64,000 nucleotides of DNA, taken from Escherichia phage vB_EcoM_ESCO47. The stretch is from the sequence record OM386662.1; one strand, given 5' to 3'. How positions within the stretch are numbered: position 1 is the first letter of the stretch; the number at the start of each line of letters is the position of its first letter. Shown one piece after another: positions 1-64,000 of this stretch. The position numbers were made by a program, and so were the translations under genes. The notes under the pieces were generated by a model. That model worked only from the letters and a program-made list of their open reading frames with translations. It made no database searches and was not told the origin of the DNA.

Positions 1-353
1 CATATGCAATAAGGTCCACAAAATAATTTAAATTTTTAGGGCGGAAAGAATACACTGCACTAAAATCTGCACCGGAAGAGATATGAACTATCTGTAATTG
101 TTCTAAAGCCGCAGATTCAAAACGTTGGTCTCTTTCCTTTTGTATAACTTCTGTGTATGTGTCATATTTGGCTCTCACATAATAGTCGAGGAATATAGTT
201 CCTTTATACCATATCAAAGCCATAATGAATAAAAGAACAACAACGGCCACACGAGAAACAAGAACTTTCCCGGTGGCATTATCTTTGAAAATACGATCTA
301 ACAACCCAAATAGAATATCACTAGGAGAGAATGATACTCTAGGCGCTGCCATA
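1..353 (-). CDS. t: Holin (gene t), N-terminal part; C-terminus lies beyond window start
   Basis: Minus-strand ORF with ATG at 351-353 running off the window edge; translation MAAPRVSFSPSDILFGLLDRIFKDNATGKVL... with one hydrophobic TM segment matches T4 holin T N-terminus; adjacent to gene 38 as in T4. Confidence 0.85.
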
Positions 354-362
354 ATACCTCCT

Positions 363-914
363 TTATCTGAAGATATTTATCACTCTTTTAAAAAATGATT
401 TTCGTTCTTTTTCTGGCCATGCCGGGAATTCGCCACCTAAATGCTCATGCTTTTCATAAAGAGCAAAGAAACGTTTAAGATTCTGGTAATAGAATTTCTC
501 GTCTTTATTTGCAACAGAAGCTTCAACCAAATTAGACAAGACTTGGTACTCTTTAAAAAGTTGATCAAGTTTTCTATTTCTAAGAGTCAAACGTTTATAA
601 CACTCATCCTCTTTCCAGCCGCCATCTATCCAAAGATCAAACTCGCCAGGCTCATCAAATGTTGCACCCTGTAAGCTTCCTATACTATCAATTTTAACGG
701 GTTGTTTATCGAAGGTCCAAGCTAGTTTACCGCGATGATCTTCTTCGTAAATCCAATCTTGAATGCGTTCGTCAAAAACAATCGCATATCCTTCTTTATG
801 ATCAAGTGGTTTTTTAGTTGTAGAATGCGCCGGGAGCCCAATGCCTTTAACAGGTTTATATGTTTCTTCTTTATAAAATTCTTTAGTGTCAAAATAGTAG
901 TGGTAAATTTTCAT
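363..914 (-). CDS. 38: gp38 long tail fibre assembly protein (T4-type)
   Basis: 183-aa ORF MKIYHYYFDTKEFYKEE...; same length and N-terminus as T4 gp38; follows gene 37. Confidence 0.9.
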   Translation of the reverse strand: MKIYHYYFDTKEFYKEETYKPVKGIGLPAHSTTKKPLDHKEGYAIVFDERIQDWIYEEDHRGKLAWTFDKQPVKIDSIGSLQGATFDEPGEFDLWIDGGWKEDECYKRLTLRNRKLDQLFKEYQVLSNLVEASVANKDEKFYYQNLKRFFALYEKHEHLGGEFPAWPEKERKSFFKRVINIFR

Positions 915-944
915 TATTATAAAGGGCCCGAAGGCCCTCTCCTT
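915..944 (-). promoter_or_regulatory. 38: Gene 38 translation initiation region with hairpin between SD and AUG
   Basis: On the minus strand SD AAGGAG (939-944) is about 24 nt from the AUG, separated by GGGCC-UUCG-GGCCC hairpin (924-937). Confidence 0.5.
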
Positions 945-3900
945 AAGCTAAACGAACGATATAGTTAAACGCAACGTTTTTAACAGTGTTCTCTGTATTA
1001 CCTGTTGCGTTAACTGTTATTGTGTGACTATGTGAGCCTAATGCAACGGTGTGTGTATGAGCACCAATACCTACAGTATGCGTATGAGCACCAACGGCCA
1101 CGTTATGTGTATGTGCTCCAGCCGAAGCAGCAGTACCAGATAAAGAGTGACTGTGGTTGCCCTGACTGTCTGTTTTCGCACAATAACCAGCTCCCTGCTG
1201 GTTGGTTCCTTTAACCGTGGATACACTTGCCGGAATGGTTACTGTTCCGTATTGGCTCCAACCACTACTGCTCATCCTTAAACCATCTGTGTGAGCATGG
1301 GCGCCGGTTGAGTTTGTGGAACCGCTCAGACTATGTGTATGCGCACCAGCTGAAGCAGCAGATTTGGTACCGTAGTCAAAACTCGAACTTGTCTTAGTAC
1401 CGTAGTCAAAACTTGACGACGTTTTTGTACCTAGATCAACCGAGTTAGAAGAAGCACTATGGGTATGAGATTTAACACCATCTGCTTCTGTACTCAACAC
1501 TGCACGACCACTCGGTTTACCTTTAATAGTTTGTCCACGCATATCAGGAATAGTTCCTGAAGTATATACTGCACCTAATTTAGGATACGCCGCTTTGTCA
1601 AAAGTCTGGCCTTCCATAATAGCATAACCCACAGGAGGTGTATCAGTTGGCCATGGAATCGGAGCACCAATCGGATAACTAGAGATGATATCCGTCTTAA
1701 GACTATTTATCGTCGTATTTAGGTTAGCAAAGTTACCAGTACCACCTGTGATATTACCATCAGTACCAATTATAACGGTATTAATTTCAATTTTATTAGG
1801 TGAACGGAACGAGCCATCACGTCTAAATTGCCATGCTAAATCCGCCTTTTGTGGACCTGTTGAATCATTATCACCGCCTTCATGATAGTGAATTCTAAAA
1901 TCACCCGTACTAATTAATGTACCCAAAGAATAACAACTATCGCCCTGGACATATCGTTGTTTCAAAATAGGAACGTAAGTACTTGTATCTGTACGATTAA
2001 TATTCATGTAGAATGGGGCACGAACATTTTCATTATTTTGCGAGACAAATGAACCAGCCCCTGCTGGTTTAACAATATCAGTACATTCAGCATCAATATA
2101 TGTCGACTGCCCTAATTGCATACGGAAATTAGGACTTATACGCGAATTAGTGGTCAACACAACGAGTTTTGTATCATTGTCTACGGTGACCATATTACCG
2201 CCGGCACCATCATCACCTAATGTAACGGTATGACGCATTTGTACCATGCCATTATTAAGACTAATACTTAATGGGCGGAGATTACTTATTCCACCGCTTT
2301 CACCAGCATCTTTGGGAGTTGGAATAATATGCAATGCTGCTTCAGAGCGGCGGAAAATAGCACCGTATTCGGCATTCCAAATTCTTAATGCATCATTAGT
2401 TCCACCAATTTTAACTTGACCACTAATAGAAGAACCGCCTGTTAAACTAAGTCCATTGCTCATGGTAACTGCACCATTTAAAGTGCTCAAACCATCAACT
2501 TTAAGACTTCCTGCAGTGTTAATAGAGCCGTTAGCATTAACTTGTCCATTGAACTGGGATACAACAGGCCCAGTAGTTTCAGAGCCACTTGGAGCCATAC
2601 GCTGTGAATAAAAATAATATCCTTGTCCATCAGAAACTTCGAATACTGTTTCGCGCGCTTTGTCACCGGTAGCATTAAAACTATTACCCCAAGCTTTAAC
2701 AGTCACATAACTTTTATTCTGTCCTGCTCTAGAACCAGCTTCCCACAAGATTTGTTTTGTGCCGTCTACCCCTGTAGGAGCTTTAAATGTTAAAGCCGAC
2801 GTATTATCGTCACCTGCAAAATACATGCCGGATCGTATAGAAATACGTTGGGTTGAATAGATGGTACCATCAGCCCTAAGATTTAATTCATTATTACCGG
2901 TTTTGATGTTTAATATGCCAGGTTCAACAATAAGACCCTCGGACATAGATACTGCCATACGTCCTGTGCCACGGAAATAATGATAAAACTTACCATTACT
3001 ATTATACCCAAGATGAGTTTGTCCATCACCGTTAGCATTACCATCAGGAGTTGTTTGAATTGTTAAAACAGAAGCGTTATTTCCAGGCATTACCCAGGTG
3101 GCACCAGAGTCATCTGAGCGACCGACAGTCAAACGTTTCGTACTTAAAAATACCCCATTTGTTAAAGTCGCAGTAGAAGTACCTTGTGCAACAAAATCAA
3201 TTTTACCTGAAGCGATAGATTTGAATCCAGTAGATGGGTCCCCTAGAACTATATAACATTCGCCCATAGCGCCAGTTGAACCATAGTTATTAATGTTTTC
3301 ATCTGCGGTAATTGTGCCAATTGCGAGAGAACGACGTAATACTAAAGATCCATCATTACGAAGACCCATCCGTTTATTAATCGCGGTGTCACCTGTCCAC
3401 CAAGAAATCTCTTCGCTTTTACCAGTTTGTGAAGAAACTAATTCATGATAAATCGTGCCGCCGGATTTTGCGCGGAATTTACGAAGATAGTTAATACCGT
3501 TTTCTTCACCTGTGCCAGGATAAACATACTGAACTAATGATTGCGAATCGTATTGTCCAAATGCTTTTGTGTCTAAAACAATGGTTTTCGTATTAACTTG
3601 TGGAGCAGAAACTATACCAGTAGCGGAGTTAATATTGCCTGACGCAGAAATATTACCTGTTGCAACAACCAAGCTACCAGAATCAACCGTAAATCCACCA
3701 TCGCGTCGGAAAGTCCAATATTTCGAAGTGCCTGTTTCATCAATATAATGCATCTTCATTGAGCCTTCATTAACTAAGGTCCCTAATGAGAAAGTACCAT
3801 CTTTATAACGTTGCTTAATTAACGGGTTATATTCTGAAGTAGCGGTTGATGCGGAAATATCCATGAAAATAGGGGCTTTTGCCGTGTGTTGACCGGCCCA

Positions 3901-4197
3901 AGAACCAACTCCGGTGCCCTTATAAGCAAATTCGATATATCCACCTGATGCAACATTTTGTGAGCCTATTAAATTAAATGTACCTGTCTGAGTATAGTTA
4001 CCTACATGAGTTACATTACCATTAATATCCCCACCTTTAGCGAACCCAAGGTTAATAATATTGCCTAAATCATCTTTTGTAAAAATAGTACGATCTTTTA
4101 AGTTTATAGCCAATTCACCTTCGGCTAATTGCGCAGCTGTTGGATTAACACCAGCTACTTTGCTTCTTTTAAATTGTATTTGCTTAATAGTAGCCAT
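943..4197 (-). CDS. 37: gp37 long tail fibre distal subunit (receptor-binding tip)
   Basis: 1084-aa ORF; N-terminus [19 protein letters not shown]; C-terminal His-box repeats (GAHTH/GSHSH) and ...[11 protein letters not shown] end as in T4 gp37. Confidence 0.95.
1367..1437 (-). repeat. 37: Tandem 30-nt coding repeat in gene 37 ([10 protein letters not shown] x2 plus diverged third copy)
   Basis: Two adjacent 30-nt units share the first 15 nt exactly (gtaccgtagtcaaaa) with a partial third unit. Confidence 0.8.
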
Positions 4198-4211
4198 AAG
4201 TCCTCTTTAAC

Positions 4212-4874
4212 TTAATAATAGCCGAAATCTTGTACAGAATCTTTAATAACAATTTGGTCAAAACGAGGAACGTGTGAAGGATCTGACGCAGGGTTCTGGG
4301 AGAAAAAGTTTGGAGCTGTTAATGCACCAATCATAGTATCGCCTGAACGAAGTACACGGCTGTTTGCGTTATTATTAACTGTATTTATTTGCCCATCAAC
4401 ATAATCTTTACGAGTAAGGTCATTAGCCGCGATAGGAGCAACTGCATTACTTCTTATTTGACCTACTGCTGTCACAACGCCTTTTGTACTAATATCACCA
4501 TTACGTGCATTAATTACAACAGTTCGGTCTGCTGAACCTTGTGATGATTTAAAACCAATACCATTCCACGAAACGATGTCGATATTTGCCATATCAAAAG
4601 TAGCTGAATCACCGTTACCTGGATAAACACCACACTGTTGACTACTACCTACGGTAGGAACATGTACGCCTCCATTAAATCGAACAGTTGCAGCGTAAGT
4701 ACCACCATTAGCTTTAGAAACGAAATCGTTATCAGCCGCTTGTGGTTTGTTATATTCAGAATATAATTTAAACGTTTTGTATAAGATGTCGTCGCCAGCT
4801 GGCATTAAAGGGAAATTACCTTGGTGCCAAATGACCGAACCACCTGTTGTTGAACCTGCTTTTAAATCTGCCAT
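4212..4874 (-). CDS. 36: gp36 long tail fibre hinge connector
   Basis: 220-aa ORF MADLKAGSTTGGSVIWHQGNFPL...; size and position between 35 and 37 as in T4. Confidence 0.9.
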   Translation of the reverse strand: MADLKAGSTTGGSVIWHQGNFPLMPAGDDILYKTFKLYSEYNKPQAADNDFVSKANGGTYAATVRFNGGVHVPTVGSSQQCGVYPGNGDSATFDMANIDIVSWNGIGFKSSQGSADRTVVINARNGDISTKGVVTAVGQIRSNAVAPIAANDLTRKDYVDGQINTVNNNANSRVLRSGDTMIGALTAPNFFSQNPASDPSHVPRFDQIVIKDSVQDFGYY

Positions 4875-4900
4875 TATTTGGCCTCCTTATAAGTATACCG

Positions 4901-4908
4901 TATTTATA
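4901..4908 (-). promoter_or_regulatory. Late promoter TATAAATA for gene 36
   Basis: Plus-strand tatttata, 27 nt upstream of the gene 36 start codon, immediately downstream of the gene 35 terminator hairpin. Confidence 0.6.
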
Positions 4909-4915
4909 CAAAAAT

Positions 4916-4933
4916 GGGAGACCGAAGTCTCCC
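4916..4933 (-). terminator. UUCG-tetraloop hairpin terminator after gene 35
   Basis: GGGAGAC-UUCG-GUCUCCC on the minus strand followed by AUUUUUG. Confidence 0.5.
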
Positions 4934-4937
4934 TAAA

Positions 4938-6065
4938 TTATTCCGATGCTTCTCTAAATTCTTGACCAAATACTTTACCCGTATCAGTTGAAGATTGGGT
5001 AGGGAACGTCATAATATCTGGAGGACTTAAAGATTCTGAAACATAATTTACACGAATACCATTTACACCAAATTCTGCGGCCTTCGGTATACTTCCATTA
5101 CACGAAACTTCAGTGAATATAATATTTCGTAATCCACCTTGACCGGCTGCCGCAGTTCGATAACAATAAATTGTGAACCCGTCAGCATCAGCAGGAATTT
5201 TAGTATACTCTTCAAATATCTTCCATTGTCCTGCTGTTCCATCAAAGTTTAAATCTTTAAATGAAATAGGAGACGTTGAAGGAGATTTAAAGAAACGTAT
5301 AGAAAGTCTTGTGGTTCCTTGAGCTAACAAATCAGCGTCAGCCATCATCTGGAATTTCGTATAAAGAAAATCACCAGGCTTTAAATTGTAGTTAGCAAGA
5401 GGAGTCACTAGTGATGTTGTAGGCATCCTTTTAACTTCATTATTAGTTCCACCAACGGTAGATAAAAATGTATCCGTCGATTCAAATGTGCGAACAGGGA
5501 AACCGGTAGCACCTATATCATCAATTGTATCATAAACGACTTCTAACGGAGTGCTATAATCAGCACGAGACTTTTTATTTCCATATTTTATATGCTCTAA
5601 AGCAATAGCGTTCTTTCCTGACACATAAAACGCGGAATATGAAATGTCCACGATATTTAACACCGGTTGAGCCATAGGAATAACTGAACTACCTGCTTTA
5701 GTGAACCAAGTTAAAACTTCAGGCGGGAAGTTAGTCTTATTATTTGTCACAAAAGCAAATATGAATCCGGGAGCGTAAGAGTTCATAAATGCAACAAAAG
5801 CATTTGAAGTTGCGTCGTTTACAGTAGAAAAATTATAAACTTTACTTTCTACTATGGCACCTGACGACGGATTTATAATGCGAACATTTAATCCAACTGC
5901 GAAAACTTGACCACCGAGCGGACTATCCTGAAAATTTATATACGGGTTTGTAGTTGAAAGCGGGCATGAACCCGCTATACTTAATTTAAATCTTACTGAA
6001 TTGCTTTCCGATAAAAATGGCGTTTGGACGTATCCTTGTCCAAACTTAGCCATAAATTTTTCCAT
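4938..6065 (-). CDS. 35: gp35 long tail fibre hinge protein
   Basis: 375-aa ORF; synteny between 34 and 36; size matches T4 gp35 (372 aa). Confidence 0.85.
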   Translation of the reverse strand: MEKFMAKFGQGYVQTPFLSESNSVRFKLSIAGSCPLSTTNPYINFQDSPLGGQVFAVGLNVRIINPSSGAIVESKVYNFSTVNDATSNAFVAFMNSYAPGFIFAFVTNNKTNFPPEVLTWFTKAGSSVIPMAQPVLNIVDISYSAFYVSGKNAIALEHIKYGNKKSRADYSTPLEVVYDTIDDIGATGFPVRTFESTDTFLSTVGGTNNEVKRMPTTSLVTPLANYNLKPGDFLYTKFQMMADADLLAQGTTRLSIRFFKSPSTSPISFKDLNFDGTAGQWKIFEEYTKIPADADGFTIYCYRTAAAGQGGLRNIIFTEVSCNGSIPKAAEFGVNGIRVNYVSESLSPPDIMTFPTQSSTDTGKVFGQEFREASE

Positions 6066-6073
6066 AATACCTC

Positions 6074-9000
6074 TTATTCAATCCATTCGAATTTAACGGT
6101 TTTATTAATTGGATCTGGAACAATTCTAACATTACCTATACGCAAGAAGTCACGAATAGTAAGGTTACCAATTACCGCGTTATCTGAAGGCAGAGCACCG
6201 ACATCTGACGGTGAAGGTGGGTTACCACTATCAAACACCATAGCAAAAGACGTCCAAGCATCTTTATTTCTCTGCCAGGTTCTAGTGTAACGTATACTAC
6301 CGCCATTAGCTCCTGTCGGATAACAAATCCAATCTTGATAAAGAGAATTTAAACTATTACCGAATTGGGTTAATGTGCCTGGATATTTAATTTCTTGAAC
6401 ACGATTACCTGCAGCATCCCTAGTCCAATAACCTGGGAACTGAGTATATGTCGCTTCATCATTAATATCGATAGACCAGAATCCAACCGTGCCTTCGGTA
6501 GGTTTACGAGTATAAAGATCAGCCGTTTTAGAGCCACTAGAAATGATTCGACTGTTTACAGTTAAACCACCTGAAGTAATAGTAGCACCATTTGTTATCT
6601 GTACACCGTTATCTAATCTAACCAGACCTGTAGCATTATTGATAGTCAATGGGCGTAATGAGTTAAATGTCCCAGACTGATTACCAGAATCGGTTAAAAC
6701 GAAATATGAACTATTTCCGGCGTTATGAATCATAAAGCCGTAGTTACCATTAATCGCTCTAAATGCTATAGGAGATCGAGAAACAATTTCACCATTAGAC
6801 GAAATAGAACCGGTAGAAGTGGTCGTACCTGTCACAGTCAAATTACCTGTTGCATTAAGGTTTACGGATGTCAATCCACCATTAACGTTCATCTGGATAT
6901 TGCCAAGATTATTTCTCTGAGTATAGAAATGATGGCTTGTTTCATCACTAACTTCAAATACTGTAGCTCGTGTTTTATCAGCACCGCTGCCAAACGTATT
7001 ACCAAAAACTCGAATAGAAACGTTTTCTGTTGAACTTGTGGCGTACTGATTTCCCTTTTCGAAAATTAGACGCGGAGCAGTATCGGTATTAGCAATAGTT
7101 AATGTACTATTTGCGGATACTGAACCACCAAAGAATCCGGTGCTTGTAGATACTAAAGGAGCACTCAGGTTCAATTGTTTAGTCAGACTTAAAGAACCAT
7201 TAACTGTCTGGTCGATATCTCTACGGATAAACTGAAGAGAATCCAGGCCATCTAACAACTCAGTATCAGCGGCTTTTGCTTTCAATGGTAAATAGTTAGC
7301 AAGCACACGGTTAAATTCATAAGGAGAAATAGCATAACTATTTTTCTCGTATAAGTTTAGATCCTGAGTATTGCCTTGTGTATCATTACCAACAAAAGTG
7401 ATAGAACCGGATGAAGTTTTAACGAATCCGCGAATCGCCGTAGTAGCAGCCCATGTTGGTTCATTCTGGACAATCCATTTTAAATTCTTAGGAGATACAG
7501 CGGTATTAGCTGAAGTACCAGTAACTGTTTCTGCTTGGGTGGCGACTTTAATTACACCTTCAGAAGTTTCAGTGGACTTAGTCCCTAAAAGCTTTTTAGG
7601 AGTAATAAGAACATCATCTAAAGTTCCTGCATTAGATTCTGCCTGGGTCGCTACGCGAAGTGTACCACGTTGTGTTTCATTTGCTTTAGAAATATCGAGA
7701 GTATAATGGTTCCACAAGGTTCCTTCTTCAATAAGTCCGGAATCAGAATTAACACCAGTACGGTCAGAAGAATCAAAATGAGTTTTAACTTTCAAGGGAG
7801 TTGAAATTCGAGTATCATCAGTCCCAGCATCAAATTCAACTTGAGTTGCAATCTCTGCAATACCACTTAAAGCTTCTGTAGCTTTCCTGTCATTTAACGT
7901 TTTAGGCGTTACCGCACGAGTATAATCAGTCCCAGCATCAGTCTCTGCTTGCGTAGCAATTTCAATTAAACCAATACGTCCGTCTGTAGAAGTTTTCTTA
8001 TGCAGAGTTTCGGGGGTGACAACAGCATGAGAATAACCAGCTTGAGATTGACCTGCAATTACTTCACTTTCAAGAGCCAGAATAGTAGCACCCTGTTGAG
8101 TAGAAGTCGCTTTATACTGATCGAGAGCTTTAGGCGAAATAGTTAACGTAGTTGTGTCTTTATTATAAACGTTAGTGCCTGCAGTCCCACGAGTAGCAGC
8201 AGGAGTAGCTGAAGCAGTCGATACATATTTAACTATACCTGATAGAGTTTCTGAACCCTGACGTGCCTGTAATTTCTTAGGAGTGATAATAGTTGTATCA
8301 TCGGTCCCAGCATCAGTCTCTGCTTGAGTAGCTATTTCTGCTAAACCGCGACGAGTTTCAGTCGCTGTACGCTCATTTAATTTCTTAGGTGTAACAATTG
8401 TATCATCAACAAATGTTGCAGTAGAATCCTGATTAACTTGAGCGGTAGTAGCAGTTTTTGCAATACCACGTCGAGTTTCAGTCGCTGTACGATTAGCTAA
8501 TGTCTCTGGGGTAATTGCAACTTCTTTAGCCGGAGAATTTTCTAAATCAACATTTGCTTGTGCTTGGTTAGCCAAAGCAATAACACCTACACGAGCACGA
8601 GTAGTATCATTTAATGAATCAACACGTTCTACAGTCGGTATGTTTTGTTGAACAATCCAATAGTTGTTTCTACCGGCTTCTTCGATATAAGCTAATTCAA
8701 TTACAGGAACATAAGAAGTAGTCCCATTAAATTCTAACTCTGTAACGGAAACCCAATCGGCATCAGGTGGATATTCTGAACGTTTAGGGAACTGAAGAAG
8801 TTCTACACTACTATAAATTGTATCGGTACTTGCGGCTTTAATTTTAACCGTTTGACCTTTACGCATATAGTTTAATGAAATTTTAACAGTGTCTCCACTC
8901 AAAATTCCGGTAGGAAGAGTAAGATTCACAGTTGATACTGAAGCATTGTTAGCACCAAACACGAGAATTTCTTCGTTAGGGCTAATTACGGTGTCAGTTC

Positions 9001-9919
9001 GTACAATGCGCAGTCGTGATTTCTGGTCACCTTCCCATACTCTCCACAAACTAGATGCTGCATCAAAAATAAAAAGAGCATCAGCAAAATTACGACCTTC
9101 AGCGATATGTGTCCCAACTTCACGGATAGAAGTCGTATCATCAAATGTTTTAACAATTGTATGATACAAAGGGTTTAATTTATCCAAATCGACGAGATTA
9201 ATTACGTCACCGTTATTAGCGTTGCGTGGCAATGTAATATTAATAGGAGCTGCACTGGTAAAACGACGAATAATAAAATCATTAGCTTGCGCCTGATAAG
9301 GTGCCGCTGGAGTTACTATAGTAGATTTGTTACCATAATCAACAAGATACATGTGCCATAAACGATTGCTGAAAACTAAAACAATCTGAGATTTAGGGTG
9401 AGTCATTAAAACCGAACGAACCTGTTCGCCTTTAAAGTTCACAATACTCTGAACTGAAGCGTTGATTTGCACTTTAACTGTGCCTGGTTTGCCACCAATA
9501 TCCGCTAAAACGATTGTATCACCATCAACAGGAGAGCTAGGCAAAGTGAAGTCCATGTCATTCCCGGCGGCTGTATTAACAGAAATCGATTCACCTGATG
9601 CTAATTGATATGACCCAGTAGAAACGGTTATCCACTGTGCATCTGTACGAACTGCACGCCACAGACCTAAATTGAAATTACCTGCCGGAGAAGGAATATC
9701 ATTAATTGCTTGATATAAGCGGTTATCATAAAGAACAACAAACCCGCGCACGTATCCGCGTGTATTACTATAATTCTGTACGGTGTTTTCTTGTACCAGG
9801 AAGTCAACGTTTACGCCATCAGTACCAACTGTACGGTCGGCTAATGCTACGTTAACAATCTTGTCGCCACCGGCGTCCAGTCCGTCTTCGGCTCTGAACT
9901 TACGTTTGATGTCGGCCAT
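6074..9919 (-). CDS. 34: gp34 long tail fibre proximal subunit
   Basis: 1281-aa ORF MADIKRKFRAEDGLDAGGDKIVNVALA...; size close to T4 gp34 (1289 aa); late promoter 31 nt upstream. Confidence 0.95.
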   Translation of the reverse strand: MADIKRKFRAEDGLDAGGDKIVNVALADRTVGTDGVNVDFLVQENTVQNYSNTRGYVRGFVVLYDNRLYQAINDIPSPAGNFNLGLWRAVRTDAQWITVSTGSYQLASGESISVNTAAGNDMDFTLPSSPVDGDTIVLADIGGKPGTVKVQINASVQSIVNFKGEQVRSVLMTHPKSQIVLVFSNRLWHMYLVDYGNKSTIVTPAAPYQAQANDFIIRRFTSAAPINITLPRNANNGDVINLVDLDKLNPLYHTIVKTFDDTTSIREVGTHIAEGRNFADALFIFDAASSLWRVWEGDQKSRLRIVRTDTVISPNEEILVFGANNASVSTVNLTLPTGILSGDTVKISLNYMRKGQTVKIKAASTDTIYSSVELLQFPKRSEYPPDADWVSVTELEFNGTTSYVPVIELAYIEEAGRNNYWIVQQNIPTVERVDSLNDTTRARVGVIALANQAQANVDLENSPAKEVAITPETLANRTATETRRGIAKTATTAQVNQDSTATFVDDTIVTPKKLNERTATETRRGLAEIATQAETDAGTDDTTIITPKKLQARQGSETLSGIVKYVSTASATPAATRGTAGTNVYNKDTTTLTISPKALDQYKATSTQQGATILALESEVIAGQSQAGYSHAVVTPETLHKKTSTDGRIGLIEIATQAETDAGTDYTRAVTPKTLNDRKATEALSGIAEIATQVEFDAGTDDTRISTPLKVKTHFDSSDRTGVNSDSGLIEEGTLWNHYTLDISKANETQRGTLRVATQAESNAGTLDDVLITPKKLLGTKSTETSEGVIKVATQAETVTGTSANTAVSPKNLKWIVQNEPTWAATTAIRGFVKTSSGSITFVGNDTQGNTQDLNLYEKNSYAISPYEFNRVLANYLPLKAKAADTELLDGLDSLQFIRRDIDQTVNGSLSLTKQLNLSAPLVSTSTGFFGGSVSANSTLTIANTDTAPRLIFEKGNQYATSSTENVSIRVFGNTFGSGADKTRATVFEVSDETSHHFYTQRNNLGNIQMNVNGGLTSVNLNATGNLTVTGTTTSTGSISSNGEIVSRSPIAFRAINGNYGFMIHNAGNSSYFVLTDSGNQSGTFNSLRPLTINNATGLVRLDNGVQITNGATITSGGLTVNSRIISSGSKTADLYTRKPTEGTVGFWSIDINDEATYTQFPGYWTRDAAGNRVQEIKYPGTLTQFGNSLNSLYQDWICYPTGANGGSIRYTRTWQRNKDAWTSFAMVFDSGNPPSPSDVGALPSDNAVIGNLTIRDFLRIGNVRIVPDPINKTVKFEWIE

Positions 9920-9949
9920 TCGTTTTTCCTTTATTGTTTCAATAATACT

Positions 9950-9957
9950 TATTTATA
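9950..9957 (-). promoter_or_regulatory. Late promoter TATAAATA for gene 34
   Basis: Plus-strand tatttata, 31 nt upstream of the gene 34 start; back-to-back with the rnh early promoter. Confidence 0.6.
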
Positions 9958-9960
9958 CCA

Positions 9961-9990
9961 GTTTACGCTTTCAAACGGTTATGTTACTAT
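9961..9990 (+). promoter_or_regulatory. Early promoter (GTTTAC -35, 18-nt spacer, TACTAT -10) upstream of rnh
   Basis: gtttacgctttcaaacggttatgttactat; member of a nine-copy family. Confidence 0.6.
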
Positions 9991-10022
9991 AGACAAGTTG
10001 ACTAACTGAACAAGAGGTTCAT

Positions 10023-10940
10023 ATGGATTTAGAAATGATGTTGGATGAAGATTATAAAGAAGGTGTTGTGCTTGCAGACTTTAGTAACATCGCGTTAGCT
10101 GCAGCATTAAACAACTTTGAAGACGGTGATAAGATCACAGTACCTATGGTTCGCCATGTAATCTTGAATTCTATTCGTAAAAACGTTGTGATGTTTCGTA
10201 AACAAGGTTATTCAAAATTTGTTCTATGTATGGATAACGCTACTTCGGGTTACTGGCGACGTGACTTTGCATACTACTACAAGAAAAACCGTAAAACTGA
10301 TCGCGAAGCTTCAAAATGGGATTGGGAAGGTTATTTCACTGCTCTCCGTCAAGTTGTTGATGAGCTAAAGAAATATATGCCTTATGTTGTAATGGACATT
10401 GACAAATATGAAGCGGATGACCATATTGGTGTTCTTTCTAAACACTTATCCCTTTTAGGATATAAAGTTCTCATCGCTGCATCTGATGGTGACTTTACAC
10501 AATTGCACAAATATCCTAACGTAAAACAATGGTCTCCACCACAGAAAAAATGGGTTAAAACTAAGAATGGTTCTGCTGAAATCGATTGCATGACCAAAAT
10601 TCTTAAAGGTGACCGTAAGGATGGTGTCGCATCGGTTCGAGTTCGTGGTGATTTCTGGTTCACACGTCTTGAAGGTGAACGAACTCCAAGCATGAAAACA
10701 AGCATTATTGAAGCTATTGCTAATGATCGTAGTCAAGCCGAAGTGCTTCTTAGCGCTGAAGAATATAAACGTTATCAAGAAAACTTGGTTTTAATTGATT
10801 TCGATTATATTCCTGACAATATTGCTTCAAACATTATAGAGTATTATAACTCTTACAAACCACAACCTAAAGGCAAGATTTATTCATATTTCGTTAAATC
10901 AGGTCTTTCTAAATTAACAAGCGTAATTAATGAATTCTGA
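10023..10940 (+). CDS. rnh: RNase H (5'-3' exonuclease / flap endonuclease)
   Basis: 305-aa ORF MDLEMMLDEDYKEG...; near-identical in length and sequence to T4 RNase H. Confidence 0.95.
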   Translation: MDLEMMLDEDYKEGVVLADFSNIALAAALNNFEDGDKITVPMVRHVILNSIRKNVVMFRKQGYSKFVLCMDNATSGYWRRDFAYYYKKNRKTDREASKWDWEGYFTALRQVVDELKKYMPYVVMDIDKYEADDHIGVLSKHLSLLGYKVLIAASDGDFTQLHKYPNVKQWSPPQKKWVKTKNGSAEIDCMTKILKGDRKDGVASVRVRGDFWFTRLEGERTPSMKTSIIEAIANDRSQAEVLLSAEEYKRYQENLVLIDFDYIPDNIASNIIEYYNSYKPQPKGKIYSYFVKSGLSKLTSVINEF

Positions 10941-10947
10941 GGTAAAC

Positions 10948-11217
10948 ATGGCTAAGAAAGAAGCAGTCGAATTTAATCAAGATGTACACGGTGAAGAACT
11001 GGCGAAACTGGTCAAGGAAGCTTCCGATAATAAACTTAAAATTTCTGGGTATAACGAACTGATTAAAGACATTCGTATTCGTGCTAAAGACGAACTTGGC
11101 GTCGATGGTAAAATGTTTAATCGTTTGCTGGCTCTTTATCATAAAGATGCTCGCGATCAATTTGAAGCCGAAACCGAAGAAGTGGTGGAATTATATGACA
11201 CTGTTTTCACTAAGTGA
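10948..11217 (+). CDS. dsbA: DsbA double-stranded DNA-binding protein (late transcription enhancer)
   Basis: In-frame ATG at 10948 after SD GAGG gives 89 aa MAKKEAVEFNQDVHGEELAKL...ELYDTVFTK, matching T4 DsbA length; the track ORF starts 6 codons upstream inside the rnh stop region. Confidence 0.8.
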   Translation: MAKKEAVEFNQDVHGEELAKLVKEASDNKLKISGYNELIKDIRIRAKDELGVDGKMFNRLLALYHKDARDQFEAETEEVVELYDTVFTK

Positions 11218-11533
11218 TATTAAACCGGTCGATGAGGCCGGTCTCTCCGAAAAAGAGTTAGCGGTAAAACAAGACAAAGATGATATTGCTAAACTCCTTG
11301 ATCGCCAAGAAAATGGCTTCTTAATCGAGTCTATGGTAAATCAGTACGGTATGACTTATTTAGAAGCAACGACTGCTTTTCTGGAAGAGAACTCTATTCC
11401 TGAAACCCAGTTTGCTAAATTTATTCCATCAGGAATTATTGAAAAAATTACAAGCGAAGCCGTTGATGAGAATATGCTTCGCCCTTCAATTGCTCGCGGT
11501 GAAAAAACTAATACGTTAGATTTCTTATTATGA
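11195..11533 (+). CDS. 33: gp33 late transcription co-activator
   Basis: Internal ATG at 11195 gives 112 aa MTLFSLSDIKPVDEAGLSEKELA..., matching T4 gp33 length; stop overlaps gene 59 start (ATGA). Confidence 0.8.
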   Translation: MTLFSLSDIKPVDEAGLSEKELAVKQDKDDIAKLLDRQENGFLIESMVNQYGMTYLEATTAFLEENSIPETQFAKFIPSGIIEKITSEAVDENMLRPSIARGEKTNTLDFLL

Positions 11534-12183
11534 TTAAAATACGCATGCCTCCTGATGGAGAACGTTATATTAATGGAAAATCGGTATACAAACTATACTT
11601 GATGTGCAAACAACATTTCAACGGTCGGTATGACGTAATCAAATATAACTGGTGCATGCGTGTTTCGGATAATGCATATCAAAAACGCCGAGATAAATAT
11701 TTCTTTGAGAAACTAGCAGAGAAATATAAGTTAAAGGAACTCACTCTGATATTCATTAGTAACTTAGTTGCTAACCAAGATGCTTGGATTGGTGAGATAT
11801 CAGACGCTGATGCATTAGTTTTTTATAGGGAATATATTGGACGTCTTAAACAAGCCAAGGAGTCGTTCGCTGAAGACGTACGTAACATCTACTATTTCAG
11901 TAAGAAAGTGGAAGTTAACGCGCTTCAAGAAATATTTGATTATAATAATAAAGTTCAGTCGAGCTACATATTCAAACTACTACAAAGTAGTATAATTTCA
12001 TTTGAGACCTTCTTGTTGTTGGACTCATTCCTGAATATTATAGATAAGCATGACGAACTAACCGATAATTTAGTCTGGCAAAACTATTCTACCAAATTAA
12101 AGGCATATCGAAAAATACTTCAAATCGATAGTAATGCCGCTAAGAAATTGTTCATAGAAACAATCAAATCTTGTAAATATTAA
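11530..12183 (+). CDS. 59: gp59 helicase loader
   Basis: 217-aa ORF MIKIRMPPDGERYINGKSVYKLYLM...; same length as T4 gp59. Confidence 0.9.
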   Translation: MIKIRMPPDGERYINGKSVYKLYLMCKQHFNGRYDVIKYNWCMRVSDNAYQKRRDKYFFEKLAEKYKLKELTLIFISNLVANQDAWIGEISDADALVFYREYIGRLKQAKESFAEDVRNIYYFSKKVEVNALQEIFDYNNKVQSSYIFKLLQSSIISFETFLLLDSFLNIIDKHDELTDNLVWQNYSTKLKAYRKILQIDSNAAKKLFIETIKSCKY

Positions 12184-12292
12184 GCTTTATGCTTTGTGTG
12201 ATAAAATTTATCGTATAAATAAAACATACCAGCTACGAGGTGTAGTGTCGTAGCACCAACTGTAAAATTTAATAATCTAAAAGGTAAATATA
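12183..12292 (+). promoter_or_regulatory. 32: Gene 32 upstream control region: MotA-box-like motifs, late promoter and translational operator leader
   Basis: aGCTTTA/TGCTTTG motifs at 12183-12197; TATAAATA at 12214-12221; leader has inverted repeat GCTACG...CGTAGC (12232-12255) followed by an A/U-rich unstructured stretch to the AUG. Confidence 0.5.
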
Positions 12293-13201
12293 ATGTTTAA
12301 ACGTAAATCTACTGCTGACCTCGCTGCTCAAATGGCTAAACTGAATGGTAATAAAGGTTTCTCTTCAGAAGATAAAGGCGAATGGAAGCTGAAGCTAGAT
12401 GCATCAGGTAATGGTCAGGCGGTAATTCGTTTCTTGCCAGCAAAAACTGATGATGCACTACCATTTGCAATTCTTGTTAACCACGGTTTCAAGAAAAATG
12501 GTAAATGGTATATTGAAAATTGCTCTTCTACACATGGTGATTACGACTCTTGTCCTGTATGTCAGTACATTAGTAAAAATGACCTGTACAATACCAACAA
12601 AACCGAATATTCTCAACTGAAACGTAAAACTTCTTATTGGGCTAATATTCTGGTTGTTAAAGACCCTCAAGCTCCAGATAACGAAGGTAAAGTATTTAAA
12701 TATCGTTTCGGTAAAAAGATTTGGGACAAAATCAATGCAATGATTGCTGTTGATACCGAAATGGGTGAAACTCCGGTTGATGTTACTTGTCCTTGGGAAG
12801 GTGCTAACTTTGTTCTTAAAGCCAAGCAGGTTTCTGGTTTCAGTAACTACGATGAATCTAAATTCTTGGGTCAATCTGAAATTCCTCGTATTAACGACGA
12901 ATCTTTCCAGAAAGAATTGTTTGACCAGATGGAAGACCTGTCTGAAATGACTGCTAAAGACAAGTTCAAGTCCTTTGAAAAATTGACTGAATCTTTTGTT
13001 AAGGTTCTTGGTACTGCAGCAATGGGTGGTGCAGCAGCTGCCGCAGCTAGTGTTGCAGATAAAGTTGCTTCTGATCTTGATGATTTTGATAAAGACATGG
13101 AAGCATTCAATACAACATCCACCAAATCCGCTGATGATTTCATGAGTTCTAGCACATCTTCTGATGATGGCGACCTCGATGACCTGTTAGCTGGTCTATA
13201 A
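12293..13201 (+). CDS. 32: gp32 single-stranded DNA-binding protein
   Basis: 302-aa [39 protein letters not shown]... with acidic C-terminal tail; matches T4 gp32. Confidence 0.95.
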
Positions 13202-13207
13202 TAAATC

Positions 13208-13229
13208 GGGAGACTTCGGTCTCCCTTTT
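13208..13229 (+). terminator. Rho-independent terminator after gene 32
   Basis: GGGAGAC-UUCG-GUCUCCC followed by UUUU. Confidence 0.7.
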
Positions 13230-13255
13230 GAGTATCTGTAAATTGCCGAAAAGTT

Positions 13256-13284
13256 GTTTACTTCTTCCCTGGATGTGTTAGTAT
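13256..13284 (+). promoter_or_regulatory. Early promoter (GTTTAC-N17-TAGTAT)
   Basis: gtttacttcttccctggatgtgttagtat. Confidence 0.6.
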
Positions 13285-13313
13285 AGACCTATCAACAACA
13301 TGAGGAAATCAAA

Positions 13314-13706
13314 ATGGAAATCGGAAAATCTTATATCATTAACCCTTTATTTAAAGACGACTTTGTTCAAGAAGCACCGCACAATAACGCTAAGATGTTA
13401 AAATTGATTGAACTCCATGGGCCCAGTTTTGTTGTAAACGGAATGGAACCTGATTATGATAGCGATACGCTAAACGTAGTAAGTGTAACTATGGAAGACG
13501 GTACTGTATGTTCTGCCGGCGGTGAAATTGAAACTTATTTTGAGATTTATTACGATGAGTTCAAATACTTTACTGAGGTAGATTTAGTAAAGCCTCAACC
13601 TACTAACAAAGGTATAGCTTTAGGTGTAACAAAAATCCATTGTATCGTAGATGAAACCAATGTCGACGAAGTCATCGAACTTTTGCAAAAAACTTTTAAA
13701 AAGTAG
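13314..13706 (+). CDS. Hypothetical early protein (frd.x-type position)
   Basis: 130-aa ORF preceded by an early promoter (13256..13284) and SD GAGGAAA; no recognisable motif. Confidence 0.6.
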   Translation: MEIGKSYIINPLFKDDFVQEAPHNNAKMLKLIELHGPSFVVNGMEPDYDSDTLNVVSVTMEDGTVCSAGGEIETYFEIYYDEFKYFTEVDLVKPQPTNKGIALGVTKIHCIVDETNVDEVIELLQKTFKK

Positions 13707-13769
13707 TTTATAACAAGATAGGGCTATGTTATAGTAGCCCTATCTAATAAAAGTGAAGAGGAGAATAAA

Positions 13770-15449
<1,680 letters not shown>

Positions 15450-15704
15450 ATGATTTTACGTTTTATTAATTCATATGGCACCACAATTTTTGAAATAAAA
15501 AATCCTACCGAACTAGATATCCCTTCACCGAATAGTGAAATCACAGTTAAAGGTGAACGATTCATTTGTTATTCACACGAACGAATTTATGAATATCGCG
15601 AATTTTGTGGTGGTTACGGTATGGAAAAAGAACCATTGGTTTATTTCGATATCACGGTCTTGACACCTAAAGAATACAAAGAAATTATTGCTGAGGATAA
15701 TTAA
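15450..15704 (+). CDS. Hypothetical small protein
   Basis: 84-aa ORF starting immediately after the td stop (TAAATG). Confidence 0.5.
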   Translation: MILRFINSYGTTIFEIKNPTELDIPSPNSEITVKGERFICYSHERIYEYREFCGGYGMEKEPLVYFDITVLTPKEYKEIIAEDN

Positions 15705-15728
15705 CGCTTCAGTTTAAAAGTGTATAAT
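15703..15728 (+). promoter_or_regulatory. Putative middle promoter upstream of nrdA (MotA-box-like aaCGCTTCA plus TATAAT)
   Basis: MotA-like box 15703-15711 (one mismatch to TGCTT), 11-12 nt spacer, TATAAT 15723-15728. Confidence 0.45.
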
Positions 15729-15791
15729 AAATTAACGGGATAAATACTATCCCGTTTGGAGTAATGATTACCAACCTATGCTGAGGAATAT

Positions 15792-18047
15792 ATGCAAGTA
15801 ACTAAGAGCAGTGGTGTATCCCAAAATTTTGATGCACAGAAAATTATTCAAGTCTTAACTTGGCAATGTGAAGGAACACAAATTGACCCATATGAATTGT
15901 ACGAAGAAATTAAGACCCATCTTGTCGACGGGATGAGCACCAAAGATATCCAGAAGATTTGTATTAAAGTTGCAGCTAACTCGATTTCTGTCGAAGAACC
16001 TGATTATCAGTATGTCGCTGCCAAAGGGCTAATGTTTGCACTTCGTAAAGATGTATATGGGCAGTTTGAACCGCCTGCTTTTATCGACCATATTTCTTAT
16101 TGTGTTAATGAAGGCAAATATGATCCTGAGTTGTTGTCTAGATATTCTGCAGAAGAAATCATTTATCTTGATTCTCGGATTAAACATGAGCGAGATTTTG
16201 ATCTGACTTATGCTGGTGCTATGCAGCTTAAAGAAAAATACCTGGTTAAAGATAAAACAACTGGTAAGATTTATGAAACTCCACAGTTTGCTATCATGGC
16301 TATCGGTATGGCCTTACATCAAGACGAAACTCATGACCGTTTGAAACATATTATTCGTTTTTATGATGCCGTTTCTACTCATCAAGTTTCATTGCCTACT
16401 CCAATTATGGCAGGTGCTCGTACTCCGACTAGACAGTTTTCCAGCTGTGTAGTTATTGAATCCGGTGATTCGTTGAAGTCTATTAACAAAACGTCAGCAT
16501 CAATTATCGAATATATTTCCAAACGAGCTGGTATTGGTATTAACGTTGGTATGCTTCGCGCTGAAGGTTCTAAAATTGGCATGGGTGAAGTGCGTCATAC
16601 AGGTGTTATTCCGTTCTGGAAACATTTCCAAACAGCAGTAAAATCTTGTTCTCAAGGTGGTATTCGTGGTGGTGCTGCAACCGCATATTATCCGATGTGG
16701 CATTTGGAAGTAGAGAACCTGTTAGTTCTTAAAAATAACAAAGGTGTTGACGAAAACCGTATCCGTCATATGGACTATGGAATTCAGATTAATGACCTTA
16801 TGATGGAACGCCTTGGTAAAAATGATTATATTACTTTATTTAGCCCTCACGAAATGTCCGGCGAATTGTATTACTCGTTCTTTGAAGACCAAGATAAGTT
16901 CCGTGAGCTTTATGAAAAAGCAGAAAAAGACCCGGCAATCAGAAAGAAACGAATCAAAGCATTAGAACTTTTTGAATTGTTTATGACTGAACGTTCAGGT
17001 ACTGCTCGAATTTATCCACAGTTTGTTGATAACACGAATAACTACACTCCGTTTATTCGTGAAAAAGCTCCAATTCGTCAGAGTAACTTATGTTGTGAAA
17101 TCGCTATTCCGACTAATGATGTTAACAGTCCTGACGCTGAAATTGGTTTATGCACGTTATCTGCTTTTGTATTAGATAAATTTGATTGGCAAGACCAAGA
17201 TAAAATTAATGAACTTGCTGAAGTACAAGTACGTGCACTTGATAACCTGTTAGACTATCAAGATTATCCGGTTCCAGAAGCTTTAAAAGCTAAAAAGCGT
17301 CGAAATCTCGGTGTCGGTGTTACTAACTATGCAGCTTGGTTAGCTTCTAACTTTGCCTCATATGAAGATGCTAACGATTTGACCCACGAATTATTTGAGA
17401 GATTACAGTATGGACTCATTAAAGCTTCAATCAAGTTGGCCAAAGAAAAAGGACCTTGCGAGTATTATTCAGACACTAAATGGTCTCGAGGCGAATTACC
17501 TATCGACTGGTACAATAAAAAGATTGACCAAATCGCAGCTCCAAAATACGTTTGTGACTGGTCGGGGCTACGTGAAGACCTTAAGCTCTTTGGCATTCGC
17601 AACAGCACATTATCAGCTCTTATGCCATGTGAATCAAGCAGCCAGGTTTCCAACTCTACAAACGGTATCGAGCCTCCACGTGGTCCGGTAAGTATTAAAG
17701 AATCTAAAGAAGGTAATTTCCGCCAGGTAGTTCCTAATATCGAACACAACATTGGTCTTTATGACTACGCCTGGAAACTTGCTAAGAAAGGTAATAAACC
17801 TTATTTGACTCAAGTTGCTATTATGTTGAAATGGGTATGTCAATCGGCTTCAGCCAATACGTACTACGACCCAGAGAATTACGAGAAAGGTAAAGTGCCA
17901 ATGTCTGTAATGCTTGACGATTTGCTTTACTTCTGGTACTTCGGCGGTAAAAACCTCTACTATCATAATACTCGCGATGGTTCTGGTACTGACGACTATG
18001 AACTAGAAACTCCAAAAGTTGATGATTGTTCAGCTTGTAAGCTTTAA
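15792..18047 (+). CDS. nrdA: Ribonucleotide reductase large subunit
   Basis: 751-aa ORF; class I RNR alpha-type sequence with C-terminal CSAC motif region (...DDCSACKL); size close to T4 NrdA. Confidence 0.95.
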   Translation: MQVTKSSGVSQNFDAQKIIQVLTWQCEGTQIDPYELYEEIKTHLVDGMSTKDIQKICIKVAANSISVEEPDYQYVAAKGLMFALRKDVYGQFEPPAFIDHISYCVNEGKYDPELLSRYSAEEIIYLDSRIKHERDFDLTYAGAMQLKEKYLVKDKTTGKIYETPQFAIMAIGMALHQDETHDRLKHIIRFYDAVSTHQVSLPTPIMAGARTPTRQFSSCVVIESGDSLKSINKTSASIIEYISKRAGIGINVGMLRAEGSKIGMGEVRHTGVIPFWKHFQTAVKSCSQGGIRGGAATAYYPMWHLEVENLLVLKNNKGVDENRIRHMDYGIQINDLMMERLGKNDYITLFSPHEMSGELYYSFFEDQDKFRELYEKAEKDPAIRKKRIKALELFELFMTERSGTARIYPQFVDNTNNYTPFIREKAPIRQSNLCCEIAIPTNDVNSPDAEIGLCTLSAFVLDKFDWQDQDKINELAEVQVRALDNLLDYQDYPVPEALKAKKRRNLGVGVTNYAAWLASNFASYEDANDLTHELFERLQYGLIKASIKLAKEKGPCEYYSDTKWSRGELPIDWYNKKIDQIAAPKYVCDWSGLREDLKLFGIRNSTLSALMPCESSSQVSNSTNGIEPPRGPVSIKESKEGNFRQVVPNIEHNIGLYDYAWKLAKKGNKPYLTQVAIMLKWVCQSASANTYYDPENYEKGKVPMSVMLDDLLYFWYFGGKNLYYHNTRDGSGTDDYELETPKVDDCSACKL

Positions 18048-18098
18048 GAATTTTAATTATAATTGACTCATGGATGAGTCACTATTGAGAGAATATAA

Positions 18099-19277
18099 AT
18101 GAGTACAGTTTTTAATACACAACAAGTTGATGTTTTGAACGAACCTATGTTCTTCGGTTCAGGTCTCGGTCTTGCACGTTACGATATTCAACGACATAAA
18201 GTTTTTGAAGAGCTTATCGAAAAGCAGCTCTCGTTCTTTTGGCGTCCCGAGGAAGTAAACTTGATGTTGGATTCAGCCCAGTTTAATAAGCTTCCACAGT
18301 TCCAACAGGACATCTTTACCAACAACCTTAAGTATCAATCATTATTAGATTCTATCCAAGGCAGAGCACCATCTGCGGTACTTATGTCATTGCTTTCAGA
18401 CCCTTCATTAGATACATGGGTCGCTACATGGACTTTCAGTGAAACTATTCACTCTCGTTCATATACTCATATTATGCGAAATCTTTATACAGATCCATCG
18501 AAAGTATTTGATGAGATTGTATTAGATGACGCAATTATGAAGCGTGCCGAATCTATCGGACGATATTATGATGATGTTCTGGTTAAAACTCGAGCTTGGG
18601 AAAATTCTAAAGAATTTGTAGAACAAGCTAAAGAATCTCCTGATGCCGACCTTCGTTTAAACCAAGCTATTAAACAAGAGTCTGAAGCTAAACGAGACCT
18701 AATGAAATCTCTTTATCTTTGTTTGCATGTCATCAATGCATTGGAAGCTATTCGTTTTTACGTGTCTTTTGCTTGTACTTTCAACTTCCATAAGAATATG
18801 GAAATTATGGAAGGCAATGCGAAGATTATGAAGTTCATTGCTCGTGATGAACAGCTCCACCTCAAGGGCACTCAATATATTATTCGTGCTTTACAAGACG
18901 GTGAAGACGGTGATGAATGGGTCAAAATTGCTCAAGAGTGTGAACAAGAAGCAGTTGATATTTTCATGGAAGTTAACGCTCAAGAAAAAGAATGGGCTGA
19001 ACACTTGTTTAAAGATGGTGCTCTTCCAGGCCTAAATGTTAAAATCCTAAGTGAATTTGTAGATTATCTAACCGTGTCTCGTATGCGTAGTTGCGGTCTA
19101 CCATGTCCTCTTAAAGACATATCAACTCGTCATCCTATTCCATGGATTCGTGAGTATTTGAACTCTGATTTGGTTCAAGCTGCACCACAAGAAGTTGAGA
19201 TCAGTTCTTATCTTGTCGCTCAAATTGATAATGACGTCAACCAAGATGTAATAAATTCATACAAAAAATATTTCTAA
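18099..19277 (+). CDS. nrdB: Ribonucleotide reductase small subunit (uninterrupted, no intron)
   Basis: 392-aa continuous ORF; R2-type sequence (radical-site region ...VSFACTFNFHKNMEIMEGNAKIMKFIARDEQLHL...). Confidence 0.95.
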   Translation: MSTVFNTQQVDVLNEPMFFGSGLGLARYDIQRHKVFEELIEKQLSFFWRPEEVNLMLDSAQFNKLPQFQQDIFTNNLKYQSLLDSIQGRAPSAVLMSLLSDPSLDTWVATWTFSETIHSRSYTHIMRNLYTDPSKVFDEIVLDDAIMKRAESIGRYYDDVLVKTRAWENSKEFVEQAKESPDADLRLNQAIKQESEAKRDLMKSLYLCLHVINALEAIRFYVSFACTFNFHKNMEIMEGNAKIMKFIARDEQLHLKGTQYIIRALQDGEDGDEWVKIAQECEQEAVDIFMEVNAQEKEWAEHLFKDGALPGLNVKILSEFVDYLTVSRMRSCGLPCPLKDISTRHPIPWIREYLNSDLVQAAPQEVEISSYLVAQIDNDVNQDVINSYKKYF

Positions 19278-19304
19278 GGAAGGGACTTAGGTCCCTCTTA
19301 TATT

Positions 19305-19715
19305 ATGAAAGATATCGCCGCAGAATATTCTTTTATTAAATATACAGAGTTAGAATTATTGGAAGACGCGACAATTAAAACGGTTGAAGTCCCTAATAAG
19401 AAAAACGTTATCTATGCGATTGTAATAGATGATGAACTCATGTATATTGGTAAAACTAAGAATCTAAAGAAACGCATTAACTATTATCGAACTGCTATAA
19501 ATCGAAAAGACCAGACTTCAGACTCTAGAAAATCTTTAATGATTTTAGACGCGTTAATGCAAGGTCTAAAGGTCGAATTCTGGGCCCGCCAATGTTTCGA
19601 CCTATCGGTCACCAACGAACTCGGTTCTATGACCATCGCAACGATGGACCTTGAAGAGCCACTGTTTATTAAGAAGTTCAACCCGCCTTGGAATATCCAA
19701 TACAAGAAAAAGTAG
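19305..19715 (+). CDS. denA: Endonuclease II
   Basis: 136-aa ORF MKDIAAEYSFIKYTELEL...YAIVIDDELMYIGKTKNLKKRINYYRTAINRKD...; same length as T4 endo II with GIY-YIG-like motif. Confidence 0.85.
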   Translation: MKDIAAEYSFIKYTELELLEDATIKTVEVPNKKNVIYAIVIDDELMYIGKTKNLKKRINYYRTAINRKDQTSDSRKSLMILDALMQGLKVEFWARQCFDLSVTNELGSMTIATMDLEEPLFIKKFNPPWNIQYKKK

Positions 19716-19744
19716 TTTACATACCACATGGACTGTGGTATAAT
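19715..19744 (+). promoter_or_regulatory. Early promoter (GTTTAC-N18-TATAAT) upstream of rnlA
   Basis: gtttacataccacatggactgtggtataat. Confidence 0.6.
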
Positions 19745-19761
19745 TTTTAAAAATCAAATGA

Positions 19762-20895
<1,134 letters not shown>

Positions 20896-20897
20896 TG

Positions 20898-20927
20898 GTT
20901 TACAAACGCCAAGGATGGTGTTACTAT
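20898..20927 (+). promoter_or_regulatory. Early promoter (GTTTAC-N18-TACTAT) upstream of alc
   Basis: gtttacaaacgccaaggatggtgttactat. Confidence 0.6.
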
Positions 20928-20955
20928 GGACATATCAATTACCTAGGAGAACATT

Positions 20956-21456
20956 ATGAACATGCAATTGATTACTAATGATATGGTTGTAGCAGCATTT
21001 GGGGATTCAACCGACGGCATCCAAGTCTTTAAGAAAGGACGTGCAGTTGGTTACCTCACTGATCTTCGTACTACCCTGGCTAAAAATGCTAAAAAGAAGG
21101 TGAAGCAAAAGGAATACTCTACACGATATGTTGAAGAAAAACGCGAAGCAATGCCGGAAGCAGTAAACGCAATGGTAGAGTTCCTTCAAAACAATCTGTC
21201 TAAATATGACGCTAATGTGTTCATTAATATTAGTCAACCTAATGTTCATATTGCTGATAACAAATTTTATATCATTTGCGATCCTTTGTCTGATAAATTC
21301 AATCGTCTCGGAATTTCAAGCCCTTATCATACAGCAGAAGAGTTGTGTGTACTGTTTGAGACTTATAAAATCCAATGTGATGGTCCTAAGACAGTCTTGA
21401 TTAATGGTTTGTCCCGAGACGAAATCATTGAGATTATTGAAAAATGCTTAAAGTAA
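20956..21456 (+). CDS. alc: Probable Alc (host transcription unfolding/termination protein)
   Basis: 166-aa ORF at the T4 alc position between rnlA and the pseT.3 spanin gene; length matches (T4 Alc 167 aa); assignment by synteny only. Confidence 0.55.
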   Translation: MNMQLITNDMVVAAFGDSTDGIQVFKKGRAVGYLTDLRTTLAKNAKKKVKQKEYSTRYVEEKREAMPEAVNAMVEFLQNNLSKYDANVFINISQPNVHIADNKFYIICDPLSDKFNRLGISSPYHTAEELCVLFETYKIQCDGPKTVLINGLSRDEIIEIIEKCLK

Positions 21457-21800
21457 ATCCGATTTATGCTGTCATCGGAGCATTTGCTCTGGTTTCAGTG
21501 GTTACAATAGTTTTCTTAAATCATAAAGTTGACTCGTTAACAACCGAATTGACCACAGTTAAACAGGTCGCTAAAAACAACGCTGAAGCGTTAGATTCAT
21601 TCAAGATTCAATATGAGTCCATTAAAACCATGACTTATAAGAATCAGGCATTAGTTGAGCAAATTAAGGCTGAAAATGAAAAACTCCGGAAGGATGCGAA
21701 GAAGAGCAGCGTGGTGGCAAAGAAACCAGGACTCGTCGAGAACCAAATCAACAAGTCCTTTAACGCCTATGCAGAAGACCTCAGGAAGCTTTCAGAATGA
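21444..21800 (+). CDS. pseT.3: i-spanin (pseT.3-type)
   Basis: 118 aa with N-terminal TM helix (IYAVIGAFALVSVVTIVFL) followed by coiled-coil-like periplasmic region; stop overlaps next gene start. Confidence 0.75.
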   Translation: MLKVNPIYAVIGAFALVSVVTIVFLNHKVDSLTTELTTVKQVAKNNAEALDSFKIQYESIKTMTYKNQALVEQIKAENEKLRKDAKKSSVVAKKPGLVENQINKSFNAYAEDLRKLSE

Positions 21801-22087
21801 TTAAATTATCTGTACTTGTATTATCTATTGGTCTTTTGGTTGGATGTGCTCAGGACATTCCTGTAAGCCCTAAAGAGACTTTACACCCATCATGGCCTAG
21901 TCCTATTGCAGAGTATAACCAAAAATGGCAAGTTAAAGTCATTGACGGTATTCCATGGGTAGGTATGCCTTTTGAAGACTCTCAAGAATTCCGAATCTGG
22001 ATGAATGACGTAAAAAGATATGTACATGACCAGAAAACTATGATATGTTATTATCGTAGTGGTTTAAAAGAGGACAAATGCAAATGA
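21797..22087 (+). CDS. pseT.2: o-spanin lipoprotein (pseT.2-type)
   Basis: 96 aa with signal peptide and lipobox (LLVGC) then Cys-containing mature part; directly downstream of i-spanin. Confidence 0.8.
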   Translation: MIKLSVLVLSIGLLVGCAQDIPVSPKETLHPSWPSPIAEYNQKWQVKVIDGIPWVGMPFEDSQEFRIWMNDVKRYVHDQKTMICYYRSGLKEDKCK

Positions 22088-22302
22088 CACCTACTCAACT
22101 AGAACATCTTAAAGGGTTGATCTATGAGTCTGAAATGGCCGCAATGATTTACGGACGGCAGATTCAACGTTTAGAATCTTTACCTCCTTCAGGTGACCCA
22201 CTGATAGTTCAGTCTAGAGCTAATCTTAAAAATGAGTACCAAAACAAGTGGGGCAAAGCGGCCAATGCACTTCATGAGTACATTCAAACTCTAGTAAAAT
22301 AG
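22078..22302 (+). CDS. Hypothetical protein (pseT.1 position)
   Basis: 74-aa ORF overlapping the o-spanin end. Confidence 0.5.
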   Translation: MQMTPTQLEHLKGLIYESEMAAMIYGRQIQRLESLPPSGDPLIVQSRANLKNEYQNKWGKAANALHEYIQTLVK

Positions 22303-22337
22303 TTGTACAAACTCTTGGGAGCAGAGTATAATGCTCC
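22303..22337 (+). promoter_or_regulatory. Putative sigma70-type promoter upstream of pseT with -10 inside an inverted repeat
   Basis: TTGTAC-N18-TATAAT (22303-22332); GGAGCA (22318-22323) and TGCTCC (22332-22337) flank the -10. Confidence 0.4.
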
Positions 22338-22349
22338 TATGGACAATAA

Positions 22350-23266
<917 letters not shown>

Positions 23267-23267
<1 letters not shown>

Positions 23268-23458
23268 TGAAACTATTATATGAAGTGATTGAGGCCATCG
23301 AACAGCATAAAGAATATTTGTTTGTAGCCTGGCCTTTAGTAAATGGACAGTTCGGTATTGATGTGCTGGACTATGAGCATGAAGAACGTTTGGACGGTGG
23401 TATATTTGATAACGTCGACCAGGCAATTGAATGGTTAAATGAAAACTATGTACGATAA
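23267..23458 (+). CDS. Hypothetical small protein (cd.x region)
   Basis: 63-aa ORF starting at the pseT stop (TAATG). Confidence 0.45.
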
Positions 23459-23663
23459 ACATCATGAAATCGAAGATGAAGCATACAAAATGCTTCGTAA
23501 ACTAGTGGGACTTAATATGAGTCCTACATTAATCAACAAACTCGCAGGAATTCGTAATGATCTGAATACTCGTTACAAAGGCGAATATCATGTAGAGTTT
23601 GTTCCTGTAGGTGAACCGACCGAGCGATTTGTTGTTCGAGTTAAAGTAAATACTGTACACTGA
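23439..23663 (+). CDS. Hypothetical small protein (cd.x region)
   Basis: 74-aa ORF. Confidence 0.45.
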   Translation: MKTMYDKHHEIEDEAYKMLRKLVGLNMSPTLINKLAGIRNDLNTRYKGEYHVEFVPVGEPTERFVVRVKVNTVH

Positions 23664-23670
23664 GGTAATT

Positions 23671-23946
23671 ATGTTCCCAACTTATTCTGAAATTGTAAAG
23701 GTAGTCTTCAGTCAGATTATTGCTAATAATATGTTTGAAGTGCTTGATAATGCAGCCGAACTCAGAGTTCATGCTCAACTAACTCATGTACTCAATGCTT
23801 TGCTCCCGGACCAAGTAGATTCTATTGCTATTACTCTTCTCCCTGGGTCTGCACACGTCATAGTGGTATTTGATCTTGACGGCGATTTAGTTATCCAATG
23901 TGATATCAATTTCGGTACACAAAAAATTGAATGCAAAGCAATTTAA
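23671..23946 (+). CDS. Hypothetical small protein (cd.x region)
   Basis: 91-aa ORF with SD GAGG upstream. Confidence 0.5.
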   Translation: MFPTYSEIVKVVFSQIIANNMFEVLDNAAELRVHAQLTHVLNALLPDQVDSIAITLLPGSAHVIVVFDLDGDLVIQCDINFGTQKIECKAI

Positions 23947-23948
23947 TG

Positions 23949-23978
23949 GTTTACAACATGGTGGAGTTGTGATACTAT
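23949..23978 (+). promoter_or_regulatory. Early promoter (GTTTAC-N18-TACTAT)
   Basis: gtttacaacatggtggagttgtgatactat. Confidence 0.6.
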
Positions 23979-24006
23979 AACTCTACCAACAAATGAGGAA
24001 ATAGAA

Positions 24007-24243
24007 ATGCTAAGTGAAAACCCAATTACAGTACACGAATTTCAGATTAAAGTAAAAGAATTTGCTCAAGCACTCATCAATAAAGTGTCTGAACGTTTCC
24101 AAGATGCAACATTACGAGTTATTCAAGAATCTCCACGTTCTTTTCTCATAATCGTTAATCCTAAAGACGGTGACCAAATTACTAATCTTAAATTAGGCAG
24201 TGATGGTCTTGTTGAAGCAACTCGAGTATATGGAACACTATAA
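24007..24243 (+). CDS. Hypothetical small protein (cd.x region)
   Basis: 78-aa ORF preceded by early promoter 23949..23978 and SD GAGGAAA. Confidence 0.55.
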   Translation: MLSENPITVHEFQIKVKEFAQALINKVSERFQDATLRVIQESPRSFLIIVNPKDGDQITNLKLGSDGLVEATRVYGTL

Positions 24244-24351
24244 TGAGAGCTATCTCATTACTATCGAGAATGGTCATAAATCTGAGCACTACCAACTTAG
24301 CCTGTCTAATCCGGTTAAAGGTATTGTTGTTTATATCTCCTAAGGATTGTT

Positions 24352-25344
24352 ATGTTACCTGTCATCAGAAAACTTATTTCTCCAAAAGAACTGGCTGAGA
24401 TTATTCCTTTGTCGGAAGCTTACGCATCACAAGTGGCTTCTCATCGCGAACAAGTTAATTCGATTATGAACGGTGAAGACCCACGCAAACTTATTGTTGT
24501 AGGTCCTTGTTCAATTCATGACCCTATTGCTGCTGTTGAATACGGCAAACGTCTGGCTGAACTTCAAACTCGTCTTCCTAATGTTCTGTTAGTGATGCGC
24601 GTTTATTTTGAAAAGCCTCGAACTACCGTAGGTTGGAAAGGTCTTGTAAATGATCCATATCTTGACGGAAGTTTTGATATGAACCACGGTCTTATAGTTG
24701 CACGAACATTGTGTCGTAAACTTCTGCGTATGGGACTTCCATTAGCAACTGAAGTATTAGACCCATTCACGATTAAGTATCTTTCTGGTATTTTCTCATG
24801 GGTTGCTATTGGCGCCCGTACGACTGAAAGTCAGACACATCGTGAAATTGCTTCAGGTCTACCGATGTGCGTAGGCTTCAAGAACGCAACCAATGGTTCT
24901 ATTAAAGTAGCTACAGACGCGATGTATAGTGCCGCCCAGCCTCATCGGTATATGGGTATGGACGTCGATGGTACTGTAGGCATTGTTGAAGCTGAAGGTA
25001 ATCAGAATACGCATATCGTATTGCGTGGTGGGACTAACGGTCCGAACTATCATTCTTCTGATATTCAAGAAGCTTCTAACAAAGCAAGTGCGGTAGGTCT
25101 GAATCATTATGTAATGGTTGACTGTAGCCATGCAAACGCTGGTGGGTATTATAGCAATCAAATTGATATTGGTAAAAATTTAGCAGCTAATGATTTGGTC
25201 AAAGGAATTATGATAGAATCATTCCTACATGAAGGAAATCAAAAAATTTCTGATAATATGTCCTATGGCGTTTCCATTACCGATGCGTGCATCAGTTGGG
25301 AACAAACTAAAGAGCTGTTAACTTATATTAATAAGGTTCAATAA
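24352..25344 (+). CDS. 3-deoxy-D-arabino-heptulosonate-7-phosphate (DAHP) synthase, class I (AroF/AroG-like)
   Basis: 330-aa ORF with DAHP synthase signatures LIVVGPCSIHD, MRVYFEKPRTTVGWKGL, IGARTTESQTHRE, CVGFKN, MVDCSHAN, IESFLHEGNQ, YGVSITDACISW; SD AAGGA 5 nt before ATG. Confidence 0.9.
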   Translation: MLPVIRKLISPKELAEIIPLSEAYASQVASHREQVNSIMNGEDPRKLIVVGPCSIHDPIAAVEYGKRLAELQTRLPNVLLVMRVYFEKPRTTVGWKGLVNDPYLDGSFDMNHGLIVARTLCRKLLRMGLPLATEVLDPFTIKYLSGIFSWVAIGARTTESQTHREIASGLPMCVGFKNATNGSIKVATDAMYSAAQPHRYMGMDVDGTVGIVEAEGNQNTHIVLRGGTNGPNYHSSDIQEASNKASAVGLNHYVMVDCSHANAGGYYSNQIDIGKNLAANDLVKGIMIESFLHEGNQKISDNMSYGVSITDACISWEQTKELLTYINKVQ

Positions 25345-25925
25345 TGAAAGCTAGCACATATCTTCAAATTGCTTATTTGATTTCTCAAGAATCAAAATGT
25401 TGTTCATGGAAAGTTGGTGCCGTCATTGAAAAAGATGGACGCATTATCTCTACTGGATATAATGGTTCACCTGCAGGTGGCGTTAACTGTTGCGAACAGG
25501 CATCCGAAAATGGTTGGTTGAAGAATAAACCGAGTCCGGTCATCGTTGCTGGACATAAAGAAGGCACTACGGCATTTGGACGGGCAGATAATTTTGTTTT
25601 GGCTAAAGAACATCGAGCGGCTCATAGTGCATGGTCTGCTAATAATGAAATCCATGCTGAACTGAATGCAATTTTATTTGCAGCTCGTAAAGGTAATTCT
25701 ATTGAAGGTGCTACGTTGTATACGACGCTTTCTCCGTGTCCTGATTGCACTAAAGCTATTACACAGTCGGGTATTAAAAAGGTTGTATACGCAGAATTAT
25801 ATGACAGATCTCCTGAAAATTGGGCAGACATTCTTAAACAAGCTGGTATTGAAGTAATTCAGTACTCTCGTAATAATCTTCGTTCTCTGAATTGGGAACA
25901 AATCCGAAACTTTTGTGGTGAATAA
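25344..25925 (+). CDS. cd: dCMP deaminase
   Basis: 193-aa ORF MKASTYLQIAYLISQESKCCSWKVGAV...HAELNAI...LSPCPDCTKAI (zinc-deaminase motifs); same length as T4 Cd. Confidence 0.9.
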   Translation: MKASTYLQIAYLISQESKCCSWKVGAVIEKDGRIISTGYNGSPAGGVNCCEQASENGWLKNKPSPVIVAGHKEGTTAFGRADNFVLAKEHRAAHSAWSANNEIHAELNAILFAARKGNSIEGATLYTTLSPCPDCTKAITQSGIKKVVYAELYDRSPENWADILKQAGIEVIQYSRNNLRSLNWEQIRNFCGE

Positions 25926-25926
25926 T

Positions 25927-26223
25927 ATGATTTTAACTGAACAAGAAACTACGGTTCTTCGTGAACGTATTAAAACTATTCTGTCTGTAGGCGTTCATTG
26001 TGTTGTATTTGAAAAGGCTAATGGTGATGTTCGTACGATGTTTGCCTCCCGCGATGAACTTGAAGTCAAATATGAAAATAGAAATCCGGCAACAGAAGTT
26101 CGTTCTGAACCTCGTGAATCAGTTCGAGCATTCGATACCAAGTTAGGTCAGTGGCGTTCTTTTCGCCTTGATAAAGTAATTTCGGTTGATGGTACTCCGG
26201 TAGAACGTTTGCTTCTTCTGTAA
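25927..26223 (+). CDS. Hypothetical protein
   Basis: ATG at 25927 just after the cd stop; ~98 aa. Confidence 0.5.
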   Translation: MILTEQETTVLRERIKTILSVGVHCVVFEKANGDVRTMFASRDELEVKYENRNPATEVRSEPRESVRAFDTKLGQWRSFRLDKVISVDGTPVERLLLL

Positions 26224-26250
26224 TTTGCTTTACGTTTAATATGTTATTAT
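26224..26250 (+). promoter_or_regulatory. Middle promoter upstream of gene 31 (MotA box tTGCTTTA plus TATTAT)
   Basis: TGCTT core 26226-26230; 12-nt spacer; -10 26245-26250. Confidence 0.5.
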
Positions 26251-26280
26251 TAATCTATCGTTAAACAAAAAGGAAATAAG

Positions 26281-26613
26281 ATGTCTGAAGTACAACTCCC
26301 AATTCGTGCTGTTGGTGAATATGTTATTCTGGTTTCTGAACCCGCTCAAGCAGGTGATGAAGAAGTTACCGAATCAGGACTTGTGATTGGTAAACGTGTT
26401 CAAGGTGAAGTTCCTGAACTATGTGTAGTTCATTCTGTAGGTCCTGATGTTCCTGAAGGTTTCTGTGAAGTTGGTGATTTGACTCCACTACCAGTTGGAC
26501 AAATTCGAAATGTTCCACATCCATTTGTGGCTTTAGGACTTAAACAACCTAAAGAAATTAAACAGAAATTTGTCACTTGTCATTACAAAGCAATCCCGTG
26601 TCTTTATAAGTGA
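26281..26613 (+). CDS. 31: gp31 co-chaperonin (GroES analogue)
   Basis: 110-aa [37 protein letters not shown]...; matches T4 gp31; middle promoter upstream. Confidence 0.9.
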
Positions 26614-26621
26614 TATAAATA
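26614..26621 (+). promoter_or_regulatory. Late promoter TATAAATA upstream of rIII
   Basis: Exact TATAAATA just after the gene 31 stop. Confidence 0.45.
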
Positions 26622-26739
26622 ATAATATGAATTGAGTTCCAATTCTATGAGGTAGTCTACAACTGAGAGATCTGTCGAAAGAAGATGAAATTCAGAAGAA
26701 CGTGACTACCAAGTTTTAATCTCTAACGAGAATTTTTAA

Positions 26740-26988
26740 ATGATTAAACAATTACAACACGCTCTCGAACTGCAACGCTCTGCATGGAACAACGGTCACG
26801 AAAACTACGGTGCATCAATTGATGTTGAAGCCGAAGCACTGGAAATCCTGCAGTATTTCAAACATCTGAATCCTGTCCAAGCTGATCTTCGTGATGTTCT
26901 GGCTCAGAAAGATGAACTGAAATATGCTAAGCCTCTGGCTTCTGCCGCACGTAAAGCAGTTCGTCATTTTGTTATTACTTTGAAATAA
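26740..26988 (+). CDS. rIII: rIII lysis-inhibition accessory protein
   Basis: 82-aa ORF MIKQLQHALELQRSAWNNGHENYGASIDVEAEALEIL...; matches T4 RIII length and sequence. Confidence 0.85.
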   Translation: MIKQLQHALELQRSAWNNGHENYGASIDVEAEALEILQYFKHLNPVQADLRDVLAQKDELKYAKPLASAARKAVRHFVITLK

Positions 26989-27151
26989 TTGCTATCATGC
27001 GTCAGCAAAAGGTTAGCTGTGTAAGTCATGGTAGGTATGATGACAGGTTTATGGTTATCCTGTCGGTAAATATACAAAACCTATGTTCCCCTCGAGGGCT
27101 TACGCAGGCAATGTCAATAAGTCCTGCATTTTCATTTAAAGAGAATTTATA

Positions 27152-27331
27152 ATGGCAAAACAAGCTAAAGCAAAGAAAGCAGTTGAAAAGAAAGTTGATG
27201 GTACCTCTAAACGCGCTGGATACAAGCGTGGGTCGAACTCTCGTATTAATCAAACCGTTGAGAAGATCATGCGCAGAGCACGTGCAGTTCTTCGAGATGA
27301 TGCTTCTCGTTTTGGAAAGGTTGTTGCATAA
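27152..27331 (+). CDS. Hypothetical small lysine/arginine-rich protein (not in supplied ORF track)
   Basis: 59-codon ORF read directly from sequence: MAKQAKAKKAVEKKVDGTSKRAGYKRGSNSRINQTVEKIMRRARAVLRDDASRFGKVVA; followed 5 nt later by a strong UUCG terminator hairpin. Confidence 0.45.
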   Translation: MAKQAKAKKAVEKKVDGTSKRAGYKRGSNSRINQTVEKIMRRARAVLRDDASRFGKVVA

Positions 27332-27336
27332 TTTTA

Positions 27337-27358
27337 GGGAGACTTCGGTCTCCCTTTT
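27337..27358 (+). terminator. Rho-independent terminator after the small basic ORF
   Basis: Same GGGAGAC-UUCG-GUCUCCC hairpin followed by UUUU. Confidence 0.65.
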
Positions 27359-27395
27359 GTGCGTTTAGGGCAGAAAAAGTTTAAAAAAAAAAGAT

Positions 27396-27424
27396 GTTTA
27401 CTCTCCTGTAGGATGTGTTACTAT
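27396..27424 (+). promoter_or_regulatory. Early promoter (GTTTAC-N17-TACTAT)
   Basis: gtttactctcctgtaggatgtgttactat; preceded by A10 tract. Confidence 0.6.
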
Positions 27425-27465
27425 AGACTTGTACCACCTAATCAATAAAACAACCGGAGAATAAA

Positions 27466-27837
27466 ATGAACACTATCAATTTAAATGCTACAATTAAATG
27501 CCGTGACCATGATGGATATAAATCTCAAGTTGTTAACGAGTTACAGTGGATGGTTCGTTCAGTTCAAGGTGATGTGGTTTATTGTACAACTCCTGATGGC
27601 CCTTCAGACGATTTTTGTTATCATATCGAAATCGAAAACTTTTTCACTGGTGAAATTTACCGTCTGAATTCTACAGTTTATGGCTGTATTCGTTCTAAAA
27701 CTTACGAAGATGAAGAAACTGGTTACTCTGAAGATGTTGTATGGTACGAAAACGCCAGAAATCGCGCAGAGACATTAATCGAGAAGATTAAAGCAAAAGG
27801 TGTTATTGATTCAGCTAAGTGGACAAAAATCAAATAA
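27466..27837 (+). CDS. Hypothetical early protein
   Basis: 123-aa ORF with early promoter 27396..27424 and SD GGAG upstream. Confidence 0.55.
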   Translation: MNTINLNATIKCRDHDGYKSQVVNELQWMVRSVQGDVVYCTTPDGPSDDFCYHIEIENFFTGEIYRLNSTVYGCIRSKTYEDEETGYSEDVVWYENARNRAETLIEKIKAKGVIDSAKWTKIK

Positions 27838-27841
27838 AAAT

Positions 27842-27880
27842 GTTTACTTTGGTACAGGATATGTTATTATATACCTGTAC
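27842..27880 (+). promoter_or_regulatory. Early promoter (GTTTAC-N17-TATTAT) with -10 inside an 8-bp inverted repeat
   Basis: gtttactttggtacaggatatgttattat; GGTACAGG (27851-27858) and CCTGTACC (27873-27880) flank the -10. Confidence 0.6.
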
Positions 27881-27911
27881 CAACAAACAACTTAAACATC
27901 TGGAGAATAAA

Positions 27912-28277
27912 ATGAACTACACCAACTTCGAACGCAAATATGTTTCTAACGGTATCGCTGGTTCTATTGATACGATTTGCTTATGGAAACATAACAATGG
28001 TTCAGTATGTGAAATTGAGCAGTATATGACACCTAATTATGTTTATATGCGATTTGAAAATGGTATCACCCTTTCAATTACAATGGAAGGTTCCAACTTC
28101 AAAATCGCTCTGGATGATGACTTCCGTCAACGTGATTTAGGTACTCATCCTTGTTGGAATGGTGATAATCGTAAGCTTCTGGTTAAAACTTGGATTCGCC
28201 ATATTCTGAGTAATAGAGCTAAACCTGAACATCTTGAAGCAATCTTTGATGTAGTTCTTAACGAATTCGATATTTGA
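27912..28277 (+). CDS. Hypothetical early protein
   Basis: ATG at 27912 after SD GGAG and early promoter 27842..27870; 121 aa; track ORF starts at an upstream non-ATG codon. Confidence 0.55.
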   Translation: MNYTNFERKYVSNGIAGSIDTICLWKHNNGSVCEIEQYMTPNYVYMRFENGITLSITMEGSNFKIALDDDFRQRDLGTHPCWNGDNRKLLVKTWIRHILSNRAKPEHLEAIFDVVLNEFDI

Positions 28278-28318
28278 TCTAACAAACAGGGGCTTCGGCC
28301 CCTATTGAGGAAATTAAA

Positions 28319-28513
28319 ATGAATTTATTTGTATCGCAAACTGTCCGGTTAAAAGGCGATGGAATTCCCGGAATGATTTCTAAAGTGTTACCTGCATTTA
28401 AATTGGGAGATATTCAGATCAAAGAAACCTATGTGGTCTTATGGGTAGACGGTACTGAAGATGTTCGTATGGGTTCTGAATTAGCAGTAATCAAATGTTT
28501 AAAGCGAGGATAA
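28319..28513 (+). CDS. Hypothetical small protein
   Basis: 64-aa ORF with SD GAGGAAA upstream. Confidence 0.45.
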   Translation: MNLFVSQTVRLKGDGIPGMISKVLPAFKLGDIQIKETYVVLWVDGTEDVRMGSELAVIKCLKRG

Positions 28514-28638
28514 TATGATTAAGAAGCTAATCCAAAAATTGCTTGGCACTGAAATAGTTGAAGTTACTTATCGTGTGACTGACGTAAGCCCACGGACCCG
28601 AAATATTGGACCGTACTAAAACAATTGAGAGATTCATT

Positions 28639-29475
28639 ATGAAACCCGTGATTTTAACCGATATTGATGGAGTATGTTTGAGCTGGCAGTCAGGTCTTCC
28701 ATATTTTGCACAAAAATATAATCTGCCTTTAGAACATATCCTTAAAATGATTCAAGACGAAAAGTTTATTGCTCCTGGTAAACTTTTCAATACTGACGAT
28801 AATCTTGGTAAACAATTAATCGAAAAATATAATTGTTCTGATTTTATTCGTTATTTAGCTCCATATACTGACGCTTTGCGTGTAATCAATAAGCTCAAAT
28901 CCGACTACAATTTTGTAGCTGTAACGGCTCTAGGTGATTCAATTGATGCCCGTTTGAATAGACAATTTAATCTAAACGCATTGTTCCCTGGCGCTTTCTC
29001 AGAAGTTATGATGTGCGGTCATGATTCTTCAAAGGAACAATTGTTTAAAAAGGCTAAAGAGAAATATAATATTGTATGTTATGTCGATGATTTGGCTCAC
29101 CACTGTGACCATGCATCAGAAATTCTTAATGTGCCGGTATACTGGTTAGCTCGTGGTGAACGTGATGCAATTCCACGTACTGCACAACGTGTTTATACGT
29201 GGGACGATATTGAGCATCGTTTGGTTCCACCCGAGCATAATTCAGATTCAGATCGTGAAGACCTTTTAAAACGATTGGCGGATTTGCTTAAAGAATCCGG
29301 TGCAACAAGTCCAGGTGCGTGGCCTAATCAAATTGGCGCTCCGTCGAATCCGTATACCTGGCGAACCCCAGGACCAACCGATATGCAGCCTCATTGGCGA
29401 TACACTAATGTAGGCGAACATCCTGTTCCTCCGTATTGGGCAGTTCCACAAGGTTACGGCACAACTAAGGGTTAA
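28639..29475 (+). CDS. HAD-superfamily hydrolase-like protein with Pro/Trp-rich C-terminal tail
   Basis: ATG at 28639; N-terminus MKPVILTDIDGVCLSW carries the HAD motif I (DxDG); C-terminal 55 residues are Pro/Trp/Tyr-rich. Confidence 0.6.
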   Translation: MKPVILTDIDGVCLSWQSGLPYFAQKYNLPLEHILKMIQDEKFIAPGKLFNTDDNLGKQLIEKYNCSDFIRYLAPYTDALRVINKLKSDYNFVAVTALGDSIDARLNRQFNLNALFPGAFSEVMMCGHDSSKEQLFKKAKEKYNIVCYVDDLAHHCDHASEILNVPVYWLARGERDAIPRTAQRVYTWDDIEHRLVPPEHNSDSDREDLLKRLADLLKESGATSPGAWPNQIGAPSNPYTWRTPGPTDMQPHWRYTNVGEHPVPPYWAVPQGYGTTKG

Positions 29476-29477
29476 TT

Positions 29478-29747
29478 ATGTTTGTAGTTCATGATATTAC
29501 AGACGGCAAAAACACAACGCGTGACTACGGTCATGTTAACATGTTCTTTCGAGACTGGCCATTGTTTCGTTCAGTAAAAGACGCAGAAATATTTAAAGAG
29601 TGTGTTGAACAAGGGTTCATCTACATTTCAGAATATTATGTTGAAGGTCTCGGTAAATGGATTACAACTTATCAGAAAACGCTGAAATCGCTTCTAGATG
29701 AAGTGGCTTATAATAGAACCGTAACCAAAATCGAGGACATCAAATGA
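29478..29747 (+). CDS. Hypothetical protein
   Basis: 89-aa ORF; stop overlaps ligase start (ATGA). Confidence 0.5.
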   Translation: MFVVHDITDGKNTTRDYGHVNMFFRDWPLFRSVKDAEIFKECVEQGFIYISEYYVEGLGKWITTYQKTLKSLLDEVAYNRTVTKIEDIK

Positions 29748-31237
29748 TTTTAGATATTTTAAACCAAATAGCCGCGATCGGTTCTACTAAAACAAAACAG
29801 GAAATCATTAAGAAAAATAAGGACAACAAATTACTTGAACGTGTGTATCGTTTAACATATGCACGTGGTATCCAGTATTATATTAAGAAATGGCCAGGAC
29901 CAGGTGAAAGGTCTCAAGCGTATGGTCTTCTTGAATTAGATGACATGTTGGATTTTATTGAGTTCACATTAGCCACTCGTAAACTCACTGGTAATGCTGC
30001 AATTAAAGAGCTCATGGGTTATATCGCTGACGGTAAACCTGATGATGTAGAAGTCCTTCGTCGTGTAATGATGCGCGACCTTGAAGTAGGTGCTTCAGTG
30101 TCTATCGCGAATAAGGTGTGGCCTGGACTTATTCAATTGCAACCACAGATGTTAGCATCGGCATATGATGAGAAATTGATTACTAAAAATATTAAATGGC
30201 CCGCATTTGCCCAATTAAAAGCAGATGGTGCTCGTTGTTTCGCTGAAGTTCGCGATGATGGTGTTCAATTCTTTTCTCGTGCCGGTAACGAATACCATGG
30301 TCTTACTCTATTAGCGGATGAACTGATGGAAATGACTAAAGAAGCTCGTGAAAGACACCCTAATGGGGTTTTAATCGACGGTGAATTAGTTTATCATTCA
30401 TTTGATATTAAAAAGGCTGTGAGCTCAGGAAATGACCTGTCGTTCTTATTTGGTGATAATGAAGAATCCGAAGAAGTACAGGTTGCAGACCGTAGCACTT
30501 CAAATGGTTTAGCAAATAAATCTCTTCAAGGGACTATTTCTCCTAAAGAAGCTGAAGGTATGGTTCTTCAAGCCTGGGACTATGTTCCTTTAGATGAAGT
30601 CTATTCTGATGGCAAAATTAAAGGTCAGAAATACGATGTTCGTTTTGCTGCTCTTGAAAATATGGCTGAAGGCTTTAAGCGAATTGAGCCAATTGAAAAT
30701 CAGTTAGTTCGTAATCTTGATGAAGCTAAAGCGGTTTATAAAAAATATGTTGACCAAGGTCTTGAAGGTATTATCCTTAAAAACCGTGATTCATATTGGG
30801 AAAACAAACGCTCTAAGAACCTAATTAAATTTAAAGAAGTTATTGATATCGCTTTAGAAGTTGTAGGATACTATGAACACTCTAAAGACCCTAACAAATT
30901 AGGTGGCGTCGAACTCGTATCACGTTGTCGTCGTATTACAACCGATTGTGGTTCAGGTTTTAAAGATACAACTCATAAAACAGTTGATGGTGTAAAGGTT
31001 CTTATTCCTTTAGACGAGCGTCATGATTTGGACCGTGAACGATTAATGGCCGAAGCTCGTGAAGGTAAATTAATTGGACGTATCGCTGATTGTGAATGTA
31101 ATGGTTGGGTTCATTCTAAAGGCCGCGAAGGTACTGTAGGTATTTTCCTTCCAATTATTAAAGGGTTCCGTTTTGATAAAACAGAAGCGGATTCGTTTGA
31201 AGACGTATTTGGACCATGGTCCCAGACAGGTTTATAA
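29744..31237 (+). CDS. 30: ATP-dependent DNA ligase
   Basis: 497-aa ORF MILDILNQIAAIGSTKTKQEII...; adenylation motif AQLKADGARCFA (KxDG); matches T4 ligase. Confidence 0.95.
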   Translation: MILDILNQIAAIGSTKTKQEIIKKNKDNKLLERVYRLTYARGIQYYIKKWPGPGERSQAYGLLELDDMLDFIEFTLATRKLTGNAAIKELMGYIADGKPDDVEVLRRVMMRDLEVGASVSIANKVWPGLIQLQPQMLASAYDEKLITKNIKWPAFAQLKADGARCFAEVRDDGVQFFSRAGNEYHGLTLLADELMEMTKEARERHPNGVLIDGELVYHSFDIKKAVSSGNDLSFLFGDNEESEEVQVADRSTSNGLANKSLQGTISPKEAEGMVLQAWDYVPLDEVYSDGKIKGQKYDVRFAALENMAEGFKRIEPIENQLVRNLDEAKAVYKKYVDQGLEGIILKNRDSYWENKRSKNLIKFKEVIDIALEVVGYYEHSKDPNKLGGVELVSRCRRITTDCGSGFKDTTHKTVDGVKVLIPLDERHDLDRERLMAEAREGKLIGRIADCECNGWVHSKGREGTVGIFLPIIKGFRFDKTEADSFEDVFGPWSQTGL

Positions 31238-31425
31238 TGAAAGCTTATTTAGAAACAGTAGTTGTCGCCAATAAAGACGGTAGTGATGTTTCTGCCTCTT
31301 GTTCCCAAATTGTATTAGATTTTCCTAATAACGATTCCTATCATATTTTTATGGACAATTTTGATAAGTACGAAAAAGGCCCTAATTTTGAAGTTTATCG
31401 TACTTTGCTCCCGATTGTGGATTAA
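31237..31425 (+). CDS. Hypothetical small protein
   Basis: ATG at 31237 overlapping ligase stop; 62 aa; followed by UUCG terminator. Confidence 0.45.
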   Translation: MKAYLETVVVANKDGSDVSASCSQIVLDFPNNDSYHIFMDNFDKYEKGPNFEVYRTLLPIVD

Positions 31426-31445
31426 GAGCCTTCGGGCTCTTTTTG
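31425..31445 (+). terminator. Rho-independent terminator between the ligase operon and alt
   Basis: AGAGCC-UUCG-GGCUCU followed by UUUUU. Confidence 0.65.
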
Positions 31446-31480
31446 GCATAAATATAAATTATTACTAAAAGGAAAACACT

Positions 31481-33568
31481 ATGTCTGAACAATTAAATGA
31501 AGTGTTTGAATCCGAAGGCAGTCTTCCTGTCGTCAATTTGAACCCTAAAGCTAAAGTTCCACAAGTCTGGAAAATTGGTGATGTTGATACAAATATTGTA
31601 GTTCGTTTATTCTCTTACCTTTCCGAAGGCGACGCTGTAAAACAAGTTAAACTTGGGGACAAATACGCTCATGTTGTTATTATGAGTCTGTCTGAAAAGG
31701 GTAATCTTGCTGAATTGAAAAATGGCCTTGGTCCTGCTCCTATTGATGCAATCAACACCATTTTCAATACAGTATATGAACAGGTTAAAGCTCTTCGTAT
31801 GGATGCAGTTCTGTTCCGATTCCCTACCAAGAAATTGAAAGGACGTGGACAGCAGCTTCAAACTCTTCTTGCTCGTTTAGTTTCTACTAAAACCGGCGGT
31901 CGTTTTAAAGTATTGTCTGCAATGTATCAATTCACAGGTAAACACACCTATGTGATGATGGTTCGTAAAAATGCCAACATTGAAGATATTAAAGGCATCC
32001 CTAACATTAACACAGAGTTGTACACGAAAGTAGATTCTGATGTTGGTGAAGTTTATGTGAGTAAAAAGACTGGCGAAAAGGTCACCAAAGAAACGGCTAT
32101 CGCCGGTTCTATTGCTGCTGTAGAAGAAAAACGTAAAGATAAGCCTGTTATTGCTCGTACTAAAATTTCTCGTCGTGCTATTGCAGCAAGTCAATCTTTA
32201 GAAGCCGACCGACAAGAAGGTGAGTTATTCCAGAAATACGAAAATTCTGCTAAAGAAGTTAGTGGCCCAGCTACAGCCGAATTACTTCCTGAAGCATATG
32301 AAATCGTACTAGCCCAAGCATCGTCCACAGCAAAAGGCACTTTAGTTGCTGATATCGAAAATAAGATTTATAATCGTATTGATGAATCCTTTAAATTTGC
32401 TGATGAAGTTTCTTATGGTAGTGTTATTAAGCCGTCTTTAGAAAAGTTTGCTAAGAAAATTAAAACCGAAAAAACAACATCTGTTAAAGCATTAGCTGCT
32501 TTTGTTGAAGCTGCAAACGAAATTGCAGACTCTATTAAAGACGAATGGTTTGAAGATTTTAGACGAGATAATTTCCAACTGGCTGACGACGTTTTAGCTG
32601 AAGTATCTGAAAGAACTTGGAAACAACGTAAATCAGCATTCTTGTCTAATGTGATGTATACTTATGCACGAGAATCGGCTAGAGGTACCTTTAATATAAC
32701 AATGAATCGGGACCCTAAACAATACTCTGTTGCTGAAAAACGAGCTATTCGTGAATATGCCTCTTCTGCGTATACTGATATCAATAATATGTTGTTAGGT
32801 CGTTATAAACCAGATTTTTACGATGTTGCAGATGAAGATGAAGTTAAACGCGCTATTGATGGTCTTGATTCGGCGTTTTTAAATGGAGACCGTTTACCTG
32901 AAGGGCTAACGTTATATAGAGCTCAGTCTATCAGAATGCCTATTTACGAAGCGATGGTTAAAAATAAGGTATTCTACTTCAGAAACTATGTTTCCACTTC
33001 ACTAGCTCCTATTATTTTCGGCGGGTTTAAAGAGAACGTTGCCATTGGACTTGCTCCTGAAGAAGTTCGCAAAGATCTTAACATTGACAATAATGACGAA
33101 GGTGTTACTATTTCTCCTAGTCTAGTAAGAACAGCTATGCATGCGCCAGAACAAATCCGTGTTAACGTTGGATGGGCTATTGATGGCGCCCATAAAGTTA
33201 ACGTGATTTATCCAGGACAGTTGAGTAATCACCCTAATGAGCAAGAAATTATTTTGCCTAGAGGCATTCTCTTGCAGATAAATAAAATTACAGATGCGTC
33301 ATCTGACACTGGTGCAGGTTTAGAATCCAACCTTAAATTTATTCAAGCTGAAGTCATGTCCTCAGACCAGTTGGACGAAGCTGTCATTTACGATGGTGAC
33401 GTTCTCATGGAAACAGGCGAGGTGGTTGCTATGACGGGTGAAATCGAATCAGATGAGCCGGTATCGTTCTCCTCATTTGTAGAAAAAACTAGTGCACCTA
33501 AAGGTTTGAAATTGCTGGCATCTTTAATGGATTTAGAATCAGTTCCATTTAAATTTGTCCAAGGATAG
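31481..33568 (+). CDS. alt: Alt-like ADP-ribosyltransferase (head-packaged)
   Basis: 695-aa ORF at the T4 alt position between ligase and gene 54; C-terminal region carries ART catalytic triad motifs LYRAQ ... YVSTSL ... EQEIILP. Confidence 0.75.
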   Translation: MSEQLNEVFESEGSLPVVNLNPKAKVPQVWKIGDVDTNIVVRLFSYLSEGDAVKQVKLGDKYAHVVIMSLSEKGNLAELKNGLGPAPIDAINTIFNTVYEQVKALRMDAVLFRFPTKKLKGRGQQLQTLLARLVSTKTGGRFKVLSAMYQFTGKHTYVMMVRKNANIEDIKGIPNINTELYTKVDSDVGEVYVSKKTGEKVTKETAIAGSIAAVEEKRKDKPVIARTKISRRAIAASQSLEADRQEGELFQKYENSAKEVSGPATAELLPEAYEIVLAQASSTAKGTLVADIENKIYNRIDESFKFADEVSYGSVIKPSLEKFAKKIKTEKTTSVKALAAFVEAANEIADSIKDEWFEDFRRDNFQLADDVLAEVSERTWKQRKSAFLSNVMYTYARESARGTFNITMNRDPKQYSVAEKRAIREYASSAYTDINNMLLGRYKPDFYDVADEDEVKRAIDGLDSAFLNGDRLPEGLTLYRAQSIRMPIYEAMVKNKVFYFRNYVSTSLAPIIFGGFKENVAIGLAPEEVRKDLNIDNNDEGVTISPSLVRTAMHAPEQIRVNVGWAIDGAHKVNVIYPGQLSNHPNEQEIILPRGILLQINKITDASSDTGAGLESNLKFIQAEVMSSDQLDEAVIYDGDVLMETGEVVAMTGEIESDEPVSFSSFVEKTSAPKGLKLLASLMDLESVPFKFVQG

Positions 33569-33597
33569 TTTACAAACACATGGATGTGTGATACTAT
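33568..33597 (+). promoter_or_regulatory. Early promoter (GTTTAC-N18-TACTAT) overlapping the alt stop
   Basis: gtttacaaacacatggatgtgtgatactat. Confidence 0.6.
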
Positions 33598-33626
33598 CAT
33601 CCCATCAACAACATGAGGAAACCGTT

Positions 33627-33920
33627 ATGAAATCTATGCTTCGCTTTAATGGTCAAGAACTAGTAGTTGAAGATGCTATCCCAGCGGATGATGTTTTTAA
33701 CGAAGCTGTTATTGACGAATTGAATCGAGTATTCCCAGGTGCATTCCATATTGCTATGGAACCTCTTAAAAACTTTCGTGACCCTGAGCACACTGATCAA
33801 ATTTTTATCGGTGTAGTGGCAGGTCATTTAGAAACAGAGGTACCAATGGTCGTATTAGTTAAATACTCTAAAGATGATACTCCATTCCGAGCACCAGCAT
33901 TCCTTTCATTCCGTAAATAA
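33627..33920 (+). CDS. Hypothetical protein
   Basis: ATG at 33627 after early promoter 33568..33597 and SD GAGGAAA; 97 aa. Confidence 0.5.
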   Translation: MKSMLRFNGQELVVEDAIPADDVFNEAVIDELNRVFPGAFHIAMEPLKNFRDPEHTDQIFIGVVAGHLETEVPMVVLVKYSKDDTPFRAPAFLSFRK

Positions 33921-33929
33921 ACCCCTAAA

Positions 33930-33952
33930 GGGAGACGTTGTCTCCCTTTTTT
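33930..33952 (+). terminator. Rho-independent terminator at the plus/minus strand convergence before gene 54
   Basis: GGGAGAC-GUU-GUCUCCC followed by UUUUUU. Confidence 0.6.
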
Positions 33953-33953
33953 C

Positions 33954-34916
33954 TTATAGTCCTAAAACTCTTGATGTAGAATTCACCACACCTGTCAATG
34001 TGTTTATATTAGACACACCTCCAGCAGTCCCACCTAATCTAGAAAGTCTTGATACTGCACTTCCTAGACCAGAATCATTCTGATTATTTCCAAACATTCC
34101 TGAAACACTACTAATAAGTCCTGATTCCAGCCATTCTAAAGCAGCCTGTCTATTTACAGCACCTGATTGCATAACGCGATAAGCAAATGTTACATCAAAA
34201 ACTGTTATCTGATTATCACCATCATACGTTAACTCAGGAGAAGAGACACTAACAGGAATACATCCGGTGAACATGACAGCGGTATGTGGTAAACCATTTC
34301 GTGCATGTAAATTAACCTGAATATCTGCTTCGACGTCTTGTGGTAAAGCACGAAGACCTGTTACAGGGTCTTGGACTGAGTTTACCCAGTCTTGCATTGC
34401 TCTAAAGTTAGATGCTTCGGAATCCATTCTAAAGCTTATTACTAATGGGTCCATTTCTCGGCCTGTAATTCGGATGTTCGGGGAGTTATAGTTGAAATCC
34501 GTTTCATAAGATAATCGGTTCTCAGGCATTTTTACAGAATAAATCATTAAACCTGTATTATTATATGCCATATTGAAGAAGTCTATCAGATAAGCTCCTA
34601 CTGTGAACTCACCTAACAAGCTTTGTACCGTACGTTGACTCATTGCTCCAATCAGATATTTACTTATACCTGATTTTCGAATTAATTTCTGTGTTCCCGC
34701 TGTAATCAGGGTTGTTATGCCCTGATTGATATCACCTTGAGTCAATCCTAGCCAATCGGAATCCAACCCTAAGTTATTATAAGCAAAACTACCAATTGAC
34801 GAAATTAGTGAAGACGATTTGGTTGATGGTGTAGTAGCAAATACACAACTAAACATATTGTTTCGTTGGAAATCTGCATTTATAGCTTGGTTATTAAATT
34901 CTTCTAAAGAGTACAT
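33954..34916 (-). CDS. 54: gp54 baseplate tail-tube initiator
   Basis: 320-aa ORF; same length as T4 gp54; synteny 54-48-29. Confidence 0.8.
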   Translation of the reverse strand: MYSLEEFNNQAINADFQRNNMFSCVFATTPSTKSSSLISSIGSFAYNNLGLDSDWLGLTQGDINQGITTLITAGTQKLIRKSGISKYLIGAMSQRTVQSLLGEFTVGAYLIDFFNMAYNNTGLMIYSVKMPENRLSYETDFNYNSPNIRITGREMDPLVISFRMDSEASNFRAMQDWVNSVQDPVTGLRALPQDVEADIQVNLHARNGLPHTAVMFTGCIPVSVSSPELTYDGDNQITVFDVTFAYRVMQSGAVNRQAALEWLESGLISSVSGMFGNNQNDSGLGSAVSRLSRLGGTAGGVSNINTLTGVVNSTSRVLGL

Positions 34917-36025
34917 TAGAAAGTCCCCGCATAAAGTGAAGAACGGTTTAATGTAATAATTTCTCGCATTGTTATCTCTAACGTAAATGTTGATGGTAAG
35001 TTAGGAGCAACAGCAAGACCATTAAATTGTCCATTTGGAGTTTTATCAAAACGTACGCTTTGAATTTGACATGGGCCAAATACGTCAGTTAATCCATCAA
35101 ATTTAGACGTATAACCAAAGTTTTTAACCATCCAAATTGTAGGGTTGCTTACAACTAATACATTTGTTAATGACGCAGTAATCTTTTCAAACAATGTCTT
35201 ATTTTTTACTGCATCGGCTGGCGTCATAGGCTCAATAAACGTTGAACGGTACCATTCGTCTAAATAACTTTTAATCTCTTGGGCGTATTGTGATTTACCT
35301 GTCTCACCATATGAGAAATAATTAAAATATTGGTAAATGTTTATAATAGCCATAAGGTCTTCAGTTGAACGTGGAGTTAAATCCCAGGTAAAGACTTTAG
35401 TACGGTTCTCAGCACCGCCATACATACTACGAGAAGTCGTATAAATCTGTTCGTTATTATCGGCCATAAGCCCTTGAGTAATAGAATCTAATGCACCAAA
35501 AACTGCAGTAGAAGCAATGTTACTTAAAACACCAGTAGCAGTACCTCCACCTTTAGTAATAAGGCTATCACCGATATCATTAAAACGATGTGAAGTTGTA
35601 TCAACATCAGATTTGGAACGCGGCAAAAGGATATTGGCAACAGGAGTTTTATTTATAGTAGATTTATTAGCTCCGGCAGGAAGCAGTCCGTTTGAGAATT
35701 TAGTCACCGCATCTTTCACGTTATCAGTTAAATCTGATATGATACCATTAGATGAAGTCCCAACGTATGCCGGACGTAAATTCCTGAGGGATCCTGAATC
35801 GCGTGCAGACATATTGTACGCGGTAAATAATAATCCATTCTTATAAAGGTCTGTTACCTGGAAGTCTCCTGTGGAGTCATTTCCGGCTGCTCTTCCTGTA
35901 GGAAATTGGGCAACATACGTTTTAGTAGTTGTTTCGGTTTTAGTGCTTTGCCCGGCACTTTCTGAGACTGGGATTGCTTTATTTAAATCCTTTGCATCTA
36001 CTACTATTTCTTTTACACTAATCAT
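34916..36025 (-). CDS. 48: gp48 baseplate tail-tube cap
   Basis: 369-aa ORF; size close to T4 gp48 (364 aa); synteny. Confidence 0.8.
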   Translation of the reverse strand: MISVKEIVVDAKDLNKAIPVSESAGQSTKTETTTKTYVAQFPTGRAAGNDSTGDFQVTDLYKNGLLFTAYNMSARDSGSLRNLRPAYVGTSSNGIISDLTDNVKDAVTKFSNGLLPAGANKSTINKTPVANILLPRSKSDVDTTSHRFNDIGDSLITKGGGTATGVLSNIASTAVFGALDSITQGLMADNNEQIYTTSRSMYGGAENRTKVFTWDLTPRSTEDLMAIINIYQYFNYFSYGETGKSQYAQEIKSYLDEWYRSTFIEPMTPADAVKNKTLFEKITASLTNVLVVSNPTIWMVKNFGYTSKFDGLTDVFGPCQIQSVRFDKTPNGQFNGLAVAPNLPSTFTLEITMREIITLNRSSLYAGTF

Positions 36026-36033
36026 AATAATCC

Positions 36034-37806
36034 TTAATTAACACCGGTGGCACGGAAAATTCCAGGAGCCGTTGTACTTGTTACAGGGGTCATATTCTGG
36101 ACTACGGTATTCTTTTTGACGACATTATTTGTGTTACTAATCGCCGCTACCGGTTGCTGTTGTTTAGATTCAGAAGCACGTCCTTTCTCTATTGACTGGA
36201 CTTGTTTTGCTTCCGGAGATTTAGACGAAGATTCAGGCTTAACTGTTGTCTGAGCCTTTTTGGCTTCAGCCATTTTATTATTTAGCTTTTCAAATCTAGC
36301 ATCTAATTCCTTTTTAACAACAGGAGTTTTATTAAGTTCAGGGTCTTTAATAAGTTTACTTAAATCAGCATAAGACTTCTCGACGTTTTTAGCATTTTCC
36401 GGATTAGACATATCGATTTTATCGATATAATCCTCAAATCTAACCAGTGCCGCACGAGTTTCATTAGCTTTTATATACGCTTCTTTACGCTCCTCTTCAG
36501 GTAACTCTTTTAATTTTGACGATTCCGCAGCACGCTCATCGCTTGTACTAAACTCTTCTTTATTGTCATTACCACGAACCCAGTTAGTAACGAATGTTTT
36601 GCCGCGTTGTAACATATCAAGACCTTTAGAAACGGTTCCTAATTCCCCGTCGTCACGCTTCATTTGATATTTAGCGACTTTCTCTTGGTCTTCTTTCTTT
36701 AATTTGTTCCCAGTAGTTTCTTGGAATCCCTCTAAAGCACGTCCTTCTATTTCGTCCGCGGTATCACCAAAACCTATAGCACGCAATATAGACGCGGAGA
36801 GTTTAGCCATTCCTAATTGAATTAGTTCACCTAAGTTCATTAACGCTGTTCCTACACCTTTGACAATAGCAACGGTTAAACCACCCCAGTCTCCAGCTTC
36901 CCACAATTGTTTTATCGAGTCAATAGAAGTAAATATATCACTTAAGAATTTACCCCATGTACCAGCTTCATCGGAGAATTTAGTAAAGTTTTCATCAAAT
37001 AAATCCCAGGCAGAAGTGAACTTGTCTGTCCAATATTTGAAATGGACTATCAATAAATCAATACCGATAACAATACCAAGAATAAGTGCGGCCATTTTTG
37101 CTGCTTCAATAGCAGCCGTTATAGTGTATTTGAAAAGCATCCCAGCAATTCTGTCTGAAATTGATATTGATTTACTAAACCCGGTTTGAACTGTTTTGGT
37201 GAGCATTGCAATTTTATCGCTCAATTTAAAGCTAATTCCGCCTTTAGAATCGGAAGTAGAATTAGCACTTTCTTGAACCGGGGCTGGGAAGAAATCTTCG
37301 TCTGGCTTATTATCAATCTTTTCAGGTGTAGGGAATGCTTTAAACAACTCATCAGAAGTTTCATTCTCAACCACTTTAACAGGTATTGCGTTCTCAATTA
37401 CTTCAAGAGAGGTGCCTCCTGTATTTTGAATAGCGGTAGATGTTTGTAATTTTTGCTCTAATAATGTAGCTAATCGGTCTAACTTAGAGCTTATTGCACT
37501 AGAAACTTCGTTTATACTTTTAGTGACTTCAGTTTGGTTTTCAATAACTTCTGCGATAAGCTCTGTGCCTTCAGCAGTATTATCTGTCGAATTCTTTAAG
37601 TCTCCAATTGATTCAATAATTCCATTGCCTTTATCTTCTACACTTTGTGATGTGAGTTCAGACGCGGCTTGGACATCGTCTAGTTTTGATGAAATGTTAT
37701 TCAATGCTTCTAATGAATCGGTAGCTGCTGTTGCAGCTACTTTTTGTGGTTTATTATCGGCAATGACCTTATTTCTACGCATGGATTTCATTTCTTCAGG
37801 TTTCAT
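36034..37806 (-). CDS. 29: gp29 tail length tape-measure / baseplate hub protein
   Basis: 590-aa ORF, same length as T4 gp29; extended alpha-helical, Ala/Lys/Glu-rich. Confidence 0.85.
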   Translation of the reverse strand: MKPEEMKSMRRNKVIADNKPQKVAATAATDSLEALNNISSKLDDVQAASELTSQSVEDKGNGIIESIGDLKNSTDNTAEGTELIAEVIENQTEVTKSINEVSSAISSKLDRLATLLEQKLQTSTAIQNTGGTSLEVIENAIPVKVVENETSDELFKAFPTPEKIDNKPDEDFFPAPVQESANSTSDSKGGISFKLSDKIAMLTKTVQTGFSKSISISDRIAGMLFKYTITAAIEAAKMAALILGIVIGIDLLIVHFKYWTDKFTSAWDLFDENFTKFSDEAGTWGKFLSDIFTSIDSIKQLWEAGDWGGLTVAIVKGVGTALMNLGELIQLGMAKLSASILRAIGFGDTADEIEGRALEGFQETTGNKLKKEDQEKVAKYQMKRDDGELGTVSKGLDMLQRGKTFVTNWVRGNDNKEEFSTSDERAAESSKLKELPEEERKEAYIKANETRAALVRFEDYIDKIDMSNPENAKNVEKSYADLSKLIKDPELNKTPVVKKELDARFEKLNNKMAEAKKAQTTVKPESSSKSPEAKQVQSIEKGRASESKQQQPVAAISNTNNVVKKNTVVQNMTPVTSTTAPGIFRATGVN

Positions 37807-38336
37807 TCAAGCAATCCAATAATTTCTGCTATACCCTTAATAGGACCATTAGGGCCTGGAATAGCAATAGTTGTCGAAAGGTCTTCTGCCCATTTGATTA
37901 CAAAAGCAGGCATCTCAAGGAAAGAAATTTCTTTCTCTTCGTCATTAACTTTTATTAAGCAATTTGATAGCATTTCACTGATTGTAGCGAATTGTTCAAA
38001 TTTGCCTGGGGGTCTAAAATAAAAAGTATTACCTTGAAATTGGAATTCTGTTCGTTGGCATACATAGACGTCATCTAGTTTATAAGTGAATCCATCTTTT
38101 TCAACTTCAGACTTAAGTTTGTTATTAAATTCCAATATGTGTAGACATGCAAAATCAAAATCTGCTGGACTCATATTTTTACAAATAGAATCAGCTAAGA
38201 TTTTCATGTTTTCGTCAGGACCTTTAACGTCCTTTAAAAGATTATAATGTTTGAGCCCTAATTTGGGAATCATTACCTTTTTATTAGACTGTGGTAGAAT
38301 TATTTTCTTTAGAGGTAGAATCAGATTTAAGTTCAT
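37803..38336 (-). CDS. 28: gp28 baseplate hub distal subunit
   Basis: 177-aa ORF, same length as T4 gp28; overlaps 3' end of gene 27. Confidence 0.8.
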
Positions 38337-39456
38337 TTTTAACCTTAACTGGGTTAACAGGTTCTAACACCATTGAGTTGGTAAACATGTACAGATGAGT
38401 TTGTGAGTTGTTATTTGATAACTCATGAATAACTTCATCGACGTAAAATTCGGATTTGAATTGGTTCTTTTGGTCAACAAATATAATTTTAGTAGCAGGC
38501 GTTATGTTAAAATTACCTGTAGTAGTGCATTTAGCATATCCGTCATATTGAGCCATTGTCTGAAGACGACTTGCTTCTTCAAATCCATTACGATAGGTCA
38601 TTTCGGAATATCCACCGGATCTTGACACAACAATAGCATTATCACCATCGCCTGTAACAATAACCGGAATAGATGTATCTAAAAATGAATGAGCGAATAT
38701 CGTGGCGTTTTTAATAGGGTCTCTTGTAAATTGGTTAGCTTTAGTCATCCAGGTGAAATCCCATACTAATGGATACTCAAGCTCTTGAATATACTGACCT
38801 ACGGTATTTGGCTCGCCTACAATCATCTTAATGCCTTCCTGGCCAATAAGAGTATCGTAGTCAATCATGTTTACGCCTAAAATATCTTGCCATACGAATA
38901 CGAACTTATCACTCGCTGTAGCAAGTCCTAATTCTCTGACATATGCCAAATAATCATCAAATGTGCTTGTCCAAGGAATATCAGGAACATAAGCATTAAT
39001 AGTGTTTATTGGCGGAGTAATTAACGTACGGTCTTTATATATTACACCTAACATTTCACGTATAGATTCTCCTGCGTCCGGGAAGAACGGTCGCCCAAAT
39101 TTAAGGTTCTCTATAGAATGTATTGTTCCAAGCTCAATTGCAATAATATTGTCACCTTTTGAGTCCACAGACACAGAATAATGTCTACATCCGTAAATTC
39201 GAGTTCTAACTTGGAGAGGTGTGTTTGAATTTGAAACAGAGATTTGGACTATCTGTCTACCATCCATTTTAGTGTGGAGGTTTTTAGTGTCATAAAATTG
39301 AAGAATCCCTTCATTTCTTCCATATAGTGAATCTCGCATGGTTAAAGTTGTTATTGTTGCTGCGAGTTCAACATATCTATTTTCTTGCCAAGCCGAATAA
39401 TCTTGGTATAATTTAACACTTAAGTTAGGATATCCTGGACGTTGGAATACTGTCAT
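38284..39456 (-). CDS. 27: gp27 baseplate hub subunit
   Basis: 390-aa ORF ...[11 protein letters not shown]...[18 protein letters not shown]...; matches T4 gp27. Confidence 0.9.
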
Positions 39457-40205
39457 TTTTTATGGTCCTTTTCTACTAATGTTAAAGCAATACCACGTTC
39501 AACAGGAATCATTTGCATAATAGAATCCAATGTGTATTGACTCTTTACTAGTGAATGGTTTATCTGATAGAATGTAAAAATCTCATCAGGGTTAACTAAC
39601 AATTTAAAAACCTCTAAGATGTCAGTATATGTTTTAACATGACGTTCACAACAACATAATCTAAGGGTCAAATTAATAGGGTTCATAGAAGCAATAACCT
39701 TCTCGAGTGAGTCAATGTCTATTGCTTCTATTACTTGGATTTGGTTCTCTTCAGTCAAATCATTCCATGGGTACCATTCATCATTATAATATATTTCTTT
39801 TATGTTTTCACTTATCATTAATGCCTTGTTGTCATAAAACTTTTCAGGGAAAGAAAAACGTATTTTTATACCAGCAACATCAAGTTCAGGTTCGACTAGT
39901 TCTTTTTGATATATCTCAAATGGTGCAGTTTTTTCTTTAGAGCATTTAGGGCAAGTGAAAATAACGGGAACTTTTGTTTTGCCTATAGAGCCTGCAAAAA
40001 CTTGCAGGAATATAAATGGTTGCCATGTTTTAGGGTATTCGTTAAAATAATCATCAATCAGATCGGCAATTATTTCTTTTTGTTCTTGCGGCGAACGATG
40101 TTCGATATCATTTCTAACTAGTAAAAAGTCTCTATAATCCGCCACAGTGAACGGCTTGAAACGATGAACACCATCCGGTAATTTACAACGAATTATATTA
40201 GCCAT
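39453..40205 (-). CDS. 51: gp51 baseplate hub assembly protein
   Basis: 250-aa ORF; size matches T4 gp51; late promoter TATAAATA 18 nt upstream. Confidence 0.8.
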
Positions 40206-40222
40206 AATTACTCCTTTTCTAT

Positions 40223-40230
40223 TATTTATA
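40223..40230 (-). promoter_or_regulatory. Late promoter TATAAATA for gene 51
   Basis: Plus-strand tatttata, 18 nt upstream of the gene 51 start, overlapping the gene 26 late promoter. Confidence 0.55.
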
Positions 40231-40234
40231 AATA
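40227..40234 (+). promoter_or_regulatory. Late promoter TATAAATA for gene 26
   Basis: tataaata 19 nt upstream of the gene 26 ATG. Confidence 0.55.
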
Positions 40235-40252
40235 CACAATAAAGGAGTTAAC

Positions 40253-40879
40253 ATGTACAAATATACGTTTACCGTACGTTTAGGCGATAAAGAAGTGAAT
40301 TGTAGAGCCTTTACTTTAAAAGAATATTTAGGACTTATAGGTGCGCGGGCTACCGGTACTATTGAATCAGCAGTGAACAATATTATCACTAATTGCTCTA
40401 ACGCTAAAAACTTGACTAAACAAGAAGCCGAGTTATTGTTGGTAAATTTGTGGGCACATTCGTTAGGTGAAGTGAATCAAGAACACACCTGGAATTGTTC
40501 CTGTGGGCATTCATTTCAAGTCTATATGAATTTATTGCACACTCAATTGGATGAACAGGCCGATCCCTGGTATTCGTTTAGTGGTATTAAAATTAAGTTC
40601 CGTCAACCTAAATTATTTGACGATAAAAATATCGCATTAATGATTGCTTCATGTATTGAGGCTGTTTTTGTCAATGGAGAGTCCATCCCTGTTGAAGATT
40701 TAACTGAAGCGGAAATAAACGACCTTTACGGCCTTATAACAGAAGATGACATGATCAATATTAAAAATCTTTTGGTATCGCCATCAATTTATCTGGCAAC
40801 CCCTATTAAATGTCCCAAATGTGGGGCGTCACACGTTCACACAATACGAGGCCTCAAAGAATTCTTTGAGTTACTATAA
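40253..40879 (+). CDS. 26: gp26 baseplate hub subunit
   Basis: 208-aa ORF, same length as T4 gp26; divergent from gene 51. Confidence 0.8.
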   Translation: MYKYTFTVRLGDKEVNCRAFTLKEYLGLIGARATGTIESAVNNIITNCSNAKNLTKQEAELLLVNLWAHSLGEVNQEHTWNCSCGHSFQVYMNLLHTQLDEQADPWYSFSGIKIKFRQPKLFDDKNIALMIASCIEAVFVNGESIPVEDLTEAEINDLYGLITEDDMINIKNLLVSPSIYLATPIKCPKCGASHVHTIRGLKEFFELL

Positions 40880-41277
40880 TGTCTAATATCAATAAACTTT
40901 ATTCAGATATCGACCCGGAAATGCGTATGGATTGGAACAAGGACGTTGCTCGTTCTTTAGGACTTCGTTCTATTAAAAATAGTCTTCTTGGCATAGTGAC
41001 AACTAGAAAAGGCTCGCGCCCCTTCGACCCTGAATTTGGATGCGATTTGGTCGACGAACTTTTCGAGAACATGACACCGCTTACAGCCGATACGATTGAG
41101 CGTAATATCCAGGCAGCAGTCCGTAACTATGAGCCGCGCATCGACAAACTTTCTGTAAGTGTAACGCCAGTATATGATGACTATACAGTTATAGTAGAGA
41201 TTAGATTTTCGGTCGTAGATAACCCTGATGATATCGAACAAATCAAACTTCAGTTAGCATCAAGCAATAGAGTGTAA
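40879..41277 (+). CDS. 25: gp25 baseplate wedge subunit
   Basis: 132-aa ORF, same length as T4 gp25. Confidence 0.85.
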   Translation: MSNINKLYSDIDPEMRMDWNKDVARSLGLRSIKNSLLGIVTTRKGSRPFDPEFGCDLVDELFENMTPLTADTIERNIQAAVRNYEPRIDKLSVSVTPVYDDYTVIVEIRFSVVDNPDDIEQIKLQLASSNRV

Positions 41278-41302
41278 TGCTTCAAGCAAAACTGTGTATA
41301 AT
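41276..41302 (+). promoter_or_regulatory. Middle promoter upstream of uvsY (MotA box aaTGCTTCA plus TATAAT)
   Basis: MotA box 41276-41284, 12-nt spacer, TGTGTATAAT ending 41302. Confidence 0.55.
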
Positions 41303-41357
41303 GGTTTTAGGTCCTTCCGATACAGCCGGGAGATTATTAGTTAAAAGAGAGAATATT

Positions 41358-41771
41358 ATGAAGCTGGAAGATTTACAGGAAGAGTTAGACGCAGACTTAG
41401 CTATTGATACGACAAAGTTGCAATATGAGACGGCGAATAATGTTAAGTTATACAGCAAATGGCTACGTAAGCACTCATTTATTCGTAAAGAAATGTTGCG
41501 TATAGAGACTCAGAAGAAAACTGCTCTAAAAGCAAGATTAGACTACTACTCGGGACGAGGTGACGGTGATGAATTCAGTATGGACCGATACGAGAAATCT
41601 GAAATGAAAACTGTCCTGGCTGCAGATAAAGATATTCTTAAGGTAGAGACATCTTTACAATACTGGGGAATTTTACTTGAGTTCTGTAGTGGTGCACTTG
41701 ACGCAGTTAAGTCTCGTAGTTTTGCACTTAAACATATCCAAGATATGAGAGCCTTTGAAGCGGGGCAATAA
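41358..41771 (+). CDS. uvsY: UvsY recombination mediator
   Basis: ATG at 41358 gives 137 aa MKLEDLQEELDADLAIDTTKLQYETANN..., matching T4 UvsY; MotA-box middle promoter at 41276..41302. Confidence 0.9.
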   Translation: MKLEDLQEELDADLAIDTTKLQYETANNVKLYSKWLRKHSFIRKEMLRIETQKKTALKARLDYYSGRGDGDEFSMDRYEKSEMKTVLAADKDILKVETSLQYWGILLEFCSGALDAVKSRSFALKHIQDMRAFEAGQ

Positions 41772-41995
41772 TGCGTTATTCAATTGAAGATGCCTTTAAT
41801 AATGATGAAGAATTTGAAACTGAAATTAAATTCTTAATGGAAAAGTATCGTCTACGTCGTCAGGATATTCGTATCCTGGCAGACCACCCTTGTGGCGAAG
41901 ACGTCCTTTATATTAAAGGGAAGTTTGCCGGGTACATCGACGAGTATTTTTATACAAAAGATATGGGTATCGATATGTGCATGCGAGTGGTATAA
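41771..41995 (+). CDS. Hypothetical protein (uvsY.-1 position)
   Basis: 74-aa ORF starting at the uvsY stop. Confidence 0.5.
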   Translation: MRYSIEDAFNNDEEFETEIKFLMEKYRLRRQDIRILADHPCGEDVLYIKGKFAGYIDEYFYTKDMGIDMCMRVV

Positions 41996-42027
41996 ATAGA
42001 TATGTAATTTCAACTTAGGAGGCAATC

Positions 42028-42195
42028 ATGTCAGATAAGATTTGTGTTGTCTGTAAAACTCCAATCGATTCTGCATTGGTTGTTGAAACAGACAAAGGTC
42101 CAGCACATCCTGGTCCTTGTTATAATTATGTCAAACAATTGCCGGTTTCAGAAAGTTCAGAAGAGCAATTGAACGAAACCCAACTTTTACTATAG
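42028..42195 (+). CDS. Hypothetical small Cys-containing protein (uvsY.-2 position; not in ORF track)
   Basis: 55-codon ORF read from sequence with strong SD AGGAGG 6 nt upstream; MSDKICVVCKTPIDS...GPCYNY (CxxC...C). Confidence 0.45.
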   Translation: MSDKICVVCKTPIDSALVVETDKGPAHPGPCYNYVKQLPVSESSEEQLNETQLLL

Positions 42196-42252
42196 TGTTA
42201 CCTTTTTTGCCTATGGTTTTTGGCCCTTCCAAAAAGGTCGGGCCTTTTTTAA

Positions 42253-42486
42253 TTAGAAGTCTTCTTCCTCATCCTCATCATCGTCGCCTTCAAGTTCGGC
42301 ACGCTTACCTGCTAAGGCATCCCTGACAGAAATATCATCTGTATCTTTTAATTCCGTTTCTTTTATACGTTTCTTATAATAAGCTTCCAATTCTTCAAGC
42401 CCTTCTAAGGTATGACAACTAGCAATTTTACCCATGAATTCGTCAATAGATGCTTCGTATAAAAATTGTTTAAATTCAAGTACCAT
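42253..42486 (-). CDS. Hypothetical acidic protein (uvsW.1 position)
   Basis: 77-aa ORF directly downstream of uvsW with SD AGGAG; acidic C-terminus. Confidence 0.55.
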   Translation of the reverse strand: MVLEFKQFLYEASIDEFMGKIASCHTLEGLEELEAYYKKRIKETELKDTDDISVRDALAGKRAELEGDDDEDEEEDF

Positions 42487-42511
42487 TTTTATCTCCTAAG
42501 GGCCGAAGCCC

Positions 42512-44026
42512 TTATAAATTAATTGTTTTCATTACATAGTTAAATTTCTCATCAGCGTAACGTTGGATACGATCAATACCGTGTTTTAACAAGTAATTAA
42601 GATGAGTATACTTCTTTTTAGTATTTAATGATTTAGGTTTTACACCTGCGTCATCGATGAGATCCCAAACTGTAGCAACAGCTTTAGAACCATGCTTACG
42701 AAGCACACGACCTACGGTTTGAAGTACGATAATTTTTGATTTAACACCATGGGCGAAAATAACATGATGAAGATTCTTGACTGAAATACCAGTAGAGAAT
42801 ACTCCATATGATGCGACAATAATAATGCCTTTACCATTTTCTGCCATGACTTTAAGCGCGTTACGTGTTTCAGTATCAACTTCACCTGATACGTAATAAA
42901 CTTTTTCGTATCCAAGCTCTTTAATAGCTTCAAATATTTCTTTACCGTGTGTAACATGTTTAAACATTACAAAGGCGTTCTCGTCTTTCTTAGCCAATTT
43001 GACTGAAAGTTGAGCAATCCACTTTGTACGTCGTTTTAGTCCGGTAATAATTTTAACTTCTTCTTGGTATGTTTTACCTTTTAATTTAATGGTGAATTCG
43101 TCCGGATAACGAAGGAAAATACTATTAATCTTAAGCTCAGTTACCTGTCCGTCTTCCATTAATTTAGACGTGCTAACAGGACGGAAGATTTCGCCGAACA
43201 TACCTACGTACTGCATTACATTGGCTTTTCCGTCTCTTAATGAGCCAGATAAACCGAATTTAAACATGCAATTATTTAATCCTGAGATGATTGAAGAAAT
43301 ACTTTTGCCTGTTGCTAAGTGGCATTCATCGTTCATCATCATACCGAACTGAGAGAACCATTCTTTAGGCTGCTTAACTACCGTTTGCCATGTGCCAACA
43401 ATAATTGGAGCGTCGTTTTTAGATTTGTCCACTTTATCAGCACCACCGCCAATTTTCTTAATCATCGAATGACTAAACAAGCGATAATCAACAAAATCAT
43501 TAGCCATCTGGGTTGTCAATGCTGTTGTAGGGACGATAATGAGAATTTTACCTTCATAGTTCTCTAGATAATACCGAGCTAAAAGTGCTTGGATTAGTGA
43601 TTTACCTGCTGATGTCGGAAGGTTTAAAATTCGACGACGATTAACTAGTCCTTCATATACTGCATCTTTTTGATACCAATGTGGTTCGATTTTGGCGTTG
43701 CCCGAATAAATTTCTTGTTTAGAAAGCCACGCGTCAAAATCTTCCCTGGTAAGGTCTTCGGTCTCAAAGATTTTAGGGTCAATCCATACAGAATAACTCA
43801 TATTGTTACAGAACTTTTTTATTTGTCCTACAAGTCCATATGGTAACAAACGATTGTAATCTAAAAGACGAATTCTACCATCCCAGTTCCCATATTTGTA
43901 ACGCGGGTTAAATTTATACCCGTCAGCTTCAAAGCTAAAAAAGTCACGAAGTTCGTAAAACGTACTTTCGTCGCATTCAATGCGAACGTGACTAAAATCA
44001 TAAAAATGTACTTTAATGTCAGTCAT
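42512..44026 (-). CDS. uvsW: UvsW DNA/RNA helicase
   Basis: 504-aa ORF with helicase motifs (LPTSAGKS Walker A, DECH box); matches T4 UvsW. Confidence 0.95.
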   Translation of the reverse strand: MTDIKVHFYDFSHVRIECDESTFYELRDFFSFEADGYKFNPRYKYGNWDGRIRLLDYNRLLPYGLVGQIKKFCNNMSYSVWIDPKIFETEDLTREDFDAWLSKQEIYSGNAKIEPHWYQKDAVYEGLVNRRRILNLPTSAGKSLIQALLARYYLENYEGKILIIVPTTALTTQMANDFVDYRLFSHSMIKKIGGGADKVDKSKNDAPIIVGTWQTVVKQPKEWFSQFGMMMNDECHLATGKSISSIISGLNNCMFKFGLSGSLRDGKANVMQYVGMFGEIFRPVSTSKLMEDGQVTELKINSIFLRYPDEFTIKLKGKTYQEEVKIITGLKRRTKWIAQLSVKLAKKDENAFVMFKHVTHGKEIFEAIKELGYEKVYYVSGEVDTETRNALKVMAENGKGIIIVASYGVFSTGISVKNLHHVIFAHGVKSKIIVLQTVGRVLRKHGSKAVATVWDLIDDAGVKPKSLNTKKKYTHLNYLLKHGIDRIQRYADEKFNYVMKTINL

Positions 44027-44055
44027 GTCAAATTACCATGTAATAAATATAGTTA

Positions 44056-44063
44056 TATTTATA
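44056..44063 (-). promoter_or_regulatory. Late promoter TATAAATA for uvsW
   Basis: Plus-strand tatttata, 30 nt upstream of the uvsW start. Confidence 0.5.
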
Positions 44064-44076
44064 ATGAGGAAATACC

Positions 44077-44745
44077 ATGATCGATAAAGACTATATTGAA
44101 GAGTTACGTGCTCTTTCTGATAAAAAGGAAGCCAAAGCTAAACTGTTTGAATATGCGGGACAATTTGGCATTAGTGTTAAGAAAACAAAATCATTCGATA
44201 ATATTGTTATTGATATCGAAGAAGCTCTTAACGCACTGGCTGATGAACCATTACCTGAAACTGATGGATTATCTATCACCGATTTAATTACTGCCGCAGA
44301 TGATGTAGACGGTGTTAATTTCACCAACGAAGAAGTTAAAGAAGAAGCTATTCTGTTGTTTGACTCTCCAACAGAACAAGTTGAAGTATTAGAAGTTGTC
44401 GAACAAGAAAAAGAATTCGACCATGATAAATTCGAAGAAGCAATTACTCAGGTTGTTGAATCCGAAAAAGAGCCTGAGACAGAGGTAAATAAAGAAGTAA
44501 AATTTGTTCTGCCTGAAAATTTTAGTCCTACACTCATTAAATTAGGCAAAGGCCTAGGATATGTTACTGTTCCTTGGTGGATTTATCAATGGATAACCGA
44601 AACCCCAGATTGGAAATCTCGCCCAACTAGTTTTGTGCATGCTTCTGCTCACCAAACATTATTTAGCTTAATTTATTATATTAATCGCGATGGATCAGTT
44701 CTAATTCGTGAAACTCGTAATTCTTCTTTCGTAACATTAAAATAA
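44077..44745 (+). CDS. inh: Probable Inh (inhibitor of prohead protease)
   Basis: 222-aa ORF at the T4 inh position immediately upstream of hoc; acidic N-terminal half; synteny-based. Confidence 0.6.
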   Translation: MIDKDYIEELRALSDKKEAKAKLFEYAGQFGISVKKTKSFDNIVIDIEEALNALADEPLPETDGLSITDLITAADDVDGVNFTNEEVKEEAILLFDSPTEQVEVLEVVEQEKEFDHDKFEEAITQVVESEKEPETEVNKEVKFVLPENFSPTLIKLGKGLGYVTVPWWIYQWITETPDWKSRPTSFVHASAHQTLFSLIYYINRDGSVLIRETRNSSFVTLK

Positions 44746-44754
44746 GGATAACTT

Positions 44755-45885
44755 ATGGCTTTTACAGTTGATATAACTCCTAAAACACCAACAGGGGTTA
44801 TTGATGAAACCAAACAGTTTACTGCTGCACCTAGTGGTCAGGCTGAAGGTGGAACTATTACCTATGCATGGAGTGTAGATAATGTTCCTCAGGAAGGATC
44901 AGAGGCAACTTTTGATTATGTGTTAAAAGGACCTGCTGGTCAAAAGACTATTAAGGTAGTTGCAACAAATACTATTCCTGATTCTGAAGCTGAAACAGCT
45001 GAAATTAGTACAACTATTACAGTTCAAAACAAGACACAGACAACTACCTTGGCAGTAACTCCTGATAGCCCCGCGGCTGGAGTAATCGGAACAGCCGTTG
45101 AATTTACCGCTGCTTTAGCTTCGCAGCCACCGGACGCAAACGCTACTTATCAATGGTATGTAGATGATTCTCCTGTGGACGAAGCAACTTCTGCTACATT
45201 CAATTACACTCCTACCACAAGCGGAGTTAAAACAATTAAGTGTGTGGCTCAAGTAACCGCGACAGATTATGATGCAAAGGAAGTTACTTCGAATGAAGTA
45301 TCATTAACGGTTAATAAGAAGACAATGAATCCACAGGTTACATTGACTCCTCCTTCTATTAACGTTAAGCAAGATGCTTCAGCTACATTTACCGCTAATG
45401 TCACTGATACTCCAGAAGAAGCGCAAATTGAGTATTCATGGAAGAAAGATTCTTCTCCTGTAGAAGGGACAACTAATGTATATACCGTTGATACCTCATC
45501 TATTGGAAGTCAAACTATTGAAGTTACTGTAACTGTTACTGCTACTGATTATGATAGCAAAACTATTACAGCAGAAGGTCAAGTTCAGGTAACCGATAAA
45601 GTTGCTCCGGAACCAGAAGGTGAATTACCTTATGTTCATCCTCTTCCACATCGTACTTCAGCTTACATCTGGTGCGGTTGGTGGGTTATGGATGAAATAC
45701 AAAAAATGACTGAAGAAGGTAAAGATTGGAAAACTGAAGATCCAGATAGTAAATACTACCTGCATCGTTACACTCTTCAGAAGATGATGCAAGACTATCC
45801 GGAAGTTGATGTTCAAGAATCACGTAATGGATACATCATCCATAAAACTGCTTTGGAAACTGGTATCATCTATACATATCCATAA
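44755..45885 (+). CDS. hoc: Hoc highly immunogenic outer capsid protein
   Basis: 376-aa ORF MAFTVDITPKTPTGVIDETKQFTA... with repeated Ig-like domains and C-terminal ...ETGIIYTYP; matches T4 Hoc. Confidence 0.9.
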   Translation: MAFTVDITPKTPTGVIDETKQFTAAPSGQAEGGTITYAWSVDNVPQEGSEATFDYVLKGPAGQKTIKVVATNTIPDSEAETAEISTTITVQNKTQTTTLAVTPDSPAAGVIGTAVEFTAALASQPPDANATYQWYVDDSPVDEATSATFNYTPTTSGVKTIKCVAQVTATDYDAKEVTSNEVSLTVNKKTMNPQVTLTPPSINVKQDASATFTANVTDTPEEAQIEYSWKKDSSPVEGTTNVYTVDTSSIGSQTIEVTVTVTATDYDSKTITAEGQVQVTDKVAPEPEGELPYVHPLPHRTSAYIWCGWWVMDEIQKMTEEGKDWKTEDPDSKYYLHRYTLQKMMQDYPEVDVQESRNGYIIHKTALETGIIYTYP

Positions 45886-45890
45886 TCGAA

Positions 45891-45920
45891 AGGGGCTTCG
45901 GCCCCTTTCTTCGTTTTTAA
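45891..45920 (+). terminator. Rho-independent terminator after hoc
   Basis: AGGGGC-UUCG-GCCCCU followed by U-rich tract. Confidence 0.6.
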
Positions 45921-45986
45921 AGCATACAAAACACATCTTGAGATTGATGTATATAATGGCACAAACCAAATAATACGGGATTGATT

Positions 45987-46181
45987 ATGAGAGTTGAAGT
46001 TGAAGTTTATACATTACATGAGGCGGGATTTTCATTCGTAGAAATTGCTCAAAAAATCGGTTTACAACCTAAAGAAGTTGGATTACTATGGACTAAAGCC
46101 GAGACAGCTCGGTCAAAGTTTAAAGCAAAAGAAAAAGTTGTATACCGTAAACGTCTGATTAATAAAAAGGTGAAGAAATGA
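45987..46181 (+). CDS. Hypothetical small protein
   Basis: ATG at 45987; 64 aa, basic C-terminus. Confidence 0.45.
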   Translation: MRVEVEVYTLHEAGFSFVEIAQKIGLQPKEVGLLWTKAETARSKFKAKEKVVYRKRLINKKVKK

Positions 46182-46429
46182 GTTTTGCACAGGAATTAAG
46201 AGAAAGGGCTCTGGCCACTAAAGCCAATTTGTTGAGTGATTTTATTACTAACTTCTCAGTAATAGCAGAGAAAGCTGCTGACAAAGGTCAGACATAATTC
46301 ACGTACTATCCATCAAAGAATGATTTAACTATCACCGAGCAAATCGGGCAATGGTTACGTGATAATGGCTTTCAGTATAAAATTAATCATGACCAGCGTG
46401 ATGGGCACTGGATAGAAATCAAGTTCTAA
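46178..46429 (+). pseudogene. Small ORF interrupted by in-frame TAA (39 codons + TAA + 43 open codons)
   Basis: ATG 46178 overlaps upstream stop (ATGA); frame stops at TAA 46295-46297 yet stays open with no canonical start codon until TAA 46427-46429, which abuts the rnlB middle promoter. Confidence 0.3.
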
Positions 46430-46430
46430 T

Positions 46431-46457
46431 ATGCTTTACATTTTTTGATGGTATAAT
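46431..46457 (+). promoter_or_regulatory. Middle promoter upstream of rnlB (MotA box aTGCTTTA plus TATAAT)
   Basis: MotA box 46431-46438, 13-nt spacer, TGGTATAAT ending 46457. Confidence 0.5.
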
Positions 46458-46548
46458 GAATCTAGGTTCTATCCATTCAAATTAAACATCTGGTCAGAGA
46501 CAGAGTCTCTGCTAATTATTTTGATATTATTATTTATAATGGTGATTT

Positions 46549-47547
46549 ATGTTTAAGAAATACAGCAGTCTTGAAAACCACTACAACTCTAAGTTTATTG
46601 AAAAACTCTACACTAATGGTTTGACTACTGGTGTTTGGGTAGCACGTGAGAAAATCCATGGGACTAACTTCTCGTTAATAATTGAACGTGACAACGTCAC
46701 ATGCGCCAAGCGCACAGGCCCTATTCTTCCAGCAGAAGATTTTTATGGTTATGAAATCGTACTCAAGAAGTATGATAGAGCTATTAAAGCCGTTCAGGAA
46801 TTCATGTACACAGCTCGAGCCGTATCATATCAAGTATTCGGTGAATTCGCTGGCGGTGGAATCCAGAAAGGTGTTGACTACGGTGAAAAAGATTTTTATG
46901 TGTTCGATATCCTTATCAATACAGAAAGTGGTGATAATACGTATTTGACCGATTACGAAATGCAAGATTTCTGTAATGAATTCGGTTTTAAAATGGCACC
47001 AATGCTTGGTCGTGGAACATTTGATGCTCTTATCACTATTCCAAACGACCTTGATTCCGTCTTAGCCGCTTATAATGCTACTGCGTCAGAAGACCTTGTC
47101 GAAGCAAATAATTGTGTATTTGATGCTAATGTTATTGGTGATAATACTACGGAAGGTTATGTTCTGAAGCCTTGTTTCCCTAAATGGCTGCCAAACGGTA
47201 CTCGTGTAGCTATTAAGTGCAAGAACTCTAAATTCAGTGAAAAGAAAAAGTCTGATAAGCCTATTAAAACTCAGGTTCCATTAACAGAAATTGACAAAAA
47301 CTTGCTTGATGTTCTAGCTTGTTATGTTACATTAAATCGTGTTAATAATGTTATTTCTAAGATTGGGACTGTAACGCCAAAAGATTTTGGCAAAGTGATG
47401 GGATTGACTGTTCAAGATATTCTGGAAGAAACTTCTCGTGAAGGTATTGTATTAACATCATCTGATAATCCGAATCTTGTTAAGAAAGAATTAGTCCGAA
47501 TGGTGCAAGATGTTCTGCGTCCTGCATGGATTGAATTAGTATCATAA
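46549..47547 (+). CDS. rnlB: RNA ligase 2
   Basis: 332-aa [24 protein letters not shown]...[17 protein letters not shown] (KxHG-type nucleotidyltransferase motif); matches T4 Rnl2. Confidence 0.9.
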
Positions 47548-47583
47548 CAAAAAAAAAAGGGACCGTAAGGTCCCTTTTTTTTT
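47548..47583. terminator. Bidirectional terminator between rnlB (plus) and gene 24 (minus)
   Basis: A11 - GGGACC-GUAA-GGUCCC - T9; U-run on both strands. Confidence 0.7.
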
Positions 47584-48865
47584 ATTCATCTATAATAATT
47601 TTAGGCAATTTAACACCGAGTAAAACAGACAAGTCCGAACGTCCTGCCATTTTATCCATGTCCCCGCCATCAATTATTCTCGCTTCTTTTTCATCTTTTG
47701 CTACTGTGTAAGGATTTGCTGATAAAGCATATCTAACCAATAATCCGATAGACGGTTGCAAGCTTTCTGGATCAACTACAACTTTAAATGCACCAACATG
47801 TTCCGGGTCATCTAAATCTACTCCTTCAGTGTATGGAGCATAAAAGATGGACCCTACAATTTCTTTTTCGCCGATATTTTCTACAACACCCACAACAACA
47901 TAATCTAACGGACTGTTGGTATCGCAGTAAAGAGGTAATCCATTTGCCAAGAATCCATAAGCATTTTGTGAAAGATACTTGTCATCTTCTGGCTTATGTT
48001 TTAACCAACCAGAAGCAGCAAGAATAGCAGCTGCACGAGCTGAGGCTACACAAAACGTTGCAGTATAAGTTGTCTCTTTTTGAATGTGTGATACCATTTC
48101 ACACACCATTCGATATAATGAACGACCTGCTTCTGGAGCGGATGCATAGCTCAAGTCAATAAATCCGGTGTCAGTAATTCCAGTAACTTTATAACGTTTC
48201 GATACAGTAATTAAAGACTGAAGAATATCTTTATTAATTTCATCAGCCATTTCAGTTGCAAGCAAATCTTCTAAGAAGTTAGGGGCATCAAATCCATTCG
48301 CTTCCAAGTCTTGCGCTAATTCAACCGTGAGACCAGTTTTAAGTTTACGGGATTTGACTGAAGTTTGCCATTTATTAATCTGGAATCTTGCATCCGCAAT
48401 TTTGCTATCAGAGCTTTCAAATTTGCTTGTTGACGCTGCGTCAGAAAATAGACGAACCTTTAAAAGAACGACTGCAATCTGAAGAGCTAACTCTAAGTCG
48501 CTTTCTTCAATATCAGCAAATGGAGTATCTTCTAACACTTTATAGACGATATTATTATATTTGAATAAATCGCCTTTATCGAGAGTTAATTTAGACTCTT
48601 CTGTTAATTCTGTGATTTGTTCTCGGTCTACATATCCAGCTTCGCCTGCATAAGTAGCACCAGTTTTAAATGTGAATTCGTTATCTGGGTTAAGATATTT
48701 GATACCATAAAAAGCAGCAACAGGTTGATTAGTTCTTTGTGTTGCTACAATGTCAGAATATATTAATTTGGTCGTAGCGCGAGTCAAAGCAACGAGATTT
48801 GGGCGACCAATTGAGTTGCTAGTAGACGTTGTAGATTCACGCAATAATTTTTGGATTTTACTCAT
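47582..48865 (-). CDS. 24: gp24 capsid vertex protein
   Basis: 427-aa ORF, same length as T4 gp24 and highly similar by inspection. Confidence 0.95.
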   Translation of the reverse strand: MSKIQKLLRESTTSTSNSIGRPNLVALTRATTKLIYSDIVATQRTNQPVAAFYGIKYLNPDNEFTFKTGATYAGEAGYVDREQITELTEESKLTLDKGDLFKYNNIVYKVLEDTPFADIEESDLELALQIAVVLLKVRLFSDAASTSKFESSDSKIADARFQINKWQTSVKSRKLKTGLTVELAQDLEANGFDAPNFLEDLLATEMADEINKDILQSLITVSKRYKVTGITDTGFIDLSYASAPEAGRSLYRMVCEMVSHIQKETTYTATFCVASARAAAILAASGWLKHKPEDDKYLSQNAYGFLANGLPLYCDTNSPLDYVVVGVVENIGEKEIVGSIFYAPYTEGVDLDDPEHVGAFKVVVDPESLQPSIGLLVRYALSANPYTVAKDEKEARIIDGGDMDKMAGRSDLSVLLGVKLPKIIIDE

Positions 48866-48892
48866 TGCATTTTTTCCTTATGTGATATAGAT

Positions 48893-48900
48893 TATTTATA
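48893..48900 (-). promoter_or_regulatory. Late promoter TATAAATA for gene 24
   Basis: Plus-strand tatttata, 28 nt upstream of the gene 24 start. Confidence 0.6.
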
Positions 48901-48906
48901 AAGATT

Positions 48907-48936
48907 GTTTACAACGTATTTGGTATGTGATACTAT
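48907..48936 (+). promoter_or_regulatory. Early promoter (GTTTAC-N18-TACTAT)
   Basis: gtttacaacgtatttggtatgtgatactat. Confidence 0.6.
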
Positions 48937-48966
48937 AGACTTATCAACTACAGAGGAGTAAACAAA

Positions 48967-49236
48967 ATGACTAAAGCACGTTTCTTACGAGATACTTTAA
49001 AAGTTCTGGAAGCTGAAGCAGTTAAGTTAGTAGAAAAATATGGTGCAAAAGTTAATGGTAATGCCTTCAACAAAGTATGGATGAAAGTTGATTCTGAAGC
49101 TCGAGCTAAAGGTTATTGGGCCACTGATAAACTTGCATCATTCAAAAACAAAGACGGTTCTCCAGCATATGTCCAAAAAGGTATGCCTAATTGGCAAAAT
49201 ATTTTGAAAACTTACATCGAAATTGCACAGAAATAA
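48967..49236 (+). CDS. Hypothetical early protein between genes 24 and 23
   Basis: 89-aa ORF with early promoter 48907..48936 and SD GAGGAG; opposite strand to flanking capsid genes. Confidence 0.55.
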   Translation: MTKARFLRDTLKVLEAEAVKLVEKYGAKVNGNAFNKVWMKVDSEARAKGYWATDKLASFKNKDGSPAYVQKGMPNWQNILKTYIEIAQK

Positions 49237-49246
49237 AACCAAAAAT

Positions 49247-49270
49247 GGGAGACCGAAGTCTCCCAAAAAT
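49247..49270 (-). terminator. UUCG-tetraloop hairpin terminator after gene 23
   Basis: GGGAGAC-UUCG-GUCUCCC on the minus strand followed by AUUUUUGG. Confidence 0.6.
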
Positions 49271-49289
49271 AAGATTTAATCAATTAAGA

Positions 49290-50858
49290 TTAGATGCCTT
49301 TTACATATACACGGCGGAAGTAAGCATTCTTACCAAGGCTGTTCAGGATAGACGGCGAACCGGACTGGATGCGAGCACCTGGAGCCTGCTGGGAACTTTC
49401 AGCAAACGGGTTAACACCGATACCGTAACGAGTTTTAAAGCCCATTACCGGCTGGAAGTTCTTAGGATCGGAACCACGCAGTGGGGTGAGTGCAACGTAA
49501 GGAGCATAGTAAATACCTGCATCCATTTCGTTAGCGCCTTTGTAACCAACGGTGAAGTAATCCTGTTTAGCATACTGGTCGATGTATACGCGGTATTTAC
49601 CACCAAGTACACCGGCGAATACAGACTTAGTAGTGTCGGTATTAAAACCAGAAGCCAGACCCTGTGCAGCGTAAGAAATACCAGTATCAACTGAAGCCAG
49701 TACGTTAACTACGTTACGGGAAGCGATAATGAAGTTACCTTCACCACGGCCGGTTTGACGAGCAATTTCAACTGCTTCTTTATCAATCTGGAACAACAGA
49801 GCTTTAAAGCTCTCACCAGCCCAACGAGCACCACGGATATCAATCGGATCCTGGAAGTCAAATACACCAGCTTTAGCACCAGCAGTATTGGTCATACCGG
49901 ATTTACCAACCTGTGCAGAGTAGTTAATCCAATCAACAACTTCACGGTTGATTTCAAGCATGATTTCAGTAGCCAGAATACCACTCAGTTCAGCATCTGC
50001 ATCCATACCGTGTACTGCACGAAGATCCTGTGCCAGTTCGATAGAGTAAGCAGCTTTCAACTGACGGGATTTAGCTTCGATAACTTGTTTATCGATACGG
50101 AAGCCCATTTCGTTCCAAGGGTTATCACTAGAACCATTGAAGCCTTCCTGAAGTTCAGCGATAGAAGTAGCCATACCTTCAGCGATTTCAACGAGTTTAC
50201 CAGCTTCAACTTGTTTCAGAACTTCTTCATCAAGTAGTTTAGGGGTGGTAGCTGCAGCATCAATAGTAACAGCTTCAACAGCCTGCAGATATGCAGAACC
50301 GGTTTCAGTGAAGAAATGATAATAAATGTCGCCAACTACAGTGGTCAGACCAGCTGCAACAGGAGCGAATGCTTGAGCGGCACCTTTACCAGAATACATT
50401 GCATCCGGAGCATACATCGGATGGAAAGCTTCTTTAGCACCGGCAGCGACAGGGTCTTTACCATATACTGCGCGAAGAGCAAATACCTGACCGGTAGGGC
50501 TGTTCATAGGCTGAACACCGCAAATATCAAAAGCGATCAGATTAGGGATAGCACGACGAACCATACCCATAACTGCCGGACCGATCTGGGTTACTGCACC
50601 AGAGGTTTGACCTGCTGCGATGTTCTGAGCATTATAACCGTGGTCACCGCCAATTTCTGCTTCGGTCAAGAAAGAACCAAATGCCTGAGCGATTTTTTCG
50701 TCTTTATATTCAGGGGATACTTCGAAATCTTTTTCCTGGTTTTCGAAGATTTTAGCGATAATAGCCTGCTTGCTATTAGCGATTTCCGGCAGGCCTTCAC
50801 CTTCCAGCAGTTCTTTCCATTTGTCTACGAGCTGAGCTTTAGTTTTGATAGTAGTCAT
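49290..50858 (-). CDS. 23: gp23 major capsid protein
   Basis: 522-aa ORF; HK97-fold major capsid protein sequence closely matching T4 gp23. Confidence 0.97.
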   Translation of the reverse strand: MTTIKTKAQLVDKWKELLEGEGLPEIANSKQAIIAKIFENQEKDFEVSPEYKDEKIAQAFGSFLTEAEIGGDHGYNAQNIAAGQTSGAVTQIGPAVMGMVRRAIPNLIAFDICGVQPMNSPTGQVFALRAVYGKDPVAAGAKEAFHPMYAPDAMYSGKGAAQAFAPVAAGLTTVVGDIYYHFFTETGSAYLQAVEAVTIDAAATTPKLLDEEVLKQVEAGKLVEIAEGMATSIAELQEGFNGSSDNPWNEMGFRIDKQVIEAKSRQLKAAYSIELAQDLRAVHGMDADAELSGILATEIMLEINREVVDWINYSAQVGKSGMTNTAGAKAGVFDFQDPIDIRGARWAGESFKALLFQIDKEAVEIARQTGRGEGNFIIASRNVVNVLASVDTGISYAAQGLASGFNTDTTKSVFAGVLGGKYRVYIDQYAKQDYFTVGYKGANEMDAGIYYAPYVALTPLRGSDPKNFQPVMGFKTRYGIGVNPFAESSQQAPGARIQSGSPSILNSLGKNAYFRRVYVKGI

Positions 50859-50875
50859 TTGTGTTAACCTTTAAA

Positions 50876-51688
50876 TTAGAAACGAGATGCGACTTTCGCA
50901 TATAAACTTACATTAGAATTCTGTTCTACCGGAGTTTCGGTATTCCCAACTGCTTCGGTAACAAAATTAAGACCGGCAGCGTCATTGTCAACGGTATTTA
51001 TACTTTCAGTAATGGCGGTTTCTTCTTTAGTAGAACCTTTAACCATTTCTACGATAGCCGACAGTTTAGTACCAAATACGTCGGAATAATCCATTCCTTC
51101 AACCAGACCAATAACTTTTTCTTTCTGAGATTCGGTCAGGTCTTTAACGCTTTCAATAATAGCGGTTTCACGCTGAACGTAATTAATATACGCATCACGT
51201 TTGGTAACTTCTTCGAACAAATGAGCAGTTTCTGCTTTATGTTCAGCCAGCTCTTCTTCCATTTCTGCAACTACATCAACGGATTCTTCTGGAACAACAA
51301 CATTGTGTTCAACGAACAGTTCTTTAAGACCACCAAGCATGGATTCGAACAAATCAGCTTTAATGCCTTTATCGACTGCGATTTGGTTTTCGGCAAGCCA
51401 TTCTTTGGCAAGATGATCAAGGAATTTAGAAGCTTGTTCAGTCAATTTTTTATCAGCTTTGTCTTCAGCGTCTTCCTTAGCCTTTTCAACTTCCTCTTCG
51501 GCTTTTTCTGCAATAGCTTTGATATGGGATTCAGCCAGTTTAACGGCTTCCTGCTTAACGGTGGCTTCGAATACAGTGCTGAAATTAGCTTTAACGTCCG
51601 GAGACAGGTCAACTGATTCGAAAACACTATTAAGAGCAACTGAAGTCTCGATATTCTGAGCTTCTTTCAAAAGTTGTTCTTTAATCAT
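50876..51688 (-). CDS. 22: gp22 prohead core scaffold protein
   Basis: 270-aa ORF, Glu/Lys/Ala-rich, ...VYAKVASRF end as in T4 gp22. Confidence 0.9.
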   Translation of the reverse strand: MIKEQLLKEAQNIETSVALNSVFESVDLSPDVKANFSTVFEATVKQEAVKLAESHIKAIAEKAEEEVEKAKEDAEDKADKKLTEQASKFLDHLAKEWLAENQIAVDKGIKADLFESMLGGLKELFVEHNVVVPEESVDVVAEMEEELAEHKAETAHLFEEVTKRDAYINYVQRETAIIESVKDLTESQKEKVIGLVEGMDYSDVFGTKLSAIVEMVKGSTKEETAITESINTVDNDAAGLNFVTEAVGNTETPVEQNSNVSLYAKVASRF

Positions 51689-51718
51689 TTTAGTGTCCTG
51701 TGGTTTAGATTACATTAT

Positions 51719-51726
51719 TATTTATA
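51719..51726 (-). promoter_or_regulatory. Late promoter TATAAATA for gene 22
   Basis: Plus-strand tatttata, 31 nt upstream of the gene 22 start, inside the 3' end of gene 21. Confidence 0.55.
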
Positions 51727-52363
51727 ATGCTTTTAAACTCTCTGCGAGAGCTTTAAATGCTTCATCAGCACTGTTTTTGGTGGAATCCACCATTGTTTCT
51801 GATTCTGAAATTTGTTTTGGAGTAACCCAAGCATCTGGAGCAGAAGGTCCCCATACGGCGTCAACGCCTACGGTTAATTTAAAACCTTCGTTAACAATAC
51901 GGTATCCTTTGTTGGTTTCAGTTAAAGAACCTAGACCACGAGAGGAAACGCCTGGAATCCAACCTGCACGTATATTAGCTGCTAATTTATCACCGGGACC
52001 ATGGTCACCTTCAATAATTCTAGCACGCCCATATACATCATTTCCTTTCCACCACATATCTTCGATAATGATAGCGGCTTGCATAGGGTCAACGTTTGCA
52101 CGAGGTGGATGATTTAATTCTCCAAGGGCTTGTTTAGTAACAACTTGCTCTTTAATATAATCCGAAACAGCTTTTTCTAAAACACGTTTAGGATATAAGC
52201 GTTTATTACGGTTAACTACTTCCGCCTGAAGAAAAATACCTTCTATATAAAGCCCTGGTTTTAAGCCAGAATCTTTTCCATCGTGAGATTCCAACATTGG
52301 AACACCGTCGATAATCTCACCGGGTTGACCCCAAGTTTCAATAAGTAACTCGGGAGTATTCAT
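51722..52363 (-). CDS. 21: gp21 prohead core protease
   Basis: 213-aa ORF ...LLIETWGQPGEIIDGVPMLESHDGKD...; matches T4 gp21. Confidence 0.9.
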   Translation of the reverse strand: MNTPELLIETWGQPGEIIDGVPMLESHDGKDSGLKPGLYIEGIFLQAEVVNRNKRLYPKRVLEKAVSDYIKEQVVTKQALGELNHPPRANVDPMQAAIIIEDMWWKGNDVYGRARIIEGDHGPGDKLAANIRAGWIPGVSSRGLGSLTETNKGYRIVNEGFKLTVGVDAVWGPSAPDAWVTPKQISESETMVDSTKNSADEAFKALAESLKAL

Positions 52364-52788
52364 TAACTTAATCCTAATGCTTGACGACGTTTAATAGCTT
52401 TTTTACGCTTACGCTGAGCACGAGCCTGACCAGATGGGTTGGCTTTTTTAGCTTTAACGACCTTACGAGCGATTTGTCTACGTTTTGCTTTAGAAAGACC
52501 CGTAGTTTGGAACGCATTACGTTCGCGAGTTTTACGGTCTTTAGTGCGGGTAATTTCACCGCGAGAAGAAACGTGTTTAACAATAAACTCATTTAGCTGT
52601 TCTTCGTTAATAATAGAAGCCATTGCGATAGCTAAATCCGTTTCAGTTTCAAGCATGTTCTCGATAATATTATTTATATCATTATTATCGAGAGCAGAAG
52701 ACAATGCATCGATACGGCCCTGTGCTTCAGGAATAAGTGCTTCGACATTTTCGAGTACTAATTCATAAGATTCAGGGATTAAATACAT
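52363..52788 (-). CDS. 68: gp68 prohead core protein
   Basis: 141-aa ORF, same length as T4 gp68; basic C-terminus; synteny. Confidence 0.75.
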
Positions 52789-53021
52789 TATTCGTCCTCG
52801 TCGTCTTCGTCATCTTCCGACTCATCTTCGTCTTCATACTCATCTTCGTCTTCAGACTCATCTTCGTCTTTAGGTTCTTCGCCTTCAATCATAAATTGCC
52901 TAGCAATTTCTACTTTGCGAGCTTCAACCAAACTAGTCGCTTTCGCCGCCATCGCACTTTCAAAAAATTTACGAGCAGCAACGAGGTCGTTTGATTTAAT
53001 AGCCTGAATTAAATCGTCCAT
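52788..53021 (-). CDS. 67: gp67 prohead core protein with acidic repeat tail
   Basis: 77-aa ORF between 20 and 68; C-terminal [27 protein letters not shown]. Confidence 0.7.
52801..52871 (-). repeat. 67: Tandem 18-nt coding repeat in gene 67 encoding the acidic tail
   Basis: ctcatcttcgtcttca(t/g)a repeated about three times on the plus strand. Confidence 0.7.
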
Positions 53022-54592
53022 TAAAAATCCTCTTGTTCTTGATCGGGGTCTTGGAAACGAGCCTCTTTCGACTCTTCTTCAATCTGCTTAGCCTCTTGTT
53101 CAATTTCCTCATCAGACATCTGAAGAATATCTTTCATTGCTGATCTATGAGAAATATATTTACCAATAAATGGTTCGGCCATCTGAAGCATGTTAATGCG
53201 TCGCTCCAGAATTTCAGCATCTTTTAATTCCGAGAAATAACTATCCCGATGAAATTTTATCTTAATATTATTTATTTCATCGTTCCACTCGTCTTCCGTA
53301 ATAATTCCTTTAAGAATTAAATTAGTTTTAAGCGGGTCTAGGAATATCTCTTCAAATTTATGTTGCAGCTCACGAATAAATTTACCAAATGTCAATTCAT
53401 CTCGTGTAATAGAAGTACCAGCATCAAACTGTATACCACCTTGGTCGCTTGGAATACGGGTAATAGGAATACGTAAAGCCATATAAAGCGCATTACGGAA
53501 CCAACGTACATCTTCCATATTTCCAGTATTATCTGCACCCGGTAATGTATCAACTTCTGTTACTGCTTTACCATCACGTCGTTGTAACCAATAATCTTCG
53601 GTCATCGACATAATATGCTGTTGGTTTTTAATCTTGCCTGTAGTAGCATCATATGCAATACGGTTTTTCATCGTATTCATAACATGTTGCATATGTTCTG
53701 CTGCTTTTCTTGAAGGCATATTACCTGTATCAACGTACCATACACGACGATCGGGAGCACGAGTAATACGATAAATTACGACAGCATCTTCAAGAAGTTT
53801 TAATTGGTTCGCCGGCTTAATAGCCCGATGCAAATAACCAATGATATTTTTACCACAACAATCAACTAAACCAGAATGGGCATAAACAATCGCGGCTTTA
53901 GGGATTTTTATTTTTGTGCCAGCTTCATATATGCGACCATCACAAGCATAAGATTCGTGTGATGTGTCATAAATGAAATATTCTTTATAACCCTTGACTA
54001 TTTTAACACCAGCTTCAGTGGTTGTAATAACTTCACGGACATATTGAACTTGACGTGGGTCTAAACGACGAAGCTCTTTAATACCTTCTTTAGGGCGTTT
54101 AGGGTCAATAATTTTATGGAAGAAAATTCGAGAATCTACGTACCAACGTCTAAAATGGTCTGAACCTTTACGTTGGAAAGATAAATGATTTAACACTTCG
54201 TTAAATTCATCCAACATCATTGATTTGATATTTGGACTAAATTTTGTGTTGTCTAAATTTATAGAAACGACTTCTGTATCATCTTCATACACGATAGCAT
54301 CGGAAACTATTTCAGAGACTGCATTATCCACTTCATAGTTCGTCATCAAATTTCGATACGTATCGATTAATTCACGGGTTGATTTGAGCCCTGGTTCTTG
54401 GCTACCGAACATTCTCTGAAACATAGCATTATATGTTTGCTGTGCTTCATTTTCAGATACTTCGTATTCTCTAGCACCGTCGTCTATTTTTGGAGCGGTA
54501 ATAGATTCTAAATTTTCTTTTTCTTTTTGTTGATAATCACGTTCGTCCATTTTTGCCCATGGAGCAAACAAACTTAAGATATTAAATTTCAT
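53021..54592 (-). CDS. 20: gp20 portal vertex protein
   Basis: 523-aa ORF; size matches T4 gp20 (524 aa); late promoter upstream. Confidence 0.9.
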
Positions 54593-54620
54593 TGTATTCT
54601 CCGAATGGGAATTATAGTTA

Positions 54621-54628
54621 TATTTATA
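54621..54628 (-). promoter_or_regulatory. Late promoter TATAAATA for gene 20
   Basis: Plus-strand tatttata, 29 nt upstream of the gene 20 start. Confidence 0.55.
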
Positions 54629-54676
54629 ATGGACTACTCCGCATCAGCAGGAAATGGGGATTTCTCCCCATCATAA

Positions 54677-55168
54677 TTATTCCCACCAATCGAATGCAAG
54701 AGTCACTTCAAATGTTTCAATCTCGTTATTACTATCCCAATCAAGAGATACTTCGCCTACGTTAATAGGCCACATGCCGACGATTTCAACTTCTTTAGTG
54801 ATAGTTTTAGCATCACGGGCGAATTGACGAACAACAGCAGTCTTTTTATATTCAGCCGGTTTACCACCAGTGATTTCATTGCCTTGTCCAGCAGCAATAC
54901 CCTGCCAATCAACAAATTTCTGACGAATGGTATGAGCGTCGTCATTCATTACAGTAATAGTCCAATCATCAAATGTACGGTCACCAGCGACATTGATTTT
55001 ACGGTTCATATATGAAACAGGAACCTTTTCAACAATACCAGCCGGAAGAGCAGTAGCACGACATTGGAAGCTAAAGTTTTGCCCAAGATAAGAGATTTCT
55101 ACTTCGAATAGGTTAGGGCGAGCGAAATCACCGGATTCGAAGGCGCGAGTTACGTCATCTACAAACAT
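54677..55168 (-). CDS. 19: gp19 tail tube protein
   Basis: 163-aa ORF, same length as T4 gp19. Confidence 0.9.
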   Translation of the reverse strand: MFVDDVTRAFESGDFARPNLFEVEISYLGQNFSFQCRATALPAGIVEKVPVSYMNRKINVAGDRTFDDWTITVMNDDAHTIRQKFVDWQGIAAGQGNEITGGKPAEYKKTAVVRQFARDAKTITKEVEIVGMWPINVGEVSLDWDSNNEIETFEVTLAFDWWE

Positions 55169-55240
55169 ATTAGCCTCTGTAGTATTATGGGCTCTAGATT
55201 AACCAGATGCCCATAGAATTAATTTTTAATCGATATAGTA

Positions 55241-55248
55241 TATTTATA
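55241..55248 (-). promoter_or_regulatory. Late promoter TATAAATA for gene 19
   Basis: Plus-strand tatttata, 73 nt upstream of the gene 19 start; adjacent to 8-bp palindrome ATGGCCTA...TAGGCCAT (55248-55269). Confidence 0.5.
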
Positions 55249-55280
55249 TGGCCTACGCTAATAGGCCATCAGGCTATCTC

Positions 55281-57260
55281 TTAACCCACAACACCAATCA
55301 GTTCATCGAAATCTGCACCAGTCGCAGTAGCAACAAAGTTCAGAGTGATGTAATTTATCGATCGCGACGGTTGCAAGTAGAAAGTAGCAACAAATTCATT
55401 ACGATCGATAACAGCCGGTGTGTTGTTGGTAGTATCACAGACAACTTTAAAGTTATATACACCACCGAGTGCTTTAATACCCTGCAAATACTGAGACGTT
55501 TCTGTACGGAATGCAGAACGAGTAAATGCGTTGTTCAGTTCGAACAGACGGTATTTAGAGGCATTACCAATATTGGTCTTAACCATGTTGAACAAACGAC
55601 GAACGTTAATACGATCAAATGGAGAAGGAACAGATGTAGCGGTTTTATCGCCATACAGAACAAATCCATCACCACCGGTACCGGTAACAGGGTTAATGCC
55701 TTCCTGGTATAAACGATCACGTTGTGCTTGGCGAGTTTCTATAGCCAATTTAATAACATTAAGAATCTGGCCACGATTATAACCAGCCGGAGACATCCAA
55801 GGATGAGAAATATTGTCGGTACGAGCACAAAGACCTGCGATATCAGCTGCTAACGGAACCCAACGATTCACATCGTTATATTTGTCATACTGATACTTAT
55901 AGTTACCGTCAATAGCAGCGTATGTCGAGCTTACGTTAAAGTTATTATCGGTGTATGTACCAGCAGCAGTACGCCAGTCAACAAGATTGTCAACAGCACG
56001 ATTAACAGGAACACCAACGACTGTTTCACGAGGCGGTGAGCAAAGTACCAGGCAGTCTTGACGAGAATCACCTATTGCAACAACGTGTTTCTGAACAGTA
56101 GACGCAACTTCTAAAGATTCACCTGCACAAGCACCAGCAATAAACAACTGAGCATTAACTGATTCACGGTCAGCGAAAAAATCCCACGCTTCCATTAAAT
56201 CGCCTGCTTGAACAGTTTCGTTAGAAGATAAACCGCCGCTCAATTTAATAACACCGGAAAAACCTTTCGGCCAACCCTGGGAAGTAGCGAAAATATAGTT
56301 GCTTGCTCCTTTAGCGAAGAAATCATCGATAAAGATATTGCTACCGTAAATATCACGTTCACCGCGTTTAGTAGAAAGAACTATACTCTGTACAACTGCG
56401 TCATTACGACGAACAATAATTGCGTACTGATCATCAGTTTGCGGCCCGTATCCAAAAATAGCTTTAGCGGTAGAATAACGAGTACCACCATCAGGATAAA
56501 CTTTAAGCTGAGCAGAAGCTCCTAATGCATAATCAGCTTTAGAAACTATTTCGATTTCGATCTGGTCGCCTAATTCACCTGGATAAAGAGCAACAACACC
56601 TGGAAGACCATATTTTTTAATAGCTTCCTGGAATTGAGTAGAAGTGATAGCTTCTTCGGATGTTTCGACTTCAGTCAAAAGAATCCCGGAATCAGTTACA
56701 ATAGAACCAATTGTAATAACACCGGAAATACCAGAAGAAGAGTTAGAAACTTCAGCTGTCCAGTTAGAACTTAGTGCCGGGTATTCATTAATTTCTTTAG
56801 CTTTAGCTATAATTTTAGCTGTCGGGATAAAAATGCTTAAAATTTTACCGTCCGCGTCAACTGAAGTAATAACGCCTTCACTTTCAACGATAGTAGTTGA
56901 ATATTTGACGACAATTTTTTCGCCAACCGTATAGTTACTACCAGCGGCAGAAATTGTGTATTCAATATTGCCTGCAACAGGAGAAGAGTTCTTAGCAGTT
57001 TCACGATCTACTGCACGAACAACACGAAGATCATTACCGTATTGCAGGAAGTTCATTGCCGACATAAAATAATCAGCGGTTTCGTTATTAGGAGTACCAA
57101 ACATATCAACTAACGCAACTTCATCAGTGACTTGTTTAATCTGGAATGCAGGTCCCCATTGGAATTTTCCAACCAGGGCAGCAGTACCAGTGGAGTTATT
57201 AACTACAGTACTCTGTACCGTAGTTTCTTTGAGCTCAACGCCCGGAGAGAGAAGTGCCAT
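55281..57260 (-). CDS. 18: gp18 contractile tail sheath protein
   Basis: 659-aa ORF, same length as T4 gp18. Confidence 0.95.
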   Translation of the reverse strand: MALLSPGVELKETTVQSTVVNNSTGTAALVGKFQWGPAFQIKQVTDEVALVDMFGTPNNETADYFMSAMNFLQYGNDLRVVRAVDRETAKNSSPVAGNIEYTISAAGSNYTVGEKIVVKYSTTIVESEGVITSVDADGKILSIFIPTAKIIAKAKEINEYPALSSNWTAEVSNSSSGISGVITIGSIVTDSGILLTEVETSEEAITSTQFQEAIKKYGLPGVVALYPGELGDQIEIEIVSKADYALGASAQLKVYPDGGTRYSTAKAIFGYGPQTDDQYAIIVRRNDAVVQSIVLSTKRGERDIYGSNIFIDDFFAKGASNYIFATSQGWPKGFSGVIKLSGGLSSNETVQAGDLMEAWDFFADRESVNAQLFIAGACAGESLEVASTVQKHVVAIGDSRQDCLVLCSPPRETVVGVPVNRAVDNLVDWRTAAGTYTDNNFNVSSTYAAIDGNYKYQYDKYNDVNRWVPLAADIAGLCARTDNISHPWMSPAGYNRGQILNVIKLAIETRQAQRDRLYQEGINPVTGTGGDGFVLYGDKTATSVPSPFDRINVRRLFNMVKTNIGNASKYRLFELNNAFTRSAFRTETSQYLQGIKALGGVYNFKVVCDTTNNTPAVIDRNEFVATFYLQPSRSINYITLNFVATATGADFDELIGVVG

Positions 57261-57287
57261 TTTAATTCCTCTTAATTTGCTTTATTT

Positions 57288-59601
<2,314 letters not shown>

Positions 59602-59610
59602 TTTAACCTC

Positions 59611-60432
59611 TTATTGTTTTCTAGGACCAGGCGGAGTAGGTGGTGACGGTATAGGAATATCATGAGTGTATGACTTATCAACTTCGCCATTCCAGTCTTG
59701 TACTTCAACATCTCTCGGCACAACTTCTGTGTCTACCGATTCAAAAATACTCTCGGCTGTTTCAAGTTCTCTAGCATTAGCATGAAAATCAAGATACGTT
59801 GTTTTAATAAGACCTTCAGCTTCTCCAACAGGAGGATACATCCAACCGTTTACCTCAAATGTAAGGCTCCATTCTAGTCGACGACGAGATAAATTATCCC
59901 CGTCAATTTGTTCATCCATTGATGCAGCCATCCACACTACTTTAATATCCCTTTCAAACGGAATATCTTGTCCGTATTGTTCAGTCATTGTGGTGTTAAA
60001 ATGCGGTTGGAAATACGGGATAATTTGCTCTACGATTTGAAACATGTCATCTTCATAACGAGTAAAGATGCTTAATTCAAAAATCATTTTAATTGGTGAA
60101 GGGTTATATTGGTCAACGATATCACTAGTTGATTTACTCAAAAGTGTGTTGTTCAATATATTCGTTTTAAACGTAGGGTTATAAACGAAGTCCACCATTT
60201 GGAGATTTATGCGTGGCAGAATAGTTTCAACTTTAGCCACATCTTCTTGTGAGTTTATAGAAGTCCACTTATTAAGTTTCATCATAAAGTGCTCTTTAGA
60301 TGCATAAGTAATAGGGACCCGAATTAAAGTGTTGCCTGATGATAATTGACGGTTGACTTGGATATTTGAAAACAAGTCACCCATCAGTGTAATATATCGT
60401 CTGAATGACGAGTTATAAAAATAACCAAACAT
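59611..60432 (-). CDS. 15: gp15 tail sheath stabiliser / tail completion protein
   Basis: 273-aa ORF; size and position as T4 gp15. Confidence 0.85.
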   Translation of the reverse strand: MFGYFYNSSFRRYITLMGDLFSNIQVNRQLSSGNTLIRVPITYASKEHFMMKLNKWTSINSQEDVAKVETILPRINLQMVDFVYNPTFKTNILNNTLLSKSTSDIVDQYNPSPIKMIFELSIFTRYEDDMFQIVEQIIPYFQPHFNTTMTEQYGQDIPFERDIKVVWMAASMDEQIDGDNLSRRRLEWSLTFEVNGWMYPPVGEAEGLIKTTYLDFHANARELETAESIFESVDTEVVPRDVEVQDWNGEVDKSYTHDIPIPSPPTPPGPRKQ

Positions 60433-60480
60433 TATTTCTCCTAACCGGCCTTTCGACCGGTGTTTGCTTTATCTTATTTA

Positions 60481-61242
60481 TTAATTCATGAACTCATCAT
60501 CAAATGGTGATTGTTTACCTCTGTTATTAACTACAACATACGGCTCAACAAATTCTGAGGCCTCTTTATTGATCTGATCAACTTCGGAATACTCATCAAT
60601 ATCAATATCATGAATTCCATTAAGATTTCTAACAGGATTAAGTTCAAGATCACTAAATTCAGGGATATTAATTCCATCATTTTTCTGGAGAACCGGATTA
60701 ATCTCTTCACCTGAGTAGATAAATTTACCTGCCGTAATTTTACGAATAGCGTTTTTACCGACTTGATAGAACGGGTCATATGGTTCAACCCAATTAATTT
60801 CAAACAAGCTATTGTCCATTGGGAAGTATATTAAATCACCTTCTTTAGGCTCCTGGCCGTTGACCTGATGTTTGAAAAGACCTGGGTTGATAGATAATGT
60901 AACTTCGTCTTGTACTTGCATTCCGAAGTTGCTGAAGAACGATTTCGCTCCTTCATAACCTTCAAAAGAGTTCAAATACGCTGCGAACTTCCAAGCTTTA
61001 GTGAATTTATTTTTAAGGTCTTCACCAAAAATAAGGTCCGCTGCAACATATTCACGTGGAACATAAAAACATTCTATCCCACGCATCTGTATACTTTCTG
61101 CTACTAACACATCAGCTAGGGTTTGACTATTTTCGTATTTGTTGAAGTTCACGTATTTGTTTAAAATCTCGGTTTCATTTGTCTGAGCATAACCACCGCG
61201 ATTTTCTAGTTTAGCGAATAGATTTTTATCATAAGTGGCCAT
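60481..61242 (-). CDS. 14: gp14 neck protein
   Basis: 253-aa ORF; position between 15 and 13. Confidence 0.85.
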
Positions 61243-61246
61243 AGTT

Positions 61247-62173
61247 TTAACCTATCAAGATGCCTGCTGGCGGATCAAGTAAATACAATTCTTCGCGTAA
61301 AGCTTCTTTTTCTAATCGAGCTTCTTCAATTAATCTCACCCCATCTACAGTAACACCGCCGGGCAGCATCATACCCTGATGTTTAGCTAAAATTTGTCCA
61401 TTTAGTTCTTTAGCTAAAGCTGTTGCATAATCTTTAACCCAACGATTGTTATATGCACCTTGCTTCATTCCAGGATCTTCACCAACACGACGTCCGACTA
61501 AGTTGCGGTCTGGGTTATTGTATCGTTCTGAAAGAGACCAAGAATCTTGTGGTCCAACCTGTCCATAGCCTACAGTGTTGCCTACCATTTTGTGCGTCTC
61601 AATATACGAACGAACATACGATTCAACAATAATTACATCCTTTTGTCTAAAATTACCCATCACTTTTAATTGTTCGTTTGCTGCGTTAAACCAAAAATCA
61701 GGAATAGGAGCAATCATATCTTGAAGCATACCCATATATGAAACTAATTGGGAATAATAACCGAGATCCGCACCGAAAGCATTAGGTCCGTAGAATTTAC
61801 CACAATTACTTCCCATACCACCAGAAACACCTGCCATCCCGAGAAGGAAATCGGTGAACCAAGGATAAGTGGCATTACCATCCATAGATGTAATGGAGCC
61901 TACATTCGTTCTTATAATTCTTGTCACAGCAAATACATTAGACCCTCTAAGGTCGAAAACACCGTGACGATACTGTTCTTCGTTTTCAACTACAAATACA
62001 TGAAAGCCTTTGTTTAACCCATCAAAATGATATTCGCCGTAAAGTTCTAATGCTCTGGCAATACAGTCATAAATCTGGTCAGCTGTTAATTCTACGTTCA
62101 CAATTGGTGCACCTAAACGACGTAGAATTACATCTTTTAATTCTTTAGGGTTTTGAGAGTTATAACCTGACAT
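61247..62173 (-). CDS. 13: gp13 neck protein
   Basis: 308-aa ORF; size matches T4 gp13 (309 aa). Confidence 0.85.
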
Positions 62174-62205
62174 ATAAATCCTTTAGGGCCCGAAGGCCCT
62201 TTTCA

Positions 62206-63639
62206 TTAAGTTGTTGGAAGTTCAACCCATTCGCCATCTTTACGAACATAGAATTTACCGTCAGATGGAGCGTCCGCAATGTATCCAGCATCTTTAAGAG
62301 TTTGGATATCAGATTGTGCTGTAGCAAGTTCTGTTTCTAAAGTTACAACACGAGCGGTTAAATTTGCGATAGTCGTCTGTTGAGTTTTAACCGTAGGAAG
62401 AATACCGCGTTCTTCTATGGTAGAACCGTTAGGGTTAGTGCCATTGATAAGATTATTTAAAGTGACAATAGAGCCCTTAATACCTGAAGTGTTTGTACCG
62501 ACTTCAGTTTGAAGGTTCTGAACATCATTGTTTATCCCACCAATAGAACCTTCCAATTCACGAGTTCTATACAACAGAGAACCAGGCGGTTCAGAAACGG
62601 TGCCGACTATTTGGTTTAATTGAGCAACAGAATAACGAAGACCGGTTGAAGTGTCCTGTCCGACAATAGTATTCAAAGATGATATAGAATCGGTGTTAAT
62701 TTTTATTTTACCTTGGATAGTGGTAGGTAAATCATCAGCACCTATTGTAGACTCTACTGTTGTCAAACGGGATTTAATTCCGCCTGCTTCATTCAACTGA
62801 GCAGTAATATCTGCGATTTCTCTATTGTTATTATCAACTTCTGTTGCCAAAGAAGTAATGCGTGGATATGCAATAGATTCTTTGATACCATTCAAATCAG
62901 TTGTATGACTAGAAAGAGTTAAATCGATTGTGCCTAAACGGGTATAAACCGGCGTAGTAAATGCCGCACGAGGGCCCATCTCTTCACGTAAGTGTTCAAC
63001 TTCGATATTAAGAGAACCGACGTCAGAACCGGCGAATTTATTTTCTAAATCGGTCAGTCGAATACCTTGGTCGACAATAACTGATGTGTTGGTCATAATA
63101 CGACGTTTCATACCAGTACTTTCATTGTCAGGAATCGGAACACCGTTAATATCCTGTCCGGTGTATTGACCCAATTCTGTTTTAATCCAAAGCAGGTCAT
63201 TACGAACTGTTCTATAAACCGAATCTCTTTCTGGGTTATAAACACCAATATCGTCAACGATTTGGTCTATACGTTCATCAATATCATTTATTTCATCGGC
63301 ATGAATAACCGTTGTTGCTTTAAGAGATTGAATATCTTGGGTGTTTTGGCCTATCTGGGATAGTGCTTCAACATCACCTGAAACATCCAAAATATCTTTA
63401 ATAACTTCGATATCAGCATTTGCGGTATCTAAAGAAGCTGCTACGGCCTTAACATTAATAACTAATGCTTCTACGTTACGTTGAACTTCGGCTATAGGAC
63501 GATTTAATACACCTTCAGAGCCATACTTTGTTTCTGCTCCTGTTATTTCTTCATCATTTTTAATCCAATCAATACGTTTCTGACCCACGTCTGGTGGGCC
63601 GTCTACAAATGGTAATTCTACTAGTGTTATATCGGACAT
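62206..63639 (-). CDS. wac: Fibritin (whisker antigen control)
   Basis: 477-aa ORF with coiled-coil body and C-terminal foldon GYIADAPSDGKFYVRKDGEWVELPTT. Confidence 0.9.
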   Translation of the reverse strand: MSDITLVELPFVDGPPDVGQKRIDWIKNDEEITGAETKYGSEGVLNRPIAEVQRNVEALVINVKAVAASLDTANADIEVIKDILDVSGDVEALSQIGQNTQDIQSLKATTVIHADEINDIDERIDQIVDDIGVYNPERDSVYRTVRNDLLWIKTELGQYTGQDINGVPIPDNESTGMKRRIMTNTSVIVDQGIRLTDLENKFAGSDVGSLNIEVEHLREEMGPRAAFTTPVYTRLGTIDLTLSSHTTDLNGIKESIAYPRITSLATEVDNNNREIADITAQLNEAGGIKSRLTTVESTIGADDLPTTIQGKIKINTDSISSLNTIVGQDTSTGLRYSVAQLNQIVGTVSEPPGSLLYRTRELEGSIGGINNDVQNLQTEVGTNTSGIKGSIVTLNNLINGTNPNGSTIEERGILPTVKTQQTTIANLTARVVTLETELATAQSDIQTLKDAGYIADAPSDGKFYVRKDGEWVELPTT

Positions 63640-64000
63640 TATTTTACCTTAATAAGATAGTTTAAAGAAATATTCCATGGGCGGGTTTCATTTCCAATAA
63701 GCTCTTTACGATTTAGAGTGTATCTAGAATTACGTTGGCTCGCTGCGTCGATTTCATAACCATCGTTAGTGAAATACGAACGGTTGTCCCAGTCAAGACC
63801 TTTCCTAGTGCCGACAAAGTTTGAACGTCGAGTGTTACCAAATGCGCCAGAATCGTCCCATTCGCCAAAACCACCTGCGTGCTTATGATACGACATTTGT
63901 TGTTTTTGGATTTGTCCAAGGCCTGCACCTGTGCATCCTACCGCCAATCTAGGTTTACCAAATTCATCATTACCATTATCTGCAGCATTTGTTAAGGCAG
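63639..64000 (-). CDS. 12: gp12 short tail fibre, C-terminal part (N-terminus beyond window end)
   Basis: Open minus-strand frame running to window edge; C-terminal domain with HKH (HxH) motif as in the T4 gp12 receptor-binding domain. Confidence 0.8.
   Translation of the reverse strand, partial: ALTNAADNGNDEFGKPRLAVGCTGAGLGQIQKQQMSYHKHAGGFGEWDDSGAFGNTRRSNFVGTRKGLDWDNRSYFTNDGYEIDAASQRNSRYTLNRKELIGNETRPWNISLNYLIKVK

Follow-up and report, generated by a model that had tools for sequence, protein, structure and literature searches.

The decapeptide repeat in gene 37 of Escherichia phage vB_EcoM_ESCO47 (OM386662.1, of which a 64,000-nucleotide stretch, hereafter the window, was analysed) is a conserved and compensated module of the tail-fibre needle stem, present in its commonest copy number. 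Judged from sequence comparisons, the repeat probably represents units of the ascending strand of the stem that form part of a paired extension, leaving the stem one rung longer than that of T4. The same comparisons place an additional unit on the descending strand, and copy numbers on the two strands were found to be coupled across homologous fibres.

Gene 37 and its decapeptide repeat

A T4-type long-tail-fibre locus, encoded on the minus strand, occupies the left end of the window. The phage belongs to the Tevenvirinae and is Tequatrovirus- or Mosigvirus-like, its best matches among phage records being 92.8–93.6% identical over 20 kb, and no phage record covered ≥80% of gene 37 at the DNA level. 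Gp37 matched phrog_295 (E = 1e-103), and the counterpart gene in phage records is annotated as long tail fiber distal subunit. Its C-terminal 271 amino acids matched the T4 gp37 tip in the Protein Data Bank (PDB 2XGF, phmmer, E = 5.9e-89), with query positions 15–285 aligned to positions 2–242 of chain 2xgf_A. Directly downstream lies a gene 38-type open reading frame (ORF), a neighbour that carries the same annotation in LF82-41, lambda and other T-even phages, and the ORFs beyond gene 37 are, from their size and order, presumably genes 36, 35 and 34. A protein search with the gp37 shaft and collar (window 1540–2400) gave 19 matches, mostly to short prophage proteins. On the basis of homology, collar, HxH motifs, C-terminus and chaperone gene, the window gp37 is a member of the T4 gp37/lambda Stf needle family. 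The features of the locus are as follows.

363..914, minus strand: gene 38-type tail-fibre assembly chaperone, 183 aa (phrog_105 'tail fiber assembly', E = 1.1e-41)
943..4197, minus strand: gene 37, long tail fibre distal subunit (ORF list and translation, 1084 aa plus stop)
1525..1668, minus strand: collar (knob) domain, aa 844-891 (Pfam PF07484 Collar, E = 1e-10; aligns with the T4 D10 domain)
1459..1467, minus strand: HxH motif 1, HTH, aa 911-913, opening the ascending arm of the needle stem (aligns with T4 H883/H885)
1342..1437, minus strand: ascending decapeptide array, aa 921-952 (translation and Tandem Repeats Finder; T4 has one unit fewer)
1333..1341, minus strand: HxH motif 2, HTH, aa 953-955 (42 residues past motif 1; 32 in T4)
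1291..1299, minus strand: HxH motif 3, HAH, aa 967-969, the final one of the ascending arm (14 residues past motif 2)
1159..1290, minus strand: tip (head) subdomain, aa 970-1013, the predicted receptor-contacting part (lambda Stf/9g type)
1147..1155, minus strand: HxH motif 4, HSH, aa 1015-1017, opening the descending arm (motif position)
1012..1119, minus strand: descending nonapeptide array, aa 1027-1062, with HxH motifs 5-8 (four units; three in T4)
946..1011, minus strand: conserved C-terminal segment returning into the collar, aa 1063-1084 (aligns with the T4 C-terminus)

Eight HxH sequence motifs are present in the window gp37, starting at aa 911, 953 and 967 on the ascending arm and at aa 1015, 1029, 1038, 1047 and 1056 on the descending arm. 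The fourth is enclosed by a match (aa 1010-1023) to Pfam PF03335, the 14-residue 'phage tail fibre repeat', and Tandem Repeats Finder detected the descending array with a period of 27 and 2.4 copies (1055-1120). Within the C-terminal segment, the ENTVKN..N..Y columns were invariant in two family alignments. The tip subdomain (aa 970-1013) aligned poorly to 2XGF and is unlike the T4 tip.

The ascending array, whose natural repeat frame is D[L/Y]GTKxxxxF, consists of two full units and a diverged one.

1402-1431, minus strand: unit 1, full, aa 923-932
1372-1401, minus strand: unit 2, full, aa 933-942, identical in protein sequence to unit 1
1342-1371, minus strand: unit 3, diverged, aa 943-952, directly followed by HTH (aa 953-955)

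Tandem Repeats Finder reported a period of 30, 2.6 copies and 77% matches for this array (1363-1439). The longest exact direct repeat is the 17-nt sequence GTACCGTAGTCAAAACT, found at 1367 and 1397 (30-nt spacing) and matched twice in the window against 0.02 matches expected (0/100 shuffles reached two). At the DNA level units 1 and 2 are identical at 23/30 positions, and all seven differences, including a TCG/AGT switch between serine codons, are synonymous. The repeat peptide (FDYGTK and variants) was not found in a full-text literature search. Translation and Tandem Repeats Finder thus bear out the original prediction of two identical decapeptides followed by a diverged third unit, while its dimensions need adjusting, as the shared run is 17 nt rather than 15 and the array extends to nt 1342, past the lower bound of 1367 first assigned to it. 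The accompanying statement that T4 has one full copy fewer agrees with the alignment to 2XGF, where a 10-residue gap falls precisely at the repeat.

A probable paired extension of the needle stem

In T4 gp37 each chain extends outward from the collar as far as the tip and then returns, forming a six-stranded needle with seven iron ions along its axis that are held by the histidines of HxH motifs (PMC6957217, PMC12609058). The stem of the T4 D11 domain comprises residues 882-931 on the way out and 960-1009 on the way back, with the tip, which contains the receptor-contact residues, at 932-959 (PMC6957217). In our alignment the repeat (aa 921-952) corresponds to T4 895-914, in the collar-proximal ascending stem between HxH iron sites 1 and 2. 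This puts it inside the D11 stem, and not in the receptor-proximal tip or upstream of the needle domain, as had been proposed.

A second gap in the 2XGF alignment falls in the C-terminal run, where T4 is without one 9-residue GxHxHxVxI unit. Outside indels in the divergent tip, the alignment contains only these two gaps, one of 10 residues on the ascending side and one of 9 residues in the descending HxH run, and the window accordingly has four descending nonapeptides against three in T4 (total HxH, 8 versus 7). The extra descending unit is separate from the repeat, approximately 290 nt away, and compensates for what had been read as a one-sided expansion.

We propose that the two full units and the diverged third are structural repeats on the ascending strand of an iron-stapled six-stranded beta needle. 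With a chain that goes out and returns, the two arms of the stem would have to keep register. Relative to T4, one 10-residue unit outward and one 9-residue GxHxHxVxI unit on the return would give eight HxH motifs and one added rung, predicted to carry one more octahedral His6-iron site and to lengthen the needle by about 2.5-3 nm, as estimated from 9-10 beta-strand residues. The T4 contacts G921-F970 and G964-H929 (as quoted in PMC6957217) suggest an antiparallel register with i+j of ~1892; extrapolated from these two contacts, it would set T4 895-914 beside 978-997, which are nonapeptide HxH units. On this evidence, we infer that the ascending and descending arrays are physically paired. Ten ascending residues do not match nine descending residues 1:1, and some local irregularity per module is assumed. 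An AlphaFold2 monomer model built on a 105-sequence alignment was of low quality (mean pLDDT 66.5) and placed beta strands in both repeat arrays; its top Foldseek match was 2xgf_A (E = 2.3e-14), with a TM-score of only 0.26-0.30.

Homologous C-termini were gathered from 120 word-index protein matches, 143 HMMER representatives, 80 IMG/VR loci and 20 phage records; the HMMER scan was exhaustive, and representatives were taken at 50% identity. For each sequence, the distance from HxH 1 to HxH 2 was set against the number of HxH motifs in the terminal series with 9-residue spacing. All 191 distinct complete C-termini had one more nonapeptide on the descending arm than decapeptides (1 to 6) on the ascending arm; by the register extrapolated above, the additional nonapeptide would face the linker after HxH 1. 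The classes, with ascending distances in residues, were distributed as follows.

Ascending distance 22: 2 descending nonapeptides, 1 distinct sequence
Ascending distance 32: 3 descending nonapeptides, 71 distinct sequences
Ascending distance 41 or 42: 4 descending nonapeptides, 102 distinct sequences
Ascending distance 52: 5 descending nonapeptides, 9 distinct sequences
Ascending distance 62: 6 descending nonapeptides, 3 distinct sequences
Ascending distance 72: 7 descending nonapeptides, 2 distinct sequences

Three sequences were apparent exceptions, and on inspection all of them obey the unit count. One (P0227) has an extra ascending HxH motif that splits the distance (19 + 33 = 52) and five nonapeptides, while in the other two (P0238 and P0276) the second ascending HxH motif is absent and two decapeptides accompany three nonapeptides. 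When the total number of HxH motifs was compared with the number of GTK units, the two looked uncorrelated, because some tips are without the two flanking HxH motifs; the coupling is revealed when the ascending gap and the terminal 9-spaced run are taken separately. The 191 C-termini are phylogenetically related and hence do not represent independent events. Nonetheless, the two main stem-length classes each combine with at least 20 different tip lengths, so that the coupling is not the property of one clade, and the six length classes, with more than 20 tip lengths per major class, argue for many independent combinations.

A natural pair of phages illustrates the coupling. Citrobacter phage PhiZZ23 and Shigella phage JK45 have C-termini that agree at 211/216 positions (97.7%), the entire tip included. 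They are separated by no indels other than a decapeptide on the ascending arm and a nonapeptide on the descending arm, such that one tip sequence is combined with a shorter stem in one phage and a longer stem in the other. In the DNA, these are clean 30-nt and 27-nt indels at short direct repeats. For example, nonapeptides 1 and 2 of JK45 have an 18-nt direct repeat in common, and a clean 27-nt deletion between its copies yields the PhiZZ23 sequence. Unequal exchange at short repeats is therefore a credible mutational route for the gain and loss of units, and the suggestion that the repeats are prone to slippage is reasonable to the extent that slippage or unequal crossing-over could plausibly act on them, with which the JK45/PhiZZ23 indels agree. 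In this comparison, only the doubly changed state was seen in nature.

The broader proposal that all stems of the family are assembled from insertable paired modules (a decapeptide, a nonapeptide and an iron site), one to six in number and none unpaired, appears unlikely to us in that general form. The paper on Bas63 notes that the number of HxH motifs may scale with needle length (PMC12609058). A rule pairing decapeptides with nonapeptides was not found stated in the literature searched, and the original 2XGF paper may describe such a rule. If the proposal were true, stem length would be tunable through two coordinated short indels and possibly adaptive, for example in reaching through lipopolysaccharide (LPS).

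Prevalence, age and alternative explanations

Among 17 Tevenvirinae compared (a non-random sample of the 9 best matches to the window and 8 evenly spaced down the ranking), the arrangement with an ascending distance of 42 was found in 13 (LF82-41, GiZh, F2, JK45, SHBML-50-1, slur03, phiD1, FriedrichZschokke, AV118, HX01, S143_2, O157 typing phage 3 and P896) and that with a distance of 32 in 4 (T4, EP01, GRNsp7 and PhiZZ23). An evenly spread sample from 596 matching phage records showed the same trend. The extra copy, originally regarded as unusual, also occurs in lambda Stf and phage 9g, and it is T4 that belongs to the minority. Alignment of gp37 with T4 and its relatives thus shows T4 to be shorter, as anticipated, and the two-copy form to be widespread yet not universal, with a copy number that varies.

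Comparison of individual units indicates their age. Window unit 1 is identical to unit 1 of LF82-41 at 28/30 positions and window unit 2 to unit 2 of 9g at 29/30, whereas matches to units at the other position in relatives reach just 22-23/30. These positional matches, together with the synonymous divergence between neighbouring units, imply that the duplication is older than these lineages and was never homogenised. The repeat expansion is accordingly not a recent event. A slippage-driven hypervariable repeat of the contingency type was also considered and rejected, given that the units are only 23/30 identical and that every change in copy number was accompanied by one in the partner array.

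Several alternative explanations may be weighed against a paired extension of the stem. According to one, needle length is an adaptive, tunable trait, in which one to six paired modules set how deeply the tip penetrates the LPS or O-antigen layer towards the outer-membrane receptor. This reading would account for the six discrete stem lengths in the family and has a simple mutational route at its disposal, and most tail fibres with the longer forms (52-72) were those of prophages, Enterobacter-type ones among them. However, one rung amounts to about 2% of a fibre of ~145 nm (length from PMC6957217), and phages that share hosts include members of both common classes. We consider this explanation improbable for the window.

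A somewhat less probable explanation is an expansion of the adhesin that alters host range, comparable to the tandem duplications of T4 gene 37. There is a precedent in that duplicated C-terminal segments of gp37 have reportedly changed host range, and the phages of the natural pair differ in their recorded hosts, with PhiZZ23 isolated on Citrobacter rodentium and JK45, named a Shigella phage, listing E. coli DH5alpha; host range is, however, not defined by isolation host alone. More directly, the repeat lies in the collar-proximal stem and not in the tip with its receptor-contact residues (T4 932-959), each stem class occurs with its many tip lengths (at least 20), and one tip is found with both stem lengths. 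The suggestion that the repeat could alter host range is, on these grounds, not upheld, and we infer that receptor specificity is unaffected by the extra unit.

The least probable explanation is that slippage recently duplicated the unit, or that assembly introduced it as an artefact, in the window genome alone, at a hotspot of unstable length: a 17-nt exact direct repeat at 30-nt spacing is present and the family shows indels at such repeats, but the units differ at 7/30 positions, all synonymously, same-position units in relatives are closer (28/30 and 29/30) than the neighbouring unit (23/30), the arrangement recurs in independent assemblies of lambda, 9g and 13 T-even phages, a 30-nt repeat is far below the length of a sequencing read, and a second extra unit ~290 nt away matches the first. 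Given this conservation in independent genomes, an assembly artefact in particular seems very unlikely.

With the paired stem extension as the preferred reading, the finding as first stated matters little: the receptor-binding domain is well studied, the repeat is one of its ordinary structural parts, and the phage has the common type of allele. For the engineering of chimeric T4/lambda fibres, it suggests that decapeptides and HxH nonapeptides be inserted or deleted as pairs, with register kept. For annotation, differences of one unit from T4 should not count as anomalies.

Comparison with lambda Stf, T4 gp37 and related fibres

In its tip region the window is most closely related to two fibres, the gp37 of LF82-41, a Mosigvirus, and the side tail fibre of 9g, a Nonagvirus and siphovirus. 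Over the last 205 amino acids, the window is 93.7% identical to LF82-41 and 88.3% identical to 9g. Both have the unit counts of the window, and HxH motifs in both are spaced 42, 14, 48, 14, 9, 9 and 9 residues apart, as in the window. The DNA of the tip segment is identical at 207/210 nt to LF82-41 and at 192/210 nt to 9g, and window 943-1800 as a whole is ~100% identical to LF82-41 DNA except for two short patches that resemble 9g. The first (1349-1408, ascending units 2-3) matches 9g at 66/69 positions and LF82-41 at 51/69, and the second (1049-1138, descending nonapeptides) matches 9g at 75/81 and LF82-41 at 63/81.

These two 9g-like patches coincide with segments that are predicted to lie side by side in the needle, and the tip between them is LF82-like. 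In addition, the combination of an 'SAASAGA' third unit with an 'HTHNVAV' nonapeptide, a candidate for a co-adapted contact pair, was seen only in the window and 9g. The paired patches could reflect co-selection of contacting segments, or they could reflect patchy recombination at conserved Gly/His motifs. Recombination of the latter kind is documented for this locus (PMC3157838).

The side fibre Stf of lambda (orf-314) shares the layout of the window gp37, with HxH spacings of 42, 14, 48, 14, 9, 9 and 9 (8 HxH), two full GTKxxxSFDY units followed by a diverged third, four descending nonapeptides and a tip of equal length. The two are 75% identical in amino acid sequence over the last 205 residues (tblastn), and in lambda, as in the window, the next gene encodes a Tfa/gp38-type chaperone. 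Lambda differs from the window in that the structure sits on the side fibre of a siphovirus, whose N-terminal shaft is unrelated; moreover, unit 2 of Stf reads GTKTTGSFDY and several tip residues differ. The lambda-like character of both the T4 gp37 C-terminus and gp38 has long been known (PMC3157838, PMC9659904, PMC7291167). T4 gp37 (PDB 2XGF; Bartual et al. 2010) belongs to one fold family with the window protein in its collar, needle and tip, and the two also have in common the conserved C-terminus, a gp38 chaperone and iron-binding-type HxH motifs in each arm of the stem. The T4 tip, in contrast, is the shorter one (37 residues from HxH to HxH versus 48), and its sequence is unrelated to that of the window tip.

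Tandem duplications in T4 gene 37 were reportedly found by Tetart et al. 1996 (J Mol Biol 258:726; cited in PMC3157838) to expand host range; they are said to span the specificity segment between His boxes and to have been selected in the laboratory. A host-range duplication of this type was considered for the window and rejected, as the repeat aligns with T4 stem residues 895-914, outside the tip at 932-959. Both cases involve tandem repeats in the C-terminal region of gp37, bounded by conserved Gly/His motifs at which recombination occurs (PMC3157838). The duplications of Tetart et al. reportedly multiply the specificity segment, whereas the window repeat belongs to the conserved stem and is compensated by a partner.

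Sequence relatedness of gene 37

Sequences were compared with an August 2025 phage collection from which the window's phage is absent. The closest genomes to window 20000-40000 showed 92.8%–93.6% identity over 20 kb, and ARAGORN, run over the full 64 kb (1-64000), detected no tRNA genes. Judged by sequence, gene 37 (943-4197, minus strand), which encodes the distal subunit of the long tail fibre, is a mosaic: no record exceeded ~77%–80% identity to its N-terminal two-thirds, and the C-terminal half of the gene was 89.5% identical to Mosigvirus LF82-41. Across 943-1800, LF82-41 and the window were ~100% identical outside two short patches. The two patches resembling siphovirus 9g are listed below with other needle features, and an LF82-like tip sits between them.

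Features of the gp37 needle (window coordinates; gene on the minus strand)
1049-1138, 9g-like patch spanning the descending nonapeptides
1055-1120, tandem repeat, period 27, 2.4 copies, TRF score 69
1147-1188 (aa 1010-1023), 14-residue module of one arm, HxHxLSGxxxxxGA (Pfam PF03335)
1291-1341, stretch with the 14-residue module of the other arm, HxHxLSGxxxxxGA
1349-1408, 9g-like patch spanning ascending units 2-3

The tandem repeat is the coding DNA for the descending GAHTHxVxx nonapeptides. The two 9g-like patches also coincide with two stem segments in predicted contact.

Paired features of the two arms

Among the homologues, the residue preceding the second HxH motif of the ascending arm covaried with that preceding the HxH of the first descending nonapeptide (sites corresponding to aa 951-955 and 1027-1031 in the window). 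Ascending GAHxH was paired with descending GAHxH in >53 homologues, GNHNH with GNHAH in 12, and GSHTH with GSHSH in a further 12. This covariation could reflect neighbouring metal sites or mere common ancestry.

The 14-residue module is a second type of paired module, located in the distal stem. Protein P0222 carries two such modules per arm, along with just one decapeptide and two nonapeptides. Four database proteins (P0002, P0039, P0045, and P0046) go by the names terminase large subunit, major head protein or ParB; they contain this tail-fibre C-terminus over 97%–100% of the query and are probably prophage ORFs that were fused or mis-called.

Unit differences between PhiZZ23 and JK45

When whole loci were compared, the gp37 C-termini of Citrobacter phage PhiZZ23 and Shigella phage JK45 were identical at 211 of 216 aa, and their indels were limited to a single 10-aa unit on the ascending arm and a single 9-aa HxH unit on the descending arm. 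Nonapeptides 1 and 2 of JK45 have an 18-nt direct repeat in common, and deleting 27 nt between these repeats yields the PhiZZ23 sequence.

Follow-up and report, generated by a model that had tools for sequence, protein, structure and literature searches.

A stem-loop at the predicted start of the nrdA middle transcript in an RB69-like phage

The spacer upstream of nrdA in Escherichia phage vB_EcoM_ESCO47 (sequence record OM386662.1) carries a stable, conserved hairpin whose first paired bases coincide with the predicted start of a MotA-type middle promoter. The hairpin is real and not a chance match. As to its role, we tentatively favor, with a confidence that stops somewhat short of even, the view that it is a 5′-terminal stabilizing stem-loop of the nrdA (and nrdB) middle message. 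This view and the main alternative, in which the hairpin acts as a terminator, are compatible with each other. All positions given below are those of the 64,000-nt stretch of DNA analyzed here (the window).

Judged by its sequence, the window is that of an RB69-like T4-type phage (Mosigvirus), distinct from RB69 itself. Its td-nrdA.2-nrdA segment (14589-16400) has 93.7% DNA identity to RB69 and 92 to 93% to many Mosigvirus genomes besides. Every gene between 10 and 26 kb of the window lies on the + strand, and the nrdA.2 and nrdA genes are separated by an 87-nt spacer that contains both the promoter and the hairpin, the nrdA.2 stop codon overlapping the MotA-box-like element. The features of the locus are as follows.

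13984-14592, + strand: frd
14589-15449, + strand: td, 286 aa, no intron
15450-15704, + strand: nrdA.2, 84 aa (Pfam DUF5496, E = 1e-12), annotated as nrdA.2 in RB69
15702-15711, + strand: MotA-box-like element TAACGCTTCA, with one mismatch to the consensus (C for T), from a pattern scan
15723-15728, + strand: -10 hexamer TATAAT, 11 nt downstream of the MotA box
15734-15736, + strand: predicted transcription start, A15735 ± 1, from the position of the -10
15734-15756, + strand: hairpin, with 5′ arm AACGGGATA (15734-15742), loop AATAC (15743-15747), and 3′ arm TATCCCGTT (15748-15756)
15757-15761, + strand: UGGAG, abutting the stem and making a UUU run together with U15755 and U15756
15762-15782, + strand: variable spacer, predicted to be unstructured, holding a 6-codon mini-ORF (ATG at 15764 to TGA at 15784)
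15783-15788, + strand: nrdA Shine-Dalgarno sequence (SD) GAGGAA, from the sequence and the ORF list
15792-15794, + strand: nrdA start codon ATG, from the same sources
15792-18047, + strand: nrdA, class Ia ribonucleotide reductase large subunit, 751 aa (Pfam ATP-cone, Ribonuc_red_lgN, and Ribonuc_red_lgC)
18099-19277, + strand: nrdB

A td group I intron and an endonuclease gene are present in the relatives PTE-Eco05, AV118, G2469, JM17, and 348Ecol098PP. The promoter-hairpin cassette is flanked by two copies of a 9-bp direct repeat, TGCTGAGGA, at 15689-15697 and 15779-15787. Both copies are SD-like, the left one being a relic SD at the nrdA.2 end and the right one the nrdA SD. The bracketing repeat is imperfect in RB69 (TGCTAAGAA / TACTGAGGA), and in phage mar005P1 an analogous repeat, AGAGGACAT, brackets nrdA.1.

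A previous reading of the DNA from sequence alone (here, the sequence-only reading) had described a 7-bp stem, CGGGATA (15736-15742) and TATCCCG (15748-15754) around the loop AATAC (15743-15747), followed by TTTGG. The letters match the sequence exactly, but the stem had been understated: two more A-T pairs extend it to a perfect 9 bp (15734-15756). Folded alone (15728-15762), the hairpin reaches -11.7 kcal/mol compared to a shuffle mean of -4.6 (z = -3.16), with 2 of 200 shuffles folding as well, and its pair probabilities are about 1.0 in all RNA contexts tried, short and long. Perfect hairpins of at least 9 bp with at least 4 G-C pairs occur five times in the 64-kb window versus 0.4 times expected from dinucleotide shuffles, and a chance hairpin in one given 87-nt spacer is thus unlikely; the 7-bp class is less exceptional (27 observed versus 9.1 expected in the window). 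A search of 15400-16000 with the Rfam 15 covariance models gave no match at the hairpin and two chance-level snoRNA hits elsewhere in that segment.

The sequence-only reading had also set the hairpin downstream of a MotA-type promoter and upstream of the nrdA SD. This anatomy is right, and the equivalent RB69 promoter had been predicted independently (Pm:143278). MotA-dependent middle promoters have a MotA box of consensus (a/t)(a/t)(a/t)TGCTT(t/c)A, a spacing of 12 ± 1, and a -10 element numbered -12TAtaaT-7 (PMC2988021). At the nrdA locus the box (with its one mismatch), the spacing, and an excellent -10 are all in place, and RB69 has motA and asiA orthologues (PMC1524935). Because the last T of the -10 hexamer is position -7, the predicted +1 falls on A15735, the second base of the stem, which begins 5 nt past the -10 and ends 26 nt before the nrdA SD. 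The start being predicted on the first paired bases, the middle transcript would therefore open with a blunt 5′-terminal stem-loop. In folding calculations the hairpin formed whether +1 was set at 15734, 15735, or 15736, with pair probabilities of 0.9 to 1.0 and zero 5′ overhang. A search of the literature on start sites, transcript ends, or transcriptomes of RB69 and other Mosigvirus phages found nothing usable. The window has 28 MotA-like sites altogether, and none of the others has a comparable +1 hairpin, which rules out a general rule that middle promoters carry such hairpins.

Both elements had already been predicted in RB69. The additional files of Nolan et al. (2006, Virol J 3:30; PMC1524935) list a middle promoter, Pm:143278, at 143239-143278 on the minus strand (HMM score, 17.4), and a TransTerm terminator, "nrdA<--nrdA.2," at 143221-143239 (7 bp, confidence 100). 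In a gap-free alignment these map exactly onto the two elements of the window, RB69 143239-143278 corresponding to 15697-15736 and 143221-143239 to 15736-15754, which puts the last base of the RB69 promoter model at the counterpart of 15736. The RB69 promoter and hairpin are direct orthologues, identical in sequence to those of the window. Both 2006 entries are computational predictions, given in supplementary tables with no discussion of the terminator beginning at the promoter's +1. The element described here is accordingly an orthologue of catalogued RB69 features and belongs to well-known kinds of phage regulatory hairpin; what is new is confined to its location at the predicted +1 and the finding that the boundary of conservation is set by the stem and not by the U tract.

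On the reading that we favor, RNA polymerase at TATAAT (15723-15728) would start at A15735 (±1), presumably in a MotA/AsiA-dependent manner in this phage also, and the first 21 to 23 transcribed nucleotides would fold into an 8- to 9-bp hairpin without an unpaired 5′ overhang. A base-paired 5′ end is poorly attacked by RppH and by RNase E entering in a 5′-end-dependent manner, and the hairpin would therefore lengthen the life of the middle transcript while leaving the ribosome-binding site (RBS), 26 nt downstream, free. In read-through RNA from td/nrdA.2, the same hairpin may add some termination or a 3′ barrier. There is a bacterial precedent in the 5′-terminal stem-loops that stabilize the E. 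coli ompA and papA mRNAs (Emory 1992, Bouvet and Belasco 1992, and Arnold 1998, as cited in PMC3997798), and T4 mRNAs are degraded mainly by RNase E (PMC3014915). What the ompA and papA leaders share with ours is a stable hairpin at the extreme 5′ end, an unstructured leader, and a free RBS, as well as a decay machinery (RNase E, RppH) that is used on T4-type phage mRNA; they differ in showing no sequence similarity to the window hairpin, and the 5′ end in the window is a predicted one. The position of +1 on the second stem base, the agreement with the end of the RB69 promoter model, and the full pairing without an overhang all argue for a stabilizing role. Against it, a start 3 nt or more further downstream would weaken the stem, and the other MotA-type promoters of the window lack a comparable +1 hairpin.

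The distribution of the element bears on whether the stem itself is under selection. A BLAST search covering 50,697 phage records found the promoter-plus-hairpin module (15700-15760) in 127 of them, all Mosigvirus-type, with one copy per genome and no second locus; the single copy rules out a repeated element family. A metagenome scan added three Mosigvirus contigs, and an IMG/VR search with NrdA.2 yielded one locus only. The 61-nt module is identical in 115 of the 127 records, and the distinct isolate variants examined all fall in its promoter part, with none in the 23-nt hairpin. They comprise a G-to-A change in the MotA box, an additional T in the spacer, a G-to-T change just before the -10, TATAAT to TGTAAT in UGJNEcP2, and, in AV109, an A added after the -10 and before the stem. 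The 35 nt from the hairpin to the ATG (15757-15791) contain at least seven variable columns, and in NHEP29 the mini-ORF is frameshifted. Among isolates, variable columns thus number 0 of 23 in the hairpin versus 12 of 69 in the flanks (Fisher p = 0.024), a contrast that is not significant once a metagenomic variant is counted (p = 0.11). The latter, A15740G in contig NFYZ01010019, changes an A-U pair into G-U in + strand RNA and gives a C-A mismatch on the minus strand. The only stem variants are this G-U-compatible change and one in the Dhakavirus analogue described below, the stem being invariant in the isolates examined. No compensatory double change was seen among the variants examined, and selection on the stem at the RNA level is for this reason suggested but short of demonstrated. 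Both the sparing of the hairpin in isolates and the strand specificity of A15740G are consistent with the stabilizer reading, which is weakened by the absence of compensatory change and by the loss of significance with the metagenomic variant.

As a side observation, the UGJNEcP2 change (equivalent of 15724) removes the critical -11 A of the promoter and leaves the hairpin in place, so that the nrdA middle promoter, by this comparison, is probably dispensable.

The same data could be read in terms of history rather than function, the hairpin being a neutral relic of a past gene replacement (loss of nrdA.1 or of an endonuclease gene) that has been conserved through a young lineage. The complete identity of 115 of the 127 modules would fit, as would the nonsignificant contrast that includes the metagenomic variant and the dispensability of the hairpin in other genera. 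We nevertheless regard a relic as quite unlikely, given that chance would supply 0.4 perfect 9-bp stems with four G-C pairs per 64 kb, that these genomes differ by 4 to 7% in the adjoining spacer and coding DNA, and that three genera place stem-loops independently at the nrdA middle promoter.

The hairpin leaves translation initiation largely unaffected in the predicted structures. The mean unpaired probability of the SD is 0.76 in promoter-initiated RNA versus 0.69 in read-through RNA, and that of the AUG is 0.82 to 0.92, the higher value being that of the promoter-initiated RNA. With the stem 26 nt away from the SD and accessibility about equal in both RNAs, there is neither RBS masking nor a transcript-specific switch; and the stem includes neither the SD nor the start codon, as it would in an RBS-sequestering hairpin of the I-TevI/soc/e type. 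The free SD and AUG are in keeping with a stabilizing 5′ stem-loop. That the hairpin instead masks the nrdA RBS, or serves as a terminator for antisense transcription, is extremely improbable, even though a scan flagged the minus strand as terminator-like (tail AATTTATTAT) and the minimum free energy structure of a 101-nt fragment pairs 15707-15713 with 15780-15786, SD included. The 10- to 26-kb region is without minus-strand genes, A15740G is incompatible with pairing in minus-strand RNA, and SD accessibility is similar in the two transcripts. The long-range pairing with the SD (seven pairs including two G-U) would mask only the read-through RNA, and was rejected because the 101-nt fold is not significant (z = -1.57) and the pairing is broken in EP32B. 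A leader peptide encoded by the 6-codon ORF behind GGAG was likewise rejected, in view of its SD spacing of 2 nt, its nonsynonymous changes, and the NHEP29 frameshift.

The sequence-only reading had proposed that the hairpin could attenuate or stabilize the nrdA transcript. Both functions survive our tests, but on the side of attenuation the hairpin is a poor terminator by U-tract criteria. Its stem is of the kind found in intrinsic terminators (7 to 9 bp, 4 G-C, -8.6 to -11.7 kcal/mol, 30 nt past the nrdA.2 stop), whereas its tail, UUUGGAGU, or UUGAUACU in endonuclease-bearing relatives, falls below the approximately five or more U in 8 nt of a terminator U tract. A terminator scan requiring 5 T in 8 did not flag the hairpin on the + strand. 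On a d'Aubenton-Carafa-type score, which is uncalibrated with modern energies and was used only for ranking, the hairpin obtained nT = 2.57 and d = -26 (-36 for the endonuclease variant); this is below every clear terminator of the window (13208, 27336, 33927, 37721, 47550, and 49246; d = -0.3 to +59) and near a UUCG hairpin at 31424 with a TTTGG tail (d = -22). Weak termination is possible and strong termination unlikely. Since the stem lies past the promoter start, any termination would also hit the promoter's own transcripts.

It is accordingly possible, if doubtful, that the hairpin is a weak intrinsic terminator/attenuator or a 3′-end barrier for frd-td-nrdA.2 read-through. nrdA would then be partly insulated from early transcription and supplied by the middle promoter, while the upstream messages would gain a protective 3′ hairpin. 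The position and makeup of the element are appropriate: it lies on the coding strand 30 nt after the nrdA.2 stop, with a G+C-rich base (CCCG), a UUU after it, and an A-rich run before it, and the similar-scoring hairpin at 31424 resembles a T4-type terminator. The TransTerm call at confidence 100 on the identical RB69 hairpin supports this reading and counts against the stabilizer. There is also a functional parallel in the T4 mobE terminator, a 9-nt stem with a short poly(U) that terminates 30 to 50% of transcripts (Wilson and Edgell 2009; PMC2790892). That hairpin resembles ours in its approximately 9-nt stem, short U tract, nrdA-nrdB location, and association with a homing-endonuclease insertion site; it differs in lying inside mobE, downstream of nrdA, in having a 4-nt loop instead of 5 nt, and in that its function has been proven experimentally, termination by the window hairpin, which precedes nrdA, being only predicted. 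The stem-loops of promoter-stem-loop (PeSL) cassettes have been shown to terminate transcription as well (PMC2839356). Against termination are the low terminator rank and the U run of just three residues, down to two in an endonuclease variant that still keeps the stem, features that in turn speak for the stabilizer. The geometry, in which the promoter's own transcripts are equally hit, is unlike that of the PeSL, Dhakavirus, and Gaprivervirus elements. The UGJNEcP2 promoter, with a mutated -10 and an intact hairpin, suggests that read-through suffices for nrdA, although this inference is weak.

Comparison of close relatives points to the nrdA.2/nrdA junction as a site of gene exchange. The spacer cassette is found there in 115 records, nrdA.1 in mar005P1, and an extra ORF plus nrdA.1 in AV117. 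In mar005P1 (LR027390), as in T4, nrdA.1 (DUF4326) overlaps nrdA, leaving no spacer and no hairpin. The two mar005P1 records differ in this respect, LR027390.1 having the overlapping nrdA.1 and OZ035759.1 the spacer cassette with a MotA-box G-to-A change. In about 12 further records (AV118, AV109, and others), an I-TevI-like homing-endonuclease gene is inserted immediately after T15756. These relatives retain 15705-15756 at 98 to 100% identity, with only UU after the stem. As the insertion abuts the last stem base, the conserved unit is the promoter plus the stem and not the stem plus a U tract, which agrees with a stabilizing function. So does the extra A of AV109 ahead of the stem: it puts the predicted +1 on the first stem base, and the 5′ end would therefore still be blunt. 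The inserted endonuclease has 211 aa, with NUMOD3 and an I-TevI DNA-binding domain (AV118 L003, 1636-2294; AV109 L008, 1254-1912), and its gene overlaps an altered nrdA 5′ end, MYNFKVVKNSGVSQ..., that replaces MQVTKSSGVSQ....

An exchange junction of this type raises the alternative that the element is a promoter-stem-loop cassette of the PeSL/PmSL type, its role being that of a DNA-level recombination or module-exchange junction with any RNA effect incidental. PeSL and PmSL elements (Arbiol et al. 2010, PMC2839356; Comeau et al. 2014, PMC4122927) are intergenic units of approximately 90 bp made up, like ours, of a promoter, stem-loop, SD, and start codon and situated at insertion/deletion/replacement junctions between close relatives; the promoter in our case is of the MotA type, as in the PmSL elements described. 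The swap-point behavior of the junction among relatives, the existence of Gaprivervirus versions both with and without a cassette, and the presence of composites of PeSL layout at 13707-13745 and 19716-19744 of the window (see below) would fit such a role. There are also clear differences. The PeSL/PmSL stem-loop is upstream of or within the promoter (between -35 and -10 or overlapping the -10) and here it is downstream of the -10, at +1. PeSLs form a repeated family in a hyperplastic region, whereas our module is single copy in a core nucleotide-metabolism cluster and so gives PeSL-type recombination no repeats to act on. The sole stem variant retains pairing, as G-U, in + strand RNA only, and a cassette would explain the location yet not a stem conserved better than its flanks. 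For these reasons we consider a purely DNA-level role unlikely.

Other genera of T4-type phages have their own solutions at this position. In Dhakavirus (Bp7, UGJNEcP3, and ABTNLsp5) the promoter GCTTAA-12-TAGAAT has its -10 enclosed by a 9-bp stem, AGGTTCTAT/ATAGAACCT, and in Gaprivervirus (SP18 and TH54) GCTTCA-11-TATTAT lies within the stem GGGTCATG/CATGACCC, with tail CATTTTAT; the Gapriverviruses VR26, PSD2001, and EAWsc9 are without such a cassette. In T4, JD18 (Jiaodavirus), Pet-CM3-4 (Karamvirus), and LC53 (Winklervirus), the -10 is inside the nrdA.1-like upstream sequence and there is no hairpin. The Dhakavirus (Bp7) and Gaprivervirus (SP18) elements share with the Mosigvirus one the genomic position, a promoter consisting of a MotA box plus -10, and a stem of 8 to 9 bp. 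However, they are nonhomologous to it in sequence and enclose the -10, and as such do not form part of the middle transcript; Mosigvirus alone has its entire stem past the start. By comparison of these sequences, stem-loops at the nrdA middle promoter have arisen independently at least three times. The enclosed -10 of Dhakavirus and Gaprivervirus, which suggests a role either on DNA or in read-through RNA, argues against the stabilizer reading and, since read-through RNA is the only transcript in which these stem-loops can fold and UUUU follows that of Gaprivervirus, for the terminator. The hairpin device must in any case be dispensable, because T4 and the Jiaodavirus, Karamvirus, and Winklervirus phages drive nrdA without a hairpin from a promoter inside nrdA.1, which also speaks against an important stabilizing role. 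In Dhakavirus and some Gapriverviruses (SP18 and TH54), a late-promoter motif, TATAAATA, is found approximately 10 nt upstream of the nrdA MotA box (in Bp7, at 60-67 of the 130-nt upstream segment), and a short hydrophobic ORF (MKIQIICTLFLVIMVGLNFIL) is present between td and nrdA.

The GGAG that follows the stem (15758-15761) is a RegB-type motif, opening the way to an extension of the stabilizer reading in which hairpin and GGAG together form a detachable 5′ cap whose removal by RegB would set how long the message lasts. Until RegB cut inside GGAG, the nrdA middle transcript would be shielded by the stem; the resulting 5′-OH would be converted by the phage polynucleotide kinase (PNK) into an RNase E-sensitive monophosphate, and on read-through RNA the cut would leave a td-nrdA.2 message with a protective 3′ hairpin. 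The UGGAG is conserved, with its GGAG unchanged, in the sampled relatives without the endonuclease gene and replaced in the carriers; RB69 regB is functional, if divergent; and the succession of RegB, PNK, and RNase E/G decay has been documented in T4 (PMC3014915). Most middle transcripts are reported as nontargets of RegB, and we hold this extension to be very unlikely.

If the 5′-terminal reading is true, the ribonucleotide reductase operon of RB69-type phages would have a built-in protection against RNase E that T4 is without, and promoter and stabilizer would travel together in a cassette of approximately 55 bp, persisting through gene swaps and the insertion of an endonuclease gene at one junction. 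The 2006 terminator annotation would then need correcting. In practice, the hairpin is a small lineage-specific tuning element of a nonessential operon and opens no new question.

Several other hairpins of the window are associated with promoters. The nrdB middle promoter at 18041-18081 (GCTTTA, 11 nt, TATAAT; RB69 counterpart, Pm:140943) is directly followed by a 7-bp hairpin, TGACTCA/TGAGTCA (18064-18081); as the predicted start is inside this hairpin, it could form only on nrdA read-through RNA. At 19716-19744 there is an early-type promoter (TTTACA, 17 nt, TATAAT, with a TG) whose -35 and -10 flank an 8-bp hairpin, ATACCACA/TGTGGTAT (19721-19741); AATTTTTAAA comes next, and the layout is that of the PeSL cassettes of RB49 and phi1. 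An 11- to 12-bp hairpin at 13707-13745, AGATAGGGCTA(T)/(G)TAGCCCTATCT, overlaps a promoter-like TTTATA, 17 nt, TATAGT and sits between an ORF ending at 13706 and another starting at 13770; at -18.8 kcal/mol it is the most stable short hairpin in that part of the window, and it is without a U tail. Lastly, the terminator hairpin GGGAGAC-UUCG-GUCUCCC occurs four times on both strands, at 4916-4933 (-), 13208-13225 (+), 27336-27355 (+), and 49246-49265 (-).

Follow-up and report, generated by a model that had tools for sequence, protein, structure and literature searches.

At the locus studied here, nrdB and denA, the gene for endonuclease II (EndoII), follow each other on the plus strand of a 64,000-nt stretch of DNA from Escherichia phage vB_EcoM_ESCO47 (record OM386662.1), hereafter called the window (Table 1). 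The best DNA matches of the window are Mosigvirus genomes with ~91% identity, and its phage is T4-like. The exact nrdB-denA junction of the window was present in none of the records (0) of the phage collection searched. The gap between nrdA and nrdB is only 51 nt (window 15792-19277), and nrdB is a continuous ORF of 392 codons; the nrdB region differs from that of T4 in having no group I intron, no mobE and no nrdB.1.

Read along the mRNA, the junction consists of UAA GGA, the hairpin AGGGAC UUAG GUCCCU, the spacer CUUAUAUU and the AUG, and the gap between the nrdB stop and the denA start measures 27 nt. From the end of AAGGA (19280) to the AUG (19305) there are 24 nt, and the aligned linear spacing of the Shine-Dalgarno (SD) sequence is 22 nt. 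The original prediction had placed an SD, AAGGAAG, at 19276-19282, with 22 nt between 19282 and the AUG at 19305, and a 6-bp stem, AGGGAC-UUAG-GUCCCU, at 19281-19296; the coordinates of both are exact. The SD keeps its position but not its extent, as the stem begins with its last two bases, which leaves UAAGGA as the usable core. That denA has no other good SD is borne out by the anti-SD duplex energies in the window, which are -5.1 to -6.0 kcal/mol for UAAGGA and +1.5 kcal/mol for CUUAUAUU, a spacer without anti-SD complementarity. A promoter scan found no promoter for denA in the 27-nt gap or nearby within nrdB.

Table 1. Features of the nrdB-denA junction and of the gene 38 comparator region in the window
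Feature	Position	Strand	Remarks
nrdB CDS	18099-19277	+	392 aa, no intron; ORF list; Pfam Ribonuc_red_sm, E=7.8e-36
nrdB stop UAA	19275-19277	+	first three bases of the denA SD
SD core UAAGGA	19275-19280	+	6-nt match to the 16S 3' end
Hairpin 5' arm AGGGAC	19281-19286	+	folding and covariation
Tetraloop UUAG	19287-19290	+	loop comparison across relatives
Hairpin 3' arm GUCCCU	19291-19296	+	folding and covariation
Spacer CUUAUAUU	19297-19304	+	8 nt, U-rich, without SD; weak terminator-like tail, T score 2.85
denA, endonuclease II (EndoII), GIY-YIG	19305-19715	+	136 aa; start AUG 19305-19307
rnlA	19771-20895		after denA; ORF list
Gene 38 comparator region	912-945	-	gene 37 stop/SD UAAGGAG at 945-939
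Gene 38 hairpin AGGGCC-UUCG-GGCCCU	938-923	-	stem 938-933 with 928-923
Gene 38 spacer UUAUAAUA	922-915	-	followed by AUG 914-912

A strong, near-consensus early-type promoter lies between denA and rnlA (19716-19744, plus strand). It is composed of TTTACA, 17 nt and TG-TATAAT (11/12 matches), and an 8-bp inverted repeat, ATACCACA...TGTGGTAT (19721-19741), covers its spacer and its -10 hexamer.

The start of denA is annotated inconsistently. The T4 record AF158101.6 (137517-137951, corresponding to L002:673-1107) gives denA 144 codons from a GTG within the hairpin, the CJ20 record uses a TTG that precedes the AUG by 6 nt, and the Merlin record assigns RBSs to the neighbouring genes and none to denA (loci L002:673-1107 and L028:395). 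We rejected the T4 GTG as a start, since it is not conserved in the window and abuts the SD, whereas MK(D/E)IA is conserved from the AUG. Counted from this codon, the N-terminus MKDIA or MKEIA is kept among the relatives. Such disagreements would be expected from a missing proximal SD.

Folding and conservation of the hairpin

The 16-nt hairpin alone has a predicted energy of -9.3 kcal/mol with a z of about -2.5, while z is -0.93 for a 56-nt piece. Folding of the RNA, which had been suggested as a check, gives the hairpin with a formation probability of 1.00 in the context from -60 to +30. Since such single-sequence statistics are weak to moderate, and weak evidence if taken alone, we rely on the comparative evidence. 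The minimum-energy structure lengthens the helix into the SD by the pairs A19277-U19299, G19278-U19298 and G19279-C19297. By this prediction the SD is not free but in weak pairing with the U-rich tail; to open it takes about 2.5 kcal/mol in the window, with a median of 2.4 among the related junctions. As a conserved structure this SD-sequestering extension (alignment columns 13-16 with 34-37) is not supported: it consists of A-U and G-U pairs with one double change in four pairs.

denA loci gathered from IMG/VR, metagenomes and GenBank yielded 28 distinct nrdB-denA junctions of the same plan. They come from at least seven confirmed genera (Tequatrovirus, Mosigvirus, Gaprivervirus, Moonvirus, Winklervirus, Gelderlandvirus and Bragavirus) and from unclassified contigs. 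All 28 show [UAA]GGA(G), a stem of 5-7 bp, a tetraloop and then a short spacer before the AUG. In the MAFFT alignment of these junctions, 95.8% of cells in the 6-bp helix pair, and compensatory double changes occur in four of the six pairs (29 cells). The second pair from the loop, for example, is G-C in 18 junctions, C-G in 6 and A-U in 3. None of 500 shuffles matched the observed values of pairing and covariation, and shifting the 3' partner by 1 to 3 columns lowers pairing to 20-69% of cells. RNAalifold returns the same hairpin and no other structure, while a search of Rfam gave sub-threshold chance matches only.

The loop is UUCG in 22 of the 28 junctions; the T4 group has GCAA or GUAA, and the window shares UUAG with one other junction. 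As UUCG and GNRA loops are extra-stable in the sense strand only, the selected object is the mRNA. Judged from the alignment, the hairpin is under selection. The closest relatives of the window (L001:679-694) carry CGGGAC-UUCG-GUCCCA, with 5 bp and a C/A mismatch. In the window both flanking bases are changed, C to A and A to U, which creates the sixth pair, and the loop UUAG is less stable than the UUCG of these relatives.

The window holds 48 hairpins of comparable quality, compared with 10.3 +/- 3.1 after dinucleotide shuffling (128 kb, both strands). Set against these roughly 10 chance hairpins per 128 kb, the covariation in 28 distinct junctions places the predicted denA hairpin beyond chance. 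G+C-rich tetraloop hairpins are, as a class, about 4.6-fold more frequent in the window than in shuffles and stand mostly at gene ends, on both strands (e.g., 13208-13225, 27336-27355, 45888-45909, 49265-49246 and 4933-4916). In the transcribed sense, the G-rich arm precedes the C-rich arm in nearly all of them, and a frequent form is GGGAGAC-UUCG-GUCUCCC with U runs behind it. A perfect 15-bp palindromic hairpin, A9-GGGACC-GUAA-GGUCCC-U9 (47550-47583), lies between convergent genes and, from its sequence, looks like a bidirectional terminator.

Spacing, initiation and natural variants

The arrangement around the hairpin is as constant as the hairpin itself. An SD motif lies 0-3 nt 5' of the stem in every one of the 28 junctions, and the nrdB stop is a UAA inside this SD in 28/28. 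The anti-SD duplex averages -6.5 kcal/mol for this motif and +0.7 for the spacer, and by this measure none of the 28 spacers contains an SD. The stem ends 7 nt before the AUG in 20 junctions, 8 nt in seven and 10 nt in one. Aligned SD spacing amounts to 20-26 nt in linear sequence and, with the hairpin folded out, to 5-7 nt in 22/28 (6 nt in the window). A spacing of 5-7 nt is near the optimum of E. coli. The denA SD lies farther than about 15 nt from its start in linear sequence (22 nt aligned), the hairpin is situated wholly between the two and cuts the spacing into the range of 5-11 nt, an SD at normal distance is lacking, and the hairpin shows compensatory conservation among related phages. 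Conservation of the frame of denA relative to nrdB was considered and rejected, the stop-to-start distance being 30 nt in T4 as in the window and 29 nt in NBG1.

From these sequence comparisons we regard it as rather probable that translation of denA starts from a split initiation region of the gene 38 type at the nrdB-denA junction. denA, without a promoter of its own, would be read from the nrdB transcript, on which its sole SD, UAAGGA, overlaps the nrdB stop and is separated from the AUG by 24 nt. Of these, 16 would be absorbed by a fast-folding tetraloop hairpin rich in G+C, and a 30S subunit paired to the SD would keep about 8 single-stranded nt (aligned spacing ~6) to an AUG in the P site. 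We infer that the ribosome uses the denA SD across the hairpin and that disruption of the stem would lower EndoII synthesis. The initiating subunit could either arrive from solution (de novo) or have just terminated on the UAA within the SD. This reading takes up what was observed: the anatomy of the junction, which is conserved, covaries and has a fixed geometry, the lack of another SD and the likeness to gene 38. It would also account for the disagreements over the denA start and for the repeated "terminator" labels discussed below.

A lead comes from phage defence. According to a bioRxiv preprint of 2026 (10.64898/2026.04.06.716658), T4 evades the PANGU defence by mutation of denA, including a change in a "ribosome-binding sequence". 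The only SD-like element in the T4 nrdB-denA gap is AAGGAG, 5' of the hairpin, and we take the escape mutation as a lead to, not a proof of, the T4 denA SD. As EndoII now triggers a bacterial anti-phage defence, the control of its expression is of practical interest.

Related phages express denA in other ways. In loci L066 and L109 the 27-nt junction is lost and nrdB and denA overlap by 4 nt as ATGA, with the C-terminus of NrdB (...KKYL*) and the N-terminus of DenA both intact (L066:560-604, L109:545-589). The upstream stop thus overlaps the denA start in these two, in contrast to the same junction of the window with its 27-nt gap and hairpin. In Aeromonas and Stenotrophomonas phages denA overlaps nrdA.1. 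In Krischvirus the hairpin follows a different upstream gene, and denA has a proximal SD of its own, GAGGAAAGGAUA, with 25 nt between hairpin and AUG. Krischvirus W115 (L024:330-400) and L075 show the order UAAUAAGGUG, hairpin GGCGGGA-GAAA-UCCCGCC, UUUGUUGUG, the strong SD GAGGAAAGGAUA and AUG, a layout that may represent the ancestral form of the junction, a terminator followed by an SD. The fixed distance of 7-8 nt between stem and AUG is seen only where the proximal SD is absent. Given the variety of these layouts, the hairpin with its distal SD is one of several interchangeable ways to express denA from an upstream message.

The overlaps bear on an alternative that we consider unlikely, in which denA would be translated by termination and re-initiation only. 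Ribosomes finishing nrdB would open the hairpin and move along to the AUG, which lies 27 nt downstream, and the hairpin would be no spacer; it would instead block independent entry of 30S subunits or hold the post-termination subunit. The UAA within the SD of 28/28 variants, the ATGA of two lineages, which is classical coupling, the overlap of denA with the upstream gene in distant phages and the weak sequestration of the SD would all agree with this. On the other side, the extension of the helix into the SD does not covary (one double change in four pairs), masking of the SD by ~2.5 kcal/mol is too weak to keep out free 30S subunits, and the tight effective spacing of 5-7 nt fits placement directed by the SD. 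In part this alternative coincides with the favoured reading, and it is compatible with initiation at a split SD.

Termination and message stability

The hairpin also resembles a terminator, and a simple scan marks 19281-19296 as terminator-like. GenBank records of NBG1, Merlin and many other phages annotate a "terminator" at the site. The element could primarily be a leaky intrinsic terminator (attenuator) that ends nrdB, with denA translated from read-through transcripts; transcription into the nuclease gene would be reduced, and the 3' end of nrdB may be protected as well. By the d'Aubenton-Carafa rule, which takes d >0 as an intrinsic terminator, 20 of the 28 variants qualify (d = +39 in T4), and the spacer has 65% U against 31% genome-wide. 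Stem and loop are like those of clear terminator hairpins elsewhere in the window, the distance of 7-8 nt from stem to AUG would also be expected from a minimal tail with an immediate start codon, and the initiation region may simply have been fitted around a termination hairpin.

Several observations nevertheless make termination as the primary role improbable in our judgement. In the window d is -9 and T is 2.85, the tail CUUAUAUU falls below the threshold, and 8/28 variants fail the rule. The NBG1 record also labels the gene 38 hairpin a "terminator", a type that by experiment is an initiation enhancer; such annotations therefore do not discriminate between the readings. Efficient termination would silence a promoterless denA. 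The universal SD 5' of the stem, the absence of an SD 3' of it and the fixed geometry between stem and AUG are left unexplained, and two lineages do without the hairpin. The UUCG intrinsic terminators of T4-type phages share with the denA hairpin a G+C-rich stem, a stable tetraloop and a U-rich tail, and the site in the window differs from them in its weak tail, in the conserved SD abutting 5', in the AUG at a fixed 7-8 nt and in a downstream gene that lacks its own promoter. No maps of transcript 3' ends in T4-type phages were found in the literature searched.

The hairpin may in addition work as a leaky terminator or 3' stabiliser, with greater likelihood in T4 than in the window. Tentatively, and with considerable doubt, we consider that UAAGGA(G)-tetraloop hairpin-7 nt-AUGAAA may be a bifunctional module, at once a leaky terminator or 3' stabiliser of the upstream message and a spacing adaptor for a split SD that includes the upstream stop. 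If so, it would hold a potentially toxic nuclease at a fixed, low proportion relative to ribonucleotide reductase, at the levels of RNA and protein, and the module and a plain ATGA overlap would be evolutionarily interchangeable.

A role in RNA stability or processing appears very unlikely as the sole function. The hairpin would then obstruct 3' exonucleases after cleavage, or stabilise a processed denA message at its 5' end, and would have no part in the geometry of initiation. The ~4.6-fold enrichment of G+C-rich UUCG hairpins in the window, mostly at gene ends, would suit such a role, as would the T4 SD, AAGGAG, which includes GGAG, the RegB cleavage motif according to PMC1702504. GGAG is, however, missing from the window (AAGGAAG) and from most variants, so that any RegB control of denA would be lineage-specific, and both the fixed 7-8 nt to the AUG and the missing proximal SD would be left unexplained. 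The T4 SD with GGAG is at L002:667-676, and its counterpart without GGAG at 19275-19282 of the window.

Comparison with T4 genes 38 and 25

Initiation at an SD bridged by a hairpin is known from T4. At gene 38, a structure in the RNA between SD and AUG shortens the spacing from 22 to 5 nt, at gene 25 from 27 to 11 nt, and destabilising mutations decrease initiation (PMC3014915). The same review confirms that the gene 38 mechanism is documented in T4, as the original prediction had maintained, and it names genes 38 and 25, and no further gene, as natural split-SD regions. The split RBS of gene 25, at the gene 26-25 junction, was described by Nivinskas 1999 and by Malys and Nivinskas 2009, as cited in PMC3014915. 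denA is probably a third example of this known device and no new mechanism; the literature searched contained no description of the denA initiation region, an older mention being possible. As a third case after T4 genes 38 and 25, it would be one that covaries across at least seven genera. Its natural "knock-out" variants, with an ATGA overlap or a proximal SD, would form a comparative series for studying the way in which a 30S subunit copes with a hairpin that separates SD and P site.

Within the window, the arrangement of SD, hairpin, spacer and AUG recurs as predicted at gene 38, on the minus strand at 945-912. A hairpin scan of the window found an SD 5' of the hairpin and none 3' only at denA and gene 38; at four other genes preceded by a hairpin (62200-, 60461-, 42514- and 28288+) the SD is 3' of it. 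We trained a covariance model, R1, on the 28 denA junctions alone. Its sole other full-length match in the window is the gene 38 region (39.9 bits, E=4e-5), the remaining UUCG hairpins giving local matches of at most 21 bits. Against the complete T4 genome, R1 returns denA, a training member, followed by the region of gene 38 with 28.3 bits (E=0.006). No further full-length match with SD and AUG in register was obtained over the T4 genome and the window. A search of IMG/VR for relatives of gp38 led to one locus, and the gene 38 comparators were therefore taken from GenBank records. Opening the SD of gene 38 initiation regions costs 1.8-3.5 kcal/mol, a range from which denA is indistinguishable. 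The likeness of denA to gene 38 is supported by every computational test run, and its function is as yet a prediction.

The resemblance to gene 25 is one of architecture. There, too, the SD is distant (27 nt) and a hairpin in between brings it to 11 nt, and the element is conserved in close T-even phages and absent from distant ones, a distribution that the denA element shares. In contrast to gene 38, the gene 25 hairpin and its SD (GAGG) have no sequence relation to those of denA, and R1 misses gene 25 in T4.

Gene 38 and denA differ in several respects. Gene 38 belongs to the late genes and is read from late transcripts, whereas denA, an early or middle gene, closes the nrd unit. The gene 38 hairpin is of the C(UUCG)G type, while the denA loop in the window is UUAG, and the denA spacer is richer in U and hence more terminator-like. 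The function of the gene 38 element has been demonstrated by experiment, that of denA is predicted from sequence. In their plan the two agree closely: the upstream UAA is embedded in the SD (UAAGGAG in gene 38), a G-rich 5' arm and its hairpin follow directly, the spacer of 5-9 nt is A/U-rich, the gene begins with AUGAAA, and a linear spacing of 22 nt shrinks to about 5-6.

Follow-up and report, generated by a model that had tools for sequence, protein, structure and literature searches.

The genome of Escherichia phage vB_EcoM_ESCO47 (OM386662.1) contains, immediately upstream of cd, a gene whose product resembles the enzyme through which carbon enters the shikimate pathway. What might a T4-like phage do with such an enzyme, and does the phage version still respond to the aromatic amino acids? 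The gene was analysed within a stretch of 64,000 nucleotides, called here the window, whose coordinates are used throughout. The answer proposed is that the product is probably an early-expressed, catalytically competent DAHP synthase (DAHPS) that escapes feedback by Tyr, Phe, and Trp.

Identity of the gene product

The gene (24352..25344, plus strand) is intact, starts with ATG, and encodes 330 aa. A preliminary description of the window had recognized AroF/AroG-type signatures in this ORF, and profile searches bear this out with scores that exceed the curated cut-offs. The ORF matches the Pfam family DAHP_synth_1 (PF00793) at 254.4 bits against a cut-off of 25.5 (E=1e-75), the aroFGH equivalog TIGR00034 at 430.9 bits against a curated cut-off of 173.2, and PRK12755 at 458.5 bits against a cut-off of 343. 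The similarity to DAHP synthases is far beyond chance. A database search, which could have undone the assignment by finding no such similarity, instead confirms, on sequence, a class I DAHP synthase of type I-alpha (AroF/G/H-type).

The best solved relative of the ORF is E. coli AroF (PDB 6AGM, E=3.6e-105). Identity of the phage protein is 50.8% to AroF and 47.7% to AroG; thus, although the differences from AroG quoted in the preliminary description stand, the phage protein is closer to AroF than to the AroG that was used as the comparator. The protein scores below the cut-offs of both the AroG equivalog NF006723 (366.5, cut-off 568) and the AroH subfamily NF009396 (387.9, cut-off 463). Its N-terminus, said to be about 8 residues shorter than that of AroG, does start late, with M1 aligning to AroG R9. 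Since an in-frame stop codon at 24316-24318 is followed by no start codon before the ATG at 24352, and since DAHPS homologues in other phage genera begin at the same N-terminal point, the short N-terminus is not an artefact of start-codon choice.

Active site and fold

Alignments made with HMMER and MAFFT place C53, H260, E289, and D311 of the phage protein at the metal ligands Cys61, His268, Glu302, and Asp326 of AroG. The motifs GPCSIHD, DCSHAN, ESFLHEGNQ, and SITDACI, which had been singled out as the carriers of these ligands, are present and align to the Cys, His, Glu, and Asp of both AroF and AroG, so that no ligand is lost under proper alignment. All four are the same in every sequence compared, phage-type (24/24) and cellular (99/99). 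The residues that bind PEP and erythrose-4-phosphate (E4P), namely R92, K97-P98-R99-T100, E143, G163-A164-R165, K186, and R234, are all kept unchanged in the window protein and in each of the 24 phage-type sequences. The KPRT motif occupies residues 88-91 of the phage protein, and 12 substrate-binding residues conserved in the window protein are also invariant across the phage-type set (24/24).

An AF2 model of the phage protein (pLDDT 94.5) agrees with the structures of AroG and the Neisseria meningitidis DAH7PS (8E0U/4IXX/1KFL) at a TM of 0.96 and an rmsd of 1.3-1.5 Å. It contains a (β/α)8 barrel with a regulatory hairpin (strands 198-203 and 209-214), and the N-terminal extension is present in a form 8-9 residues shorter. 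Homology, intact active-site residues, and fold are established; the catalytic barrel is unchanged, and the phage enzyme is predicted to be catalytically competent.

The allosteric pocket

The canonical effector pocket consists of P150, Q151, S180, and F209 together with residues 6-8 of the partner subunit. In the window protein the four positions read I, K, P, and Y, and there is a deletion in the place of the partner-subunit segment. Among the 99 sequences of the cellular set, the canonical residue occurs in 93 (P), 98 (Q), 97 (S), and 98 (F), the odd sequence at each position being a phage protein (P0037). When phage and cellular enzymes are compared along the whole protein, only 6 of the 330 columns are clade-diagnostic. 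All six fall within the allosteric segments or directly beside them, and the active site holds none of them (0/6). The changes, in AroG numbering, are P150I, Q151K, D155G, S180P, F209Y, and T223A, corresponding to I141, K142, G146, P171, Y200, and A214 of the phage protein. In addition, the N-terminal residues that match AroG D6-L8 and AroF N8 are deleted in all members of the phage clade.

The two differences from AroG pointed out earlier, LDMITPQYL to LDPFTIKYL and GLSCPVGF to GLPMCVGF, are correct by alignment, and the altered proline, tied at the time to the feedback-resistant AroG P150L, is indeed AroG P150 (AroF P151). The allosteric differences are in fact stronger than first noted, since they are the only fixed differences that separate the whole phage clade from the cellular enzymes. 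Within that clade the pocket columns have a mean entropy of 0.20, compared with 0.99 protein-wide (P=0.0005). The new residues I/K/G/P/Y/A do not vary among its members, whose identities span 57-98%. These clade-specific, conserved changes are plain from the alignments, and the unusual conservation of the rebuilt pocket means that it was first remodelled and then retained.

The inhibitor-contact roles used here are taken from reviews of feedback-resistant mutants and from the AroG-Phe structure. The reviews list the feedback-resistant single mutants AroG P150L, S180F, D146N, and L175Q and AroF N8K, P148L, and Q152I. Because several of the positions changed in the phage enzyme give feedback resistance as single mutations in E. 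coli, the enzyme is most likely uninhibited, and escape from aromatic amino-acid feedback is the most likely reading of its sequence. The change at AroG position 175 is a conservative L/M-to-I replacement. The pocket residues D146, P147, G178, L179, and G211 (AroG numbering) are retained, the proline at the AroF feedback-resistance site P148 (AroG M147) among them; since these residues persist, some binding of aromatic amino acids may persist as well.

The strong conservation of the new residues fits a working pocket, whether for another ligand or for dimer stability, equally as well as it fits lost regulation. Thus, the pocket may have been re-tuned rather than switched off, so that it now senses another metabolite present during infection, for instance chorismate, prephenate, a sugar phosphate, or a nucleotide. 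This idea is credible, albeit unlikely. It is consistent with columns that are conserved beyond random expectation, with the fixation of the new residues across the clade, and with a regulatory hairpin that is retained in the AF2 model; by alignment, the pocket has also gained one lysine and lost three acidic residues (D6, D7, and D155). Since these exchanges make the pocket more electropositive, an anionic effector is possible, and DAHPS entry into the shikimate pathway would then track phage metabolism. However, the conserved residues may merely stabilise the dimer interface or the active conformation.

At the other extreme, the phage protein could be an ordinary feedback-sensitive, AroF-like enzyme that adds DAHPS capacity while host expression is shut off. 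The retention of the Tyr-type P147 and G211 and of the pocket residues D146, G178, and L179 would agree with this, as would the position of AroF as the nearest E. coli isoenzyme. Yet four positions at which single substitutions are reported to abolish inhibition are changed, the N-terminal segment is deleted, and the scores against the AroG equivalog (366 versus 568) and the AroH subfamily (388 versus 463) are sub-cut-off, all of which make an ordinary enzyme quite unlikely.

Locus and expression signals

An early promoter had been claimed at 23949, and a promoter-like site of the T4-early type (TTTACA-17-TG-n-TACTAT, a 9/12 match with TG) is found at 23950..23978 on the plus strand, where it separates the cd.3-like ORF from the cd.2-like one. 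In phage SA35RD a T4-early-type promoter is annotated at the equivalent position. Since the scan overall does not exceed chance, yielding 17 sites compared with 14.5 expected from shuffles, promoter function at 23950 is a prediction. As had been described, the DAHPS gene lacks a promoter of its own, and the scan shows no plus-strand promoter-like site from 23978 to 24352. The predicted 23950 promoter is the probable source of a transcript over cd.2, the DAHPS gene, and cd, and DAHPS is probably expressed early.

The left neighbour of DAHPS is a cd.2-like small early gene (24007..24243, plus strand; DUF7320, phrog_1504), annotated as Cd.2 in mar005P1 and RB69. A putative 47-aa ORF with a GTG start (24200..24343, plus strand) extends over the end of cd.2 and the spacer that follows; a counterpart of 51 aa is annotated in phage Mizar, and phage Marfa has none. 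The Shine-Dalgarno sequence ascribed to the DAHPS gene is located as TAAGGA at 24341..24346 on the plus strand, 5 nt before the ATG, and Mizar has a ribosome-binding site annotated at the equivalent place. At its other end the gene borders on cd, which encodes dCMP deaminase (25344..25925, plus strand). Its position between the cd.x ORFs and cd therefore holds, and the DAHPS stop overlaps the cd start (TAATG), which suggests translational coupling of the two genes.

A three-way junction alignment defines the spacer and the DAHPS gene as a presence/absence cassette of 1,101 bp (24244..25344, plus strand), which is found in ~139 Mosigvirus-type records, whereas RB69 and mar005P1 lack it. The cassette is bounded on both sides by copies of an imperfect 19-bp direct repeat. 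The right copy, ATAATGAAAGCTAGCACAT (25341..25359), holds the DAHPS stop that overlaps the cd start. The left copy, ATAATGAGAGCTATCTCAT (24240..24258), is 16/19 identical to it; it duplicates the cd start in degenerate form and marks the left edge of the cassette. RB69 and mar005P1 have a single copy of the repeat. Synteny is conserved more widely, the order pseT...DAHPS...cd being kept in Klebsiella phage Marfa, Proteus phage PM2, and a metagenomic T4-like contig.

Distribution and history

The preliminary description had left room for undescribed cargo, but the gene is already known and is not new. It is carried by 212 phage records (139 of them at 95-99% identity) and is annotated in most of them, it has its own PHROG (phrog_5045, category 'moron, auxiliary metabolic gene and host takeover'), and it is present in ~90% of sequenced Mosigvirus-type coliphages, many of which are phage-therapy candidates. 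Literature from 2020 lists it among the auxiliary genes of Mosigvirus, with its function unknown; a literature search for enzymology or a functional study of any phage DAHP synthase found none.

In a neighbour-joining (NJ) tree the phage proteins are monophyletic (200/200 bootstraps), and their clade is confined to T4-like phage DNA. The clade lies next to E. coli AroF in only 98/200 bootstraps, and the best cellular matches listed are ~50-57% identical and come from scattered phyla; AroF as the donor is thus not sustained. DAHPS genes acquired separately by other phages also have non-canonical pockets, A-H-P-V in Aeromonas phage HJ05 and W-S-D-F in the gut contig MT835504. At ~36% identity, a convergent pocket change in these two is not attributable to phage residence.

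T4 and most other Tequatrovirus phages are without the gene. Since RB69 and mar005P1 also lack it, the gene is dispensable and is not needed for DNA arabinosylation. Any benefit to the phage, which we infer, would be conditional, given that these two phages do without it.

On the most likely reading, DAHPS, which joins PEP and E4P to form DAHP, has been resident in T4-like phages for a long time, and its effector pocket at the dimer interface was rebuilt a single time, before the members of the phage clade diverged. Its gene would be transcribed early from ~23950, on one message with genes of nucleotide metabolism, and its translation would rely on its own Shine-Dalgarno sequence. A feedback-free enzyme would keep up carbon entry into the shikimate pathway regardless of the aromatic pools or the state of the host isoenzymes.

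Other roles and origins

The surroundings of the gene bring to mind another use, not directed at aromatic compounds, in which the drain on E4P (and PEP) pulls transketolase flux to supply pentoses for nucleotides and for the UDP-arabinose with which these phages arabinosylate their DNA; in a variant, DAHPS offsets the drain on ribulose-5-phosphate (Ru5P) caused by the phage arabinose-5-phosphate (A5P) isomerase. Mosigvirus phages divert Ru5P to UDP-arabinose (PMC13326640), and the DAHPS gene sits among nucleotide-metabolism genes. In addition, tblastn distributions of DAHPS and of the RB69 gp55 A5P isomerase find the two together in Mosigvirus, Serratia, Proteus phiP4-3, EcS1, SdyM_006, and Enterobacter phages. 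However, such co-occurrence in related genera may reflect shared ancestry only, and it breaks down elsewhere. RB69, in which arabinosylated DNA is established, and mar005P1 have the isomerase and no DAHPS; 25 Klebsiella phage records have DAHPS, whereas Klebsiella ranks below the top ten for the isomerase; and 57 Acinetobacter phage records have the isomerase, whereas the Acinetobacter DAHPS match examined (1 of 4) is a mislabelled bacterial contig with a cob operon. An obligate link between DAHPS and the arabinosyl-DNA pathway is broken by these phages, and pentose re-routing, with its two variants taken together, is improbable.

A changed substrate is less probable still. E. coli DAHP synthase accepts A5P weakly, and the DAHP and KDO8P synthases both belong to PF00793. 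With A5P raised by Mosigvirus phages (PMC13326640), the phage enzyme might condense PEP with A5P or another phosphosugar instead of E4P, as a KDO8P synthase does. Against this, the KPRT motif and every residue of the E4P/PEP site are identical to those of AroF/G/H, and the Asn or altered motif that marks KdsA (KDO8P synthase) at the metal Cys and KPRT is absent, with Cys53 and KPRT kept. The NCBIfam search of the phage protein returned DAHP synthase models only and did not place it in KdsA, and the six diagnostic substitutions all lie outside the active site.

Finally, mis-assembled host DNA in the phage contig, or recent capture of a host gene, has a negligible chance of being correct, with nothing found in its favour, and host or chimeric DNA is ruled out: 0/5,426 complete E. 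coli genomes cover at least 80% of the ORF (at best they reach 66-69% identity over at most 31% of it), the GC3 of the gene is 0.290 versus 0.284 for the other genes of the window and 0.50 for E. coli aroF, the gene recurs at the same locus at 95-99% identity in 139 independently sequenced relatives, and the DAHPS stop overlaps the cd start. With cd.2 and cd on either side, a phage-like composition, and conservation among phages, the gene has the properties of a phage auxiliary metabolic gene (AMG).

Significance

What has been an 'aldolase, function unknown' can now be treated under a sharp hypothesis, that of a constitutively active or differently regulated DAHPS, for which RB69 and mar005P1 provide natural deletion controls for the cassette. 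The six clade-defining substitutions may amount to a natural, long-tested recipe for altering the regulation of a type I-alpha DAHPS with catalysis untouched, which would be relevant to the metabolic engineering of aromatic compounds, where single point mutants are now used. Were the pocket re-tuned instead, it would be a natural case in which a virus has re-wired the input logic by which the gatekeeper enzyme of a host pathway is controlled.

Comparison with known systems

The closest counterparts are the DAHP synthases of Mosigvirus-type phages such as HX01, JS09, ST0, SF, HY126, and Mizar, which are the same gene: amino acid identity is 97-98.5%, and the length and the cd.2-cd position are the same. 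An NCBI cluster of such Mosigvirus-type proteins (P0001) has 164 member sequences. In a dN/dS comparison with the Mizar gene, dS is 0.036, with too few substitutions for a meaningful ratio. The backbone differs more than the cassette, since nucleotide identity between the surrounding window and these phages is ~88-89%, and the pseT genes of the window and of Mizar are 76.5% identical.

Among cellular enzymes, E. coli AroF (PDB 6AGM/6AGL) has identical catalytic residues and shares Pro at AroG position 147 and Gly at 211. The phage protein is 26 residues shorter than AroF, with 9 residues, including N8, missing N-terminally, and at AroG positions 150, 151, 155, 180, 209, and 223 it carries I, K, G, P, Y, and A, unlike AroF. 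E. coli AroG (PDB 1KFL, 1QR7, 8E0U) and the N. meningitidis DAH7PS have the same barrel and regulatory hairpin as the phage model, whereas the effector-site residues of AroG differ from those of the phage enzyme. Relative to engineered AroG and AroF, the phage enzyme is naturally changed at AroG 150, 151 (AroF 152), and 180 and is without an equivalent of AroF N8; the sites of the engineered D146N and AroF P148L are both unchanged. Unlike the engineered mutants, its presumed resistance would come from several changes combined with a deletion, all evolutionarily fixed.

Cyanophages carry the pentose-phosphate auxiliary genes talC, zwf, and gnd. Like these AMGs, the DAHPS gene represents a host-derived metabolic enzyme in a lytic phage, presumably sustaining biosynthesis during infection. 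Unlike them, it belongs to a different pathway, and it is the regulatory site, not catalysis, that appears to have evolved in the phage DAHP synthase.

Gene, neighbors and expression signals

The plus strand of the window encodes, at 24352..25344, a 330-amino acid (aa) protein that, by sequence and predicted fold, is a competent type I-alpha DAHP synthase (DAHPS). Position and length agree with the preliminary description. The ATG start is preceded by an in-frame stop codon at 24316-24318, with no start codon between the two; thus, the N-terminus is fixed. The Shine-Dalgarno sequence and the cd.x and cd neighbors originally described are also confirmed: TAAGGA lies on the plus strand 5 nt 5' of the ATG, ORF and family annotation places four small cd.x-type ORFs (DUF7355, DUF7320) upstream, together with the polynucleotide kinase gene pseT (22359-23267), and cd, which encodes dCMP deaminase, has a start codon overlapping the DAHPS stop (TAATG, 25342-25346). 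As for the proposed early promoter, a scan of the stretch from pseT to the DAHPS ORF finds a single promoter-like site on the plus strand, TTTACA-17-TACTAT with an upstream TG (23950-23978), and in the related phage SA35RD the corresponding position is annotated as a T4-early promoter. However, the scan yields 17 sites across the window, not above the shuffled expectation of 14.5, and so this promoter is plausible only.

Effector pocket and proposed role

The altered Phe-site residues noted earlier can be confirmed and sharpened. When a column is called diagnostic if it is at least 90% fixed both in the phage clade and in the cellular set, with differing residues, the whole protein contains only six: I141 (AroG P150), K142 (AroG Q151), G146 (AroG D155), P171 (AroG S180), Y200 (AroG F209) and A214 (AroG T223). 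Each of them falls within or beside a segment contributing to the effector pocket. The shortened N-terminus likewise holds, as every phage member lacks the residues aligned to AroG D6, D7 and L8 (AroF N7, N8 and V9). Feedback-resistant mutations listed by reviews are AroG P150L and S180F and AroF Q152I and N8K; the phage enzyme retains D146 and the AroF P148 site (AroG M147).

Within the phage clade, eight of the twelve pocket columns are invariant, and their mean entropy is 0.20 vs 0.99 protein-wide (random 12-column sets equally conserved, P=0.0005). Because these columns are not drifting, the pocket must have been rebuilt once and then held. A held pocket would fit a constitutively active enzyme, in which the new residues stabilize the interface, and would fit equally well the binding of some other ligand. 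With a lysine gained and D6, D7 and D155 lost, the altered charge would be compatible with an anionic ligand.

Judged from its sequence, the window protein is very probably an active DAHP synthase, expressed alongside the early nucleotide-metabolism genes. With somewhat less assurance, inhibition by aromatic amino acids is likely to have been lost, and such a feedback-free enzyme would keep the shikimate pathway open in the infected cell. Phe, Tyr and Trp make up 9.5% of the residues encoded by the long window ORFs (Tyr 4.0%; a phage figure only), and demand for aromatic residues is therefore substantial. Any benefit must be conditional, since T4 has no copy of the gene and RB69 can dispense with it. 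The observation in the preliminary description is confirmed and its interpretation supported; the clade-defining pocket changes, together with natural deletion variants, make the role and regulation of DAHPS directly testable.

Distribution and descent

The gene was previously singled out as non-canonical cargo. It is an auxiliary gene in a phage genome, but it is already known and widely annotated. A tblastn search finds full-length DAHPS in 212 phage records. Of these, 139 show 95-99% identity and come from Escherichia/Shigella Mosigvirus-type phages (e.g. ST0, SF, HX01, JS09, HY126, Mizar); a further 47 fall at 60-80% and 26 lie below 60%. In most records the annotation reads phospho-2-dehydro-3-deoxyheptonate aldolase, DAHP synthase or aroF. 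Among its auxiliary metabolic genes, PHROGs gives the gene a family of its own (phrog_5045, 602 bits), and the closest 90% cluster comprises 164 NCBI sequences (98% identity). Phage DAHPS receives passing mention in the literature; full-text searches found no functional study.

The 25 phage-type proteins (319-343 aa) form one clade (NJ bootstrap 200/200), within which divergence is as deep as the distance to cellular enzymes. E. coli AroF, a candidate donor, groups with this clade in only 98/200 bootstraps. The best cellular matches reach only about 50-57% identity and are scattered across phyla. Klebsiella phage Marfa (67% identity), Proteus phage PM2 (58%) and a metagenomic T4-like contig carrying the basal homolog P0020 all keep the order pseT ... 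DAHPS ... cd; the other basal homolog, P0021, adjoins a T4 Y05Q-family gene. For every clade member whose context is known, the surrounding DNA is that of a T4-like phage, which is most simply explained by vertical descent at a single locus. T4, T2 and other Tequatrovirus phages lack such a gene in the pseT-cd interval.

The metagenomic contig, from an uncultured T4-like phage (Logan SRR28261677, 29 kb; frd - td - ... - rnlA - alc - spanin - pseT - DAHPS - cd - ... - DNA ligase), carries the most basal variant, with an I-R-P-Y signature and 57% identity to the window protein. Aeromonas phage HJ05 (3899-5062) and gut "Bacteriophage sp." MT835504 (5944-7014), phage-labelled but not T4-like, encode distant DAHP synthases (about 36-37% identity) with intact catalytic residues and non-canonical effector-pocket residues. 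The HJ05 protein has a His-rich N-terminal extension (MDNHHNKHH...), and the MT835504 gene lies at a scaffold end; these may be independent acquisitions. The 13-kb "Acinetobacter phage MD-2021a" (CAKLQH020000056.1) is bacterial DNA, with aroF_2 beside cobS, cobT, cobU and a ribazole phosphatase gene, and inflates the apparent phage spread.

A dispensable cassette in mosaic surroundings

In RB69 and Mosigvirus mar005P1, cd.2 abuts cd with no DAHPS between them. Three-way alignment with these phages delimits a presence/absence cassette of exactly 1,101 bp (24244-25344), and this cassette is dispensable. It is flanked by an imperfect 19-bp direct repeat of the cd start (left, ATAATGAGAGCTATCTCAT, 24240-24258; right, ATAATGAAAGCTAGCACAT, 25341-25359; 16/19 identical). 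The DAHPS-less phages have one copy, the right-hand version; repeat-to-repeat recombination would cleanly remove the gene.

Relative to Mizar, the cassette block is 97-99.6% nucleotide-identical, whereas cd is 94% and pseT 76.5% identical (83.9% amino acid identity, dS about 1.8); thus, the region is mosaic within Mosigvirus. The boundary is sharp, separating pseT (22359-23267) from 23267-25344, where the cd.4-to-DAHPS block is 97-99.6% identical; cd, 31.1, gp31 and rIII are 88-96% identical. This pattern suggests that pseT alleles are exchanged by recombination among Mosigvirus-type phages. The annotated cd of RB69 (7743-8252) measures 510 nt, compared with 582 nt in Mizar and in the window, and 76 nt lacking annotation separate it from 31.1; this could reflect a truncation or a sequencing/annotation error in this old record. 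Two overlapping ORFs occupy the cassette spacer, one at 24200-24343 (47 aa, GTG start; 51-aa hypothetical protein in Mizar) and one at 24243-24398 (51 aa, beginning MRAIS within the degenerate cd-start copy; cd begins MKAST). Since Marfa has no equivalent of either, they may not be genes.

Relationship to DNA arabinosylation

Mosigvirus DNA contains arabinosylated cytosine derivatives, the arabinose coming from ribulose-5-phosphate via a phage arabinose-5-phosphate isomerase (PMC13326640). HY126, whose DAHPS is 98.2% identical to the window protein, was among the phages used to work out this pathway. Because DAHPS consumes another pentose-pathway intermediate, co-occurrence of the two genes was tested. 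The isomerase (RB69 gp55) matches 275 records, and both genes occur in Mosigvirus, Serratia, Proteus phiP4-3, EcS1, SdyM_006 and Enterobacter phages. However, RB69 and mar005P1 have the isomerase and lack DAHPS; Klebsiella phages contribute 25 DAHPS records, yet Klebsiella is outside the ten commonest genera for the isomerase; and Acinetobacter phages contribute 57 isomerase records, the one DAHPS record inspected being the mislabelled bacterial contig. An obligate link in either direction is therefore rejected, and most of the lead with it; the overlap could be due to shared ancestry.

Mis-assembled host DNA, raised earlier as a possibility, is ruled out: none of 5,426 complete E. coli genomes matches more than 31% of the ORF (the partial matches are aroF, 66-69% identical), its GC of 0.407 and GC3 of 0.290 resemble those of other long window ORFs (0.386 and 0.284) rather than aroF (0.518 and 0.504), and 139 independently sequenced relatives carry the same gene at the same locus.

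Comparison with cellular DAHP synthases

HMM searches bear out the original assignment, with 431 bits for TIGR00034 (aroFGH equivalog, cut-off 173), 458 for the PRK12755 subfamily (cut-off 343) and 254 for PF00793 (DAHP_synth_1); scores fall below both the AroG- and AroH-specific cut-offs. When the window protein is aligned with E. coli AroF/G/H and 119 homologs from databases (123 sequences in all), every phage-type sequence has the same four metal ligands, previously reported as intact (C53, H260, E289, D311), and the same twelve PEP/E4P-site residues, the KPRT motif among them. A KDO8P synthase and a decayed remnant are both ruled out on sequence and fold. The AlphaFold2 model (pLDDT 94.5, pTM 0.93) keeps the two-stranded regulatory hairpin and superimposes on E. 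coli AroG and N. meningitidis DAH7PS with a TM of 0.96 and 1.3-1.5 Å rmsd. Among solved structures, the top match is that of E. coli AroF (6AGM, E=3.6e-105), to which the window protein is 50.8% identical, compared with 47.7% for AroG and 43.8% for AroH.

Follow-up and report, generated by a model that had tools for sequence, protein, structure and literature searches.

The T4 uvsY.-2 ortholog of a Mosigvirus phage: a predicted zinc finger with a conserved C-terminal peptide, a predicted late promoter, and a probable intrinsic terminator on the uvsY strand

Results

Gene order at the uvsY.-2 locus

The window analyzed here, a stretch of 64,000 nucleotides, comes from Escherichia phage vB_EcoM_ESCO47 (OM386662.1), a Mosigvirus and RB69-like relative of T4; bases 41700-42600 are 99% identical at the DNA level to Escherichia Mosigvirus phages. 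The plus strand carries, in order, gp26, gp25, the gene for UvsY (PF11056), uvsY.-1, and uvsY.-2, and the convergent genes uvsW.1 and uvsW lie on the opposite strand. The convergence of the uvsY operon with uvsW had been pointed out in the original prediction, and it is there, except that the adjacent minus-strand gene is not uvsW itself but uvsW.1 (42253-42486; 77 amino acids), which was identified through Pfam UvsW-1 (PF11637, E = 9e-27) and annotations in relatives. A gap of 57 nt separates the stop codon of uvsY.-2 from that of uvsW.1 (42253-42255), and a terminator hairpin lies inside this gap. The uvsY(-uvsY.-1)-uvsY.-2 order facing convergent uvsW.1-uvsW is kept in Tequatrovirus, Mosigvirus, Dhakavirus, Jiaodavirus, and Tulanevirus; in Acinetobacter phage ZZ1, uvsY.-2 follows gp25 with no uvsY between them, and the context of uvsY.-2 also differs in Cronobacter phage LPCS28.

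Here, as in GenBank relatives, the ORF for UvsY is given 164 amino acids (41277-41771), and the N terminus of T4 UvsY matches an ATG at 41358 (MKLEDLQEEL...). The 81 nt extra at the 5′ end of the drawn ORF (41277-41357) hold a MotA-box-like TGCTTCA (41278-41284), a 12-nt spacer, and TATAAT (41297-41302), and this pair, at 41278-41302, coincides in location with the middle promoter of T4 uvsY and with oriF. The start annotated for UvsY is probably too far upstream.

uvsY.-2 is a conserved coding gene

A 55-codon ORF with an AGGAGG Shine-Dalgarno sequence had been noted as unlisted in the ORF track, with the suggestion that a homology search be made against uvsY.-2-type ORFs. We located this ORF at 42028-42195 on the plus strand (ATG to TAG; 55 amino acids plus the stop codon; protein MSDKICVVCKTPIDSALVVETDKGPAHPGPCYNYVKQLPVSESSEEQLNETQLLL), and AGGAGG can be read directly at 42017-42022, 5 nt upstream of the ATG. 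The gene is missing from the track because it falls below the usual 60-amino-acid cutoff, and it appears when the minimum length is lowered, as in our listing of ORFs of 25 amino acids or more. An SD-like GGAG or GAGG lies within 20 nt of the uvsY.-2 start in 43 of 46 distinct relatives, and the SD is annotated as a ribosome-binding site in PQ480333 and PV714129.

The protein matched Pfam DUF2685 (PF10886) with 111.1 bits against a cutoff of 25 (E = 2.9e-32), residues 3-55 aligning with model positions 1-55, and it matched phrog_1043 (PHROG 1043, “unknown function”) with an E value of 8e-30; the DUF2685 model also matched all 58 diverged representatives of the family that we aligned. The T4 gene uvsY.-2 (NC_000866, 114496-114663; protein NP_049797) occupies the same genomic slot and also encodes 55 amino acids, and the two loci share the SD context and the architecture of the downstream hairpin. 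The proteins are 94.5% identical, and the few differences are conservative (A26 for V; V35-K36-Q37 for I-K-E). It is thus virtually certain that the ORF at 42028-42195 is the ortholog of T4 uvsY.-2, as had been suspected.

Conservation of the ORF, the other point raised, is extensive. With tblastn, uvsY.-2 turned up in 1250 phage records; identity exceeded 90% in Escherichia and Shigella phages, and the range extended to phages of Klebsiella, Acinetobacter, Aeromonas, and Vibrio. A HMMER search run exhaustively over 1.84 billion representative proteins returned 65 clusters at 50% identity. Almost all family members stand alone, and the representatives are 51 to 67 amino acids long (median, 56). 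Against 21 distinct 168-nt homologs, pN/pS was 0.06 to 0.46; codon positions 1, 2, and 3 varied in 33, 23, and 53 of the 55 codons, respectively. By this pattern of substitution, uvsY.-2 is a real coding gene under purifying selection. A literature search for DUF2685 found no paper naming the family.

Two database entries stand out by their hosts: the 32-kb record MG010123, named Staphylococcus phage SAJK-IND, holds a T4-type uvsY.-2 at 94.5% identity, and an NCBI protein labeled “partial [Enterococcus faecalis]” is 93% identical to UvsY.-2. Both are probably contaminated or mislabeled records.

A predicted late promoter upstream of uvsY.-2

An exact match to the T4-type late-promoter motif, TATAAATA, is found at 41991-41998 on the plus strand, where it overlaps the uvsY.-1 stop codon and begins 37 nt upstream of the uvsY.-2 ATG. 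The window holds 17 copies of this motif, compared with 7.5 ± 2.7 in shuffles. Of 46 distinct relatives, 32 have the shorter form NATAAATA no more than 60 nt before uvsY.-2 and 13 have the exact TATAAATA, and the RB69 late promoter Pl:116810 has been predicted at the equivalent place. We infer from these sequence matches that 41991-41998 is a dedicated late promoter of uvsY.-2. The gene would then be expressed early and in the middle period by read-through from the uvsY promoters and late from its own promoter; that is, it is probably expressed both by uvsY read-through and independently late in infection.

Overlapping TATAAATA motifs on opposite strands also occur at 40223-40230 (minus) and 40227-40234 (plus), in the gap between the ORFs at 39453-40205 (minus) and 40253-40879 (plus), whose places match those of T4 genes 51 and 26. 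This pair at 40223-40234 looks like two back-to-back late promoters.

The protein is a predicted zinc finger with an acidic tail

The small protein had been described as possibly zinc-ribbon-like on the strength of its CxxC motif. There is one such motif, C6-C9, and no double CxxC; the ligand pattern of the family is C-x2-C-x17-[H/C]-x3-C, so that the predicted metal-binding core spans 42043-42120 on the plus strand, comprising C6 (42043-42045), C9 (42052-42054), H27 (42106-42108), and C31 (42118-42120). In an alignment of the 58 diverged representatives, with a mean column identity of 33%, C6, C9, C31, and E42 were invariant (58/58) and K10, G24, and G29 nearly so. Position 27 was His in 56 members and Cys in the remaining 2. 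We take H27 to be a metal ligand because replacement of His by Cys, where a position does not otherwise vary, is characteristic of metal ligands.

AlphaFold2, run on the family alignment, modeled residues 1-40 with pLDDT values of 82 to 89 as a knuckle, a β-hairpin (residues 19-26), and a helix (residues 30-37) beginning at C31, and a shallower alignment gave a similar core. The model weakly resembles treble-clef zinc fingers, with fold neighbors that include eL24, TFIIE, Nob1, and YacG. The closest resemblance at the level of sequence was to the C-terminal zinc finger of Vps39/Vam6 (C-x-V-C-K-x-x-I ... G-V-V-H): zf-Vps39_C (Pfam PF10367) was matched by 7 of the 58 family members, all below the curated thresholds, and the one match of the family profile to PDB sequences, the Vps39 zinc finger 6ze9, was marginal (E = 0.009). 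A PDB search with the single UvsY.-2 sequence gave only noise. Vps39 tethers membranes in eukaryotes, and what it has in common with UvsY.-2 is probably a type of finger and not a function.

Homology to YacG, the DNA gyrase inhibitor of Escherichia coli (PDB 4tma_I), was considered and rejected. When the family was compared by hhalign with YacG, all four ligands aligned, but the probability was 3.5%, and we therefore regard the likeness as analogy rather than homology. UvsY.-2 differs from YacG in that its third ligand is His and its tail motif is different, and it has no detectable sequence homology to YacG.

Taken together, ligand conservation and the model make it quite likely that UvsY.-2 is a zinc finger. 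Its fold, as modeled, looks like a small treble clef of the CCHC type rather than the classic two-knuckle zinc ribbon, to which the original prediction had come close. Zinc binding is plausible, with conserved CCHC positions and His-to-Cys swaps in its favor. Residues 1-37 would form the small treble-clef-type finger, with one metal ion held by C6, C9, H27, and C31.

The rest of the protein is of a different character. Residues 38-55 (42139-42192) form an acidic tail with a net charge of -4 that is predicted to be disordered; pLDDT over residues 41-55 was 53 to 67 in the two models and 56 to 67 in that from the family alignment. The tail ends in a conserved C terminus, E-T-Q-L-L-L (42175-42192), for which the family alignment gives E-[TVI]-[QE]-L-L-[LMI], with L53 in 50, L54 in 49, and Q or E at position 52 in 49 of the 58 representatives. 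Every member of the family is acidic (net charge, -1 to -9; median pI, 4.5), and the finger itself has a net charge of 0 and no basic patch.

A hairpin and T tract follow uvsY.-2

Downstream of the gene, the hairpin GGCCC-tt-CC-aaaaa-GG-tc-GGGCC occupies 42222-42244. Its GGCCC/GGGCC dyad had been noticed in the original prediction and is indeed the dominant fold: GGCCC (42222-42226) pairs with GGGCC (42240-42244), an inner CC (42229-42230) pairs with GG (42236-42237), and A5 forms the loop. In plus-strand RNA this hairpin (5 + 2 bp of stem) folds at about -12 to -13 kcal/mol, the main structure having -13.2 kcal/mol and 95% of the ensemble; z-scores against shuffles were modest, -1.6 to -1.9. 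The T6 tract read directly after it, at 42245-42250, is the U tract of the plus-strand transcript.

We searched the window on both strands for stems with a folding energy of -10 kcal/mol or lower and no fewer than 5 T among the next 7 nt, and obtained 12 sites, 7 on the plus strand (one of them 42222-42244) and 5 on the minus strand, compared with 1.75 ± 1.4 on both strands of 40 dinucleotide shuffles. A generic promoter and terminator scan did not report the hairpin at 42222-42244 since the stretch enclosed by its 5-bp outer stem, which includes an internal loop, exceeds 8 nt. The “terminator” feature of PQ480333 maps onto 42222-42244, and TransTerm placed a terminator, also of 23 nt, at 116536-116558 of RB69 (Nolan et al. 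2006, PMC1524935). The element described here is the same as that predicted in T4, RB69, RB49, and others by Nolan et al. (2006, PMC1524935).

The position of the hairpin is conserved far beyond its sequence. Across 43 IMG/VR loci and GenBank relatives, a GC-rich hairpin and T run follow uvsY.-2 wherever convergent uvsW.1 is the next gene, and most relatives with the hairpin have 5 to 7 T in the first 8 nt after the stem. The place is taken by 10 different stems, each fully complementary: GGCCC/GGGCC, GCCCC/GGGGC, GCCCCTC/GAGGGGC, GGCTCTCC/GGAGAGCC, GGCCAGC/GCTGGCC, TGGGCC/GGCCCA, AAAGCCCTC/GAGGGCTTT, AGTGGAC/GTCCACT, AAAGGGACTGC/GCAGTCCCTTT, and GGGCTTCC/GGAAGCCT. Among clearly homologous stems, compensatory changes affect 3 of the 5 outer pairs and include those from GGCCC/GGGCC to GCCCC/GGGGC, GGCTC/GAGCC, and GGCCA/TGGCC. 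We took these changes straight from the stems, lined up by their ends, as three MAFFT alignments put stems of unequal length out of register; anchoring at the ends is partly circular, so the argument is carried by the shuffle control and by positional conservation. Where genes on the same strand follow uvsY.-2, in Acinetobacter and Vibrio phages, we found no comparable GC-rich hairpin and T run directly after it (loci L050 and L051 reached only -3.7 kcal/mol), and the lack of a hairpin where plus-strand genes continue fits an end-of-operon signal. On these sequence grounds, 42222-42250 is very probably an intrinsic terminator of the plus strand, whose transcripts would end at the U tract, 42245-42250. 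A literature search for 3′-end mapping of T4-like phage transcripts found none that was relevant.

The second dyad that had been proposed, A5GG with CCT6, is present as AAAAAGG (42231-42237) and CCTTTTT (42243-42249), but it is a weaker, overlapping alternative that is not conserved, and we rejected it as a functional element: it makes up under 5% of the ensemble, and neither T4 nor JS98 has it. This pairing exists only because the present lineage has an A5 loop, which can pair with the U tract; the loop is T5 in T4 and GAAA in JS98. The hairpin tip, CC-AAAAA-GG here, is the exact complement of the CC-TTTTT-GG of T4 (L003/L011), as if the tip had been inverted, and the metagenomic relative L010 has A7. 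In many relatives (loci L016-L040) an additional weak hairpin, CCA-N4-5-TGG with TTTT after it, lies 10 to 30 nt after the uvsY.-2 stop codon, upstream of the main terminator; it is degenerate here and in T4.

Discussion

The uvsY.-2 gene has figured on the T4 map for decades and is annotated in more than a thousand phage genomes, and its terminator and late promoter were predicted in 2006. The additions made here are small: the assignment of the protein to CCHC treble clefs, a conserved peptide at its C terminus, and a correction to the directionality of the terminator. In the reading that we favor, uvsY.-2 would be the last cistron of a gp25-uvsY-uvsY.-1-uvsY.-2 transcription unit that is closed by a Rho-independent terminator. 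To this package as a whole, namely, a last cistron encoding a zinc finger plus docking tail, provided with a late promoter and with a plus-strand terminator, we assign a probability of roughly 75%.

Functional data on uvsY.-2 come from one source, the CRISPRi-ART study (Nat Microbiol 2025, PMC11879866), which was all that a literature search gave. The phenotype reported there for knockdown of the T4 gene is mild: uvsY.-2 was classed as “Semi-Fit,” with a pooled score of 1.12 (KS p = 0.12) and three guides at about 2.1 to 2.3, and knockdown gave titers of 5e9 compared with 0.5-1e10 in the control, an ~2-fold reduction in efficiency of plating, and smaller plaques, a defect for which rescue by complementation in trans is reported (PMC11879866). 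In the same screen, knockdowns of uvsY, uvsW, and uvsY.-1 were classed as “Not Fit” (PMC11879866). The gene is among the few T4 genes of unassigned function with a recently reported fitness phenotype, and the conserved CCHC site and the docking-like C-terminal peptide are two simple, testable handles on it.

Three other explanations of the locus deserve to be weighed, the one with the best claim being that the hairpin is a true bidirectional intrinsic terminator, stopping both the uvsY-operon transcripts on the plus strand and the uvsW/uvsW.1 transcripts on the minus strand, which is also what had been thought likely in the original prediction. The stem is self-complementary and forms in both RNAs, being slightly more stable in that of the minus strand (-14.7 kcal/mol, z = -3.55), and it begins only 8 nt beyond the uvsW.1 stop codon. 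The text of Nolan et al. (2006, PMC1524935) calls the uvsW.1/uvsY.-2 terminator conserved and bidirectional in six genomes, and in at least one distant relative, Aeromonas phage 50AhydR13PP, the corresponding hairpin is bordered by A5 and by T-rich runs, an arrangement that could serve both strands. Against this, the two flanks of the present stem are not equivalent. The T6 tract serves the plus strand; the 5′ flank on that strand, TGGTTTTT, contains no A, and positions 42214-42221 read GGTTTTTT on the plus strand and are A-rich on the minus strand. After the stem, the uvsW.1 RNA runs AAAAACC (AAAAACCA, AAAAACCAUAGG), and none of its first 8 nt is U. In nearly all relatives, too, the 5′ flank is T-rich with 0 to 1 A in 8 nt. 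Our scan called 42222-42244 on the plus strand only, although it detected on both strands the site at 47551-47582, which we used as a positive control within the window. Finally, in the GFF of Nolan et al. (additional file 6, PMC1524935) the sites of RB69 and RB49 are assigned to the strand of uvsY.-2; other sites, such as that between genes 54 and alt.-3, carry “.” (bidirectional). Because the U tract is on the plus strand only, the bidirectional reading is unsupported by sequence and we consider it unlikely; the present sequence and the paper's own GFF both back the uvsY.-2 strand alone, and the published label is best read as unidirectional until 3′ ends are mapped. In uvsW.1 RNA the same hairpin would form without a U tract and act at most as a 3′ stability element or a weak pause; it may protect a uvsW.1 mRNA 3′ end that is made in some other way.

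The other two alternatives concern the product of the gene. That the ORF is a chance or untranslated frame, the conserved element being RNA or DNA rather than protein, could be argued from its mere 55 codons, its unassigned function, and an annotation that says only “hypothetical,” but the chance of this is negligible given the strong purifying selection at the protein level with synonymous change near saturation, the conserved SD, the retention of length and of the four ligand positions in 65 diverged representatives, the reported rescue of the T4 knockdown in trans by the protein-coding gene (PMC11879866), and the lack of any Rfam match in the region 41000-43000 at E ≤ 1. A more serious proposal is that UvsY.-2 is a nucleic-acid-binding zinc finger and a direct partner of UvsY, UvsW, or UvsW.1 in recombination, repair, or control of the oriF R-loop. 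Its place between uvsY and uvsW.1/uvsW is kept across several genera, and several of its fold neighbors (eL24, TFIIE, and Nob1) contact nucleic acids. However, synteny is weak evidence because T4-like gene order is broadly conserved, and it is broken in ZZ1 and LPCS28; the uniform acidity of the family and the uncharged finger lacking a basic patch speak against nucleic acid as the ligand; and the “Semi-Fit” class of uvsY.-2 sets it apart from uvsY, uvsW, and uvsY.-1 (PMC11879866). We regard such a role as rather improbable. A family that is acidic throughout is more likely to bind protein than nucleic acid, which returns us to the reading of UvsY.-2 as a protein binder.

Under that reading, the finger would be a scaffold and residues 38-55 a flexible acidic tail, the conserved hydrophobic tip of which, Q/E-L-L-L, would serve as a short docking peptide, so that UvsY.-2 would bind another protein and modulate or bridge it. 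Docking microproteins are commonly built in this way, from a small folded domain, an acidic flexible linker, and a hydrophobic peptide conserved at the C terminus. Precedents exist: YacG uses a zinc finger and a tail on gyrase, and gp33, gp43, and gp55 bind the gp45 clamp through their C-terminal tails. From sequence and such analogies, docking on a protein through the tail is a tentative proposal, to which we give somewhat less than even odds.

A more specific version of the proposal concerns the sliding clamp. The T4 clamp-binding tails end in ...TNTLDFLL (gp33), ...ASLDFLFG (gp43), and ...SLDFLYEAND (gp55), to which the ...NETQLLL of UvsY.-2 bears a loose likeness: in each, a flexible linker, acidic or rich in Ser, leads into five hydrophobic C-terminal residues, but UvsY.-2 has Leu in place of Phe and Thr, Val, or Ile in place of Leu. 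A pattern that was written after the sequences had been seen, [LIVMT][DEQ][FLM][LI][FLYMI] in the last 10 residues, picks out only UvsY.-2 and the gp33 homolog among the 148 ATG-initiated ORFs of at least 50 amino acids in the 64-kb window. The motif of the host β clamp is QLxLx[LF]. By sequence and analogy, UvsY.-2 could conceivably be a zinc-finger adaptor or competitor whose C-terminal peptide docks in the hydrophobic pocket of a sliding clamp (gp45 or possibly the host β clamp), a long shot in our judgment. If it were true, a late-expressed microprotein would tune the partition of the clamp among replication, late transcription, and recombination, and this would account for the smaller T4 plaques seen on uvsY.-2 knockdown.

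Two further features of the window may be recorded. The site at 47551-47582 is a textbook bidirectional intrinsic terminator, A8-GGGACC-GTAA-GGTCCC-T8, lying between the convergent ORFs 46549-47547 (plus) and 47582-48865 (minus) and having folding energies of -21 kcal/mol on one strand and -22 kcal/mol on the other (z = -8.1 and -6.7, respectively). The homolog of gp33, the late transcription coactivator, lies at 11105-11533 and ends in ...EKTNTLDFLL; its first-ATG ORF has 142 amino acids compared with 112 in T4, and its start may be further downstream.

Follow-up and report, generated by a model that had tools for sequence, protein, structure and literature searches.

A nonsense codon interrupts the conserved gene 24.2 in the sequence record of an RB69-like Escherichia phage

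We analysed a 64,000-nt stretch of the genome record of Escherichia phage vB_EcoM_ESCO47 (OM386662.1; the whole stretch is hereafter the window), in which a short open reading frame (ORF) between hoc and rnlB ends at an ochre codon and the same frame then continues open. Megablast comparison of positions 45880–46560 and 40000–52000 with GenBank phages identifies the window as an RB69-like T-even phage of the genus Mosigvirus, with 95.6–98.4% identity to many Mosigvirus genomes in GenBank and no identical record matched. Genes in this region run in the order uvsW (minus strand), inh, hoc, 24.3, 24.2, rnlB and gene 24 (minus strand), and the local order is identical in RB69, SA79RD, UKE1 and F31. 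The interval between hoc and rnlB was described in a sequence-only reading of the window as a spacer, but it contains the known genes 24.3 (45987–46181) and 24.2. The features of the locus are as follows.

45888–45917, plus strand: intrinsic terminator 3′ of hoc, a GC-rich hairpin with a 9-pair stem (6 GC pairs) followed by a T run, TTCGTTTTT
45987–46181, plus strand: gene 24.3, intact, 64 amino acids, DUF2774 (Pfam PF11242, E 8.6e-31; phrog_1566)
46178–46429, plus strand: orthologue of 24.2 (Phage_T4_Y10B family), 252 nt, 83 codons and a stop, interrupted at codon 40
46178–46297, plus strand: the ORF as it stands, 39 codons and TAA, encoding the N-terminal helix of gp24.2 only
46295–46297, plus strand: in-frame ochre TAA, with T at 46295 where CAA (Gln40) has C, and followed by T (TAAT)
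46298–46429, plus strand: untranslated distal part of 24.2, 43 codons and the native TAA, encoding most of the conserved core including DQRDGxWxEIxF
46432–46457, plus strand: middle (MotA-dependent) promoter-like site for rnlB, with TGCTTTA at 46432–46438, 13 nt, and TATAAT at 46452–46457
46549–47547, plus strand: rnlB (gene 24.1), RNA ligase 2, intact, 332 amino acids (ORF list; full-length match to SA79RD)

The two genes that flank 24.2 are intact and closely similar to those of relatives. The window gp24.3 is 98.4% identical to that of SA79RD, and the exact protein is present on 23 public contigs examined. RnlB aligns over its full length with the SA79RD RNA ligase at 98.2% identity, and its orthologues carry PF09414 and PF18043. 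Two ENA metagenome contigs have rnlB called at 308 amino acids (L023, 3634–4560; L031, 1804–2730), starting 71 nt later than the usual gene of 332–335 amino acids, which suggests a difference or disruption in the start region.

Just past the second stop of the 24.2 frame, where the sequence-only reading placed an rnlB middle promoter, lies a MotA-box-like TGCTTTA followed by TATAAT. The placement stands: the depositors of SA79RD annotate a T4-type middle promoter here (locus 2054–2078, equivalent to window 46433–46457), and the promoter-like site probably functions as a T4-type middle promoter driving rnlB. The end of 24.2 is separated from rnlB by 119 nt that bear this site. Given this gap and a middle-promoter-like site of its own, rnlB has no translational coupling to lose and polarity would be limited, and rnlB should be little affected by a stop in 24.2. 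Between the promoter-like site and the rnlB start codon, the leader also contains a 7-bp hairpin (46495–46511, CAGAGAC-AGA-GTCTCTG) with a weak T-rich tail, flagged as terminator-like in our scan.

Upstream of 24.3, the intrinsic terminator 3′ of hoc is annotated at the same place in SA79RD and ATK48. Immediately 3′ of it, the minus strand carries a perfect MotA-box-like word at 45918–45926 (TATGCTTTA), which has no −10 element at the right spacing and is probably a chance occurrence. The hoc gene itself (window 44755–45885; 89–1506 in L001 and 4613–6028 in L004) varies widely in length among close relatives, encoding 376 amino acids in the window and SA79RD, 471–472 in RB69, F31, L024 and L029, and 283 in L025, while in UKE1 (780 and 561 nt) and L028 (66 and 404 amino acids) two separate ORFs make up the gene. 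Window and SA79RD Hoc proteins share only 89.9% identity, whereas neighbouring genes share 97–99%. Between uvsW and inh, where the window has a 50-nt gap (44027–44076), a Logan contig (L022, 311–1042; SRR32995677) carries a gene for a 243-amino-acid, SegE-like GIY-YIG homing endonuclease with faint Pfam matches.

Gene 24.2 opens at ATG 46178–46180, which overlaps the TGA at 46179–46181 of the upstream ORF (..AAATGAGT..), and stops at TAA 46295–46297, as the sequence reading, the ORF list and the translation all agree. A codon check likewise bears out the earlier description of 43 further open codons that contain no ATG, GTG or TTG and end at TAA 46427–46429; the sole near-start codons among them are ATC, ATT and ATA. 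Once repaired, the gene has 83 sense codons (39 + 1 + 43), one more than the 82 first proposed. The opposite strand offers only a trivial 41-codon ORF with a TTG start (46159–46284). Open frames of at least 43 codons after a stop make up about 5–6% of stop-to-stop intervals in the window; the open frame is thus within chance on its own, and the case is carried by homology, that is, by a gapless alignment in which the stop falls exactly on CAA.

Comparison with relatives identifies the entire interval as one gene. The records of all relatives annotate 24.2 as one gene of 252 nt, its ATG overlapping the stop of 24.3, and the 252 nt of the window align to the intact orthologues without a gap, with the TAA exactly on a CAA codon. 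We assembled 23 Mosigvirus-type copies, representing 20 distinct alleles, from GenBank records, JGI metagenome contigs, and Logan, ENA and NCBI contigs that encode an identical gp24.3. Codon 40 is CAA in all 23 copies, internal stops occur in none, and across the gene the window has one private base, the T at 46295. RB69 gp24.2 (NP_861882.1) and Mosigvirus orthologues such as QZI80113.1 of vB_EcoM-172859UKE1 share the position, the 252-nt length and the ATGA overlap and are 91–98% identical to the window in nucleotide sequence, but all have CAA where the window has TAA; when codon 40 is read as Gln, the window protein is 98.8% identical to that of UKE1. The sequence-only reading had favoured a single gene hit by a nonsense mutation, or misread in sequencing, rather than two independent genes. 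Alignment to the ORFs between hoc and rnlB in T4-like phages upholds that preference: all relatives examined have one uninterrupted 252-nt gene with CAA at the stop, and among them there is no homologue that ends at the first stop and is followed by an unrelated spacer.

The TAA allele is absent from 50,697 phage records searched with 31-mers centred on the T in two haplotype backgrounds, a design in which every 28-nt megablast seed must include the T at 46295, and it is absent from JGI metagenomes searched with degenerate exact patterns. Controls carrying the CAA allele matched 24 phage records and 3 metagenome contigs. In IMG/VR neither the TAA pattern nor the CAA control pattern had matches, and the TAA negative there carries no weight. 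The 39-residue product has no exact match on record.

The repaired translation matches phrog_2416 (E 2.8e-34; residues 1–83 on a 98-position profile), and the 95% identical protein P0001, together with all orthologues adjoining gp24.3, carries PF26862 (Phage_T4_Y10B). Gene position also agrees with membership of this family, 24.2 lying between 24.3 (DUF2774) and rnlB on the same strand, and the residues of the conserved C-terminal core are all encoded at 46298–46426 in the same frame. The uninterrupted frame of the family is broken by the TAA at codon 40, and 24.2 as written is a disrupted (pseudogene) copy of the Phage_T4_Y10B family, not a functional member. A tblastn search with the repaired protein matches the family in 711 phage records, of which 670 cover at least 80% of its length. 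The order 24.3, 24.2, rnlB recurs in T4, Kosakonia phage 305, EcS1 and Kpn BM7, with only the 24.2–rnlB adjacency evident in Moon, and 24.2 adjoins rnlB in Tequatrovirus, Kanagawavirus, Kagamiyamavirus, Moonvirus and a Marfavirus. T4 gp24.2 (Y10B_BPT4, P32278; PF26862; phrog_2416) is 55% identical over the full length, shows the same synteny and shares with the window the C-terminal core F..YY....W...G......DQRDGxW.EI.F, but is intact and has 92 residues with a 9-residue N-terminal extension; its gene ends 9 nt before rnlB, where the window has the 119-nt promoter-bearing spacer. In T4, gp24.2 belongs to the early RNA class and the middle protein class, the same as rnlB and 24.3 (PMC9697503, supplementary files 4 and 6), indicating that the family is a real expressed protein. 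Gene 24.2 is an already known gene for a small expressed accessory protein, conserved in T-even phages.

Most of what is conserved in this protein lies beyond the stop. Residues invariant across genera include F41, Y44, W59, G64, Q73, D75, G76, W78, E80 and I81 past the stop, and only A34 and G37 before it. An AlphaFold2 model of P0001 (21 aligned sequences; mean pLDDT 91.8) consists of a long helix, residues 3–35, packed on a beta-alpha-alpha-beta-beta unit formed by residues 40–82, whose first strand, residues 40–43, begins at the mutated codon. The 39-residue product would retain the N-terminal helix and lack most of the alpha/beta core, making the allele in effect null; from this loss of the conserved core, we infer that the peptide is probably inactive. 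Searches for the function of gp24.2 gave no significant match in NCBIfam, PADLOC or PDB sequences, the best hit in a Pfam set that does not include PF26862 was DUF4304 (E 0.047, under its cut-off), and a literature search found nothing functional. The Mosigvirus 'Emp' peptide was rejected as gp24.2, as it is a different, 109-residue protein. A fold search with gp24.2 returned a weak R3H/Smr-like resemblance and unnamed viral proteins; a significant structural match together with the signature motif of either domain (R-x3-H for R3H, HGxG-type for Smr) was not obtained, and gp24.2 was not assigned to them.

The distal half of the gene has evolved under constraint and shows no decay in the window. 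Among the intact alleles, this half differs by 1441 synonymous and 238 non-synonymous codon differences, indicating purifying selection. Comparison of the window with relatives gives 3–14 synonymous and 0–2 non-synonymous codon differences, and the amino-acid sequence of the 43 distal codons is identical to that of phage JM10. With no sign of relaxed constraint in the distal half, the change at codon 40 is either very recent or not in the phage at all.

We consider it probable that the stop is a null mutation of very recent date, possibly acquired during propagation, in an accessory gene that the phage can do without. A single C-to-T transition at 46295, a common spontaneous change, would have turned Gln40 (CAA) into ochre (TAA), and translation from ATG 46178 would end after 39 residues. 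The mutation would have arisen in the immediate lineage of the isolate or during laboratory propagation, with the downstream half still undecayed and rnlB keeping its own promoter. The T at 46295 would then be real rather than a base-call error, and 24.2 would be dispensable in the growth conditions used.

Possible, and distinctly less probable, is a fault in the record: the base may have been misread in sequencing, base calling or consensus building, or have come from a minority variant of the sequenced stock, in a phage that truly has CAA and encodes an intact 83-residue gp24.2. Apart from the T, no base of the gene is private to the window, the distal half is flawless, purifying selection acts on the family and the TAA allele was found nowhere else, all of which an error would explain and all of which are also compatible with one real recent mutation. 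A stop in a gene under purifying selection is unexpected in a fit natural phage, which somewhat favours either an artefact or a laboratory-acquired mutation, and the complete lack of decay fits an error equally well. The nature of the change argues the other way. In modern assemblies, most consensus errors are indels in homopolymers and substitutions are rare among them, whereas the T at 46295 is a base substitution in ordinary sequence context (ACATAATTC) with no homopolymer indel. When 83 SA79RD coding sequences were compared with the window, an in-frame stop appeared in 24.2 only, and no other window gene shared with SA79RD shows one, indicating that the assembly is not generally error-prone. 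The exact window Hoc and RnlB proteins were also sought as a trace of an independent assembly, and neither is on record.

The comparison with SA79RD also showed seven of its genes without a counterpart in the window, at sites near 11530, 14000, 15700, 22300 and 28300–28640. These include a homing endonuclease between genes 59 and 33, an nrdA.1-like gene, and small ORFs near 30.3–30.6 and pseT. A few neighbouring SA79RD genes match partly or at 57% identity. Both the missing and the partly matching genes seem to reflect mosaic or mobile segments and not disruptions.

Far less probable than either a recent mutation or a faulty record is that the ochre codon is decoded, through natural readthrough or an ochre suppressor tRNA encoded by phage or host, so that some full-length gp24.2 is made. 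Classical T4 psu suppressor mutants provide a precedent for ochre suppression, the frame after the stop is open and undecayed, and phage tRNA genes, if any, would lie outside the 64-kb window, in which none was found. The context of the codon nevertheless speaks for termination: TAAT is the most efficient termination signal known in E. coli and closes long ORFs in the window more often than any other stop context (23 of 62), and TAA ends 48 of the 62, so that an efficient ochre suppressor would extend most phage proteins. The stop is present in none of the 23 relatives, which argues against a conserved recoding site, the RNA at 46270–46330 folds no better than shuffled sequence (z = −0.87), and Rfam has no match at the 24.2 locus. 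With an unconserved stop, a context that is not leaky and no stimulatory RNA structure, the locus does not qualify as a site of programmed readthrough or recoding, and the low rank that readthrough received at the outset holds. A real ochre codon decoded in vivo, for example by a suppressing tRNA elsewhere in the genome or in the propagation host, with the distal half under continued selection, is fractionally less credible again. Three related mechanisms were ruled out: translational bypass of the T4 gene 60 type by the gapless alignment, in which the stop stands in for exactly one sense codon; codon reassignment by the use of TAA at 48 of 62 long ORF ends; and reinitiation by the lack of an in-frame start codon in the distal part.

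Least credible of all is that the 39 codons form a complete gene with unrelated non-coding DNA behind it, or that the interval holds two separate genes, a reading already refuted by the alignments to intact orthologues: the 39-codon ORF does have a good ATG, a GGTGA Shine–Dalgarno-like sequence and a start–stop overlap with 24.3, but its product matches no gene on record, and the supposed spacer lacks a start codon, can be matched codon by codon to the distal half of the orthologues and encodes the most conserved motif of the family.

A second disrupted copy of 24.2 occurs in the Tequatrovirus Shigella phage pSs-1 (KM501444), again between an intact 24.3 and an intact rnlB (L021, 7815–8095, minus strand). 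There, one nucleotide of an A5 run is deleted near codon 24, whereas the lesion of the window is a substitution; only a 33-residue C-terminal ORF is annotated in pSs-1, and 'gp191' is missing from its gene numbering. The deletion could be a homopolymer sequencing error, for which an A5 run is typical, or a real frameshift, and the broken copy fits either 24.2 being dispensable or a place where record errors surface. Classical T4 ochre and amber nonsense mutants, which are laboratory-selected conditional lethals in essential genes and are grown on suppressor hosts, resemble the window 24.2 in that one transition puts a chain-terminating codon into a gene that is otherwise intact. Unlike these mutants, the window shows no sign of deliberate mutagenesis, and 24.2 is a small accessory gene.

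The interrupted frame belongs to a familiar, conserved gene: either an accessory gene has been knocked out in the ordinary way or a base was miscalled, and no new kind of element is involved. Its significance is small and mainly for annotation and quality control: the proper annotation is gene 24.2 of the Phage_T4_Y10B family carrying a nonsense disruption, or a corrected base if the record is at fault, and not a 39-codon gene and a spacer. If the mutation is real, the phage naturally lacks a working copy of an expressed gene that is conserved in T-even phages and adjoins RNA ligase 2; its plaque growth on the isolation host would show that 24.2 is dispensable there, and it would provide a ready-made strain in which to search for a phenotype.
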